Source: a virus (lineage: Duplodnaviria > Caudoviricetes). From it: 52,512 nucleotides of DNA. The position numbers and the translations under genes are program-made. Below are positions 1 through 52,512 of this stretch, piece by piece. Numbering within the stretch: position 1 is the first letter of the stretch; each line of letters opens with the position of its first letter. The notes below the pieces were generated by a model. That model had not been told where the DNA came from and made no database searches. It saw only the letters and a program-made list of their open reading frames with translations. The DNA is taken from IMG/VR virus record IMGVR_UViG_3300021368_000894, positions 1 through 52,512 of that record; one strand, given 5' to 3'.

Positions 1-225
1 GCTTTCTACTTCTAACGTATCAGTAGGTTCCTTATCAATAACAACTGGTCTATGTGGAGCAAGGTAGAAACTACCAAGCACATCGCCACCAGCATTCTTG
101 TGAATAATCAAGTGAGCGTTACCACCATTATGGTTATGCTGACAGAGAATTCTTTCACCAGAGTCAATGTTATCTGGTGTTGTGGAAAGTTGGGTTACTT
201 GACCCAAGAGTTTGATTACGTTCAT
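1..225 (-). CDS. Hypothetical phage protein, 3'-truncated by the window edge (not in the ORF track)
   Basis: Manual translation from the ATG at 225 gives MNVIKLLGQVTQLSTTPDNIDSGERILCQHNHNGGNAHLIIHKNAGGDVLGSFYLAPHRPVVIDKEPTDTLEVES, open to base 1. Its start overlaps the upstream stop as ATGA. Confidence 0.8.
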   Translation of the reverse strand, partial: MNVIKLLGQVTQLSTTPDNIDSGERILCQHNHNGGNAHLIIHKNAGGDVLGSFYLAPHRPVVIDKEPTDTLEVES

Positions 226-668
226 CCTATTACGGTAACGGGGGAAGCATAGACATAACCAGTGCCAGCAGTTTGGTTTGGTGCCAATCTTATCTGGATA
301 GTTTCTCCACCAGATTTTGGTTGATCCAGATAAGTTGGAATATTGGGATCGTCATAATCAGTAGAAGTAGATTCTTTTCTGATGTAGATAGTCTCGCCTG
401 CAGCAATAATAACATCATGATAGTTAAAGGTCTCTACATTATTCTGCTGGAAAATACTAAATGGTTCTCCAGTAGCAGGATTAAGAGCCTGAACTACAAC
501 TACTCTGGCACAAACAGGTTTGTCTGATTGATTGTCAATCTTAACTACACTTGCTCGAAGGATTTCTTTTCCATTTAACATTCCTCCTCCATTACCAGAA
601 GGATATCCTGCATCAATATCTGTAGCAGAATCCAACGAAGTAATTTTACCAATTGGTGTGACTAGCAT
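222..668 (-). CDS. Hypothetical phage protein downstream of the terminase small subunit
   Basis: 148-aa ORF with a TAATG overlap with the gp16 stop. GGAG and an ATAAATA motif lie just upstream. Confidence 0.8.
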   Translation of the reverse strand: MLVTPIGKITSLDSATDIDAGYPSGNGGGMLNGKEILRASVVKIDNQSDKPVCARVVVVQALNPATGEPFSIFQQNNVETFNYHDVIIAAGETIYIRKESTSTDYDDPNIPTYLDQPKSGGETIQIRLAPNQTAGTGYVYASPVTVIG

Positions 669-1087
669 TACTCTCCTGATTCTTCACTTTTATTTATTTG
701 TTTCAGCATTTTCTGGAGGTCTGCTGTGCTACCAACAAATAGATTATTAGTAGTATTATTAGTCTCCCTCTTGGTAGGTGCCTCAAGGTTCTTCATCTTC
801 TGCTGAAGATCGATGAGTTTGTCAGTAGCGTCTGCAACCTGCTTCATGGCGTTCACAGCGACTTCATACGCTCTAGGGTGCCCAGACTCCTGTGCTACCT
901 CTAGCGCCCCGTCTAGCGCCTCCTGACCCTTGCTGAGCAATGAGTATAATTGACCACGGGTAAACTCGTAGTCTTTTGTCTGATCGTCCTTCTCTTCTTT
1001 AGGAGGTTTAGGTTTTGATGGTTCAATGTCAGTCGATTCAACTTCGATATCGAAAATGTCTTCCATGTTATCTTCAAACTTGCTCAT
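668..1087 (-). CDS. gp16: Terminase small subunit (T4 gp16-like)
   Basis: Motifs DYEFTRGQLYSL, ESGHPRAYEV and NNLFVGSTADLQKML; follows gp15. Confidence 0.95.
   Translation of the reverse strand: MSKFEDNMEDIFDIEVESTDIEPSKPKPPKEEKDDQTKDYEFTRGQLYSLLSKGQEALDGALEVAQESGHPRAYEVAVNAMKQVADATDKLIDLQQKMKNLEAPTKRETNNTTNNLFVGSTADLQKMLKQINKSEESGE
691..697 (-). promoter_or_regulatory. Putative T4-type late promoter (ATAAATA)
   Basis: The motif is inside the gp16 3' end, about 23 nt before the next ATG. It could be chance in AT-rich coding sequence. Confidence 0.45.
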
Positions 1088-1887
1088 AGTAGTTCAATGC
1101 CTTCATTAAATCCAAAGTCGTCAGTAGATACCAGCAGTGCGTCATCGGCAGCATCGATAACACCATCGTTGTTCTTGTCTTCGAGTGCCTTGGGTGTATA
1201 GGTAACCTTGGTTGTTCTTTGTGGAACAGCAGCGTTGATACCTTCGTATACAATTGCTTTCTTGATGACGCTTGATTGATCGAATGGACCGTAGATGTAA
1301 GACTTAGCAGTAAAAGATAAAGTCCAAGTAATATATCTACGCTCAAGAAAAGAGTCATCCCATGTATCATCATACTGAACACTATTCAATACAATAGCAA
1401 CATCACGCTTCTCATTCATGTCTGGGATCATGTTGAGAGTAATATTAAAGGTTGGTTGGAAGTATGGTAAAATCTGCTCAAGAATCTGAAGTCCGTCGTC
1501 TTGATTTTTAGCGATAATACCAAGTTCAAACTCAATATTATATGGCACAGGAACATACTGCTCCTTTACCTCGGTGCCATCGTCTTGAACAATGGTTCTA
1601 TATTTTTGAATAGGAGATGTTTTACGTTGAGCATCATACCCAATACCAGTCATCTCAAAATAAAGACGTGGTAATGTGATAGCAACTTTACGTGCCACAT
1701 CAGGATTCTGTTCCAGACGTGTTAAGAACTTTGCCTTTGGACCATATGCCAAAGGAACTTTCTCTTCTTCAAGAACAGTAGTTCCATCAGTAGGATCAAC
1801 CTTCTTCAAAGAAATGTTATTGAATAGGGTTCCAAACCCAATAATATTTCTACGAATAATTTCGTTATAAAAATGTGACCCTAACAT
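1084..1887 (-). CDS. gp15: Tail sheath stabiliser / tail completion protein (T4 gp15-like)
   Basis: Motifs HFYNEIIRR..IGFGTLFNNI, VPLAYGPK.KFL and QILEQILPYFQP; gp13-14-15-16 gene order. Confidence 0.95.
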   Translation of the reverse strand: MLGSHFYNEIIRRNIIGFGTLFNNISLKKVDPTDGTTVLEEEKVPLAYGPKAKFLTRLEQNPDVARKVAITLPRLYFEMTGIGYDAQRKTSPIQKYRTIVQDDGTEVKEQYVPVPYNIEFELGIIAKNQDDGLQILEQILPYFQPTFNITLNMIPDMNEKRDVAIVLNSVQYDDTWDDSFLERRYITWTLSFTAKSYIYGPFDQSSVIKKAIVYEGINAAVPQRTTKVTYTPKALEDKNNDGVIDAADDALLVSTDDFGFNEGIELL

Positions 1888-2765
1888 TAGATACTACCTG
1901 TAAAGTTACCTGCTTCACCGAATGGGTTGCCCTCAGTCCAATCAATAATATTGTCAGCGGCATCTTCGATCTCTCGATTTTGATCATACTCGCTGTTGGT
2001 ATTATTTAGAGTATCAAATGTACCTACTGCATATGCAGCACCACTATCATTTCCAGTTAGAGATTCTCCCTCTGTAAATGTACCAGTTCTGTTGATAATC
2101 TGAACAATTCTTGAGGGAGCATCCCAAGACTTGACTTCACCAGTAGCATTACTGGTTCCTCCGGTAACAGTTTCACCGACTTCATAGTTTCCAGTTCCAC
2201 CTGCTACCATAGTAAGAGCGATAGCACTGCTGAATAAAGTTTCTATCTGATCGATATCAGTCATTCCGGTAGAAATATCATCACTACCAACTTCATAGAT
2301 CTCTGCTGTCATTGTATAGAATTGAAGTTTACCAAACTGGTAAAATGGGTTCTCTCTTTCTACAAACTTAATTTCGTAAAGATCTTTAGTTAATGGGAAA
2401 TAAAGTAGATCGCCTTCGTTAGGTCTACCTTGTACAGTAAGATTGTAGTTTACTGACGTTGTGTCCCATCTTCTAGTAGATACTCGGAACTTAACTTCAT
2501 CAGTAATTCTCAATCCAAACTTACTAATAAACTCAGATGTATCTCCAAATCCAGTTACATTTTCTAATAGCATCTCAATTACAAACTGTGTTTGAAACTT
2601 AGAATAGATGATATCATCCAGAGTGTTATCCTTTAGGATAGTTCTTGGCATGTAATAGATATCTGTGCCGAACAATTTAATCTGTTCGTCAACAAGATCC
2701 TGGATGAGATTTTGCTCACCAGTAAAACCTTTATATTGTTGTGGGAAGTAAGGACTAGTAGGCAT
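1887..2765 (-). CDS. gp14: Neck protein (T4 gp14-like)
   Basis: Motifs EQNLIQDLVDEQIKLFG.DIYYMPR, SKFGL, RPNEGDLLYFP and PFYQFGK; C-terminal NPFG. Confidence 0.95.
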   Translation of the reverse strand: MPTSPYFPQQYKGFTGEQNLIQDLVDEQIKLFGTDIYYMPRTILKDNTLDDIIYSKFQTQFVIEMLLENVTGFGDTSEFISKFGLRITDEVKFRVSTRRWDTTSVNYNLTVQGRPNEGDLLYFPLTKDLYEIKFVERENPFYQFGKLQFYTMTAEIYEVGSDDISTGMTDIDQIETLFSSAIALTMVAGGTGNYEVGETVTGGTSNATGEVKSWDAPSRIVQIINRTGTFTEGESLTGNDSGAAYAVGTFDTLNNTNSEYDQNREIEDAADNIIDWTEGNPFGEAGNFTGSI

Positions 2766-2769
2766 ATTC

Positions 2770-3600
2770 TTATCCGATCATGTCCATTGGAGGAAGACTG
2801 TACTTAGACATCATATCTGCTTCTAATTGCATAATTTCTCTATTTCCATCCTCCCAGATCTGACGACCATTAAGAGTGATGCCACCAGGAAGTTGTACAT
2901 TATTGTACTTAATCAAGTTTGCTCCCCATTGTCTTTTGATTAGAGCAGTCGCATATTTTTTGACAAAACTATCGTTATAAACTTGAGTAAAAGTATTTGG
3001 GTCTAGATAGCGATGGCAATCAATAAGAAGATATTGATCTTCAACAATTCGTTTCTTATCAATATCAATATAAAGTCGATCTTGTCTCTTGTTAAATCTA
3101 TATTCAATTAAAGCACCTGTATTGATAATCATATCAATAGTTTCAAAGTGCTGCTTGATCATGAAGTAGTTGGTCAGATCAAAATTACCAAAACTAAATG
3201 CAGAACCTGATGAGAATGAGAACAAGTCCATCAAATAGTATTGGTTGCTCATACCAAACAAGTTGTTCCTCATAAAGTTTGAGGAGACACCAAAGACTTT
3301 GGAAACACCAATAACTGCATCAGGGACTTCGATGTAGTTATTTCTGTTTTCCCATGCATCATTATTAGGAGCAGTAGTATCCTGATCTGATTCGTCAAAA
3401 CGAGTTACATCATCAGCAGTGAATTGATGTTTAAGATACATCCTTTCCACGCCATCAAAATGATATTCATGATAATATTGAATAGCATCATCAATTAGAT
3501 CATCTACCTGATCATCATCCACATTGATCTCTAAGACAGGTGCTCCAAGTCTTCTAAGACAATAATCAGTAAACTCCGCTCTACTTGACGGTTGTGCCAT
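2770..3600 (-). CDS. gp13: Neck protein (T4 gp13-like)
   Basis: Motifs YCLRRLGAPVLEINVDDDQ, YHFDG and KRQWGANL.KY..VQLPGGITLNG; ends with PPMDMIG. Confidence 0.95.
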   Translation of the reverse strand: MAQPSSRAEFTDYCLRRLGAPVLEINVDDDQVDDLIDDAIQYYHEYHFDGVERMYLKHQFTADDVTRFDESDQDTTAPNNDAWENRNNYIEVPDAVIGVSKVFGVSSNFMRNNLFGMSNQYYLMDLFSFSSGSAFSFGNFDLTNYFMIKQHFETIDMIINTGALIEYRFNKRQDRLYIDIDKKRIVEDQYLLIDCHRYLDPNTFTQVYNDSFVKKYATALIKRQWGANLIKYNNVQLPGGITLNGRQIWEDGNREIMQLEADMMSKYSLPPMDMIG

Positions 3601-3621
3601 TACTTCAACCTACTTTTTAAG

Positions 3622-3628
3622 TATTTAT
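3622..3628 (-). promoter_or_regulatory. T4-type late promoter (ATAAATA) for gp13-gp16
   Basis: Intergenic, about 22 nt upstream of the gp13 ATG. Confidence 0.75.
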
Positions 3629-3641
3629 GGAAGTCTAAAAG

Positions 3642-4250
3642 TCAAGTAGATAACTGTTTAATCATTACTCTACATGTGTCAGCTATAGTTACTGCGGCTC
3701 CAGTAACTGTGCTAAGTCTTCTCATTGTAAATCTAAAATCATCGCCACTAGTAAAACTTTCAATTGTATGAAGGTTATATGCAGTTTCTTCAGCGCCACT
3801 GCTGCGACGGATATATCCATCTTCAATTCTAGCTAGTAATGTTCCACTATCTGAGTTTAGACGCATATCTAGTTGACCCGTATATCTATAGTTACTTCCT
3901 GCAGTGCCTCTAAGACAAAACTCAATATTAACTTCATACACTCCTGTTTCGTTTATCGTATAAATGCCACCACTTTCTGAGTAGATAGAATCATTAAAAG
4001 ATGATGCAACATCAATATTACTAATTCTACTAGCAGTGGTGCTGTTAAAGTTTTCATTACCAGTAGGATCTTTATAGATAGCAACTTTCATTGCAGATGA
4101 TCCACCACTAGGAGCATCAACCCAGCTTGTCCCAGTTGCAGTAGAACTTAATAGTTGACCAGAGGTTCCTACATCACCAGAACTATCCGTTAGAGTCCCA
4201 TCTACTTGAAGACTCCCATATACTCTACTTCCACCTTTTAACTTTGCCAT
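3642..4250 (-). CDS. Short fibre with a C-terminal C1q/TNF-like head domain
   Basis: Fibre linker GTSGQLLSSTATGTSW, then YTINETGVYEVNIEF and FTSGDDFRF. Aligns by eye with the three ORFs at 15374-16955. Confidence 0.65.
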   Translation of the reverse strand: MAKLKGGSRVYGSLQVDGTLTDSSGDVGTSGQLLSSTATGTSWVDAPSGGSSAMKVAIYKDPTGNENFNSTTASRISNIDVASSFNDSIYSESGGIYTINETGVYEVNIEFCLRGTAGSNYRYTGQLDMRLNSDSGTLLARIEDGYIRRSSGAEETAYNLHTIESFTSGDDFRFTMRRLSTVTGAAVTIADTCRVMIKQLST

Positions 4251-4269
4251 CAGTATCTTAGTTTTTTAC

Positions 4270-4276
4270 TATTTAT
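4270..4276 (-). promoter_or_regulatory. T4-type late promoter (ATAAATA)
   Basis: In the 27-nt intergenic gap, 20 nt upstream of the ATG at 4250. Confidence 0.7.
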
Positions 4277-4277
4277 T

Positions 4278-7200
4278 TTACGAACCAGAATAGTCTGGAT
4301 TTTGAATAAATGGAGCAAAGTTTTTTACTGAGTTTTGGTAAATATTTTTTATTTCTAAATCATCTAGTTGTCTACTGTACAGTAATACGTTTCCAATTAC
4401 TCCATCAAAATACGCCTCAGCTCCAGACGTGTGTTGTTCTGCTCCAACTTTAACGGTATTAATACCACTGGTACTATATGTGTTTGTTGGACTTAAAAAA
4501 CTAAGATCATTACCAGTTTTAGGTTCTCCATTCACATAACATTTTATATCACCAATAGTTCCCGAACTTGCCATAGAAAAAGCAATCATTTGATATGAGT
4601 TTCTTTCATATCCTTCAGCTTCGATAAGGTTCATTACTGAACTATCAATTTCAACATAACCATTTCCAAGTTCTAGTCTAGCAGCACCTTGACCTGTTAC
4701 TCTAACAGTAAATCTTTCTCCTGATTGGTTTCGACCATATGAAAATAATCTAGCATTAGTAGCATCAGTTTGATTATATTTAAATCCAACTATAATAGTC
4801 CTTGCTGCTGATCCTGTAACACCATTATAAGAAGAACCACTATTAGAACCATCACATGCTCCATATCTAGCAGTGCCATCAAATCCCACACCGCGATATT
4901 TTATATCAGTATTATCAGGAATGAAAAGAACACCAGGAATATTTGGACTAACAGGTCCAGTTGTATCTCTATCTAGATCTTCAATAACAAAAGCATTCCA
5001 TTCTTGTGCTTGAGGTGGAATGATAAGTTTTCTGTCTCCTGATACTGGATACTTGGTTGCTGCATAAAAATATGGATTACTAGAACTAACATCCGCTTCG
5101 TTTGCTCCAGCAGCTAATAGTTTTGCATCTCCTATTGCTACAAGTTTTCCCCAATTTGAAAGAGTTGTTATATCAGTACCTCCTTGAAAAGATTCTGGTT
5201 GTGTTTCACCATCATTACCAAAAATATATGTTGTATTAAGAAAACCTGTTGTAGTTCCAAATAATCTGGATCCTCCAACAATAAGAGTTCCATCCGACCT
5301 ATCAACGTCTAAGGTACTTCCAAAAAAAGTATTAGCAGTACCTGTAGGATTAGAGATCTTATATTCATTTGTTCCATCTAAATCATAACGATAAACTGCT
5401 CCTTTTTTGGAATCATGCCCAGGAGCTCCTACGTATATTTTGCTATTTCCTATAGCAACACAGAATCCAAACTCATCATCACTGGATCCATCGGAAGCAG
5501 TAATTTTAGTTTCTCCAGTTCCATCTACATTGAATACATAAACTGCTCCTTCCGCAGAATTAATGCTACTATCTCCTACTACAATTTTACCATTTGCCAT
5601 AGCACCAGAAACGCCCCATGATGTAGTAATATTAGAATCGGTAGAAGTAATTTTAGTTTGGTATGTTCCATCTAAGTCAAAAACATATGCTGCTTGTCTA
5701 GCAGTAACTAAAATCTTTCCATTATCAATATCTACATCATATCCAAATAATAAATCATCTGCGGAATCTGGGGGAGTGACCCAACTTGAATAATCAATTG
5801 ATTCACCTGAAGCAGTTAAACTAATAATAGTTATTGCTCCTCTATCGTCTCCAACAGATCCAAAAGCTTTATCTTTAGGAGCACCTACAACAACTGTATT
5901 TTCAGCAACGGCAACAGCAAATCCAAACTGATCACCATCTCCCAATCCCTGAAGAGAAGAAAATATAATTTCTCCTGTTCCATCTAAATTATAGATAGAT
6001 ACTTGAGACAATTCGCTAGTCGAAGGACTAGGATTACCAATAACAATTTTTCCACTTCCTATAGAGATAGAATTAGAATATAAAGCATAACCCGCATTGT
6101 AATTTCCATCCAATGATGTTAATGGAAAGAAATGTTCTGAACCTACCGTATTAACAAAATTATAATGAATATTAGTACCAGTAAGAGGGAACTCTTCATA
6201 TGATGGAATTACTGTTTTTTTTATAAGTGTTGTAGGATTATTACCAGAACTAGAAACAGTGCCATTACTAGATATACTGACATCTAAACCATTATTACCT
6301 GCTGAATATAATCTATATTTGGGGTTTCCAAAAAGACTCTTCTGATTTCTAACAAGAATCTCTACACTTTGTCCTACTTGAACTTTTGGATTTGCAGAAC
6401 ATATCAACCAGTAATCATCTCCCGAGCTGGATTGTCCACCTCTACTTCCATTTTTGGTGAAGTTACTATTAATATTTAAATGCCTATTATTACCACTAAG
6501 ATCATCCCATGTAGTTACAGCAGTAGTAACGGTTTGATCTGCTGTGAGTGTTGTTGGATATTCTCTACCCGTTCCCCAAATAATCCTAACGATACCATTT
6601 GCACCATCTCCGCCATCTTGGTTGTCTTTACCGCCACCGCCACCGCCACCATACAATCCTCCATTACCACCATTATCATTTGATGTGGTTTGCCCTTGCC
6701 CACCACCGGAACCGCCACCACCGCCAGTTCCGCCTATTCCGGCAAATCCATTAGTTAATGATGTAGCCGTCACTCCTACACCACCACCGCCACCACCTGC
6801 AGCAGACACCCCGCCGCTGCCACCGCCACCACCGCCACCATTAGTACCAGCACTAGCATTATTGGATCCTCTATCACCACCATCACCGCCATCACCACCA
6901 TAACCAGCAGCACCACCACCGCCACCAGCTCCATTAGTGGAATCTGAAGTAGCTCCACCAGCACCACCATTTGCCGCTCCATATCCTGTCAGCGTGAATA
7001 TTGATGTCCCAACTCCACCAGCACCACCACCGGATTGATTTTCATCAGTTGATGATCCACCTTCTCCACCAGTTGCCTGCGCGTATACCCTCGTAATTCC
7101 TACATCGGATGATATAGAAGAAGTTCCACCAGTAGCACCAATATCACCACCAGCACCACCTGCACCAACTACTACTGAATATTGTTGATATGCTCTTGCA

Positions 7201-8318
7201 CTCAATTTAGCATAAGCAAGTCCACCACCACCGCCACCTGCTCCGGGTTCATCGTCATTAGTAGCGTTTCCACCTCCACCACCGCCACCAACGACAATAG
7301 CAGAAGAATCGGAAACACCTGCAGGCATTGTAAATGTGTAACTTCCTGGAGTTGTGTAGTCAATCTGTCCTTGAGTATCTCCAGTGGTAGTGAAGGTTCC
7401 ATTTATATCAAAATGAAGTTCTAAACCATTTGTAGGAATATCATCAAAAGGCTCTATTTCATCAATGTTTCCTAAAGTAAAAAGAGTTCCAGCTGGATCA
7501 GTTCTTATTGTAGGAGTATTGTCAATTTGTTTTGGTTTAAGTTCAAGAGTAATTGCTGCATATGAATCACTGCCACTACCACCAAATGCTCCTGGATTGA
7601 TGGATCCAGCGGATACATTAGATTGGTAAGCAGCCATTACAGTAGCTCCAGTGGATCCATCGTCACTTTCGGATTCAATCATAGTGAAACCAGTTGGAGC
7701 TGTAACAGGAAATACTTGATCATCATCTAGAAATCCAATAATAACAACAGTCGAACCAGCACTTACTGTTAGTGCTCCTGGATTAGGCATACTAAAATTA
7801 CCAGTAGAAGTTATAAAATTAATACTAGAAGGAGTAAGACATTCAGGATCAACTCCACTAAAAGCAAACTGAATATTTGGAGCTCCAGATATAGTTGTAG
7901 CAGATTGAGAACTATTCCCAACATTATAATACGACAATGCATAGTTTGGATTGTCATTAGTACCTCTATCGATACCTACCCATTTAAGTGGATAATCTAC
8001 CTCATTAATATCATGACAATGTGCATGAAAAACAACATCACCTGACTCTACTGATGCCATTGTTGTTAGAGAGGTGGATCCATCATAATCAGCACTTGAC
8101 CCTAGTGAAATAGTTTCAGTAGAAATAGAAGATATAGATGTTTGTTCATCAATTTCAGTACAAAGAACTTTAGACTCCTTAGTAACTTTAAAGTCACTAA
8201 CGTTTGTATCTCTCTCGTCAAACTCAACCGCACGAAGGTTTCCCGGTGTAGGAAATTGTTCCAAGACAACATCTCCTGGTGGTAACTCCCTTCCTGTTAG
8301 TTTTGCAACGTTTCCCAT
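4278..8318 (-). CDS. Multidomain putative adhesin (glycine-rich domain, FG-GAP-like repeats, LamG/ConA-like lectin domain)
   Basis: Gly-rich block YTTPGSYTF...GGGGGG...GANGIVRIIWG; repeats such as DQFGFAVAV..VVVGAP and DEFGFCVAIG..IYVGAP; C-terminal YFDGVIGNVLLYSRQL..EI..IY. Confidence 0.8.
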   Translation of the reverse strand: MGNVAKLTGRELPPGDVVLEQFPTPGNLRAVEFDERDTNVSDFKVTKESKVLCTEIDEQTSISSISTETISLGSSADYDGSTSLTTMASVESGDVVFHAHCHDINEVDYPLKWVGIDRGTNDNPNYALSYYNVGNSSQSATTISGAPNIQFAFSGVDPECLTPSSINFITSTGNFSMPNPGALTVSAGSTVVIIGFLDDDQVFPVTAPTGFTMIESESDDGSTGATVMAAYQSNVSAGSINPGAFGGSGSDSYAAITLELKPKQIDNTPTIRTDPAGTLFTLGNIDEIEPFDDIPTNGLELHFDINGTFTTTGDTQGQIDYTTPGSYTFTMPAGVSDSSAIVVGGGGGGGNATNDDEPGAGGGGGGLAYAKLSARAYQQYSVVVGAGGAGGDIGATGGTSSISSDVGITRVYAQATGGEGGSSTDENQSGGGAGGVGTSIFTLTGYGAANGGAGGATSDSTNGAGGGGGAAGYGGDGGDGGDRGSNNASAGTNGGGGGGGSGGVSAAGGGGGGVGVTATSLTNGFAGIGGTGGGGGSGGGQGQTTSNDNGGNGGLYGGGGGGGKDNQDGGDGANGIVRIIWGTGREYPTTLTADQTVTTAVTTWDDLSGNNRHLNINSNFTKNGSRGGQSSSGDDYWLICSANPKVQVGQSVEILVRNQKSLFGNPKYRLYSAGNNGLDVSISSNGTVSSSGNNPTTLIKKTVIPSYEEFPLTGTNIHYNFVNTVGSEHFFPLTSLDGNYNAGYALYSNSISIGSGKIVIGNPSPSTSELSQVSIYNLDGTGEIIFSSLQGLGDGDQFGFAVAVAENTVVVGAPKDKAFGSVGDDRGAITIISLTASGESIDYSSWVTPPDSADDLLFGYDVDIDNGKILVTARQAAYVFDLDGTYQTKITSTDSNITTSWGVSGAMANGKIVVGDSSINSAEGAVYVFNVDGTGETKITASDGSSDDEFGFCVAIGNSKIYVGAPGHDSKKGAVYRYDLDGTNEYKISNPTGTANTFFGSTLDVDRSDGTLIVGGSRLFGTTTGFLNTTYIFGNDGETQPESFQGGTDITTLSNWGKLVAIGDAKLLAAGANEADVSSSNPYFYAATKYPVSGDRKLIIPPQAQEWNAFVIEDLDRDTTGPVSPNIPGVLFIPDNTDIKYRGVGFDGTARYGACDGSNSGSSYNGVTGSAARTIIVGFKYNQTDATNARLFSYGRNQSGERFTVRVTGQGAARLELGNGYVEIDSSVMNLIEAEGYERNSYQMIAFSMASSGTIGDIKCYVNGEPKTGNDLSFLSPTNTYSTSGINTVKVGAEQHTSGAEAYFDGVIGNVLLYSRQLDDLEIKNIYQNSVKNFAPFIQNPDYSGS

Positions 8319-8320
8319 AA

Positions 8321-11300
8321 TTATGATGCGTTATATACGAAGTCTAGACTGTCGTCAGTTTCATTATATAGTATCTCAAATCTCTCGGTAGATGCTGAGT
8401 TCTCGCATCTTACTGCTCCTTTAACTGTAACATCTGCAGTAGCAGTTAGTGTTCCTGTTACCGTAGCACCAGAAGTAGTAGTTTCAAGTTTTTTGGAATT
8501 GTTGTGATAGAGATCTACACTACCATCTTTAGTAGCGGTAAATAAAGTGTCTGAATTGGTTGTCTCACTCATAGTGAAGACACTACCATTCCAACTCATA
8601 CTCATATTATCTTGAATACCACCAGTAACATCATCAAAAACTAGTGTTGGAGTATCAGATTGAATCCAAACTTGACCTGTACCTTGCGTAAAAATCTTAA
8701 GATCTTGACCTGTAGCAGTCGTAATCTGATTAGTTGCGCCTGCTGCATCATGATAAATCTGTAGGTCTTGAGAAGCACCAAACTGTAACCTATCATCGGT
8801 GGCACTACTACTATCGCCAAATTGAATTAGATTACCATTGGTGTCTAATGTTCCACCAAGTTGTGGTGTTGTATCTTCTACAACATTGGAGATTCCACCA
8901 CCACCACCAGTGCTAACAGAACCATCTGCCATCAAGAACTGGGAAGATGTTCCGCCAGACTTAACGATTGAAGTTGCAGTTAGTGCTCCTGTTACCGTAA
9001 CGCCAGAAATGGTAGTTATCAAAGTTTGAACATTGTTGTGATAAAGTTCACATGCTCCATCAGCATTAAACAATGCAATATTTTCAGTGCCACCTGTTTG
9101 TTGGATAGCAAATAAATTACCAGCAGGAACGCGAGTAAGTAGGTTACCTGTTGAATTATCTATGTATGAACTCGACCCATCATGATAAATCTGCAGATCT
9201 CGGCCATCGCCAAAATGTGCTCTATTAACCATTTCACCACTACTATCAGGAAATTCAATTACATTACTATTGGTATTTAAATCTCCACCAAGTTGTGGTG
9301 TAGTGTCATTTACAACATCAGATGAGATTCCACTCAGTCCAGAACCGTCGCCAGTTGGTGTGAGATAATCTGTGCCAGCAACAGCAGCAGAAATAGTTGT
9401 TCCATTAGACTTGACAATTCCATTAATGGCAGCAACTACAGGATCAGTTTCTGTATAAGAAGTTAGATATGTTTGAAGATCACTAATCTGAGATTCTGTA
9501 ATAGATAATGCTGCCTGGTGCTGTGTTACAGAACTTTCAGTGATATTAGCATTAGGTACATTTGCCCAAGTAACCGCAGAAGAAAGATCATTAGTTTCTG
9601 TATAAGAAGTTAGATATGTTTGAAGATCACTAATTTGAGATTCAGTGATACTTAATGCTGCCTGATGTTGAGTTACACTCGATTCGGTGATATTAGCATC
9701 GGGTACATTTGCCCAAGTAACCGCAGAAGAAAGATCATTAGTTTCTGTATAAGATGTCAAATACGTAGAACTATCAACAGAACCATCTGCCTTTAAGAAC
9801 TGGGAAGATGTTCCGCCATTTTTAATAAATGCTTCTGCTTCAATATCCTTATTAGAGACCCACTTAGTTCCACTATGAGAATAGTTAAAGGTAGCACTAG
9901 CACCGTCAACAGTTAAACCTGCACCATCTGCTGCAGCAGAGTCAGCAGCACCTGAAGCAACAGTGATGTTTAAATCCGAGACATCTAGAGTGGTCGTATT
10001 TAGAGTTACCGTAGTTCCATTGACAGTAAGGTTACCACTCAAAGTGAGATTTGTACCAGTAGCATTTGTTGCCAATGCACTAGCAGTTGCAGCATTACCT
10101 GAAGTGTTAGCACTTAAAGTATTTGTAGATGCATTATAAGTGTAGTTAGCACTATTAGTGAATATCTGTTCGTCTCCTGTCGCAGTTCTAACGAACACAG
10201 GGAAACATGTAGTATCACTAGCGTTGTTTCCTAAGTCAACGGTAGAGGCAACTGAAGCAATATCAGCAGTTCCAGCAAGATTTGCACTAATTTTATTTGT
10301 AGATGCATTATACAGTAAACTAGAACTATTAGTGAATATCTGTCGATCCCCTCCAGAATCTTTAACGAATGTCAAGAAACATGTAGTATCACTAGCGGTG
10401 TTTCCTAAGTCAACTGTAGAGGCAACAGAGGCAGTTCCAGTAAGATTTGCACTTATAGTATTTGTAGATGCATCATAAAGTAAATTAGAACTATTTGTAT
10501 TTATCCGTTGAGCTCCTGATGTGGCTCTAACGAATGTTAGAAAACATGAACTATCGGTAGCGTTGTTTCCTAAATAAACCAACTCAGCTTTAGTTGCATT
10601 TGCAGCAATACCTGAGGTGTTAGCACTTATAGTATTTGTAGATGCATCATAAGTGTAGTTAGCACTATTAGTGAATATCTGTTGAGTTCCAGTTGTATCT
10701 CTAACAAACAAAGGGAAACATGTAGTATCAGTGGCGTTGTTTCCTAAGTCAACCTTATCAGCATCAGTCGCATTAGAAGCAGTTCCAGTTAGATTTGCAC
10801 TTATAGTATTTGTAACTGAATCATAAAGTAAATTGTTACTATTAGTGAATATCTGTCGATCCCCTCCAGAATCTCTAACGAATGTCAAGAAACATGTATC
10901 ATCACTAGCGGTGTTTCCTAAGTCAACTGTAGAGGCAACTGAAGCAGTTGTTGATAAAACATTCGTAGATGGATTATATGTAAGACCAGTATCAACTTCT
11001 GGTCTTTGAGATCCTGTAGATCCATCAACAAAAACTAAGTATACTGATTCATTAGTGTTGTTATTTTCGTGGACATCGATATTCTGAGCAAGAGTTGCTT
11101 CTGATGCAGTAACAGAACTCCATGTTACATTACCAGAACCATCACTAGTTAAAACATATCCACTAGTTCCATTTGTAGTTGGATAAGATAGTCCCCCAGC
11201 AGTAAGAGAACCTGTAATGGTTGCATCTCCACTAGCACTAATACTACCTAGAGTTGCACTGGTAGCAGTTACATTAGGAATATTGAACTCGCCAGTTGAT

Positions 11301-11584
11301 GGAACGTATCTTAAACTCGTATCAGTTCTGAGGTTTTCATCTCCAGTTGTAGCATCAACAAAAGTGATGTAATGAAACCCAGATGCACTATTTGTAGCAG
11401 TTAGAGATACAGTCTCTGCATTAGCACCAACATCTACAATACTTTCCGTTCCGTCAACATTTTTCTTGATGAATACTTTTCCATCATACGTATTGATCGC
11501 TACTTCTCCCAACGCCAACTGTGTAGTTGTGGGAACTGAATTAGCCGTAGCAGATCTACGTAATTTAATTGTTGGGGCTGCCAT
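8321..11584 (-). CDS. Fibre protein with Mtd_N-like N-terminus and internal repeats
   Basis: N-terminal IKLRRS...P...L.LGEVAIN..DGKVFI; GNLTVNGTT motif; DTTPQLGG and DLQIYHD each twice; Ser/Thr/Ala-rich. Confidence 0.8.
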   Translation of the reverse strand: MAAPTIKLRRSATANSVPTTTQLALGEVAINTYDGKVFIKKNVDGTESIVDVGANAETVSLTATNSASGFHYITFVDATTGDENLRTDTSLRYVPSTGEFNIPNVTATSATLGSISASGDATITGSLTAGGLSYPTTNGTSGYVLTSDGSGNVTWSSVTASEATLAQNIDVHENNNTNESVYLVFVDGSTGSQRPEVDTGLTYNPSTNVLSTTASVASTVDLGNTASDDTCFLTFVRDSGGDRQIFTNSNNLLYDSVTNTISANLTGTASNATDADKVDLGNNATDTTCFPLFVRDTTGTQQIFTNSANYTYDASTNTISANTSGIAANATKAELVYLGNNATDSSCFLTFVRATSGAQRINTNSSNLLYDASTNTISANLTGTASVASTVDLGNTASDTTCFLTFVKDSGGDRQIFTNSSSLLYNASTNKISANLAGTADIASVASTVDLGNNASDTTCFPVFVRTATGDEQIFTNSANYTYNASTNTLSANTSGNAATASALATNATGTNLTLSGNLTVNGTTVTLNTTTLDVSDLNITVASGAADSAAADGAGLTVDGASATFNYSHSGTKWVSNKDIEAEAFIKNGGTSSQFLKADGSVDSSTYLTSYTETNDLSSAVTWANVPDANITESSVTQHQAALSITESQISDLQTYLTSYTETNDLSSAVTWANVPNANITESSVTQHQAALSITESQISDLQTYLTSYTETDPVVAAINGIVKSNGTTISAAVAGTDYLTPTGDGSGLSGISSDVVNDTTPQLGGDLNTNSNVIEFPDSSGEMVNRAHFGDGRDLQIYHDGSSSYIDNSTGNLLTRVPAGNLFAIQQTGGTENIALFNADGACELYHNNVQTLITTISGVTVTGALTATSIVKSGGTSSQFLMADGSVSTGGGGGISNVVEDTTPQLGGTLDTNGNLIQFGDSSSATDDRLQFGASQDLQIYHDAAGATNQITTATGQDLKIFTQGTGQVWIQSDTPTLVFDDVTGGIQDNMSMSWNGSVFTMSETTNSDTLFTATKDGSVDLYHNNSKKLETTTSGATVTGTLTATADVTVKGAVRCENSASTERFEILYNETDDSLDFVYNAS
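8915..9818. repeat. Pair of 43-nt direct repeats (8915-8957 and 9776-9818)
   Basis: 41 of 43 positions are identical. Both encode GGTSSQFLxADGSV and they are 861 nt apart (in frame). Confidence 0.85.
9447..9754. repeat. Intragenic tandem duplication with a 147-nt (49-aa) period
   Basis: GTTTCTGTATAAGA recurs at 9447, 9594 and 9741. The two full protein units differ by one residue (D/N). Confidence 0.9.
10100..10950. repeat. Five intragenic repeats of 165-174 nt (VDLGN..D.TCF..FVR..G..QIFTNS....Y...TN.ISAN)
   Basis: GTTTCCTAA anchors near 10226, 10400, 10565, 10739 and 10913; the repeats are visible in both DNA and protein. Confidence 0.9.
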
Positions 11585-11601
11585 GGTGATACCTATCTAG
11601 G

Positions 11602-11835
11602 TTAAAACTCACCACCATCCTTAACTGTATCTACAGTTTTCTTACGAGTAGATGGTGATTTTTTTGAAGCGTTATCTAACGCTTTTTGTAACTCGGAAAC
11701 ATTATCTAATGTTTCCTGTAATTTTTTTTCATGACACTTAATACGTGCCTCCAAAGCAACAATCTGGCTGAGTTGTGTTGACAATTTTTCAGTCATCACC
11801 TCAACCAGAGTTGCGTAATCTACTTGAACATCCAT
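11602..11835 (-). CDS. Small coiled-coil protein ending in DGGEF
   Basis: 77-aa ORF with heptad-like LSQIVALEARIK...LQETLDNVSELQKAL, filling the gap between two fibre genes. Confidence 0.75.
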   Translation of the reverse strand: MDVQVDYATLVEVMTEKLSTQLSQIVALEARIKCHEKKLQETLDNVSELQKALDNASKKSPSTRKKTVDTVKDGGEF

Positions 11836-11855
11836 AATAAAAATACAATATCAAT

Positions 11856-11862
11856 TATTTAT
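11856..11862 (-). promoter_or_regulatory. T4-type late promoter (ATAAATA) fused to the upstream TGA stop
   Basis: The minus strand reads TGA-TAAATA, about 21 nt before the ATG at 11835. Confidence 0.7.
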
Positions 11863-13427
11863 CAATAGGTTCCAGCATCAACTACTAGGTTCTGGAGGTA
11901 TCTTCCAGCGGTTGCACCATCAGGAGCATCACCAGCAGCAAGGTAACTAATAACTGCTTCGTTAGTTCCGGCAGTGTCTGTTACATTATAAGCAAGTGAT
12001 AAGAATGCAACTGGTGTTGGAGCAGCATCACTGCCACTACCAGCAATAGCAGTAGTACCAGCAACGAATAAATCCGCTCCTTCGTCATAACCAATGAATA
12101 CATTGTCTAATGAACCACGATTAACAATCAGACCAGAATCTGAAGTAGGAGCAGTGCTACCACCAAGTCCCTGTTGCAGTTCAAGGATAGCATCTGTGAC
12201 TGTCGTATTTGTTGTATTGACAGTAGTAGTTGTTCCATTAACTGTTAGGTTACCTTGGATCGTAACAGTAGATCCATTATCAGAAATAGAACTATTTACA
12301 AGTTGATCAGTAGACCACTTAAGAACTGCATTGTCTGTCAAGTTAGCAGCGTTCTTAAATGCTACGCTATCGGCAGCAACTGCAATACCATCTCCAGCAC
12401 CAACATTCAAACCTACAGTTTGACCTTCGCTTGCGGTTCCAGTCTTGGTAAGACCATTTCCTGCGGTTACATCCTCAACATAGTTACCATTAGTATCAGT
12501 GCTAAGATCAATAGGTCCAAGAGTAATTTCTTGACCAGAGATGCTTAGATAATCATGTGATGTATCATCAAGAGTTACATTAGTAGAATTATCTGTTCCT
12601 GCTGCATCAACACCTAAAGTTCCTCTAGCAGTAGCAGCATCTGCATCATCAATTAGAGATCTACCAAAAGCACTGATGGCAGTAGTAGCAGCACTAGTAG
12701 CAGAATCAAAGTATGGGAATGTATTTGCTGCTTGAGTTAATCCAGCAAGATCAGCAAGAATAGCATTCTGTGCTTGAACGTCTGTGCCGATAGTTAATCC
12801 GAGAGATGCTCTAGCAGTTGCTCCAGATTCTAGAACAAAGTTTGATCCATTACCAACAATGAATCCGCCATCAGTTGTCGATAAACCAGCAACATCAGCA
12901 ACAGTTCCTGTTCCAGCGATAGAGATAGCATCACCGTTTGTAGTGACAGTAACAGCGACTCCACTACCTCCAGAAGCAGTAAGTGTTTCACCATTAGAAA
13001 GAGTAGTGGTATTAGAACCATCTGAAATGGTCCAACCCGTATAACCACTTTCCTGGGTTACCCAAGACAAGTTGCCATTAGTATCTGACTGGAGAATCCT
13101 ATTTCCTCCAGGAGCATCTGGCCAAGTATATGTAGAATCGTTAGCAGTATCTGCAACCTTAAAGGTAACAGATCCACCACCACTACCATCAGTTCTGGAT
13201 AGAATTACAACTTCTCCAGATGCTGTAGCAGTAGCAGCTACCAGTGATTCATCGACACGAGCGGTAAAAGAACTACCACCAATAGTAACAAAAGAAGCAG
13301 ACCCATCTGCGATGTAAAGAACACCTGCGGTAGTATCTACAAAAGGTTCACCAATTAATGCATTATTAATACTTGCTGCGGAAGGAGACTGAGTTCCCCT
13401 TCTTAGTCTTAATCTTGGTGCTGCCAT
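11862..13427 (-). CDS. Fibre protein with Mtd_N-like N-terminus, ending in DAGTY
   Basis: MAAPRLRLRRG...GEP..D...LYI; ARASLGL.IGTDVQA and GRSLIDDADAATARGTLG fibre motifs; GNLTVNGTTTTVNTT. Confidence 0.8.
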   Translation of the reverse strand: MAAPRLRLRRGTQSPSAASINNALIGEPFVDTTAGVLYIADGSASFVTIGGSSFTARVDESLVAATATASGEVVILSRTDGSGGGSVTFKVADTANDSTYTWPDAPGGNRILQSDTNGNLSWVTQESGYTGWTISDGSNTTTLSNGETLTASGGSGVAVTVTTNGDAISIAGTGTVADVAGLSTTDGGFIVGNGSNFVLESGATARASLGLTIGTDVQAQNAILADLAGLTQAANTFPYFDSATSAATTAISAFGRSLIDDADAATARGTLGVDAAGTDNSTNVTLDDTSHDYLSISGQEITLGPIDLSTDTNGNYVEDVTAGNGLTKTGTASEGQTVGLNVGAGDGIAVAADSVAFKNAANLTDNAVLKWSTDQLVNSSISDNGSTVTIQGNLTVNGTTTTVNTTNTTVTDAILELQQGLGGSTAPTSDSGLIVNRGSLDNVFIGYDEGADLFVAGTTAIAGSGSDAAPTPVAFLSLAYNVTDTAGTNEAVISYLAAGDAPDGATAGRYLQNLVVDAGTY

Positions 13428-13462
13428 GTGCCTTTTCTACGTAAAGAACAATATCCTTCCTA

Positions 13463-13469
13463 TATTTAG
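13463..13469 (-). promoter_or_regulatory. T4-type late promoter (CTAAATA) overlapping the upstream TAA stop
   Basis: The TAA stop at 13466-13468 forms the first three bases of TAAATA. Confidence 0.7.
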
Positions 13470-13819
13470 TAAGTTCCGTAATCTAAAGCATCATCGTCAG
13501 TTCCATCTGCTTGATCTAACACCTCAAACTTAGTTATATGTTCGTATTTTAATGTACCAGCATTCCATACTAACATACTACCATCGTGTCTTCTAGAAAT
13601 ATCAACATCAGTTGATGCTCCTAATGTAGTGGGACTAGGTGTACCCCCACCACCTGGATTGCTTGGTCCAGATCCTCCTCCGCCAGAATTACCTGATCCA
13701 CCGCCACCAACATTACCAAATCCTGGATTACTAACGACAACAGATGTGGCAACTTGTGACACACTCGTAGACACAACGTTACCACCCCGACCAGTGTTGA
13801 CTGTTATTTGATATGCCAT
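13466..13819 (-). CDS. Small fibre-associated protein with a Gly/Ser/Pro linker, ending in DYGTY
   Basis: 117 aa; TLGASTDVD...DGSMLVWN fibre-type motif. Confidence 0.7.
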   Translation of the reverse strand: MAYQITVNTGRGGNVVSTSVSQVATSVVVSNPGFGNVGGGGSGNSGGGGSGPSNPGGGGTPSPTTLGASTDVDISRRHDGSMLVWNAGTLKYEHITKFEVLDQADGTDDDALDYGTY

Positions 13820-13827
13820 TTAAATTA

Positions 13828-14187
13828 CTACGAAAGTACAGAAGGTTCTACTTCAATGATACCCTCAATAACTTTTTCTTTTACTTCGGTGCTAGTATTT
13901 TCAATGAAGATATTATATACATATCTTCCTACCTTTAAACTAGTTGTTGTAGTTGTAAGAGCACCTCCATGATCAGGCATACTAATTCTTATTAGTCCTT
14001 CCGATGCATTTAAATCTCCCTGAGCATTTAGGGAAATTACATTGGAAGTAGTATAGTTTCTTGCCATAAAGGCACTTACAGTATATCCAGTTAGGTCAAT
14101 AAAATTACCATTAACGTCCTTGAGATTAAAGTCCGCATTGAAATCAGTGCCCTTAGTAATTGTTAAATTAACAGGTATTGCCGCCAT
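13828..14187 (-). CDS. Small beta-sandwich adaptor (BppU N-terminal-like), probable fibre anchor
   Basis: NLTI.KGTDF...F......G..IDLTGYT, GRYVY.I and KVIEG.I.V.PSV pattern; GGAGG upstream. Confidence 0.65.
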   Translation of the reverse strand: MAAIPVNLTITKGTDFNADFNLKDVNGNFIDLTGYTVSAFMARNYTTSNVISLNAQGDLNASEGLIRISMPDHGGALTTTTTSLKVGRYVYNIFIENTSTEVKEKVIEGIIEVEPSVLS

Positions 14188-14188
14188 G

Positions 14189-14227
14189 AAAAAACCCTCC
14201 CATATTCTTATTTATATGAGAGGGTTT
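14189..14227 (-). terminator. Intrinsic terminator-like hairpin that also contains the Shine-Dalgarno of the next gene
   Basis: The minus-strand RNA reads AAACCCUCUCAUA-UAAAUAAGAA-UAUGGGAGGGUUU-UUUC-AUG: a 13-bp stem with one G-U pair and a U6 run. Confidence 0.75.
14209..14216 (-). promoter_or_regulatory. T4 late promoter, perfect TATAAATA, largely within the hairpin loop
   Basis: Exact T4 consensus about 22 nt upstream of the ATG at 14187. Confidence 0.8.
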
Positions 14228-14230
14228 CTA

Positions 14231-14431
14231 TCATTCTTCAGTTGTCTCTGGAGTCTCTGGAGTCTCTTCAGATTCTTCTTTAGGACTCAGAAGTTCTAAG
14301 GTTTCCATACCTCCTTGAAGTTTTAGTTTATACTCTTTTGCTTTAGCAAGGTTTGATTCTAATTCGGCAATCTGCTTATCTGTGGTAGCAAGTTGCTCTT
14401 CAAAGTTTGCTCTAAGTTGTTCAGTGTCCAT
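14231..14431 (-). CDS. Small coiled-coil hypothetical protein
   Basis: MDTEQLRANFEEQL...LKLQGGMETLELL with an acidic tail. The ATG at 14431 is preferred over the TTG at 14440. Confidence 0.75.
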   Translation of the reverse strand: MDTEQLRANFEEQLATTDKQIAELESNLAKAKEYKLKLQGGMETLELLSPKEESEETPETPETTEE

Positions 14432-14458
14432 TGTAATCAAAAAAATAATTTATACTAG

Positions 14459-14465
14459 TATTTAG
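14459..14465 (-). promoter_or_regulatory. T4-type late promoter (CTAAATA) overlapping the upstream TAA stop
   Basis: The stop at 14462-14464 is the TAA of TAAATA. Confidence 0.65.
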
Positions 14466-14797
14466 TGCCTAGGAACGGCGGGGTTTGTTGGAGGATCGAT
14501 TTTGAAAGGAAGAAATGATTCAGGGAGTTCTTGATTTGCTCGATAAACAATATTCAAATGCCATCCTGGCAGAGGAGTTGCAGAATTATCTACAGGTTCT
14601 TCTTCTCCAGTTAACTCATCAATTTCATATCTTCTAGTGCTTTCATCGTAGAGAGTTCCTACTACATCGATAAATCCTGGACCAGGAACATCAATAACAG
14701 TGTCCCCAGTTGCATCATATGTTTTTACATATTCCAGTGGTTCAGCAAGTTCTAAGAACTGCTCCATGGAATCAAATCTCATATAATGTACTAACAT
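14462..14797 (-). CDS. Hypothetical protein, possibly fibre-associated
   Basis: 111 aa with AAGGAG upstream. IDVVGTLY...PLPGWHLNI...P..P.NP resembles, from memory, small proteins found next to phage fibre genes. Confidence 0.7.
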   Translation of the reverse strand: MLVHYMRFDSMEQFLELAEPLEYVKTYDATGDTVIDVPGPGFIDVVGTLYDESTRRYEIDELTGEEEPVDNSATPLPGWHLNIVYRANQELPESFLPFKIDPPTNPAVPRH

Positions 14798-14819
14798 TGG
14801 TAAGTCCGCTCCTTTTCTA

Positions 14820-14826
14820 TATTTAG
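14820..14826 (-). promoter_or_regulatory. T4-type late promoter (CTAAATA) overlapping the upstream TAA stop
   Basis: The stop at 14823-14825 is the TAA of TAAATA, about 23 nt before the ATG at 14797. Confidence 0.7.
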
Positions 14827-15377
14827 TAATTCCAGAATTGATATGCCATACTATATCTTGGCGTATCTACCGTAGTACCACTACCAGAATGAAGAACATC
14901 TCCTGGAATAATTAAAAGTCTTCCAGGCATAGGAGAAATTAAATCTGTTTTCATTTCTCCTGGTACTCTATTTGGCGAGAAAAATATTTTTGTTTCTCCT
15001 CCCCATTCAGGTTTCCATTTTGTGTTGGGGTATATAATAAAAGTCCAACAACCTTCAACTAAAGAATCTGTGTGTGGAAGAGGTTTGTCGTCTTTTTCAA
15101 AACAATTATACAACACTCTATCAAATTTTTCAACTTTTGGTATCTCAAGAAAATCTAACTCTAATATTTTATTGAGATACTTTTTTTCTATAGATGCAAA
15201 ATCTTTTTCTAAAACATGAAACCCTTTGGAAGATGGTTGTTTGAAGTTTGATTCTTGAACATCATCAAACATAATCCATTCAATCGATTGAATGTGATTA
15301 GTTAACTCTTCTATTTCTGTTTCTGTTAAAAAATTATCAATCACCCAGCAATCTGGTCTAACAATCTTTAGTATCAT
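14823..15377 (-). CDS. 2OG-Fe(II) oxygenase (prolyl 4-hydroxylase-like)
   Basis: IDNFLT, HxD (PHTD), W..EWGGET, P.PGRLLI, distal His (VLHSG) and RxS (PRYS). Confidence 0.9.
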   Translation of the reverse strand: MILKIVRPDCWVIDNFLTETEIEELTNHIQSIEWIMFDDVQESNFKQPSSKGFHVLEKDFASIEKKYLNKILELDFLEIPKVEKFDRVLYNCFEKDDKPLPHTDSLVEGCWTFIIYPNTKWKPEWGGETKIFFSPNRVPGEMKTDLISPMPGRLLIIPGDVLHSGSGTTVDTPRYSMAYQFWNY

Positions 15378-15904
15378 GGAGAAGCAATTTTAATAATAGT
15401 AATTACACCTGATGGAGCAGTAATAGTTCCAGTATTTCCTAATTGAGATCCTCTAAGTCTTAATGTAGAATTAGATCCAACCTGAAACAAAGCAGTTCCT
15501 GTATCACTACTAAAATTGTGGGTTCCGCCTTGCTGTGCTCCACCACCTCTACTATAGTTTGATTGATATCTGAAGGGTTGAATACTTCCATTAATATCCC
15601 ACTGGAAACCAGCATTGGTTCTAACTCCACCAGTAAGTCTACAATTAAAAGAACATTGATATGTTCCTTCATCAGCAATAGTGATGGTAGTTCCATTAGT
15701 CAAAGATGTGATACCACCAGGATCAAATACAAGTGCCAAACCATCAACATAGTTAGTAGTATTTAAATTAGTTCCACTACCAAAACTATATTTTGCTGCT
15801 AGTGTGTAAGCAGCACTTCCTGGTCTAATATCTTCTCCCGCGTAATTTTCAACAGCTGTTGCTGCTTTAATTACATCTACATGTAGTTTACCTGTTCCTG
15901 GCAT
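15374..15904 (-). CDS. C1q/TNF-like domain protein, paralog 3
   Basis: TITIADEGTYQCSFN motif. The start is moved to the ATG at 15904 (TAATG coupling, GGAGG upstream), giving 176 aa, in line with the paralogs. Confidence 0.7.
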   Translation of the reverse strand: MPGTGKLHVDVIKAATAVENYAGEDIRPGSAAYTLAAKYSFGSGTNLNTTNYVDGLALVFDPGGITSLTNGTTITIADEGTYQCSFNCRLTGGVRTNAGFQWDINGSIQPFRYQSNYSRGGGAQQGGTHNFSSDTGTALFQVGSNSTLRLRGSQLGNTGTITAPSGVITIIKIASP

Positions 15905-16428
15905 TATGCAATCCTCCAAAGTGTGATGTAACTATCTCCAGCAATGATAGTTGTATTTTGTCCTGCCGCTCCTGCTTGACCAAATTCCATTGCAACTGTA
16001 TCTCCAGCATTTAAATTGTAAGCAGTTACCAATTCAGTGCTTGCTTCATTATGACCACTTGCTACTCTAATATACGAAGATCTAGATTCTTCAAACTGAC
16101 CGCTAGAATTAATACGAAATCTAAATCTAGGAGAATCACGAGCTGCTGAATTATTATATGCCGTACTAGCCATCACAATATACATTCCTGAAATAGGAAT
16201 GGTAATAAATGTAGCGTCATTAGACCAAGCACCAGTTTCCGACTGATTAATGATTGGAGATGTATTAAACACTGTTCTCAAAGTAAATCCAGCTGTGTCA
16301 TTTGGATTTGGATTTGCAGTCAAGTTTGTTTGATACATCGCTGTAGAATTATAACCAGTAGATACTGATCCAGTACCTTCTTTGGTTACAGTGTTTGCTT
16401 TAATTGTTGTTACTGTTAAAGATCCCAT
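15904..16428 (-). CDS. C1q/TNF-like domain protein, paralog 2
   Basis: FITIPISGMYIVMAS and LNAGDTV motifs; terminal strand YITLWRIA. Confidence 0.75.
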   Translation of the reverse strand: MGSLTVTTIKANTVTKEGTGSVSTGYNSTAMYQTNLTANPNPNDTAGFTLRTVFNTSPIINQSETGAWSNDATFITIPISGMYIVMASTAYNNSAARDSPRFRFRINSSGQFEESRSSYIRVASGHNEASTELVTAYNLNAGDTVAMEFGQAGAAGQNTTIIAGDSYITLWRIA

Positions 16429-16430
16429 TA

Positions 16431-16955
16431 TTATTCTGCAATTTTGTAAACTAATGCGTGACTAAAATCTAGCAATGTACAATCATTGCCATTGAATCCT
16501 GTGCCATGATAGAACTGCAATCTTAAAGTAGAACCTTGATTAAGCTGATACATAGTTGCTAATGATGTAGATGCTGTGTACTGACCGCTAGCATCTCTAC
16601 AATAAGAACCTCTAGCTTCTTCTGGTTGAGCAGATCCATCAACAACCCATCGATGCCAAACAGTCCAACGATATGAACTATCTTGGGTAGTACTCTCAAT
16701 ATATCCTACATTAGCATAGCAATAATAGATTCCATCTTCTGGAACAGTGATTTCAGAAGTAGAAACAGTAAAACCACCCTGATTAATAACAGTAGAATTG
16801 AACACATTTTTTTGTGTCCAATTAGTTCCGCCATTAGTCATGTTAGTCCCAGCAGGTCCTAATCTAACTTTGACGAGGGGGATAACTGATGATCCCCCTC
16901 CTTGTGGTGGTTCTACCGAGTTATAAAGTAACTCGTCGCATTCAATAGCACTCAT
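16431..16955 (-). CDS. C1q/TNF-like domain protein, paralog 1
   Basis: EITVPEDGIYYCYANV and LNQGSTLRL motifs; terminal strand ALVYKIAE. Confidence 0.75.
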   Translation of the reverse strand: MSAIECDELLYNSVEPPQGGGSSVIPLVKVRLGPAGTNMTNGGTNWTQKNVFNSTVINQGGFTVSTSEITVPEDGIYYCYANVGYIESTTQDSSYRWTVWHRWVVDGSAQPEEARGSYCRDASGQYTASTSLATMYQLNQGSTLRLQFYHGTGFNGNDCTLLDFSHALVYKIAE

Positions 16956-16979
16956 TGCTTTTGTATAGACTCCTCATTC

Positions 16980-16986
16980 TATTTAT
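16980..16986 (-). promoter_or_regulatory. T4-type late promoter (ATAAATA) fused to the upstream TGA stop
   Basis: TGA-TAAATA then GAGGAG, about 25 nt before the ATG at 16955. Confidence 0.75.
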
Positions 16987-19900
16987 CAAAGTATCTGCCA
17001 GATGCCATTGACGATTACTGTATTTCCACTAGCGATAACAACGTCTCCTGTAGAGAATGCATTAGTTCCTGCAGGAACAGTTACATTTTCAGAAATAGTA
17101 GATCCTGAAGCCTTGATAATACCCTGACTATCTAACCATTGAGCACTTCCATTAGCTTGTAATCCAGACTTAGCATTAATAACACCAGTAACATCAGCAC
17201 CGCCAGTAGTGATAGTTAGAGCACCTTCAAGTCTAGATGTACCTTGAACACGAAGGCGACCAGATTCACCATTATCAGTGAAGTCCTCGCCAACATCAAG
17301 AGTATATGCTGGTGTTGTTTCACCAATACCAACTCTGGAGTTTCTGTAGATATTAGTTCCATTTTCAGTCCAACGTGAGGTGACAAACTCACTATCATTC
17401 TGATAGAGAATACCAGAGAAGTTGACATCACCAGCAACGTTTAGAGAATACTGAGTAGTGCCATTTACAAATGCAGAAGTACCAATTCCAATCTGATCAT
17501 TACCGATGAAAGTATTACCACCATGAGGATTAGCATGATGTGGAGTTCCGCTATAGACTCTAAAGTTACGGCAAGAAAGAACATTACTTGCTGTTCCATT
17601 AATAGCAGTACCACCAGAATTGGTAACCGTCATTGCAAATACAATGGTATCACCTGGATTTAGATTGGTGATAGCAGCAGAGAAGTTTCTGTACGCAGTT
17701 GCATTAGCAGCATTACCATCCAGATAAGTAACTGAATTGTAATCATCTGTAATTACAGGTGTTCCATTAACACTAATTCTATATCCATAGAATCCAGAGT
17801 TAGTTTTAGTGGACCACTTAATTCTAAGATCACCAGTCTTCTCAGCAACAAATGTATTTACATCGTAGTAATTTGAGTTGCCATTATTATTTGCTGTCTC
17901 AATTTCTCTATCGTTAAAGAATACCAGATAAGCATCCTGATCACTGTAACTAATAGCAGAAGCATTTTCTGTGTGTACTTGACCATTAACAGATAACTTA
18001 TATGGAATGTTTAATGGAGACTGACCGATACCAACATTTCCAGAACCTGTTTCAATGTCTCCACCAGCTCTTAGTAGTAGAGAAGTTGAGAGACCAGTGA
18101 TATCAGCATCTGCTCCGCTACCAGCAGCACCATTGAAATACAAATCAGCAAGAGATGTTGTCGCTGGATTATTGGTGCCATAATCAGATGGTGCTCTAAA
18201 GATGTTCCAGGTATAAGCATATCCACCATTCTGGAAAGCAATACCTTGTTCGTGTTCGTTAGTACCAGTTCTGATAGTTAAAGCACTACGGAAATCATTG
18301 CCAGTAGTGAATACATTCAACTTACCATTTTGAGATGGTGTTGCTGAAGGTGATGTGCCTACAAGTACGTTACCGTTTGCTTGATCAGCATAGATCAAGT
18401 TATTACTAGAATCAACTCTAAAGGTTCCTTCAACATCTAGTGAATCAGTAACATCAACATCCCCATTGACTGTTAGCAATCTAGTAGTAGCATTACCAAT
18501 AGTTAAGTCGCCATCAAGTGTTCCACCTGTAATTGGTAGGTTACCAGTTGCAGCACCATCTAGAGTTGCTGTAATAGTACCCGCAGCGAAGTCGCCATTA
18601 GAATCTCTGGCAACCAATTTACCATTAGCATTAGTATCATATCCTACAGGATTATTGCCATCAAGACCATCATCAAATAGTAAATTAGCAGCGTTGAATA
18701 CTACGTTATTATTGACTGTAAATGAATCATTATTAACAACTTCAACATCTAGAGTTCCTCCTCCATTGCTTCCGTTACCTCCAGATGCAATGATACGAGA
18801 ATCATATGTAACAGATGTAGAACCAGATCTGAACTCTACAGATGGTGTTGTACCACCAGAAGGATCATCTTTTCTACCAAGAGTTAACTTGCCATCTTCT
18901 AGTTTAGCACCTTCATAAACAGTTTGAGTGGTTTCATTATTAGGAGGAAGGATGATTCTATAATCAGCAAATGGTGGTCTATTAGAAGCACTACCAATAG
19001 TTAATGCGCCAGTAAATCCTCCATTAGTAATGTAACCAATGATAATACTATAGTCACCGGATGTATCTTCAGCAGATGCAGGGTTTGGTGGTACAGGTAT
19101 CTCATCATTTGTGATGATGTTTGTAATCTGGAAAGAACCTACCGCGTTTGAAGTCGAATCGTAAAGGTTAACTACCTGGAAAGAACCATTATCAATAAAT
19201 GGTAATCCTGTCAGCAATTGACCAGGAACATAAACTTCATAATATTCAAAGTTGTTGATCTTTCTAATGGTAAGGGAATCCTTTACATTAGTTTCATCTA
19301 GGTATTCTGGGATTCTGTTGGTAGATAGAATACCAAAATTAATATTGTAAGCAGTTTGATACCACTTGCCTTGCTTGTTATCAAGTTTGTCGGCATCAAG
19401 ACCAGTGTCTACGCCATCGTTTAGAGATGTCCAAACTTTATACCAACTACCAAAATTATTTGCAGGTGTAGTACCAGAACCACGAATCCATAGATTATTG
19501 TTATCAGTAAATGCTAACTGTCTTACACCACCATAAGTAGCGTCAGTTCCACTAGCACCATTTCTTGCAGTTAGTACCAAGTGACGGATACCACCATCAT
19601 CTAGTCCATCAGCAGAATTATTTTTAGTTTCTGCTTTGAAACCAGCTGGGAATTGAGATGGGTTAGAAGAAGAACTTAATGCACCTACATCTGTGTTCAA
19701 TCTCAAGGTATTACCAGAGGAACCAGAAATATTAATATTATAAGTACCAGACAATCTATCTGTTGCTAATAGACCTGCTGAGAGGTTACTAGCGTTTGTA
19801 TAGTATGTTCCTTGGAATCCGTCAAGCAAGTCAGCATTGAGGTTACTTCCATCACCAGTCTTGAGTTCTACAGAACCATTACCATCAAGTCCAACATTAA

Positions 19901-22900
19901 ATTGCGACTTCTTAAATCTAGAAACACCAACTGTGCCATAAAGATCCTGAGAGATAGTCTGCTCAGTTACTCTCTTAACATCAATAGTTGTGTTAGCATA
20001 GTTTCTAGTTACTTCACCAACTTTTGCCAAAAGAACGGCATTAGAACCTGCTCCCAATTGAGGTGGTAGTGAGGTTACTGTGAAATCTCCAGTAGTATAT
20101 CCACTACCACCGTCAGTTACAACAATGGTAGTAATATTTCCGGTTCCATTAACAGTGATGTTCGCTTTTAGACCAGAACCATTTCCACCAGTAAGTGGAG
20201 TGTCATTATATGTTCCAGGTGTGTATCCAGTGCCCTGATTAGATAGGATGATATTATCAACAAAAGCGCCGATAGTAAATGTTGATTCTAATACAAGAGG
20301 AGAACTTCCTCTTTCAAACTCAATTACTGTTCCAGAAGGGATTTCTTGAGTTAAAGTCTTATCAAGAGAGATTTCTGTAGTTCCAGCAGAAGTAACTACA
20401 TTAGTAATTAATGTATCTGCTTGGATACCAGAAACATTATTAATTACCTCATGACCTTTAAGTACATCTGAGTTAGTTGCGAAAGATAATGTACTAGAGT
20501 TAATAGCACCAGTAGCACTAGTAATAGCAAAGTATCTTGTTTCTGCTCCCTTCAGTGATTGCATGACGGGAGCGAACGCTTGGTCTCCACGTAAGAATGT
20601 AAACGAGTTAGCAGCAGCTGAGTTTTGTGCTAGTCTCGATGTGGAGATAATTCCAGATGTAATATCAGAAGCAGCAATCTGGTTAGAGGATAGTGCTACC
20701 CAGTTAGCAGCGTTAGTAGAAGAGGTATTATATACTCTAGTTAGATTGACAGTAGCACCATTGTCATCATCGATGAAGTCAGTATCCTCCATCTTAACTG
20801 CGTTAACAATGTTACCATACAATCTACTTTCAATTAGAGCAGTTGCAGTTGCTTGAGTTCCACCGCCACCAGGAGCATCAATAGTAATATTTGGATTAGC
20901 GGTATATCCTAAACCTCCAACATAACCATTGAATAGATTAATAGTCAGAGAAATAACGGAACCATTAGCAACAGTTGCGGTTACATCTGCTGCTTGAGTT
21001 GGTGTTCCTCCATCAGAAGGAGTTACAGTTACAGTTGGTGTTGATACATATCCAGAACCACCTGCTGTAATGTTTACTTTGTAAACTACACCTGCTCTAT
21101 ATTCTGTTGCCTGAATCTGAGATCCAGAACCACCTAAAGATCCACCAGAATCTCTAGAAACATACACGTCATTGACGGTGAATGCTAGAGCAGGGTTTTC
21201 ATTAAATGCTAAGAACTGACTTTCAGTATCATCATTAAGAATGAATGATTGTGATGTATCATTCTGAATAACAATGTCACCTGCAAGAGCACCACTATCT
21301 CCATAGATTGTATTTTCGCTAATTCTTGCTGCTTGATCTGCTACAGTGTAAACACTGAAAGGTCTTAGTGCAGGAATCTGATCTAGAGAAATCTTACCAG
21401 AATCAGTAAGTTCAACTAGTGCTCTAGGAACAGCGTTCGTAGAGTATGGTTTGTTGATGTAAGGTCCAAGGTTGTTAGTGATGAAGTCCTTAACCGCCTT
21501 CTGAGTTGGGATCTTACTATCAGAAGAAGTAGCGCCACCGAGTGTATTGGATGCGTCGAAACCAGTAACAACAACGTCGCCACCCTTCAGTTTCAAGAAC
21601 TCAACTTCCGAGATGGTAACCGTACCTGTGAAGGTGATAGCACCAGTTCTGTTCTCAATCTTAGCGAAAGTACCAACCTTAAAGTCACCCAGTTCGTCAG
21701 TACCAGAAACATATACACGACCGTAGTCTTCCGATACTTGCTCATTGGCATCAACCTTAACGCCACCATTCTCGGGTAGAGCATTATAGTTTGTACCAGA
21801 ACCTGCAAACTCCCAAGTGTGAGAAGAAGAGTTAACGATAGAAGGTCTGTGTAGAGAAACTTTAGGATTACCTCCATAGTTTGCTACATTGTAAGCAACT
21901 AAGTCTGTACTTAGAACAACTTGATTGGTAGCTTCATCAATTAGTTCTAAAGCATCTCCTGTTCCATTATCAAGTGTTAATGCAGAATTGAATGGAGGTC
22001 CTACAGTTCCACCAGTTAGAGATTCGATGAAGTATTCATCATCCGGGTCGGCGTTTCTATAACCATCAACTTTTACAATATAATCTTCTAGAGGTCTTCT
22101 TCCAAGATTCTCTACATTAATAATAGTTCTTCCTGTAACTGTGTTGGAGACCGAAGCAATGGTAGCGCGGATATAAGTACCACCACCTGTTGTATAACCT
22201 TGATCAAACTCATATGCATCTTTTCTGAATCCTCTTGCCCTTAGAGCAAACGTACCAAAGTTTGTAGCAGAGTTGGTGATAGATGCGTAACCACCAGATT
22301 CAGAAAGGACGCCATTTTCAGCAAAGATGACGAAGACAGAAACTAACTGGGTATAACCATCATTGGTAACCTTATATCCTGTACCACCAAATGTGATAAT
22401 AGTAAAGGCAGCAGCAACCATTGACTTACCCTGGTTGGGGAAAGATGCTGTTCCATCAAGTTCCAGACCAGGGAAAGGTGAGTTAGGTTGAGCAACCTTA
22501 TCTCCGTCGATCTCAGCACCGCCACCACCTAGGAAGGAGATAACAGAAGCGTTCTGAGTATATGGTGATGCCTCAATGATGGGCAGATCATCATATGTAG
22601 TGGTTGGAGTAATTAACTTATTATCTTGATCATACAGATAATTATTTGGTCTGCTTAGAATATTAGTTGTGTCAAATAATGTTCCATATGTACGTGTTGT
22701 TGCACCAGGAAGAATAGTTCCATCTAAAATCTGCTCAAGCAAGAGCATGGAAGTATTAATTGTAGTAGCAACATTGTTGCACATTGGTTGATCACCAGTT
22801 GTGTAAATGGCGATCGAGTTGTTTTGAGTTCTTACAAAAGTGTGAGCAGACTGTGGAAGGTGCTTGACACTATTAGAAGTTGCACTAACAAACGTATGTG

Positions 22901-25900
22901 GAGATTGTGGAAGATGTCTTACAGCATCTGCAGTAGCAGTAAGAAGTGTCGCGTAACCAACAATTCCAGAAGTAATGTTAACAGTAATCTGACCATTTTG
23001 TCTCTTGACTCCGTTAGCAGTTGCACTAACAAAAGTGTGTGCTCCTGTATATGCAGATGATCCTACCTCGATATCAAAAGTGTTTGTAGTTACGTTTTTA
23101 ATAGGTAACCAGCGACCACTTGGATAATCATATCCAGCACGAGGATATGATTTGTTGATTGGAGAAGACTCTCCTTCTGGTTGACATGAGAATGTCAATG
23201 AAGAATCATCTACTTTAATATAATCACCTTCAGTAAAGTTGTGAGAAGCAATAGTTAATGTTACGACACCGATCATAGCGTCATAAACAGCATTAGTCAC
23301 GGTGTGATCAGAAGAACCAACACTTGTGATAGATAGAGACTGTCCAGAGAAAGAATCTACTCCAGGACGTGGTAGAAGTCCACCATCAAATGTTAGTGAG
23401 TTGTCTGTTAGAATGACTCCACGACCAACACCCAGTCCATGCTGACCAATATCAAGAACTAAATCGCCAGATCCAGAATCGTAACTACCAGATGTTGGTT
23501 GGAAGTCTACATTATCAGCAGACTTGCCTGCATTAATTGTAATTGTGGTATCAGTAACTGCTGAGATAGGAATAGATCTACCAGCAAATGGATCAATTCC
23601 TGGACGTGGATAAGTCTTGGTAGACTGGTTGCCGTCCATGTCGCAAGTAAACGACAAGGAGTTGTCGTCAAGTACAATACCCGCACCAATGTATAGACTA
23701 TGTGTTCCAATAGTTAGCGTTAGTTCTCCAGAAGCAGGATCATATGTAGCAGCGGTAGGAGTAAATTGTACATCCGCCGCAGATGCTCCTACATTTACAC
23801 GAAGCGTATTTGCATCTACTACTGTTACTGGCAGATCGCTATCAAATGCTGTTTGACCAGCGCCTGGGAGGTAGTGTTCAGTCTTGTTGCTATCCATAGC
23901 ACAAGTGAACGTAAATGACTGAGGAGCAATTCTCATCGAGTTGCCACTTCCAGTCAATCCATGACCAGTTACAGTAACATCAAAGTTACCTGTAGCAGGA
24001 TCGTATGTAGCATTAGAAGGAGTGAATAGTTCTTCTAGATCCGCATTAACATCAGGGAGAATATTCCAATCCTCAAATCTAGATGCAGTGAAAGGACTAT
24101 CTAGATCAATTTCTTCTGGGACAATAAACGTTCCATTTGCTAATGCAGAAGCAAAGGTATGTGCTACACCAGCAGCAGTTCCAGCATCACCAACGTTTAC
24201 AGTGATAAGAGTATTAGCACCGGAAGTAGATACAGCAGTAATTAAAGTGCTCTTACCATAATTACGGTCTGTTGGAGTTGGACTTGCATGAGTTCCAGCA
24301 CCGCCACCAGGATCGCATGTAAATGTGAGAGCACCTTCTTTAAATGCAACTCTATCTCTGTTTTCTACAGGAACAAACGTCAGTCCCGATGTTGTTACAG
24401 TAAGAACTACATCTCCAGTTGTTGAATCGTATGTAGCAGTGGATGGAGTAACCTGGAAGTAGTTTCCATTTGTCCAGTTACGCATCGCTTGACGAGCGTA
24501 CTTACGTGCTTGTCTGAAAGCATAGATAGTTGCTCCTAACTGTGCTTCAGGAACTCCTGTAAGTGCTTGTCCGGTATAATAGTTCTCAGCAGCATTAACA
24601 ATGCCTCCATTTCCACCCAGAGCGAGATCTCTAACTAAACCAGATAGAACTAGTTCAATATCTCTCTTGCACTTGTATGCTCTGTCTGTGGATAGTTTAA
24701 GAGCAGGATAGAAAGAAATTGCATCTCTATATGATTGATCAGCAATTAGAGTTTTGTTTCTAGCAATTAGATAAGCAGCATCTAGATATGTTCCATTAGT
24801 ATTGTTAGCAAGGATATCATTAAATAAGAAGACAAGAGTGTTGATGGATGCCTCTACATCAGCACAGACTGGAGTGCCAGCAGTTGTGCTAATTACAGTT
24901 GGATCTTTATATCTACTTAGAGCAGAATACTCTGGTACATACTCTGGATTATCAGAAGTTCCATCTCCTGTAATCCAATTTCTCATAGCAAGAATAATCA
25001 ACTGTCTAGCATATTCAAATGCTCTTACAGTTTGAATAATCTCATTATCTACATAATCAACTCTAGCTCCAGCGATATAATAATTTGCTGCTTCAATAAC
25101 ATGAGCATTAGATCCATACTCAAGATCCATTAGAATCGCATTTACAAAGTGACCTACATCTCTATAGCACTTAGAATCTCCACCAGGGATATTGAATCCA
25201 GGATAAATCTTCTGACCCTGAGAACATGAAATTACAATATCTTCGATTTTAACAACTTTACCATCTTTCAGTCCGGGGATTCCTGCAGTGGTAACAGTTC
25301 CAATACCTGTAGTATTATCATATACAAATCCAGTTACAGAATACTCAGTTCCTTCAAATGTTACTGTTCCTCCAGAAACATAAGTATGAACGAAATCATT
25401 TGGATTAGTTCTTACTTGGAAAGTGTTTAGAGAAGTATCAACACCTTCTACAGCAAAATGCTTTTTAGCAAACTGATCATTTAGTTTTAGAACAACTTCA
25501 TCTTTGATGAACTCAATATTATTTCTGATTAGATTGCAAGCATCTTGATATCTTCTAGAAACATATGCTGCTCTAGAAAACTTGTTTGGAGAGTTGAGCA
25601 AAGATAATGTCATGTAAGACATTACAGACTTTACTTCAACAACTCCTGTTGGTTGGTAATTATCTGTAGTGAGAACTGTAGTCTTTTTAGGAATAACAAA
25701 TCTTCTGGATCTGCCATCAGCATCTCTCAAGATTTTATAGATTCTCTGCTTACCATTAAGGAAAGAAAGATCTGGTCCAGAAGTTGGCAAACCAGTGATT
25801 TCAATTTCTTGACCTTCTTTGAAATCATGTACATTTGATCTTCCTACGAGATCATTTGTATAGAAAATGATACCACCTAGATCTTCTGCATTACCTTCTA

Positions 25901-27758
25901 CTTCAGAACCAAAACCACCTTGAGCAGCTTCTGCAGTGCCTTGTTTGGAGAAGTCAATTCTTGTAATTGGTAGAGTAGTAGAATAATCTGTTCCTGTCTC
26001 TACAACTTCACCTTCAGCACGAATTGATTTGATATCTGTAGAAACAAACTCATAAGCATCTCTCAGATACGTAAGTTCTGCTGTTCCATTATTTACTGCT
26101 CCAGAAGTATGAGTTGGAATTGACGTTCCTGTAGTACCGCTAGCAGTGACAGTATATACGTTACCAATCGCCCATAAAAGTTGACCTGATGTTACAGCAG
26201 TTTCTTCAATAAACTTAAGTGTTCCATCGCCACCATATTGGAAAGTTTCACCTGTACTAAAGGTTCCATTTGTGATATCAACAGAAGCTTTACCATTAAT
26301 ATATGCATTCTGTCCAGTCGTCTCGTCAAATGATAATTCAAATAGTTGACCTGTCGCACCAGTGTTAACACCTCTAACAGGAAGTCCGTTAACTAAGTTA
26401 GCAAGACCAGTATTAGTTTGGAATGTTACTTCAATTCTTGGTGGACCAAAGATTTGGTGACCGATAGGTAATGTCCTACCAAAACCTCCACCAGATTCTT
26501 TGTCAAAGTATATTCTCTGCTTATCATCAAACACCATGGCAAAATCCCAGGTTGCCACAGGATCGCCATTGGAATCAATCTGGTCACGGAATGTGATGCC
26601 AGTTAAATAGTTTTTATCTCCAAACTTAAATACGTGCTTTCTAGCGTTTTGTGGTCTTACAATAACCAAACGTAGGTTATCACCAACAATAGAACAATCA
26701 GGTGGAATAGAAACTGGGTTGTCTTCTACATAGTCTCCACCAGAAATAATGACAGTTTCTTTTACACCAGGAGTAGACCAAGCAATCTGACATGCTCTCT
26801 TGATTGTTCTAACTGGGTTAACAGCAGAACGACCATCATTTAAATCATCACCAATTTGCTGAGAAACATAGATACGACCACCAACGTCATTCGTTGCTAG
26901 GTTGAGGACGTATTCTGTAGTTGCAATCTTGTCTGATCTATCTCCCAATTTGGGAGTAATAGATCTTGGGAAAATACCAGCTTCTCCTGTTTCTGCAAAG
27001 TATGGTTGGTTTTGATCGTTTACCCTAAAACCAATATGCTTTAGTTGAGCATCACCATTTGCTTCAATACCATCAACATGATCTGGTGGCGTATTACTGG
27101 TGAGACCTGCAGTAGTTACTTGATATACATTAGTCTCGTGATATCTATAATCACCTACCTGGACAATAGTGCTTTGTGCCCAAGGTGTTCCAGTATTGTT
27201 CTGGAAAGTTTTTAGATTAGGAGCTCTAAAAGCAGCGTCAGCAGTTACAAAGTTATCAATATCAAGGTTGAGGATACGAGCAGTATCTGAAATAATTGAA
27301 GTAGATGTTCTTACAGCACCATTAACATCTAGTTCAAATAAAACTTCATCCAGGAAAGCTTCAGCAGCAACACCTACGCCGCCTCCGCCATCAAAAGTTA
27401 CGGTAGGAGCAGTTTCATAACCATCACCGGGATTATCTACAACAATTGCAGTTACAGAACCATTAACAATAGCAGCGGATGCCTGAGCTTGAACAAAAGG
27501 TGCTCTAGTAGGAGGACTGAGTTCTACCGTAGGTGGTAAAGTATATCCATTACCTGCTGAAAGGAGAGTAATTTTCTCAACCCTTCTGCCAGTTCTATTA
27601 ATACCTACTCTAGGTAATGCTGTTTCAGATAATTGAGCTCTAAAAATCTCTCTTTCTTGAGCACCAGCGCCAGTTCTAATAGTAAATTCGGATGATCCGT
27701 AAATAGATGGATTTACGCCCGAGATTCTTTCGCTATCCGAGTTAAACTTAAAGCTCAT
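16986..27758 (-). CDS. Giant virion structural / tail fibre protein (3590 aa)
   Basis: G.GY..P.V beta modules; GRIYVS...G.D.NDG.S...PVRTIKRA; two KCxRD helical units; ATYDP.TG modules; LDADKLD and VGIG fibre motifs; C-terminal TISENVTVPAG...WQIL. Confidence 0.85.
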   Translation of the reverse strand: MSFKFNSDSERISGVNPSIYGSSEFTIRTGAGAQEREIFRAQLSETALPRVGINRTGRRVEKITLLSAGNGYTLPPTVELSPPTRAPFVQAQASAAIVNGSVTAIVVDNPGDGYETAPTVTFDGGGGVGVAAEAFLDEVLFELDVNGAVRTSTSIISDTARILNLDIDNFVTADAAFRAPNLKTFQNNTGTPWAQSTIVQVGDYRYHETNVYQVTTAGLTSNTPPDHVDGIEANGDAQLKHIGFRVNDQNQPYFAETGEAGIFPRSITPKLGDRSDKIATTEYVLNLATNDVGGRIYVSQQIGDDLNDGRSAVNPVRTIKRACQIAWSTPGVKETVIISGGDYVEDNPVSIPPDCSIVGDNLRLVIVRPQNARKHVFKFGDKNYLTGITFRDQIDSNGDPVATWDFAMVFDDKQRIYFDKESGGGFGRTLPIGHQIFGPPRIEVTFQTNTGLANLVNGLPVRGVNTGATGQLFELSFDETTGQNAYINGKASVDITNGTFSTGETFQYGGDGTLKFIEETAVTSGQLLWAIGNVYTVTASGTTGTSIPTHTSGAVNNGTAELTYLRDAYEFVSTDIKSIRAEGEVVETGTDYSTTLPITRIDFSKQGTAEAAQGGFGSEVEGNAEDLGGIIFYTNDLVGRSNVHDFKEGQEIEITGLPTSGPDLSFLNGKQRIYKILRDADGRSRRFVIPKKTTVLTTDNYQPTGVVEVKSVMSYMTLSLLNSPNKFSRAAYVSRRYQDACNLIRNNIEFIKDEVVLKLNDQFAKKHFAVEGVDTSLNTFQVRTNPNDFVHTYVSGGTVTFEGTEYSVTGFVYDNTTGIGTVTTAGIPGLKDGKVVKIEDIVISCSQGQKIYPGFNIPGGDSKCYRDVGHFVNAILMDLEYGSNAHVIEAANYYIAGARVDYVDNEIIQTVRAFEYARQLIILAMRNWITGDGTSDNPEYVPEYSALSRYKDPTVISTTAGTPVCADVEASINTLVFLFNDILANNTNGTYLDAAYLIARNKTLIADQSYRDAISFYPALKLSTDRAYKCKRDIELVLSGLVRDLALGGNGGIVNAAENYYTGQALTGVPEAQLGATIYAFRQARKYARQAMRNWTNGNYFQVTPSTATYDSTTGDVVLTVTTSGLTFVPVENRDRVAFKEGALTFTCDPGGGAGTHASPTPTDRNYGKSTLITAVSTSGANTLITVNVGDAGTAAGVAHTFASALANGTFIVPEEIDLDSPFTASRFEDWNILPDVNADLEELFTPSNATYDPATGNFDVTVTGHGLTGSGNSMRIAPQSFTFTCAMDSNKTEHYLPGAGQTAFDSDLPVTVVDANTLRVNVGASAADVQFTPTAATYDPASGELTLTIGTHSLYIGAGIVLDDNSLSFTCDMDGNQSTKTYPRPGIDPFAGRSIPISAVTDTTITINAGKSADNVDFQPTSGSYDSGSGDLVLDIGQHGLGVGRGVILTDNSLTFDGGLLPRPGVDSFSGQSLSITSVGSSDHTVTNAVYDAMIGVVTLTIASHNFTEGDYIKVDDSSLTFSCQPEGESSPINKSYPRAGYDYPSGRWLPIKNVTTNTFDIEVGSSAYTGAHTFVSATANGVKRQNGQITVNITSGIVGYATLLTATADAVRHLPQSPHTFVSATSNSVKHLPQSAHTFVRTQNNSIAIYTTGDQPMCNNVATTINTSMLLLEQILDGTILPGATTRTYGTLFDTTNILSRPNNYLYDQDNKLITPTTTYDDLPIIEASPYTQNASVISFLGGGGAEIDGDKVAQPNSPFPGLELDGTASFPNQGKSMVAAAFTIITFGGTGYKVTNDGYTQLVSVFVIFAENGVLSESGGYASITNSATNFGTFALRARGFRKDAYEFDQGYTTGGGTYIRATIASVSNTVTGRTIINVENLGRRPLEDYIVKVDGYRNADPDDEYFIESLTGGTVGPPFNSALTLDNGTGDALELIDEATNQVVLSTDLVAYNVANYGGNPKVSLHRPSIVNSSSHTWEFAGSGTNYNALPENGGVKVDANEQVSEDYGRVYVSGTDELGDFKVGTFAKIENRTGAITFTGTVTISEVEFLKLKGGDVVVTGFDASNTLGGATSSDSKIPTQKAVKDFITNNLGPYINKPYSTNAVPRALVELTDSGKISLDQIPALRPFSVYTVADQAARISENTIYGDSGALAGDIVIQNDTSQSFILNDDTESQFLAFNENPALAFTVNDVYVSRDSGGSLGGSGSQIQATEYRAGVVYKVNITAGGSGYVSTPTVTVTPSDGGTPTQAADVTATVANGSVISLTINLFNGYVGGLGYTANPNITIDAPGGGGTQATATALIESRLYGNIVNAVKMEDTDFIDDDNGATVNLTRVYNTSSTNAANWVALSSNQIAASDITSGIISTSRLAQNSAAANSFTFLRGDQAFAPVMQSLKGAETRYFAITSATGAINSSTLSFATNSDVLKGHEVINNVSGIQADTLITNVVTSAGTTEISLDKTLTQEIPSGTVIEFERGSSPLVLESTFTIGAFVDNIILSNQGTGYTPGTYNDTPLTGGNGSGLKANITVNGTGNITTIVVTDGGSGYTTGDFTVTSLPPQLGAGSNAVLLAKVGEVTRNYANTTIDVKRVTEQTISQDLYGTVGVSRFKKSQFNVGLDGNGSVELKTGDGSNLNADLLDGFQGTYYTNASNLSAGLLATDRLSGTYNINISGSSGNTLRLNTDVGALSSSSNPSQFPAGFKAETKNNSADGLDDGGIRHLVLTARNGASGTDATYGGVRQLAFTDNNNLWIRGSGTTPANNFGSWYKVWTSLNDGVDTGLDADKLDNKQGKWYQTAYNINFGILSTNRIPEYLDETNVKDSLTIRKINNFEYYEVYVPGQLLTGLPFIDNGSFQVVNLYDSTSNAVGSFQITNIITNDEIPVPPNPASAEDTSGDYSIIIGYITNGGFTGALTIGSASNRPPFADYRIILPPNNETTQTVYEGAKLEDGKLTLGRKDDPSGGTTPSVEFRSGSTSVTYDSRIIASGGNGSNGGGTLDVEVVNNDSFTVNNNVVFNAANLLFDDGLDGNNPVGYDTNANGKLVARDSNGDFAAGTITATLDGAATGNLPITGGTLDGDLTIGNATTRLLTVNGDVDVTDSLDVEGTFRVDSSNNLIYADQANGNVLVGTSPSATPSQNGKLNVFTTGNDFRSALTIRTGTNEHEQGIAFQNGGYAYTWNIFRAPSDYGTNNPATTSLADLYFNGAAGSGADADITGLSTSLLLRAGGDIETGSGNVGIGQSPLNIPYKLSVNGQVHTENASAISYSDQDAYLVFFNDREIETANNNGNSNYYDVNTFVAEKTGDLRIKWSTKTNSGFYGYRISVNGTPVITDDYNSVTYLDGNAANATAYRNFSAAITNLNPGDTIVFAMTVTNSGGTAINGTASNVLSCRNFRVYSGTPHHANPHGGNTFIGNDQIGIGTSAFVNGTTQYSLNVAGDVNFSGILYQNDSEFVTSRWTENGTNIYRNSRVGIGETTPAYTLDVGEDFTDNGESGRLRVQGTSRLEGALTITTGGADVTGVINAKSGLQANGSAQWLDSQGIIKASGSTISENVTVPAGTNAFSTGDVVIASGNTVIVNGIWQIL

Positions 27759-27790
27759 GTTACTGCTCTAAACCGCTTTTTTCCTACCTA

Positions 27791-27797
27791 TATTTAG
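27791..27797 (-). promoter_or_regulatory. T4-type late promoter (CTAAATA)
   Basis: Intergenic, about 33 nt upstream of the ATG at 27758. Confidence 0.7.
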
Positions 27798-27799
27798 CA

Positions 27800-28309
27800 T
27801 TAAGACCAGTCAATAGATACGACTTCTGTAGAGGCAACCCACTTAATTGTATCGGTAGTTCCTGTCCTTGATGTAATGTAACTAAACCTGTTTGGAGATC
27901 CACTATCAAATCCTTCAATGGTCCACTGTTGTCCAGTTGGAATAGTATCTCTAATGATAGTAACCAATTCACCAATTTCCTGTACATCTCCAGCGCCACC
28001 AACAGTTACTGCTGATTCAATTTTAACAACATAAAATCCACCTCCAACAGCGTTAGATGCTACTATGGTTCCTGTAATAAAATTGATTGTATTGTTAGAT
28101 AAAGGAATCTGGTCTGATGCACCATCGAGCGACAAGACGCCTGTATTCTGACCACTCAAAATATACTTGGTGGTATTGGCATTAGAAAAATTATAGTTCT
28201 TAATTTCTAATGTATTTACGTTTTTAACGTTTTTGAGATTATCTACAATCTCCGACTTACCTACAGAAAATCCTCCTGTAGAGTCAAAATTTCTTAAGTT
28301 AGTTGGCAT
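27800..28309 (-). CDS. Hypothetical, probably structural protein
   Basis: 169-aa beta-rich ORF tightly packed between two large structural genes. Confidence 0.75.
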   Translation of the reverse strand: MPTNLRNFDSTGGFSVGKSEIVDNLKNVKNVNTLEIKNYNFSNANTTKYILSGQNTGVLSLDGASDQIPLSNNTINFITGTIVASNAVGGGFYVVKIESAVTVGGAGDVQEIGELVTIIRDTIPTGQQWTIEGFDSGSPNRFSYITSRTGTTDTIKWVASTEVVSIDWS

Positions 28310-28314
28310 TTAAA

Positions 28315-31300
28315 TTAACTCCTGTAAGTCGTAGATACTGCTTTAATATTTACCAATTCAGCATTTAGCACATCATTAGTCAATTCAATAGTAGCAATCA
28401 AGTCTCCACTAGGATCGAAAGTAAACTCTGTACTAATGAGTGGTGTGCCAGTATTAACATTTCCATATTCTGTGTGGAAAATGTCCGTGTTTCTATGAGT
28501 AATCAAATACTCATATACTTCTCTATCGAGAGAAGATTGATTGAATACGGAAATGATTAATTTAGATGAAGATCTCGTTGTTGGATCTAAAATAAGAATT
28601 GTTCCCGAATTGGTAGTTCCTTTGGTTAACATAAACTCAGTGGACTGTACCATGTAATCTCTTTGATTTAACATAGTCATGTCTTTATCAACCAAAGTCA
28701 TGTAAGAACTTGTAGATGTTCCAAATCCAGTATTAATCTTCACATCACCATCTGTTGTTAGTCTCAGTAAAGGAGTTGTTACCAATCCAGTAGCATGACC
28801 AAAATCTAGATTATCTCTAGACGTGAAGACAAAACTGTCAGTAGCATTCGCAGTATTATTACGGATGCTCATGGAAGCACTAACGAAATCTACTTCTTCA
28901 CAATTAATACTTAGAGTATTTAATGTAGAAGCATTGATAGAACTGATACTATTAAAATCAATGCTAGATTGCTGAACATTAAGGGAATTGACTGCTTCAT
29001 TATAGAAGTACAAAGTGTTCTCATCAGCACCAGGAGAAGTTTCTGGAATAATATAAGTATTTCCATCTACATCTCTAACACCACCCAGAGATGACCATGA
29101 AGTAGAACTAGCAATGTATCCTTCAAACTGAGAAGTATCTGTATTGAATCTAATAGATCCGCCAGCTGGAGTTCCTCTCTGTCCTGTAGTACCAACAGGA
29201 ATAGCAAAAGAAGATGTAGAAAGAACTTGTACTTTTTGACCAGAGTTTGGTTGGATAATTAAATCACTTGTGTCAGTAGAAAGTGTATTAGCATCAATTC
29301 TAATTTCATTGCCAACAGATAACTGTGATCCTGGAGCAATCTTTACTTCATCAATTTCACTAAATGTTAAATCATCAACAGCAATGGCAAACCATGTAAA
29401 CTCTGCTGTTCCTGATGTAACTGCTCCTGAAGTATGAACGGGTTCAGCACCAGATGTTCCAGAAGTTCCAGCGGATGTTACTTGATATAGATTTTTTTGA
29501 TATCTAACATAGTCATTTAAATTATAAGAAGTGTTGGTAGAAAAATCTACATATGCTGGAAGACCAGTCTTAGAAGAAGAAATATTTTTGACAGAAATAA
29601 AGTCTAACTTTTGAGGAGTTAGTTGGAGAGTATTATCTCCATCATTATAGAAATATAGAATATTGTCATTAGCACCTGTAGATGCTTCTGCTTCAATGTA
29701 AGTATTACCATCAATATCTCTAACACCACCTAGCGAAGACCAGGAAGATGTAGCAGCACTATACCCTTCATACTGTCCACTATCTGTATTAAATCTGATC
29801 GCACCATTTGCTGCCAGAGTTGTAGGTCTCTCAGCAGAAGTACCTGCAGGAATCTGGAAAGAAGTATTGGTGTTTACTTTAACAACTTGAGAAGATGCAG
29901 GTGTTAAAACAATATCATTATTAAGTGTAGAACCAATAATGTTATCTTGAATAGTTAATCTATCCGAAGAATTAAAAGAACCATTAGTTTTTAATTCTCC
30001 TGAAGTTGTAAAATCTCCTGTAGATTCTACTACTTGGATTGTAGATCCAATATCAAAGTTTCCATTTACTTGAGTTCCAGTTGCAGATGTAATGGTAAGA
30101 TTAGTTGTTGATGTTAATGCGGATGCATTAACGGTAGGTGCATTTAAAACTTGTGTCGAAACACTAGTATTAGCATTAATGGTTGGAATAGTTGCACTAG
30201 TTCCTACAAAAGAAGTTGCACTAACTTCTCCAGTCTCAATACCTAGAGTAACAGAATCGGAACTTCCAACGCTATCTAATGTGATAACTAAACCAGAACC
30301 AAATGTTTTGGGATTATTTGGATCTTGAGGGAAGAAACTATAGTTAGGAGCATAACCTCCATAACTATCTGCGGTTTGACTATAATAATATAAGTTTGGT
30401 GTATTATCTGTAACTGTAATTTCTAGATAATCCGCACCTCTAAATACTCCCTCTGTATATTCAATGCCAGTAAATCTTAGAGTCGCTGTTCCATCTCCAG
30501 TTGGCAAGTTGTCTAAAGTTAAAGTAGTAGCATTGTCAACAGACTCAACTACAGTTCCTGCTTCAAGAACACCAGTTCCACTTTCAATTGAAACTGTCAT
30601 GCCAGCAGTGATTCCTGCCGTACTAGTTACGGTTAAAACTCTAGACCCGGTACTAAGTGTTACACCTGCTTGATCTACAAATCCAAATGTACCGCCAGGT
30701 GTTTGTGAGAATGAAAATAAATCTGCTTCATATCCCGAATAACCAAACCTGTATGTACTACCACTATAGATTGTAAGATCTCTAGCATACTTGATATCAT
30801 TTGTTTCTACAACGTCGAACTCGCCAATCAAAAACTGAGTTGCACTATCTACTGCAGAAATTTCAAATGTATCTCCAAATGCTGCACCAACAGCACCAAT
30901 TCTTCCTCCAACTGCTTGGTTATTATCTTCTACTACAATAGAATCAATATTTCCACCAGTAGAATAAACTTCTAAAACTGAAACAGCGGTGTAGGATGTC
31001 ACAGTTCCTACATTGACTTGTGCTCCTGCAATTCCTCCGATACTTCCAGCAGGAACATTAATAATTTCATTATCTGTAAATAAATATCCGCTTGAAACGA
31101 CAGTATCAATTTGAAGTTCTCCGGTACTATCTGTAGAGAAATCAATTACAAGACCTGTGCCAGCTGCTCCAGTTAAAGAAACTCCAGCAAAAGTTTGACT
31201 TGCAGCTCCAGTGTAAATACCATTCAAAGACGGAGAGAGAACTTCTCCTCCTACGTTTTGTACACTAACACCTTCAGTAAACTCAGCAACAGCAACCGTA

Positions 31301-32112
31301 GATGAAAACTGAATCTTTTTGGTATCTGTATCTGTTACTGTATAAAGAAGAGGAGATGTTAGATCAGAAGCATTTACAGAAAGTGTGTCATTTTCTACGT
31401 ATCCAAGACCACCAGATGTAATGTTTACACTAGTTACAGTATGAGTAAGACCAACTGTATAAGCAAAGGGAGTAGTTGGTGTTCCTAAAGACGCTGGTAG
31501 ACTTAATACATCTCCAGTAACATATGATGTTCCATCATCGAAAACAGAAATATCAAAAGATGTTACAGTACCATTGGCATCAATAGTAACGTCAGCAGTT
31601 GCCCCACTACCATTTCCTCCTGTTAATACAGTGTCTGGATAGTCACCTTCTGTATATCCAAGACCACTGTTGGTAATAGATCCAGTGTAAGCAGTTACAG
31701 TGACATCTCCAACTGCGCCAGCACCAGAACCACCAACAAAACTAACTCCATTATAAACACCATCATCATATCCAGATCCCTGAGATGTTAAAACTAAACC
31801 AGAAGTTGTAGCGATCTGTTTTCTTACTACAGCATTTTTGAAAAAGACTCCTTCGTTCTGTCTAATATCAAAAACCTTTTTGGCATTACTGACAAAACCT
31901 AATTCATTTTGAGCAACTTTAAAGATTCCTAAAGTAGCATCACTAGTAAATGCTAGAGACGGTACAGTTCTAGAACCATCTCCTAATTTCAATAGACCAG
32001 TTGAAAGATCACTTCCACCTTGAGAAATGCTAAAAAGGTTCGTACCAATTTGGTTAATTTTTTGCCTTTGAATCTCAAAGGTGTCTGATTTAGCGACGTT
32101 AATTGCTGGCAT
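28315..32112 (-). CDS. Virion structural / fibre-like protein (1265 aa)
   Basis: N-terminal DTFEIQRQKIN; two copies of IP.GT...R.....G.IRFNTD..Q.EGY....SWSSLGGVRD.DGNTYI; G.GY beta modules. Confidence 0.8.
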   Translation of the reverse strand: MPAINVAKSDTFEIQRQKINQIGTNLFSISQGGSDLSTGLLKLGDGSRTVPSLAFTSDATLGIFKVAQNELGFVSNAKKVFDIRQNEGVFFKNAVVRKQIATTSGLVLTSQGSGYDDGVYNGVSFVGGSGAGAVGDVTVTAYTGSITNSGLGYTEGDYPDTVLTGGNGSGATADVTIDANGTVTSFDISVFDDGTSYVTGDVLSLPASLGTPTTPFAYTVGLTHTVTSVNITSGGLGYVENDTLSVNASDLTSPLLYTVTDTDTKKIQFSSTVAVAEFTEGVSVQNVGGEVLSPSLNGIYTGAASQTFAGVSLTGAAGTGLVIDFSTDSTGELQIDTVVSSGYLFTDNEIINVPAGSIGGIAGAQVNVGTVTSYTAVSVLEVYSTGGNIDSIVVEDNNQAVGGRIGAVGAAFGDTFEISAVDSATQFLIGEFDVVETNDIKYARDLTIYSGSTYRFGYSGYEADLFSFSQTPGGTFGFVDQAGVTLSTGSRVLTVTSTAGITAGMTVSIESGTGVLEAGTVVESVDNATTLTLDNLPTGDGTATLRFTGIEYTEGVFRGADYLEITVTDNTPNLYYYSQTADSYGGYAPNYSFFPQDPNNPKTFGSGLVITLDSVGSSDSVTLGIETGEVSATSFVGTSATIPTINANTSVSTQVLNAPTVNASALTSTTNLTITSATGTQVNGNFDIGSTIQVVESTGDFTTSGELKTNGSFNSSDRLTIQDNIIGSTLNNDIVLTPASSQVVKVNTNTSFQIPAGTSAERPTTLAANGAIRFNTDSGQYEGYSAATSSWSSLGGVRDIDGNTYIEAEASTGANDNILYFYNDGDNTLQLTPQKLDFISVKNISSSKTGLPAYVDFSTNTSYNLNDYVRYQKNLYQVTSAGTSGTSGAEPVHTSGAVTSGTAEFTWFAIAVDDLTFSEIDEVKIAPGSQLSVGNEIRIDANTLSTDTSDLIIQPNSGQKVQVLSTSSFAIPVGTTGQRGTPAGGSIRFNTDTSQFEGYIASSTSWSSLGGVRDVDGNTYIIPETSPGADENTLYFYNEAVNSLNVQQSSIDFNSISSINASTLNTLSINCEEVDFVSASMSIRNNTANATDSFVFTSRDNLDFGHATGLVTTPLLRLTTDGDVKINTGFGTSTSSYMTLVDKDMTMLNQRDYMVQSTEFMLTKGTTNSGTILILDPTTRSSSKLIISVFNQSSLDREVYEYLITHRNTDIFHTEYGNVNTGTPLISTEFTFDPSGDLIATIELTNDVLNAELVNIKAVSTTYRS

Positions 32113-32293
32113 TTCTTACGATCTCTGCTAAAAGTTGCTTGATGTCAGATAGTTCTTCCTTCAATGTATTTATGTCACTCCTCATTAGCGATATAGTTTG
32201 AGACGCAGACTTTTTAGGGGGCAACTGCTTGTTTACAATTGCCCCTGTCTCTGGATCTCTATAAAGGTTATCGTGACCTTCGACTTTTATCAT
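32099..32293 (-). CDS. Small hypothetical protein with a C-terminal coiled coil
   Basis: MIKVEGH.NLYRD..TGAIVN; ATGA overlap with the upstream gene. I recall similar small genes at this position in cyanophages. Confidence 0.8.
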   Translation of the reverse strand: MIKVEGHDNLYRDPETGAIVNKQLPPKKSASQTISLMRSDINTLKEELSDIKQLLAEIVRNASN

Positions 32294-35200
32294 ACCGAAG
32301 CAACAACTCTAATATCTTGGATCTTAGGAACATATGATGGGTCGTCAGTCTTCATTGAAATCTTAACTCCGAATGAAGTAAACTCATCTAAATTGTCCAC
32401 TGTGTATCTAAACTCTTGATACGATGTCTGCTCTTCTTTTTGAGCGGAGATTGTATTTTGTGGTGTGGCGAGTTTAGGTGTATCCTCAAATCCAGTTCCA
32501 TTAAACAACTCCCATTCAATATCTTCAAACTTCTTCTGGACAGAAGTTGTCTTGGTCTTGTATGCGAGTTGGATGTTCTCACTATCAGTTACATTTGCAG
32601 TGATGATAACATCAATTGCAGTTGCACCTTGTGTAAGACTAATCTCCTTAGTTGTATACTTGGCAACAGAAGAAGTGTCTTTTGCACTGTCTTCAGAAAC
32701 AAAGTCTACACCGTCAGAGAATGTCATCTTCTTGACTTCATAATATCTTTCATCTCCTGCTCCTAGATTCGACCAAGAAACAAGATCGCCAACTCTAAAG
32801 ATATCAGCAGACTGATCAGCAACTTGCTGGGTTCTAATGAAAGAACCAGTTCCACTAGCACTAGAGTAATCAGAATTGATTGGTTGCTTATCATTCTCTA
32901 AAGTCAGAGTCTGAGAAGGAACATCCCAAATACGGACGGTTCCGTTGATCAAGTTGTCGTATTTTTCAGTAGTATTAGAAGGATTGATTCCAGTAACCAA
33001 TTGACCGAAGGAGAAACTTGGATTTACCTTGATTGCTCCAGCAGCACTTACCACAACTGTGTTACTTTCTAATGCACCACTCTCTTGTGATTGTAGTGAG
33101 AAGAAGAGTTGCTCATTTGCTTTGAAAACATTGTTATTCTTAACTTTAACAAAGATAGTATTGTCGGAGTTTCTATACTTAACAACCTCACCACGAGAAC
33201 CAGATGCCTGGATATTTTGAGCATCGTTACCAATACCTTCAACAGTCTGACCAACATTGATAACAATTGGATTGCTGTTACCGTCTAGGTTACCACTTAG
33301 AGTCAATCTGTATACAGGATAGAACTCAATAACTTGATATCTCTTACCATATCTGTTCTCTTTACCAGAAGCATTCTCGATTCTGTTAGAAGATAGTTTG
33401 ATAGAAGATGTCTTGAGATCAAGGATCGGAGACAGATATGACTTAGTAGAAGAAAGTGTCAGTCTGTAGACAAGACTATTGCCGAGGTTATTAAGTAGAG
33501 TATTGATGTCTGATGCAACAACCTTTTGATTAATAAAGAACTGTTCTTCATTGAGGAACGTTCTTTCAAAATCAGCAACAGAATAAGAAGTATAGTTTTC
33601 AGTATTAGAGTCAACTGGAACTACATTAGTTGTCTTGATTGAAGTATCAATGTTCGTAGATGGAGACTGAATATATGAGAACTGAGCAAGAACTCTCTCA
33701 TACTTCTTATTAGAAGTAATAAGTCCACTAGCACCACCACCAAATACTGTATCTGCTGCTCTACCAATTCCTGACACACAGAATGTATCAACACCACAAT
33801 TAGATACCTTGAACAGAGTGGTGTTCAGTGCTCCTTGTGTGAATCCAGCAGTAGTCTCTAGATTCTTGAAGAACACATATGAACTACCATCTTCAAATCC
33901 ATGGTTCTTATGGTTGACTTTGATAATATTGTTGTTATTCTTGAACAACTCAGATGTTGCATTAGCATTAGCAAATGCATAAGTCTCAAGAGGATCATTG
34001 ACCATTTTCTCATAACCAAGTGACTGGTTAGTGATGTCAATGGTTGCGTTGGAAGAGATGTCAAACTCAGCACGATATAGAGTGAACTTGATATCTTCAA
34101 ACAGATCCTCTACCCATGAACCAGTGTTCTGTGACTTGTAGACAGAACCAAGTGATGGGTTAGTAGTAACTGTAGTATTGGTTGCGATTTCAGTCTCACC
34201 AAGTTTAGACGCCCAGATGCTATAATCTTGAGAATCTGTCTCAACAACCAGAGCATACTCGGTATTGTTCTGTAGATATACGGGATAGTCGAAGTGGAAC
34301 TTGGTTGGAGTTGTAGATGGAACAACGCCAGTGGTGTCTGTAGCAACACCCATTCTAACAGCAGGTTCTGTAATTTCGATCTCTGCTTCAATAACTGCTC
34401 CGCCATTGCCGAGTCCTGTACCTCTAATAACAATCGAAGGTGGTTCAGTATACCCTCTGCCAGCAAGAGTGATAGTAGAATCGTAGATTAAACCACCAGA
34501 GACTACAACCGTGCCTGTTGCGTTGCTACCGCCAGGTAGACTTGGAGACTCAACAGTAATAGTAGCAGTGTCATAGTTATCACCAGCATTAGTAACCTTC
34601 AGACCAGAGACAACACCAGAGTCCTTAGCAATTCTTGCAGTAATCTCAGTGTTGTTTGCATTGTTGAATGTAGTGATAGAAGAGATCTTCAGACGCTCAT
34701 CAGGAACGAATGAAATGCCATTGTTGTTGTCAAGAACGACAGTGTAAACTTGCTCATTGGTCAAGACAATCTCATTATCTTCTGAGATAGCAAGTTCATT
34801 GTTGTTCTTATCAAGAACCTTCAATACAGGACCAGATGCGTTGCTAGACTCTCCAGAAATGATCTCGTCCTTGAGAATAGTAACAGTGTCAGAAACGTAT
34901 ACCTTTAGGTAGGTATAAGGTTCGACAACAACCTCAGTTCCAGGAACAACATTCTTGCCTGGTTTCTCGGAGTTGACATCAGTCAGATATACACGAAGAG
35001 GAATGGTGTCGCTCTTAGTGCTGAGGAACAGATCTACACCAGTTGTGAATACACCACCCTCATAGTTCTCAACCTTAAAGGTTTGAGCGAGTGGGTTTGG
35101 TTTCTGCTCTTGCTCGGTGTTGCTAGAGACCAACTGGGTTCCTTCATTAGACTTGAAGTAAGCAGGTTTCGTAGATACGATAGAAGCAGGATTCTCTGGT

Positions 35201-38200
35201 AGCAGACCAGTTGCATAGAACTTAGTTTCTGCGAAGGTCTCTACGATTGCCTTATCTGCATTGGTGCTGCTAGATGTAAATCTGAGAGTCTTCTCACCAG
35301 TAGTGATTTTGACTTCTTCAGAACTTGCATCATAGGAAACAGTCTCTGCATCACCTGTCCATTGTGCTGCTTGACGTGGTGCCTTACCAGCAGGAATTAG
35401 GATGATGCCACTTGCATTACCATTTGCATCAGTAATGATAGGAGCATTGAATGTAGACAGAGAGTTGCCAGGGATTCCAGTGAATCTGATATCAGGAACA
35501 ACCCAACGGTTGATCTTCTTGCCTTCTAGGAATACAAATACTTCAGTCTTGGGTTTCAGTCTACGGATGTTGAACTTAACAGGAATGCTACGAGCAAAAT
35601 ACTGCAAGGAGTTGACAATAGACTTGCCACCACTTGTCTTAGTAGATACGCCCTTAGGAGTTTCGTTGTTCTGTGGACTGATGTTAGAAGAACTTGCAAC
35701 AGATGCAGGTGTTACCTCTTCTGCAACAATCTCATCATTCGTCTTAGACAGACCGTTGATATTATAGAAAGATCTCTCGGTTCCATTCCATGTTACGAGG
35801 AATGAGTTATACAGACTGCTGAATGCAGACGAGATATCATCCTTAGCAAGGAAAGGAACAAACAGGTTGGTGTTGTTATCTGTTACCAGAGGAACAGTGT
35901 TTCTGTCATACCAGGAATCAACATTAGGATCTACAGCAAGATCACCAACATACTGGAGAACAACAAATGGGTTTGGATTGATAGTCTTGGTAGCAAAGTT
36001 ATTACCAAGTAGTCTCTGGTTTGTGAATGGCAGAGAAAGAACACCATTGTTGTTTACATAACCAGCAACTCGTCTCTGGTCTTCTCTGGTGTTGACTTCT
36101 TTGACGAGGAGACTCTCTTCACTAACTTGTGGTCTCAAAACAGACTGCTGAGAATCGATAGCACAAGAGTAGTCAATAGACTTGACATCTCCCTTATGTG
36201 TTTCAAAGTTATCAACATAGAAACCAGTCTTAAATCTGTCTAGACCAATCTCATCCTGAACTTGCATATTCAATGCTTGCTGCTCAAGGATGCTTAGTGA
36301 TGTGTAATACTCAAGACGCTCGACACGTTGATTGAGTTTACCGATGTCCTTCATCGTGTAACGCTTGTTCTCTACAGGAACAATTCTTACATCTCTATAA
36401 CTATCGGTGTATGCAGGAACATACAGATAGAACAAAGGAATAGAATCACTAAGCGTCTCGGGTCTAGATGGGTTCAGTGAAGAGTTGCCCTTCTTGACAA
36501 TGAAACTACCTTGAGTGTTCAGGAATACACCATCAATTCTGTCCAGATACTGATCCTTGTTATACTTAACAGTCCAAGGTAGATTTGCATCATCAGATGG
36601 TGTGCTGGATGGAATACCAGAGGTTGCAGTGAATGACAGATATTCGTTCTGTGCAAGGAAGGATCTATCCTGATATCCAGGAAGGATGTTTGTGTTGTCA
36701 ACCTTAGGTCTGAAGTCAATGACATCCTTGAGGGATACCAGACCACTGACAGAAGAGTTGAATGTAGGAATCTCAGTCTCGGTAACACCTGCTTCATGCA
36801 GATAAGAGTCAATGGTGCAGAAGTCACCTTGTGAATGCTCGAAGTAATCGAATGCAATGATCAACTGTCCTGTAGGAGCAGATACTCCTGGTTTCAGAAC
36901 TAGTCTTGCAGTATCATAGAAAGTATCTCTTTGACCATTGTCGAAAGTATACTTATCAGTTACATCTACTCCAGAAACTAAGTTACCACCTGCATCTACA
37001 GTAGGAGGTGCAGATACAGAACCTTCATAGACATATCTCAGTTTGTATACGTCAGAATAAGAGACGATCTGGATAGTCTCACCACCGTTCTCTTGTCCTC
37101 TAAATGGAACAATATTTGTTCCACCAGACTGAACAATAATTTGCTTGTTTTCAACAGAAGTCTTCAGTCTTGGTTTTGCCTTAGATACCTGCAGTGTAGC
37201 AGTCAACTTCAATGTTGGGAAGTTGATAGCAGGAACATCGAATGTAGGATCTCCTACCTCTGGATTAGCAACTCTATTCTCTAGTGCTGCTCTAATTTGG
37301 TCAATGTTGCCAAAGTAGTTCTCTGGGAAGTTAATGGTAACACTACCAGCAGTCAGGTTGCTATCAGACTGCTCAATGGTTACAAATGAAGGGTCAATGT
37401 ATACAACGTCACCCTTCTTCAGTGCTCCTGTGAATGGAAGCAAGACAGGAGGATCATTGACAGGATCTGCTGCTGGTTCGGAATCGTGAATTGCAACACC
37501 AGGATCGAGAACAGTAATCAAGAAGTTTTCTTGAGTGAACTCAGCAAATCTCTGTGTTCCGAATGGGAGTTGTGCAGCAAACGTTAGGTTACCGCTACCA
37601 GAAGATGCAGTAGTAATGAAGTCTCTTCTAAAGTAGTAAGTGATCTTAGAATCTTCAGATGAATCAATCAGTGACTTGATCTGCTTATCGCCTGTTGGGA
37701 ATACTAGAGTTCCTACTGGATTCTCGATAAGAGGTCTCTGGTTTACAACAGATGCATTGACAACATCTGCTTGCAGAGTGCGATCTAGATAGATTCTTGA
37801 TCTCTTGACGCCATCAGGTCTAGTTGCATATTGAACAACATACTTGTATACATTGCCATCAACGTCGGAGAACTGAACGAGGTCGCCTTGGACAAGATTT
37901 CTCGATGCATCACCATTGAAACCATTACACTCAATGAACTTGTATCCTCTGGTTCCAGAGAATGTAAAGTCGGTGATAGAAGTAGTTGTGGTATAACCAG
38001 TTCTCTCTAGTTCGATGTCAGCAGAGAACTTGTTCTTGCTACCAGAACCAAAAGCAGAATACAGAGACTTGACGTTCTTAGGTGAGTAAGTATATACTGT
38101 ATTCCTAAAGAGAACAGGAACAATTGTTGCTGTGTTCAGTGGAAGTGGAGTAACGCCACCAATTTCTACTACAGGTGGTTGTGAGAAAATTTGTGTAACT

Positions 38201-40563
38201 GCTGTCCTGTCTTTGACAAATACTCTAGAGATAGCACCAGACCCTTGAATTACCATCTCAATGGCACTTCTAGGATACTCGACACCATCTAGAGAGATGA
38301 CAGGGTTTCCTACGTTGTAGGAGTCACCACGCTTGACACAGATAAAGTGAGATACGGTGTTCTCTACAGCAATCTTGAGAGTTCCACCATCTTCTCCGAG
38401 GATGGTTTCTCCAGGTGAGAATACACCAGTCACCATAGTGACAAATAGTTTATTGATAGATGAATAGGTTGCAGATGTGCCGCCTTCAATGACAGCAACT
38501 GCTCCACTAATAGCACCGTAAACATACTTACCAGGAGTGAACTCATCTCCTACAATAGTCTCTTCAAGAAGAAGACGAGTGAAGAACTCAGGAGCAAAGA
38601 ATGAGAAGTCGAAGATAGAGTTATACTTTTCGACACCACCAGTCAGTTTGCCCTTAGAAATGATCTTGTCAGTGTCCTGGTTGAAACCAGAACTTACTTC
38701 CTTAAGTGCAATGTTCTTTGGTTTTGCCAGACCTACAATAGGTGTAATAGATTCGTTGTAATCTCTAATATTAAATAGAGGAGAGTTTCTTGTTTGAACT
38801 TCAACCTCAGTCTTATACAGTTCACGAATAAGGTTGACAGAATCTGTTAGATCATAATCAACTAAGAATAAATCTAGTTCACCACGATTACCCTTAACAG
38901 TCAGTTCAATATATGTTGCTGCTCCAGTTCCATCAATCTCAGGTCTTCTAACTTTAGAGAAAGAAAGAACATCAACATATGAATAAGTATTAGTATTTCC
39001 ACCGTCAGAACGAGTCTTGATGAACCACAGTCTAGAAATAGTTGACTCTAAGAAAGCATCAGTAAAACTATCTGCATTGTAAGCAGTATCTTCAATAGAA
39101 CAGTAGATAGTTTTGATGCCATCAGTTACTTCATATCCCAATCCACGGCGATCAATAGTCTGCTTAACGTCAGCATCTGCTTCAGTATCATTCAAACCTA
39201 CAGTACCATCATTATATACAGAGTTCAAGAATACAGTAGGATATGCATTCAGTTCTGCACCTTCTGAGTTTAAAGGTGTAGTGCCATATACATTAGTAAT
39301 ATAGAATGAAGTCAGACCAGATGTCTTAAGAGTTTGATTTTCTCTCTTAAGTGTATCTCTTGCTTTGTCAATATCAATATACTTGGTCTCTTTGTTCTTG
39401 ACCTCATATCCTTTGATGTATGCTTTACCAGCACCAATAGTTCCTACTAGTTTTGCTTCAGCAGTATTAGGGTCTAAACCATTAACAAGATCGTTGTCAT
39501 CCTTAGTATAGAATCCAAGGTTATCATTTTGTTGGTAGTATTCTCTAACTTGCAGAGGGAATGGTTCTACAACATAGTCGCCAGACTCATCAAAAGTCTT
39601 TTTAGCAAGTGCTGCTTCAACCAAAGAGAAGTCATTCGCTTTGAGTTGCTTCTGAATGACACCACTCTTGACGAGCAGTAGTTGGATGAAGTTCCTATCA
39701 GTTAGAGCAAAGTATTCATACTTGACCAGTTCAAGATCAATCTTGAGACGATGTGCTCCAGGTGCAGAGAAGTTAGAGAAACCTCTTGCGTTGTCATATA
39801 GAGATGAATCTTGTTCTGGTGTTACCAGACTTTCAGAAATTTTAAAACCAACCTTAGCGGATGGTTGATCGTAGTATTTGTTAATAACGAGCAGTTGCTC
39901 GGAGTTTCTTACAAAATATCCATTCACAAAATAAATACCTTCTTCTACTTTAACAGCAGAAGCATACCCCATTGCAGGACTGTCTAAGAAAGACTCTACG
40001 CCTGTATCAGGATCGGTTACAGTGATTGATGTAGGCAGAGAGACCCCATCAGTTCCAACGACCAACAGAGGAGAGTTGACGCCCCCGACAACCTCCAATG
40101 TTTCGCCTTGACGGAATCTCTCTTCATCACCAGATGCACCACTATCCAGGTAGTTAACGTAGATAGTGTCAGATTCTGTATCAGAACCATATTCTGTTGC
40201 TACAACAGTAGCAACAACACTCGAAGAAATGCCCTGAACCTTTAGACCGACAAGGGTCTTGATGTCATACTTCTGGTAAGTAATGTTGCCATCATCATCA
40301 GTAACTGCTACTTCAGATACCGACGATAACTTAACAAAATTGAGTCTTGTGTTGAGACCTACTTCTCCAGGCACAACAAGATCGCCTTGCTTGAAGACGT
40401 TTCTACCAAAGTTTTCTAATTGAGTCTGCAGAACAGACTGGAGGGTGGTTAACTCTCTAGCCTGAACTGCATACCCTGGTCTGAATAGAACCTTATAGAA
40501 ATTTTTCTTTGGGTCAAAGTCTTCAAAGTAAGGCGATGTATTTAAGTTAGTATTCTGGGGCAT
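32290..40563 (-). CDS. Large structural protein, VrlC/DUF4815-like (2757 aa)
   Basis: NLN.SPYF.DF...KNFYKVLFRPG..VQARELT.LQS.LQ; APGAHRLKI; DESGDYVV; KRYTMKDIG.L..R..RLEYYTSL; PLAQTF; follows gp8. Confidence 0.88.
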   Translation of the reverse strand: MPQNTNLNTSPYFEDFDPKKNFYKVLFRPGYAVQARELTTLQSVLQTQLENFGRNVFKQGDLVVPGEVGLNTRLNFVKLSSVSEVAVTDDDGNITYQKYDIKTLVGLKVQGISSSVVATVVATEYGSDTESDTIYVNYLDSGASGDEERFRQGETLEVVGGVNSPLLVVGTDGVSLPTSITVTDPDTGVESFLDSPAMGYASAVKVEEGIYFVNGYFVRNSEQLLVINKYYDQPSAKVGFKISESLVTPEQDSSLYDNARGFSNFSAPGAHRLKIDLELVKYEYFALTDRNFIQLLLVKSGVIQKQLKANDFSLVEAALAKKTFDESGDYVVEPFPLQVREYYQQNDNLGFYTKDDNDLVNGLDPNTAEAKLVGTIGAGKAYIKGYEVKNKETKYIDIDKARDTLKRENQTLKTSGLTSFYITNVYGTTPLNSEGAELNAYPTVFLNSVYNDGTVGLNDTEADADVKQTIDRRGLGYEVTDGIKTIYCSIEDTAYNADSFTDAFLESTISRLWFIKTRSDGGNTNTYSYVDVLSFSKVRRPEIDGTGAATYIELTVKGNRGELDLFLVDYDLTDSVNLIRELYKTEVEVQTRNSPLFNIRDYNESITPIVGLAKPKNIALKEVSSGFNQDTDKIISKGKLTGGVEKYNSIFDFSFFAPEFFTRLLLEETIVGDEFTPGKYVYGAISGAVAVIEGGTSATYSSINKLFVTMVTGVFSPGETILGEDGGTLKIAVENTVSHFICVKRGDSYNVGNPVISLDGVEYPRSAIEMVIQGSGAISRVFVKDRTAVTQIFSQPPVVEIGGVTPLPLNTATIVPVLFRNTVYTYSPKNVKSLYSAFGSGSKNKFSADIELERTGYTTTTSITDFTFSGTRGYKFIECNGFNGDASRNLVQGDLVQFSDVDGNVYKYVVQYATRPDGVKRSRIYLDRTLQADVVNASVVNQRPLIENPVGTLVFPTGDKQIKSLIDSSEDSKITYYFRRDFITTASSGSGNLTFAAQLPFGTQRFAEFTQENFLITVLDPGVAIHDSEPAADPVNDPPVLLPFTGALKKGDVVYIDPSFVTIEQSDSNLTAGSVTINFPENYFGNIDQIRAALENRVANPEVGDPTFDVPAINFPTLKLTATLQVSKAKPRLKTSVENKQIIVQSGGTNIVPFRGQENGGETIQIVSYSDVYKLRYVYEGSVSAPPTVDAGGNLVSGVDVTDKYTFDNGQRDTFYDTARLVLKPGVSAPTGQLIIAFDYFEHSQGDFCTIDSYLHEAGVTETEIPTFNSSVSGLVSLKDVIDFRPKVDNTNILPGYQDRSFLAQNEYLSFTATSGIPSSTPSDDANLPWTVKYNKDQYLDRIDGVFLNTQGSFIVKKGNSSLNPSRPETLSDSIPLFYLYVPAYTDSYRDVRIVPVENKRYTMKDIGKLNQRVERLEYYTSLSILEQQALNMQVQDEIGLDRFKTGFYVDNFETHKGDVKSIDYSCAIDSQQSVLRPQVSEESLLVKEVNTREDQRRVAGYVNNNGVLSLPFTNQRLLGNNFATKTINPNPFVVLQYVGDLAVDPNVDSWYDRNTVPLVTDNNTNLFVPFLAKDDISSAFSSLYNSFLVTWNGTERSFYNINGLSKTNDEIVAEEVTPASVASSSNISPQNNETPKGVSTKTSGGKSIVNSLQYFARSIPVKFNIRRLKPKTEVFVFLEGKKINRWVVPDIRFTGIPGNSLSTFNAPIITDANGNASGIILIPAGKAPRQAAQWTGDAETVSYDASSEEVKITTGEKTLRFTSSSTNADKAIVETFAETKFYATGLLPENPASIVSTKPAYFKSNEGTQLVSSNTEQEQKPNPLAQTFKVENYEGGVFTTGVDLFLSTKSDTIPLRVYLTDVNSEKPGKNVVPGTEVVVEPYTYLKVYVSDTVTILKDEIISGESSNASGPVLKVLDKNNNELAISEDNEIVLTNEQVYTVVLDNNNGISFVPDERLKISSITTFNNANNTEITARIAKDSGVVSGLKVTNAGDNYDTATITVESPSLPGGSNATGTVVVSGGLIYDSTITLAGRGYTEPPSIVIRGTGLGNGGAVIEAEIEITEPAVRMGVATDTTGVVPSTTPTKFHFDYPVYLQNNTEYALVVETDSQDYSIWASKLGETEIATNTTVTTNPSLGSVYKSQNTGSWVEDLFEDIKFTLYRAEFDISSNATIDITNQSLGYEKMVNDPLETYAFANANATSELFKNNNNIIKVNHKNHGFEDGSSYVFFKNLETTAGFTQGALNTTLFKVSNCGVDTFCVSGIGRAADTVFGGGASGLITSNKKYERVLAQFSYIQSPSTNIDTSIKTTNVVPVDSNTENYTSYSVADFERTFLNEEQFFINQKVVASDINTLLNNLGNSLVYRLTLSSTKSYLSPILDLKTSSIKLSSNRIENASGKENRYGKRYQVIEFYPVYRLTLSGNLDGNSNPIVINVGQTVEGIGNDAQNIQASGSRGEVVKYRNSDNTIFVKVKNNNVFKANEQLFFSLQSQESGALESNTVVVSAAGAIKVNPSFSFGQLVTGINPSNTTEKYDNLINGTVRIWDVPSQTLTLENDKQPINSDYSSASGTGSFIRTQQVADQSADIFRVGDLVSWSNLGAGDERYYEVKKMTFSDGVDFVSEDSAKDTSSVAKYTTKEISLTQGATAIDVIITANVTDSENIQLAYKTKTTSVQKKFEDIEWELFNGTGFEDTPKLATPQNTISAQKEEQTSYQEFRYTVDNLDEFTSFGVKISMKTDDPSYVPKIQDIRVVASV

Positions 40564-40586
40564 TGTGTATTACTAACATTCTGATT

Positions 40587-40614
40587 TTCCTAACCTTATT
40601 TAGCAGGTTAGGAA
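40587..40614 (-). promoter_or_regulatory. Late promoter CTAAATA (40597-40603) in the loop of a perfect 10-bp inverted repeat
   Basis: The plus strand reads TTCCTAACCT-tatttagc-AGGTTAGGAA, in the intergenic gap between gp8 and the VrlC-like gene. Confidence 0.75.
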
Positions 40615-40618
40615 TAGA

Positions 40619-42523
40619 TCAGAACTCAATTACCAACTTAATGTCTTCAATTTGGTCAGCAGCACGGGTGATCAATCTTCTGTTCTCAACATAGATGATA
40701 TCACCGGAGTTAGGTTCAATCTCAGGAACACCGAAACCATTGGTGAATGATACACCAAGTAGTGTGGTTGCAGTAGTCGTAGCGTCAGGTGAACCAGCAG
40801 ACAGCGAAGCAGCACCAGTGATAGGAGTGCCTGCCTCGAAAGGTCTTACAACACCATTATCAGAGTGGAGATCAGGTGACTGGATATACTTAAGAACACC
40901 CTCAGTGGTTGAACCAGAATCCAGGGTCCAGGAAACAACGGTGCCGCGAGCGGTGCCTCCACCTGCAAGAGGTTGAGTGATTACTTCGTCCTGAACGTAA
41001 TCAGTTCCACCAGTACCAGAAATCTTAACAGCAAAGAGACCGTTGAGAGTGTCTAATGTTGCGAAATCAGTTGTACCCCAGTTGAATGGGTCCTTGATGA
41101 TGCCGATACGACGGAAGTCGTTGTCAACAGGGAAGTCGCCAGAACCTTCTGCATAGGTCAGACGGATGTTCGTCATAACGCGCTTAGCGTTAAGTTCCAG
41201 TTCAAAGTCAGAACCGTGACCACCTTGAGGAGGAAGAATAGGCTCAAGTGCGCCAGTTCCAGTAACACCAGTACGTGCAGTAGTTAGTGCTTGATCCGCA
41301 TAGAGACCATACTTCAGACCACCAACAGTTGCACCGTCGTCAAGTGCGATAGAAGCATAGGTGTAACCTGCACCAACAGTAACCATCTTAACGGAATCGA
41401 TTGTTCCGCCGCTAACTACGATCTCAGCAACTGCTTCAGTTCCAGAAACTTGTCCATCACCCAAGACAGGTGCGTAGTGAGTTCCGTTTGGAAGACCGGA
41501 TCCAAGATCTTCAATCAAGCAGATGTCAATAGCACCATCAACAGCAAGTGCTTCAGTTGCTGCACGAGTTGATTCTGCAGTTGAATAAGGAGTTGCGCCA
41601 AGGTTAATTGGCATGAAGTTGGTAGAAAGGAATCTCAGAACATCATCGGTTGGGATGGTGTACATGTACTTCCAGATGTAACCTGAACCAGCAGCTGCAG
41701 CGACAGTAGTATCAGCAGCTTCAGTAAAGATTCCAGTTCCTGCGGTGTAAGTTCCTTGACCTGCAGAAGGAGTAGTCTTTGGTTCATAAACTGGGTTAGG
41801 ATCAACCTGACCTGGGAACTCACCATTATAGAGACACTTAAATACTTCGTAGTTGCTGTTAACAACGTAGAACTTAGCGTCACCAATGTTGCTAGCACCA
41901 GTAGTAGATTGCTTACCTACTTGACCAGTTGTGGTTGCGGAATAATCAGGTTTCCACATATCAAAACGTGGTTCCGTTGCAAGAAGGTTCCAATCGTAAC
42001 GTGTAACAACGCTTCTCGCAAACTGATCAGTGATACGCTTAGCAGCAATAATCTCATCGTAGACATCAAACTTCTCACCTTGGTTGTCAAGAGGAGTAGG
42101 AGGAGTATCTTCTGTTGCGTAACGGTAAACTCCAGCTTTTGCTTCAGCACCAGTATCTGCTGATCCGTTCCAACCTTCTAAGGTTGCACCTGGAAGAGGA
42201 GCAGAGTTTACGGAAGGAGTTACATTACTAAGAACGAGTGAGTTATCATATACTTCTTCAATAGTAGCTCTAAATGGGGAGTTTGTCCAAGTATATGTTC
42301 CGTTGGCATCAGAAGCGACATAAACGGATTGGTTAGCGACAAAAGCAGTAGCATTCGCGGAGAAAATCTCAAGGAATGCGTCCCAGCGTTGGGGGCGACC
42401 AACGAAGAAATACATTCTAGTCTTTTCTGCGCTATCCTGACCGCCGCCTACTGGTTCGCTAAGCGACTCTAAAAATTGTTTCGCGTTAAAAATACGAAAC
42501 TTATCTGAGATGATTGCAGCCAT
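40619..42523 (-). CDS. gp8: Baseplate wedge subunit (T4 gp8-like)
   Basis: MAAIISDKFRIFNA.QFLESL, FYVVNS.Y.VFKCLYN, GYIWKYMYTI, NDFRRIGIIKDP; C-terminal IYVENR..ITRA.DQIEDIKLVIEF. Confidence 0.93.
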   Translation of the reverse strand: MAAIISDKFRIFNAKQFLESLSEPVGGGQDSAEKTRMYFFVGRPQRWDAFLEIFSANATAFVANQSVYVASDANGTYTWTNSPFRATIEEVYDNSLVLSNVTPSVNSAPLPGATLEGWNGSADTGAEAKAGVYRYATEDTPPTPLDNQGEKFDVYDEIIAAKRITDQFARSVVTRYDWNLLATEPRFDMWKPDYSATTTGQVGKQSTTGASNIGDAKFYVVNSNYEVFKCLYNGEFPGQVDPNPVYEPKTTPSAGQGTYTAGTGIFTEAADTTVAAAAGSGYIWKYMYTIPTDDVLRFLSTNFMPINLGATPYSTAESTRAATEALAVDGAIDICLIEDLGSGLPNGTHYAPVLGDGQVSGTEAVAEIVVSGGTIDSVKMVTVGAGYTYASIALDDGATVGGLKYGLYADQALTTARTGVTGTGALEPILPPQGGHGSDFELELNAKRVMTNIRLTYAEGSGDFPVDNDFRRIGIIKDPFNWGTTDFATLDTLNGLFAVKISGTGGTDYVQDEVITQPLAGGGTARGTVVSWTLDSGSTTEGVLKYIQSPDLHSDNGVVRPFEAGTPITGAASLSAGSPDATTTATTLLGVSFTNGFGVPEIEPNSGDIIYVENRRLITRAADQIEDIKLVIEF

Positions 42524-42544
42524 TATTGTTTTTCTCTGGGACGT

Positions 42545-42565
42545 TATTTATCTGATTTATTTATA
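42545..42565 (-). promoter_or_regulatory. Tandem T4-type late promoters (TATAAATA at 42558-42565, ATAAATA at 42545-42551)
   Basis: Both motifs are in the AT-rich gap upstream of gp8. Confidence 0.75.
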
Positions 42566-42581
42566 TTGATTTATTTTCAGA

Positions 42582-43112
42582 TCACTCTGGACCAGAAAAT
42601 TGCACCAACTCATCATTGTTATTTAGCGTGCTTGGTCCACTTACTACGTATCCTGTAAAAGTAGTTGCGGTTTTTTCCGTATACTTGATCAAGATTCTTG
42701 ATGAGGTGAACAACCAACCACTATCATCAAAGTTAGAAGTATTATCTACATTGATTGTAGTAGGATCAGTTGAAAGAGCAGAGAGTGGTTGAAGACCATC
42801 AGCAAAAGTTAGTCCCATCACCATTGCGGATGGTCCTATGTTAAACTTAGCTCCATTCATAGTAATGCTCGATAGACGACGTTCCTCAAAGTCTCTAATA
42901 GCAAGACTCGGAAATGCTCTAGACACATCTTCAATAATGATGTCTCCTTCAAACTTATACTTTTCAAAACTTCGGAGTTGAAATCCAGCATTTCCGCTTG
43001 TAAAAGGTTCAAAACCCTCTGGGACTCTTTGCTGGAAGTTTTCTACTAGAATAGTAGTTCCATCTCTTTTAAGAACCTCATTATAAGGTGATGCTAATTG
43101 TAATTCTGCCAT
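42582..43112 (-). CDS. Hypothetical baseplate-associated protein sharing a repeat module with gp7
   Basis: TAATG overlap with the gp7 stop. TINVDNTSNFDDSG.L......IKY..K...F matches gp7 modules such as TVYVTSTSLFPDSGLL.....VSY..K...F. Confidence 0.75.
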   Translation of the reverse strand: MAELQLASPYNEVLKRDGTTILVENFQQRVPEGFEPFTSGNAGFQLRSFEKYKFEGDIIIEDVSRAFPSLAIRDFEERRLSSITMNGAKFNIGPSAMVMGLTFADGLQPLSALSTDPTTINVDNTSNFDDSGWLFTSSRILIKYTEKTATTFTGYVVSGPSTLNNNDELVQFSGPE

Positions 43113-46100
43113 TAGTTTCTAGTCTTAATAGATGTTTGTAGGACAACAAGTTCTTCAACGAAATCAACAATACCTGTCTGTCTTGTAATTGTTACATCAG
43201 CTGGTTTTGATCTTCCATTAACAACTGGTAGGTCAACGGCAACATTGTATGTAGTAGAAGAGATTCCACCAATACTCAAGTTAACAATAGTTTCAGCATT
43301 ACCAGAAACTGTAGAGATTGCAGTTGTTCTCTTGTGTCCCTCGAACTTAGTGATTTCTGTAGCAACCTGCATTCCAGTAACAAGGTCAATTGAAATGCCA
43401 ACTTCAATTTCCGCAGAAACAGAAATCGTGCTTAGAGTATCTGACTCAATTTCAATCTGAGATTTAACTTCAACGCACTTAGCATCAGTCATACTGACAC
43501 TAGATTCACTAGTGAATGAAGTAGTGCCAACAGGTAGAACAACAACCGTATTTGGAATAGTTCTCAGATACTGACCTGCAGGATGTGCTTGTGCCTGCGT
43601 GCCTTCAGCACCTCGGGTAACGTTATAGAATCTATCTTCGAGTTTGCTTTCATAAGATACAATCTCTTTTCCAATCTGTAGCAATCCGCTGTCTGGGAAG
43701 AGAGATGTACTTGTAACGTATACAGTGTTTGCTGATGGAGACAATGGAGCATCCAAGAATGCACCAATAATATTGTAAGATTCGTCCTTAATATAAGCAA
43801 TCGGTGTATTGATTTGCTTAATTAAAGTAGAAACGATTTCATCGCTAACAGAATCTACATTTTGAGTAGTTGCAACTGACTGGACAGAATTGATCGTACA
43901 AGTAATAACCTGCTCATTGACAATAAGTCTAGTTGCAACTTCATCCATTACTGTTGGATCGAAGATCAACCACTGTTCAACTGGTGCAGTTGTAAGTTGA
44001 TCTCCAGAACTGACTGCATCTGGCCAGATGTGGTCTGTTATATCATCACCAGATACAAGATTTACAGATCCTGCAACACCAAATGTTAGAATAGAGAAGA
44101 TACTGCTGACTGCACCATCTCCACTGACGGTAACTTCTGTTTGAACAACAGATAAAGCACCACCGGCAGCAATGTCAGTCTCGATATTAAGAACTGATAG
44201 AGAATCAATGATTCTATTCTCATTTCTCTTGACAATGTATCCTCTGGTGACAACTGCTTTTGGTGGTTGAGTATAACCATGACCAGGGTCAGTTAAAACA
44301 ACATCTAAGATTTGACCATCTTTAGTAAGAACCTCAGCACGCGCACCACCACCATTTCCATCAACAGGAACAAACTTAATCTGGGGAGGAACAAAGTATT
44401 GATATGCAGTTGGTTGTAAAAGAATACCAGTATCAAAGAATAACTGAAGATCTCTCTTATTCCATGATAAGTCACTAAATCCAAGAGCACTTACTCTACC
44501 AGTAGAATCAATCTGAGTTGTAATGCTCAGACCTTCACCTCTTACGATACCATTGTAGTTGGTAACGTCAACCTTGGCAAAGTGCTCATACTTAGCAGTT
44601 TGACCTTCACCGAAGTTCCTAAGATTTGCAGTAGTTGGAATGAACTCAATTTTTCTGTATTCATTCTCTCCGTCTACAAGAACCTCATCTCCAGGTTGAA
44701 TATCAAGGAGTTGATTGAACTTAGCATAGTATGCACTATTACCAAGTTCAGAACCTCTCAACCAACCAGGAACGTCACGAACAAGAATACGACGACCTTC
44801 ATCATCCACAGAATAAGAAAGATTGACAGCGTATTCTTTATTGTCTACATTAAAGGAGATTGCATCGGAGAAATCACCTTCAATAGAAATATAAAGACCA
44901 GAAACTCTGGTATCATCAGCAACGTTTTGTGTTGGATCATATGTTAGATTTTCAAAGTCAAAGTTTTGTGCATTCAAAACCGTCATTGTGATTCTGTTTG
45001 CAACAACACCTAACTTAGATGTTCCCAAAGTAGATCCATCTGCCAACTCATCAAATCTAATTTGAGAGATTTTACCAATCATTTTTCTAGTGCCATCACT
45101 AGTGATAGTAAATAAGTTCTTAGGTCTTGATGGGTTGAACTCATTAATTCTACCCTGCCATTCTAGATACTCGGCATCACCAGCAGCAGAAGTAATCTTT
45201 CTCTCAATAGAAATGGTAATTTCATTTGTTAGAGCACAACGGTCAAAGTCATAGAAAGATAGAGTCTTGGGAACATCTCTACCATATAGAGAGATTAGTC
45301 TAACTCTATTTTGAATTGCTGGACCAGTCTCAGGAGTATACTTACTAATAGGTGATAAGAATGTAAGGTTAGGACCATTAATAATATAACTATTGGTATT
45401 TTGTAGAACACCATCAACGAATACTAAGATAAATCTATCATCAGTAATATTCTTAACTCTTCCATCAACCTCACCAAATACGAGGTATGGACCAACTCCT
45501 CTATAAGGAATTAGATTATTGTCAATTCTAAATCTATCATAACTACCAACACCATAACCATAGAAATTTTCTCTTTGATCCAATTGAACAGGAACAGGAT
45601 CAATATCATCTGCAAAGTTTCTAGGTGGTTCTGCAAATACAATAGCATCTGGTTGTGTGCCAGTTCTTCTCAGAATATAATATGCATTGCCCATTGGCGC
45701 TTCTGCAGATTCTTTTGCTTCTTGCAGAACACCATTGATAAAGATCAAGAAGTTTTCGCCAGAATCTGCCTTGACTGCGGTGCCATCTTCCCAATAAAGA
45801 TCAAACTGATCAGCAACGCCATCAAACTGAGGAGAAAGGTCCTTAAGTTTTCTTAGATATCTTGAGTTGTAAGTATCTTCTTTGAACTTAAATGCTCTAC
45901 AGATAAATGCTGCAGGATCGGTCTCATAAGTATCATCTAGGTTCTCGCCAGTTTGTGGGAACAGAGGACCAAGAGGTGCTTCACTGAATGTGATCTGGGA
46001 ACCAGAAACTCTAAATGCCTTGCCAGGTTCCTGAGCAATACCATTCAATGTGAGGAACAGTTCCTGCTCATTGTATGGTGAGTATGGAAGATTGTTCGCT

Positions 46101-49100
46101 TTGTCTAGCAGTGTAAATGTCTTTCTACCAAGAATGTTGCCATTACCAATGACACCCTCTACAGGATCATATGCAGGAGAGTCGATTTCAAGAACTTCAA
46201 CTGTAATGTAAGATGTTGCGTTCTCATAGAAAGTGATCTGGTCACCAACTTCAAACCCAGATGAAATCTTAGAAAAATCAGATTCAGGAGATTCAATAAG
46301 TCCACCAAACTCAAAAGGAGTATCATCAGGAGGATTGATAGCAAAATCACCAAATGGGAACATATAACCAATCGTCATGGTGTTGATCAGTGTTAGATCA
46401 AAAATACCTGATCCAGTAGTTGCATATTCATCATTAGGGAAGATTACATAGTTTGCATTACCGTCCCATGCCTGAGGTGGGGATTGCAGTGGACTATTAA
46501 TACCATAGAAAGGTCCATTAGCAGGTTGGTTATCACTGTTGCTAACCATCTTAAATCTGACCCAGTGAGCATACTCACCCTCTGCGATGGTGTTTGCTGA
46601 TCCAAGACCTACATATGCAAATGTTCCACTGATGTTGCCTGCTTTAGTAATTGCTTTAATAGAACCTACATAATCTTCCTTAGTAGCATAGCGACCATTG
46701 AAAGGTTGTGCCAGGACTAGTTCTCTAGCAATGATGCCTTCAGTATCATACTCATCGATAGAGATAGAACCAACACCTCTACGAATAACTGAAGTAGCAA
46801 CACTGACAAAAGAGTTCTGAACAACAGTGCTCTTTCTTTCTACAGTTACTGTCTTGGGAGCAAGTTCGATATAACTGATGGAAGTAGTTGGAGTCTGACC
46901 AGTTGGCATTGATGCTTCCTGTTCAGAATCAATCAGAACTTCGCCAAACAGTTGGAAACCTGCTGGGTGTGTGGTCTGCTTAATTAGATCTCTCCATACA
47001 TCAATAGCAGTTCTAGACTGAATGACATATGAGAAGTCTTGGTAATAATAAGAATCAGTTATCTTTTGATATCTACTGCCAACTTTACCTTTGTCGGATG
47101 CATATCTACCAAGGTTGTCAAAATAAGTTCTGATGTCAGAATCAAAGTCAGTATACAGAACATCTGATACTTCAACATTTCTACTTGGGTCTAATGTAGA
47201 AGAAAGACGCAGACTGGTATCTACAACACCATCTACTTTGTCAAGTCTGAGAATGTTTGATCCTACTCTCCAACCTTTATCAGCAACATAACCACTAAAA
47301 ATCAATGAAGAACCAACACGCTGCTCTACACGTTCTCCCTTAAAGAACTTGGCATCTCCTTTATAGATGATAGCGTAGTTTGATCTATAAGTAGACTCAA
47401 TTGTTGCATCATTATGGAAAGATCCGCCATTACTAATAATACTAATGTCTTGTGGTAGACCAATGGTTTCAGATTCAAAAAATGCATCAATACCACCCTC
47501 ATACACAGATACCGTGGGAGAGAAAGTATAACCACTACCACCTGACAATACATCGATTCTAGTGATTCTACCTTGGTCACTTGTTACGCTAAAGGTAGCA
47601 CCAACGCCATCTCCATTAGTGACAATTGCCTTAGGATTAATATAGTTCTTACCGCCATCATCAATTTGAACACCTTTAATCGATTGAGTGATAGAATCCC
47701 AAGATACATTTAATAGTGGTTCATTATTATCTGTTACAATACAACCCTCAACAATAGGAGATCTCTTATATCCTGCCCCAAGATTGTTGATTGTAGTTTT
47801 GGTAATCTTACCTTCTGCAAAAGGTGAAGATGTAGTATATGTAATGGTGCCTGTTCCTTGATAATCAGGAACGTCAGACAATTGATATGCAAACTTCGTA
47901 GGTGTTGTAAACTTGACTGTCTTAGGTCCAGTCAAAGGATCATCAATGACTTGCAATGCAGCATTATCCGTATTAACATCACTAGATGCCTTAATGAAAT
48001 AATAGTATGTGTCAAAGTTGACTGGGAACCTTTGTTGATCAAGACCAGCAATATTAGGACCAAATCCTAGAGTGATGGCAACAAACGAACCAGCGTTTCC
48101 TGGTTGAATGCCACTCACTTCTTTCTCTTCAGTAAAAATAGTTCCTGTTCTACTAGCAGAGAAATCAAGGAAAACACCATTCATAGAAAAATGACTGGTG
48201 TCAAACAAATAACGATAGTATTTCTGAATACGAATGTCAGTGTTTTTGCCATACGTTGCAAAGTTGACATCTTTAGAGAACTCTAGATTATTCTCGCCAG
48301 GAGTAGATGCAGCAATATTAATGGACTTTCTAGGAGAACTGTCATCCTGGAAAATACTGCTATTAGTAACTTCTCTAGGAGAAGGAGCGCCATAGTTATA
48401 TGCTAGAGTTACCTTCTGAGTTGTTGCATCGTAATCAATAACATAAGGGTCATTAGTACCATCACCTAGAGGTCTTGAGTCTTCTTGGAATCTATAAATG
48501 CCATTATAAAGTTTTACGGTAGCATTATCAAAGTGATTGGTAACGGTAGTGTCAAATTGACCTCTTTCAACAACAGCAGTTCTTTCATTACTATCAATAG
48601 ATGTAACCTTTACAATCTCACTATTAATTTGTAAATAGTCATTCTCAGACAGTTTCTGAACTGTTCTCAACTGCAATACAGTATTAGTTAGAGAGAAACC
48701 AACATGATCAACCTCTAATGCCAATCTTTGAGTTGATGTAGATTGATCTAGTCTATTGAGAGATGTATCAGCAACTGATAGAATATCACCCTTGATGTAA
48801 TTCTCTCCTTTGGATGTAATAGTAACTACACTGACACTACCATATCCAGTGCCATTGAAGTCACTAACAACAACAGTTGCTCTTGCGTTATCTGGATCAC
48901 CAACAGATCCAATATCAGGTCTTACTTTACTTTGATCAAAGAAAATGAGTTCAACATCCTCATATGTTCCCGCTTGATAGTCTACACCACCATTAAGAAC
49001 TTCCGACTTACCAACACCACTATCAGTCATCACTGTAGTGAAAGAAGGTGCTCGTAGTGTAACTTCTTGATAGAATCTCTTTCTTACATAATAAGTTGTT

Positions 49101-52100
49101 GTAGTGTCCACCTCACTAGGAATGAGATCCATATTCACAGCACTACCAACACCAACGTTATGTGGTTCAGATGTAGATACTAAAGCATAATTGTTATCAG
49201 CAGCAAATGCTTCAATATTTTTGCTTAGTTCATTGTAGGTTACAACTTCTAAACCTACAGTGTCTCCAAGAACTGTACTCTGGAGAAAATAGTTTCTATC
49301 AGCAGTTTCTGGAACAACAAACTCTCCTTGAGTTACTTCAACTCTAATTGAGTTCTGATTTGATACAGACTCAAGGATTCTACCTCTAGCAAGAACATCA
49401 TCATCACCATCTGTTAGGAGTAGTGTTGCGTTTGCACTAAATGTTCCATTGCCAGTCAAGATAAGACCAACAATGTTACTAGAAGAGTTTAATTTTTTAC
49501 CAGACTGGAAAGTTCCTGATACATTCTCAAGGACAAACTCATTTCTATTAGAAATGTCTCCAATGACTCTACCAGTATAATCACTATTTTCCTGAGTAAC
49601 AACATCTCCTTCAAACAAATAACATGGAGCAATAGTCTCAATATAAGAAACTGCTAATGTATTGCTAGGATCTAGATCATTTGACTTGAGAGATGTGACT
49701 GTCTTACCAGTAACCTCTGCAACAATTGCTGAGGCACCAGATCCTTCTGTTTCATTATCATTAACAATAAAACTGTTGCCAACTTTGAATGACGCTGGAG
49801 AATCCTCTACTTTTAATGAAGATACACTACCACTAGTGGTTTTGTTGATTTTTAAAACAGTATTGCCACCATTAGTAGGCATTCCTAGAGTTTTTAATCT
49901 CTTTGCATACTTGGGTAGATCATCCTGAGTCAGGTCTGCGTTATAGTTAGAATCAACAGGCAGTGAGTAGTAATTTGATCCTAGGATATATGGGAATGCA
50001 GGATCGCCATTAATATCAATGGTAATAAAGTATGCATAAACACCCTCTGGATAATCTGGTGTTACACAAAATCTTCCATTATTTTCATCTAATTCTAATT
50101 TGCCAGTCTGTGTGCTAGGTCTCCACTCATAATCTTCAATAAAAGTTCCAAGTGGGAACTCAGATGGATTAGGACCACCTAGTCTGTTGTCCTTTAGATA
50201 ATATGCTGATGATAGTCTACGGACTGCACTATTACCGTCTAAAGGGTTCTCAAAACCATAAGGACCATAAATGGGATTGCCATCATAAGCAAATCCCAAA
50301 ATAGGAGAGTGTGTAGTTCCATCGTCATTTAATTCTGTTCTAAGGGCAGTAGGATTAGCAACAATGCCATAACCAAATCCTTTCGTAGGATTATAGTTTT
50401 GGAATGAATATCCATTAGAAGAATCTAATTCAGACTGTAGTTTATTGTAGCGATCTTTGGTATATGTAACGATCTCAGATGTTGCTTCTGCCCCATCACC
50501 AACAGGTAAAATATCGATAATTACATTTCCCTTAGAGTAGAACTTACCTTCGTCTACTTGCTCAAAATCAACAATTTTACCATTTTCCAAAACAGCATTG
50601 TATTCTGCAAAACGACCTCTACCAAGACGGTCGATAATTCTTACTGTAGGAGGTGTAGTATAGTATTCACCTGCATCAATTACTTGAATACTTGTAATTC
50701 TACCAAAGGTAACAGTAGCAGATGCTTTTGCATTTCTACCAGAAGTAATAGTTACAGTTGGTGGTTCTGAATATGTAGACTGATCAAGAAGTTCAATGCG
50801 ATCAACAACCTCACCTGCTAAGAAAGATCTTGCCCTTCCTGGAATGTTGTTAACCAAAACATTAGGAGGATCTTGATATCCACCACCCTTCTGGAAAATA
50901 TTGAACTTGGTGATAGGACCAAAAGTAACTTGATCAAAATCTCTATAACTGAAAGCAAGAGTTCCATCAACAAAGATACCAACATCTCTTTGTGTTGTTG
51001 GATAAGATTCAGTAATAACCTGAGGATTCTTACGAATCAGTCTCATCGTCTTCTGATCTTGCAACGTCTGCTGAGTATTTGCAAGAAGAATAGGTCTAGT
51101 TGGGAAAGAAGACGAACAGATGTAGTAATAGTTGCTATCTTCGTATACAGCAGCAACGTCACCAGGCAGATCTCCAATCTGAGATTGAATGGTGGGATTT
51201 GTTGCTTCAGCATTCTCTTGACTTAGAATCCAACGAATGCTGTTTTCTGGAGTAACAATAATAGGATCTCTAGTCTCAAAACCTGCACCAGATACCTGAA
51301 TACGATCTCCTTCCTCAGAATATGGGGCAGGAGCATCAGTGCTTAGATTATAAAGGACACCAAGAACTAGAAGTTTGACATCTCCAGAGGTAACTGTGGA
51401 AACACTATAAACAGATTCTCCAGAAGAGTAGACAATATTGCTTTCTCTGCTACTTACTAAAAACTGAGTAACAGACTTGTCGCTATACTCAAACTCCTCA
51501 CCACGGATCATGAGTCTACCAGTAGGAGCAAATCCTTCTGTGGAAAACACATTGATACGATCACCAACAGTGAACCCGTTGTCAAAGTCTGCTGTCAGAA
51601 CAGTTTTAGACGCAATCTTAAATGTATTATTGACAGAAGATGTATCAAGAGCAATTTCATACAGTTGCTCACCATCAACAACACCAGCACTAAAAACATT
51701 GTCAACAATAGCAGATGCATAACCTGCCTTAGGATCAAATGGATCTACACTTTGAATAATCTCTTCACCAACGAGATCTGTTGCATCTCCCTCCAGAACC
51801 TTTACTTTTAGTGAGTAAGAGGTAATCCAGTCAGATGTAGACGCTTTAACAGTAAAGTCTTTTGGTTTTACAACCTCTGGGGTGTCATTGCCTACCAGAG
51901 TGTTGAAAATAAACTTGATTGATCTATCGGTGCCTTTTGCACGATAGAAACTAGAAATATTCTTGATTAGAGTTCTCTTGTCTACCTTCTCGTTCAGATA
52001 CTTCTCTGGGAACGATGCAAGATAGTCAGACTCAAAGTTCTTGACAATAGCATACAAGAACAGATTACTGATGTTCTGAACTCTAACGCCTGAGTTATGA

Positions 52101-52512
52101 CCTGCAGCAAGCGTTGTTACGAAGTTGCTTGATTCGTAAAGGTCTCCTAGTTTTGTATTGCCACTGACACCACGAGAGACATCACTGAGAGTGTTTCCAC
52201 TTCTTTCTTTATAGAACAAAATCTCATCATTAATCTTGATGTATCCGTTTTCCACAGGGAAAGATGATCCATCAACCAACTCAATAGTAGTATCACTCGC
52301 AGATACTGCTACTGCTAGTTCTGTGCCTTGTGCTAGAAGACTTTTCTCATAAAAATCGATATCACGATATTTCGTGATATTCTGAATCACGTCGAGAGGT
52401 TGACCTCTAAGTTCTAACTGCTCGTAATATTTTTCTACAACTTTAGAAAAATTTTCGTAGTCAGAAGAAATGAACTCAGGTAGTTGACTCTCAATTAGAG
52501 TAGATATTCTCC
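43112..52512 (-). CDS. gp7: Baseplate wedge initiator (gp7-like, >3130 aa), 5'-truncated by the window edge
   Basis: The frame stays open past 52390 (RISTLIESQLPEFISSDYENF...). Motifs LIKNISSFYRAKGT..SIKFIF and ITDSYYYQDFSYVI...W...IK...HPAGF.LFGE, a YHYH-like domain, and position upstream of gp8. Confidence 0.85.
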   Translation of the reverse strand, partial: RISTLIESQLPEFISSDYENFSKVVEKYYEQLELRGQPLDVIQNITKYRDIDFYEKSLLAQGTELAVAVSASDTTIELVDGSSFPVENGYIKINDEILFYKERSGNTLSDVSRGVSGNTKLGDLYESSNFVTTLAAGHNSGVRVQNISNLFLYAIVKNFESDYLASFPEKYLNEKVDKRTLIKNISSFYRAKGTDRSIKFIFNTLVGNDTPEVVKPKDFTVKASTSDWITSYSLKVKVLEGDATDLVGEEIIQSVDPFDPKAGYASAIVDNVFSAGVVDGEQLYEIALDTSSVNNTFKIASKTVLTADFDNGFTVGDRINVFSTEGFAPTGRLMIRGEEFEYSDKSVTQFLVSSRESNIVYSSGESVYSVSTVTSGDVKLLVLGVLYNLSTDAPAPYSEEGDRIQVSGAGFETRDPIIVTPENSIRWILSQENAEATNPTIQSQIGDLPGDVAAVYEDSNYYYICSSSFPTRPILLANTQQTLQDQKTMRLIRKNPQVITESYPTTQRDVGIFVDGTLAFSYRDFDQVTFGPITKFNIFQKGGGYQDPPNVLVNNIPGRARSFLAGEVVDRIELLDQSTYSEPPTVTITSGRNAKASATVTFGRITSIQVIDAGEYYTTPPTVRIIDRLGRGRFAEYNAVLENGKIVDFEQVDEGKFYSKGNVIIDILPVGDGAEATSEIVTYTKDRYNKLQSELDSSNGYSFQNYNPTKGFGYGIVANPTALRTELNDDGTTHSPILGFAYDGNPIYGPYGFENPLDGNSAVRRLSSAYYLKDNRLGGPNPSEFPLGTFIEDYEWRPSTQTGKLELDENNGRFCVTPDYPEGVYAYFITIDINGDPAFPYILGSNYYSLPVDSNYNADLTQDDLPKYAKRLKTLGMPTNGGNTVLKINKTTSGSVSSLKVEDSPASFKVGNSFIVNDNETEGSGASAIVAEVTGKTVTSLKSNDLDPSNTLAVSYIETIAPCYLFEGDVVTQENSDYTGRVIGDISNRNEFVLENVSGTFQSGKKLNSSSNIVGLILTGNGTFSANATLLLTDGDDDVLARGRILESVSNQNSIRVEVTQGEFVVPETADRNYFLQSTVLGDTVGLEVVTYNELSKNIEAFAADNNYALVSTSEPHNVGVGSAVNMDLIPSEVDTTTTYYVRKRFYQEVTLRAPSFTTVMTDSGVGKSEVLNGGVDYQAGTYEDVELIFFDQSKVRPDIGSVGDPDNARATVVVSDFNGTGYGSVSVVTITSKGENYIKGDILSVADTSLNRLDQSTSTQRLALEVDHVGFSLTNTVLQLRTVQKLSENDYLQINSEIVKVTSIDSNERTAVVERGQFDTTVTNHFDNATVKLYNGIYRFQEDSRPLGDGTNDPYVIDYDATTQKVTLAYNYGAPSPREVTNSSIFQDDSSPRKSINIAASTPGENNLEFSKDVNFATYGKNTDIRIQKYYRYLFDTSHFSMNGVFLDFSASRTGTIFTEEKEVSGIQPGNAGSFVAITLGFGPNIAGLDQQRFPVNFDTYYYFIKASSDVNTDNAALQVIDDPLTGPKTVKFTTPTKFAYQLSDVPDYQGTGTITYTTSSPFAEGKITKTTINNLGAGYKRSPIVEGCIVTDNNEPLLNVSWDSITQSIKGVQIDDGGKNYINPKAIVTNGDGVGATFSVTSDQGRITRIDVLSGGSGYTFSPTVSVYEGGIDAFFESETIGLPQDISIISNGGSFHNDATIESTYRSNYAIIYKGDAKFFKGERVEQRVGSSLIFSGYVADKGWRVGSNILRLDKVDGVVDTSLRLSSTLDPSRNVEVSDVLYTDFDSDIRTYFDNLGRYASDKGKVGSRYQKITDSYYYQDFSYVIQSRTAIDVWRDLIKQTTHPAGFQLFGEVLIDSEQEASMPTGQTPTTSISYIELAPKTVTVERKSTVVQNSFVSVATSVIRRGVGSISIDEYDTEGIIARELVLAQPFNGRYATKEDYVGSIKAITKAGNISGTFAYVGLGSANTIAEGEYAHWVRFKMVSNSDNQPANGPFYGINSPLQSPPQAWDGNANYVIFPNDEYATTGSGIFDLTLINTMTIGYMFPFGDFAINPPDDTPFEFGGLIESPESDFSKISSGFEVGDQITFYENATSYITVEVLEIDSPAYDPVEGVIGNGNILGRKTFTLLDKANNLPYSPYNEQELFLTLNGIAQEPGKAFRVSGSQITFSEAPLGPLFPQTGENLDDTYETDPAAFICRAFKFKEDTYNSRYLRKLKDLSPQFDGVADQFDLYWEDGTAVKADSGENFLIFINGVLQEAKESAEAPMGNAYYILRRTGTQPDAIVFAEPPRNFADDIDPVPVQLDQRENFYGYGVGSYDRFRIDNNLIPYRGVGPYLVFGEVDGRVKNITDDRFILVFVDGVLQNTNSYIINGPNLTFLSPISKYTPETGPAIQNRVRLISLYGRDVPKTLSFYDFDRCALTNEITISIERKITSAAGDAEYLEWQGRINEFNPSRPKNLFTITSDGTRKMIGKISQIRFDELADGSTLGTSKLGVVANRITMTVLNAQNFDFENLTYDPTQNVADDTRVSGLYISIEGDFSDAISFNVDNKEYAVNLSYSVDDEGRRILVRDVPGWLRGSELGNSAYYAKFNQLLDIQPGDEVLVDGENEYRKIEFIPTTANLRNFGEGQTAKYEHFAKVDVTNYNGIVRGEGLSITTQIDSTGRVSALGFSDLSWNKRDLQLFFDTGILLQPTAYQYFVPPQIKFVPVDGNGGGARAEVLTKDGQILDVVLTDPGHGYTQPPKAVVTRGYIVKRNENRIIDSLSVLNIETDIAAGGALSVVQTEVTVSGDGAVSSIFSILTFGVAGSVNLVSGDDITDHIWPDAVSSGDQLTTAPVEQWLIFDPTVMDEVATRLIVNEQVITCTINSVQSVATTQNVDSVSDEIVSTLIKQINTPIAYIKDESYNIIGAFLDAPLSPSANTVYVTSTSLFPDSGLLQIGKEIVSYESKLEDRFYNVTRGAEGTQAQAHPAGQYLRTIPNTVVVLPVGTTSFTSESSVSMTDAKCVEVKSQIEIESDTLSTISVSAEIEVGISIDLVTGMQVATEITKFEGHKRTTAISTVSGNAETIVNLSIGGISSTTYNVAVDLPVVNGRSKPADVTITRQTGIVDFVEELVVLQTSIKTRN

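What the first reader, a model, noticed from the sequence alone, without database searches (positions are those of the whole stretch)
22803..24026. Four-deep nested domain arm in the 3590-aa protein
Seen: a complete stand-alone module (~24124-24450) reads TPS.ATYD..TG...TF.C...ITVNVG...AHTFASA..N. In the run that follows, modules 1 (from 24026), 2 (from 23765) and 3 (from 23504) each open but lack their last strand(s). Only module 4 (from 23306) is complete, ending AHTFVSATANGVK. The missing ends then follow in what fits reverse order: QITVNI...ATLLTATADAVRH (module 3), SPHTFVSATSNSVKH (module 2), SAHTFVRTQNNSI (module 1). The pattern is bracket-like: open 1-2-3-4, close 4-3-2-1. Inference: each domain is inserted in a loop of the previous one, so the chain runs out along a stalk of four domains and returns. 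That would be an extensible side arm grown by recursive insertion, which ordinary domain annotation would miss.
Basis: partly seen in the sequence, partly recalled or inferred. Interest (0 to 1): 0.85.

Follow-up and report, generated by a model that had tools for sequence, protein, structure and literature searches.

The report
Four self-nested barrel domains, cyanophage fibre
A giant tail-fibre-type protein of a marine T4-like cyanophage carries four copies of one small beta-barrel domain, each inserted in a loop of the one before like Russian dolls; this build is published for cyanobacterial RNA polymerase, but I found no paper describing it in virus particles.

Summary
ORF 16986-27758 (-), 3590 aa, holds one complete ~110-aa module. 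It is followed by three truncated modules, a fourth complete one, and then three closing segments in reverse order.

The nested reading is supported by three lines of evidence.
- **Fold prediction.** AlphaFold2 gave pLDDT 85.2 and pTM 0.66. Single-barrel PDB domains align to model spans 146..560, 235..544, 322..522 and 388..493. These are the last-in-first-out pairs.
- **Orthologous arms.** Arms between the same flanks hold 4, 7, 8, 9 or about 11 modules, at about 105-110 aa per module.
- **Written-down test.** For an 8-module relative I noted eight expected spans before folding. Six appeared within 5 residues, two were not listed, and one row did not fit.

In this phage, module 3 has lost its conserved Cys and its partner closer has lost its conserved His. 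No other of 201 cassettes lacks either residue.

Function is inferred only: a rigid out-and-back arm on the fibre. The nearest published analogue is the Si3 insertion of cyanobacterial RNA polymerase.

This scan has already reported the same architecture on other DNA (34 notes in at least 29 genomes). Six literature searches found no description in virions.

The parts
16986..27758 (-). Whole gene, 3590 aa, tail-fibre-type virion protein that carries the arm
   Evidence: ORF list and translation. PHROG 5342 'tail fiber protein', E 0, 4164.5 bits. No Pfam family at E up to 0.1. The syntenic 10.4-kb gene of Synechococcus phage ACG-2014j is annotated 'tail fiber protein'.
24123..24452 (-). M0: complete, uninterrupted module (aa 1103-1212), an internal reference for the whole fold
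   Evidence: In the model it is residues 9-118. 20 of the 50 VIA rows align one barrel domain to about 1..120-140.
24027..24122 (-). Linker between M0 and the arm (aa 1213-1244), holding the conserved FEDW motif
   Evidence: Model residues 122-143 have pLDDT under 50. The EDW motif served as the left flank of orthologous arms.
23766..24026 (-). M1 opener (aa 1245-1331): strands up to the VNVG-type strand plus 7 residues; lacks the last strand
   Evidence: VIA row 5ogx_A spans model 146..560, 86 residues aligned to a 98-residue chain range, Z 5.6.
23505..23765 (-). M2 opener (aa 1332-1418), inserted between the VNVG strand and the last strand of M1
   Evidence: 13 of 50 VIA rows span 235/236..540-544, for example 6l2u_B with Z 6.3 and 84 aligned.
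23307..23504 (-). M3 opener (aa 1419-1484): stops one strand earlier than M1 and M2; here it has also lost the conserved Cys
   Evidence: VIA rows 7nhk_H and 2ok7_A span 322..522.
23004..23306 (-). M4 (aa 1485-1585): complete innermost module, the far end of the arm
   Evidence: 11 of 50 VIA rows span 386-389..493-495. The best are 4p22_B (Z 7.9) and 4hiz_A (Z 7.8).
22914..23003 (-). Closer of M3 (aa 1586-1615): supplies the missing VNVG-type strand (QITVNI) and a degenerate last strand without His
   Evidence: Strand 490-500 of the model runs without a break from the last strand of M4 into this segment.
22860..22913 (-). Closer of M2 (aa 1616-1633): last strand, PHTFVSA..
22809..22859 (-). 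Closer of M1 (aa 1634-1650): last strand, AHTFVRT..
22719..22787 (-). Conserved segment after the arm (aa 1658-1680, C..V...I.T.M motif), used as the right flank of orthologous arms
   Evidence: Not modelled with confidence: model residues 562-576 have pLDDT under 50.

Best explanation
Nucleotides 24026-22809 encode four copies of one ~105-residue beta-barrel module, nested in each other.

Topology:
- M2 sits in the loop between the second-last and last strand of M1.
- M3 sits in the same loop of M2.
- M4 sits one loop earlier in M3.
- After the complete M4, the chain returns and gives M3 its two missing strands, then M2 and M1 one strand each.

Both ends of the arm therefore meet at the base of M1. 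The four barrels form a rigid excursion tied by paired out-and-back strands. This much is shown by sequence and supported by predicted structure.

Growth is inferred from relatives. Any properly nested sub-arm is one contiguous piece of DNA whose ends meet in space, so it can be copied in frame into a permissive loop of another barrel. That lengthens or branches the arm.

Function is inference only. I think the arm projects from the fibre and sets reach or stiffness, and perhaps presents barrels for weak binding to the host surface.
For: Sequence:
- The five modules align over all strands. M1 and M2 lack only the last strand, and M3 lacks the last two.
- The closers carry exactly those strands in reverse order. 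Only last-in-first-out pairing gives M3, the one module lacking the VNVG-type strand, the one closer that contains such a strand. The automatic tokens typed all 133 canonical cassettes '(())', 4 of 4 matched.

Fold:
- Model pLDDT 85.2, pTM 0.66.
- Continuous strands 380-391 and 490-500 bridge M3 and M4.
- Of the 50 VIA rows, 20 fall on M0, 11 on M4, 13 on M2 plus its closer, 2 on M3 plus its closer, and 1 on M1 plus its closer. Two are junk (rmsd above 16) and 1 is ambiguous (349..493).

Relatives:
- Of 46 arms between the same flanks, openers and closers were equal in 35: 29 at 4/4, 5 at 7/7 and 1 at 9/9.
- Arm lengths are 435-441, 753, 863-865 and 1176 aa for 4, 7, 8 and about 11 modules.
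- The three extra modules of L032 score best as M2-, M3- and M4-type, at 106, 107 and 127 bits.

Written-down test:
- I noted eight expected spans for the 8-module arm of L015, before the fold.
- The model (pLDDT 79.0) gave rows at 1-6..847-849, 88-89..828, 247-250..352-353, 364-366..791-794, 423-428..528-532 and 600-604..703-704. That is 6 of the 8 predictions.

Co-loss:
- Among 201 distinct full-length cassettes, only this protein and its 99% twin lack the Cys of M3. The same two alone lack the His of the second closer.
Against: - No coordinates or contact maps were available. Pairing is read from the first and last aligned residues of VIA rows with Z 5-8, which the tool itself calls middling.
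- M1 rests on 1 row and M3 on 2.
- In the second model, two predicted spans (m3, m7) did not appear among the 50 rows, and one row (4wqm_A, 45..828) fits no single module.
- My crude automatic tokens gave balanced strings in only 76 of 267 proteins, and 59 of 145 proteins of at least 1900 aa.
- Typed pairing matched 268 of 349 under last-in-first-out, against 222 under first-in-first-out and 218 with shuffled types. Only 8 of 53 typed signatures were perfect. The tokens do not handle split or circularly permuted modules.
- The co-loss is one evolutionary event.
- Both models are monomers, while fibres are usually trimers (general knowledge, not tested here).
- Nothing here bears on function.
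Confidence: 0.85

Rival explanations
1. The bracket pairing is right, but the strands are exchanged between chains. In a trimeric fibre, each closer would complete a barrel opened by a neighbouring chain (domain swapping), so the arm would be a three-chain assembly and not a single-chain hairpin.
For: Homologues are annotated as tail fibre proteins, and phage fibres are generally trimers (general knowledge). Both folds were of single chains and cannot see this.
Against: The monomer models close every barrel within one chain at high confidence. The short 7-residue and 0-residue junctions between openers fit tight intrachain hairpins.
Confidence: 0.06
2. Openers M1-M3 are self-sufficient shortened barrels, and the closers form a separate small beta domain after M4.
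For: The closers are similar to each other and lie together. This alone would also give equal counts if the cassette is always copied whole; it recurs up to 6 times in P0002.
Against: - VIA spans join each opener to its distal closer.
- M3 lacks a core strand that only its closer supplies.
- Arms with 7, 8 or 9 openers have matching closers interleaved, not clustered.
Confidence: 0.04
3. The nested architecture is right, but the arm does not stick out as a free side arm. It would pack along or within the fibre shaft as a thickening, knob or hinge, and have a purely structural role.
For: Conservation is even across all four modules and closers: mean major-residue frequency is 0.72-0.79 and the far module does not stand out. 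The cassette recurs along the chain in relatives like a shaft element.
Against: Nothing direct. Out-and-back topology forces both chain ends to one point, so the arm's far end is free unless other parts of the fibre pack against it.
Confidence: 0.3

Closest known systems
Si3 insertion of cyanobacterial RNA polymerase beta' (RpoC2)
   Same: Copies of one small beta domain are inserted into each other, giving an elongated rigid body made of discontinuous domains. The crystal structure paper reports eight SBHM copies, four of them built from distant parts of the chain, in a body 150 A long (PMC10895346, passages). A 2026 survey calls it a six-level recursive insertion (PMC13114784, abstract and passages).
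   Different: - Different protein, place and role: a transcription enzyme, not a virion fibre.
- No sequence relation found. There is no Pfam family, and the only PDB chain at E up to 1 is an unrelated carbonic anhydrase.
- No RNA polymerase chain appeared among the 50 rows of either VIA search, which does not exclude a shared fold.
- By automatic tokens, relatives of the phage protein nest deeper, to 9 levels in P0022.
Split domains of RTX adhesins (Aeromonas AhLap and relatives)
   Same: A host domain is interrupted so that another domain buds out of it and is held away from the axis of a long surface fibre. One case of a bud within a bud is described (PMC12077191, passages).
   Different: There, host and guest are different folds (Ig-like host; CBM, RTX or vWFA guest) and nesting is one or two levels. 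Here, one fold is used as both host and guest, four levels deep.
Beta-barrel domain of phage endosialidase (phi92, PDB 4hiz_A residues 256-341)
   Same: It is among the two best structural matches for a contiguous module in both models: Z 7.8 (rmsd 2.4, 83 aligned) and Z 8.2 (rmsd 2.2, 80 aligned). It too is a barrel carried by a phage host-recognition protein.
   Different: Identity is 13-15%. The score lies in the tool's 'middling' range and ties with the E1 FCCH domain (4p22_B, Z 7.9 and 8.1) and reductase FAD-binding barrels. There is no Pfam hit. The shared barrel shape proves neither common descent nor sugar binding.
Periplasmic adaptor proteins of tripartite efflux pumps (MacA, EmrA, ZneB, BesA)
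   Same: The chain runs out through a row of domains and back, so each domain is made of an early and a late piece (recalled). Their barrel domains are among the VIA matches to M0, with discontinuous chain ranges, for example 4tko_B at 27..373 and 5nik_D at 47..301.
   Different: They have four different folds, a fixed depth and no self-insertion. They are envelope proteins, not virion proteins.
T4 tail sheath protein gp18
   Same: It is a phage structural protein whose domains are inserted one inside another.
   Different: It has different folds in each layer, three to four fixed levels, and no repeat family.

Membership tests
Nested (discontinuous) domain insertion, A1-B1-C-B2-A2 type | The host domain's sequence is interrupted by a complete guest domain | tested here: met
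   M1, M2 and M3 align to complete modules M0 and M4 but break off before the last one or two strands, and the next module starts 0-7 residues later.
Nested (discontinuous) domain insertion, A1-B1-C-B2-A2 type | The two sequence pieces of each host reunite in one compact domain in 3D | tested here: met
   Predicted structure only. VIA rows of 70-86 aligned residues span 146..560, 235..544 and 322..522. In a second architecture, 6 of 8 spans written down beforehand were found.
Nested (discontinuous) domain insertion, A1-B1-C-B2-A2 type | Host pieces and guests are gained and lost together in relatives | tested here: met
   35 of 46 arms had equal counts by automatic tokens. Each module adds ~105-110 aa. 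Two of the unequal arms, hand-parsed, are 8/8.
SBHM / Si3 family of RNA polymerase beta' | Sequence or profile similarity to the sandwich-barrel hybrid motif | tested here: not met
   No Pfam family passes its cut-off at E up to 10 on M0, M4 or the cassette. A PDB profile search at E up to 1 gave one unrelated chain.
SBHM / Si3 family of RNA polymerase beta' | The same fold | tested here: inconclusive
   No RNA polymerase chain is among the 50 rows shown for either model. The tool warns that an unlisted family is not excluded.
E1 FCCH domain (PF16190) | Pfam score above the gathering cut-off | tested here: not met
   M4 scores E 0.074 and 13.6 bits against a cut-off of 29.5. The structural matches (4p22_B, Z 7.9 and 8.1) are only fold-level.
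Endosialidase beta-barrel domain | Structural match that stands clear of unrelated folds, and a conserved sugar site | tested here: inconclusive
   4hiz_A gives Z 7.8 and 8.2 but ties with unrelated barrels. Binding residues could not be compared without coordinates.
PHROG 5342 tail fiber protein | Profile match over the protein | tested here: met
   E 0, 4164.5 bits, 5 stretches, the best at aa 1650-3589. The name is an annotation, not a tested function.
Trimeric phage tail fibre | Homotrimer, and presence in the virion | not testable with these tools
   Only monomer folds were run, and no proteomic or imaging data were seen.

The most novel reading that the evidence does not exclude
Marine T4-like cyanophages may build parts of their fibres and baseplate proteins with a recursive 'grammar'.

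In this reading, one ~105-residue barrel has about four permissive loops and serves as both host and guest. It tolerates circular permutation. It is copied as contiguous sub-arms into other barrels, to depths of nine or more. The result is rigid, branched protein trees whose shape is written in bracket order.

Arm length and branching at a fixed site (4, 7, 8, 9 or about 11 modules here) would then be a fast-evolving way to tune reach or host contact. This would be deeper and more combinatorial than the six-level Si3 case cited as the extreme in a 2026 survey.
Probability: 0.5. Interest if true: 0.8.

Novelty: new variant of a known kind. Interest (0 to 1): 0.7.

Why it matters
Domain-in-domain nesting is usually shallow and joins unlike folds.

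Here one fold nests in itself four deep, and apparently up to nine deep in relatives. This occurs in proteins that decide how abundant ocean viruses meet their hosts.

If an experimental structure confirms it:
- It gives a natural, evolvable way to make rigid protein rods and trees from one module.
- It explains why these giant genes defeat ordinary domain annotation; there is no Pfam family.
- It offers a readable marker, bracket depth at a fixed site, for studying fibre evolution and host range in cyanophages.
- It would pass the six-level example given as the extreme in a 2026 survey (PMC13114784, passages).

Tried and rejected
- **Foldseek, whole model against PDB.** Only TM ~0.1 matches; uninformative.
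- **Foldseek against BFVD.** Only other cyanophage structural proteins, with no functional names.
- **PDB profile search.** One unrelated chain.
- **Pfam.** Nothing at E up to 0.1 on the whole protein. Only sub-threshold hits at E up to 10 on M0, M4 and the cassette.
- **Automatic bracket tokens.** These were useful only for the simple cassettes. With closers kept inside opener envelopes and a score cut-off of 0, false H-x-F/Y hits inside openers made counts equal in only 14 of 43 distinct arms. I therefore report the filtered counts and the arm lengths.
- **Cys/His co-occurrence in 537 contiguous modules.** No power, because Cys is present in 536.
- **Metal site idea (Cys plus last-strand His).** Could not be tested without coordinates.
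- **Per-module conservation.** The far module was not singled out.
- **DNA repeats.** Only short motif-level similarity. Minus-strand reading is the only long frame; other ORFs in the region are at most 90 aa.
- **Complex prediction.** Not used. I make no binding claim, and a trimer of the arm exceeds its size limit.
- **Literature.** Six searches found no paper on nested barrels in phage fibres. Subscription journals and supplementary files were not searchable, so a description may exist there.


Full report
**What is there**

The window is a late structural region of a T4-like marine cyanomyovirus. The stretch 22500-24600 matches 49 phage records, all from Synechococcus or Prochlorococcus phages or cyanophages, under genes called structural or tail fibre protein. 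The syntenic gene of phage ACG-2014j lies between gp8-type baseplate genes and neck genes.

The finding lies in ORF 16986-27758 (-), 3590 aa. PHROG 5342 'tail fiber protein' matches it. No Pfam family does.

**Observation**

- M0 (aa 1103-1212) is complete.
- M1 (aa 1245-1331) and M2 (aa 1332-1418) stop 7 residues after the VNVG-type strand.
- M3 (aa 1419-1484) stops one strand earlier.
- M4 (aa 1485-1585) is complete.
- Three closing segments follow (aa 1586-1615, 1616-1633, 1634-1650).

The first closer holds a VNVG-type strand (QITVNI) plus a degenerate last strand. The other two hold only the H-T-F last strand. HTF occurs 4 times in 3590 residues, always at a closing position. An HMM of the openers finds no copy in the 7 other ORFs of at least 300 aa in the window. 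The modules are 31-52% identical, and the DNA repeats are only motif-level.

**Is the order meaningful?**

Only one module, M3, lacks the VNVG-type strand, and only one closer, the first after M4, supplies one. Last-in-first-out pairing joins them. Pairing in parallel order would not.

The same four-open, four-close cassette recurs in relatives, up to six times in one protein (P0002, 24 openers). My tokens typed 133 cassettes as '(())'.

The family is large. There were 768 proteins at E up to 0.001 among the 2012 candidates scored, and 460 representatives at 50% identity.

**Predicted structure**

I folded aa 1095-1670 with a 41-row alignment built from the window and 40 cassette stretches of viral-contig loci. 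The model has mean pLDDT 85.2 and pTM 0.66. Confidence is low only at the ends and in the M0-arm linker. Two long unbroken strands, 380-391 and 490-500, cross the M3/M4 boundary out and back.

I had no coordinates. VIA-align against 48,161 PDB chains reports first and last aligned residues. The 50 rows shown break down as follows:

| Rows | Model span | Module |
|---|---|---|
| 20 | about 1..120-140 | M0 |
| 11 | 386-389..493-495 | M4 |
| 13 | 235/236..540-544 | M2 opener plus third closer |
| 2 | 322..522 | M3 plus second closer |
| 1 | 146..560 | M1 plus fourth closer |
| 2 | rmsd above 16 | junk |
| 1 | 349..493 | ambiguous |

Each good row aligns 65-102 residues to one barrel domain. A span of 200-400 residues can only mean that an opener and its distant closer lie together.

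The fold is a small barrel. The best matches are E1 FCCH (Z 7.9), the phi92 endosialidase barrel (Z 7.8) and reductase FAD-binding barrels (Z 5-6). All are in the range the tool calls middling.

**Relatives at the same site**

I took arms bounded by the conserved EDW motif and the C..V...I.T.M segment. Of 46 arms, 35 had equal opener and closer counts: 29 at 4/4, 5 at 7/7 and 1 at 9/9. Eleven did not.
- Two of the eleven are this protein and its 99% twin, at 4/3, because the M3 closer has lost its His.
- The other nine contain split or permuted modules that my tokens miss.

Arm length is 435-441 aa for 4 modules, 753 for 7, 863-865 for 8 and 1176 for about 11. Each extra opener therefore brings about 105 residues, not the ~85 of an opener alone.

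I hand-parsed two unequal arms, L015 and P0034, and both close as 8 modules with 8 last strands. They use four insertion sites and include circularly permuted modules, one in L015.

In L032 the three extra modules score best as M2-, M3- and M4-type. This looks like a copied inner sub-arm pasted into M3.

**A test written down beforehand**

From the hand parse of L015 I noted eight expected spans. I then folded its 857-residue arm (pLDDT 79.0, pTM 0.49) and searched it. The 50 rows break down as follows:

| Rows | Model span | Module |
|---|---|---|
| 30 | 423-428..528-532 | m6 |
| 6 | 364-366..791-794 | m5 |
| 5 | 1-6..847-849 | m1 |
| 4 | 88-89..828 | m2 |
| 2 | 247-250..352-353 | m4 |
| 2 | 600-604..703-704 | m8, the permuted module |
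| 1 | 45..828 | fits no module |

Six of the eight predictions were met within 5 residues. The spans for m3 and m7 did not appear among the rows shown. The inner modules rest on a shallow alignment, with block pLDDT about 46-85.

**Co-loss in this phage**

Among 201 distinct full-length cassettes, the four Cys columns and the last-strand His columns of M4, M3 and M2 are invariant except in two rows. Those two are this protein and its twin. Both lack the Cys of M3 and the His of the second closer. This is one event, but it links residues about 145 apart in sequence, in the pair that last-in-first-out predicts.

**Evidence that is weak or against**

- The crude tokens balanced in only 76 of 267 proteins.
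- Typed pairing matched 268 of 349 under last-in-first-out, against 222 in parallel order and 218 shuffled. Only 8 of 53 signatures were perfect.
- Z scores are modest, and M1 rests on one row.
- Both folds are monomers.
- Depth 9 in P0022 is from automatic tokens only.

**How it probably works**

Shown or strongly supported: a single chain runs out through four barrels and back, and each barrel is closed by a late strand.

Inferred: the arm is a rigid excursion whose two ends meet at one point of the fibre. It grows by in-frame copying of contiguous nested sub-arms.

Speculative: it sets reach or stiffness, or presents barrels for weak host-surface binding. Conservation does not single out the far module.

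**Known things**

- The nearest published case is Si3 of cyanobacterial RNA polymerase: eight SBHMs, four of them discontinuous, in a body 150 A long (PMC10895346, passages). A 2026 survey describes it as six-level recursion (PMC13114784, abstract and passages). I found no sequence link to it.
- RTX adhesin split domains bud guest domains from a fibre axis (PMC12077191, passages).
- Efflux adaptor proteins and T4 gp18 are recalled analogues.
- Six literature searches found no description in phage fibres. Supplements were closed.

**Earlier notes of this scan**

After I had reached the reading above, a word search showed 34 notes in at least 29 genomes that describe the same self-nested barrels in cyanophage fibre and baseplate proteins. 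So this is not the scan's first sighting. The notes gave me the RTX paper and the gp18 lead.

**Verdict**

It is a new variant of a known kind of architecture. Function remains open.

Noticed in passing
window 25197-25427 (-), aa ~778-854 of the same protein: This looks like a circularly permuted copy of the module. A VNVG-type strand (NTFQVRT) and an H-T-Y last strand come first. The Y-D-x-x-T-G opening part, a Cys and a Y-P-G follow. My tokens flagged it as a stray closer.
   Followed up: partly
L015 3439-6009 (+), model residues 600-704: A module in the 8-module orthologous arm has its last strand before its first strand, which is circular permutation. The fold search still matched it as one barrel (9fmv_A at 604..703, 8u0i_A at 600..704).
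   Followed up: yes
L032 3442-5682 (+): The 7-module arm at the same site is the 4-module arm plus a three-module sub-arm inserted in M3 between its VNVG strand and its last strand. The added modules score as M2-, M3- and M4-type. This suggests copy-and-paste of a nested sub-arm.
   Followed up: partly
P0002 (4764 aa) and P0003/P0004 (about 5930 aa): The four-module cassette occurs six times in one protein, separated by unrelated stretches of about 140-690 aa.
   Followed up: partly
homologues listed: Precomputed Pfam labels on some homologues include PF16190 (E1 FCCH), PF13385 (laminin G 3), PF00502 (phycobilisome protein) and PF14240. PF16190 fits the barrel's fold-level likeness to FCCH. 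PF00502 in a fibre protein is unexplained.
   Followed up: no
window 24027-24122 (-), aa 1213-1244: The linker between M0 and the arm is predicted disordered (pLDDT under 50 for model residues 122-143). Yet it holds a conserved F-E-D-W motif that is present wherever this arm occurs.
   Followed up: no
BFVD hits (for example E3SL21, Synechococcus phage S-SSM7): Proteins named 'baseplate wedge initiator' (gp7-type) in other cyanophages match the arm model at E 1e-22 to 1e-27. The large ORF 43112-52510 of this window has no copy of the module.
   Followed up: no
window 14823-16986, compared with L154 11463-13229: Directly downstream of the giant gene, ACG-2014j has three small genes annotated 'tail fiber protein'. 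Earlier notes describe three C1q-like ORFs at the same place in this window.
   Followed up: no
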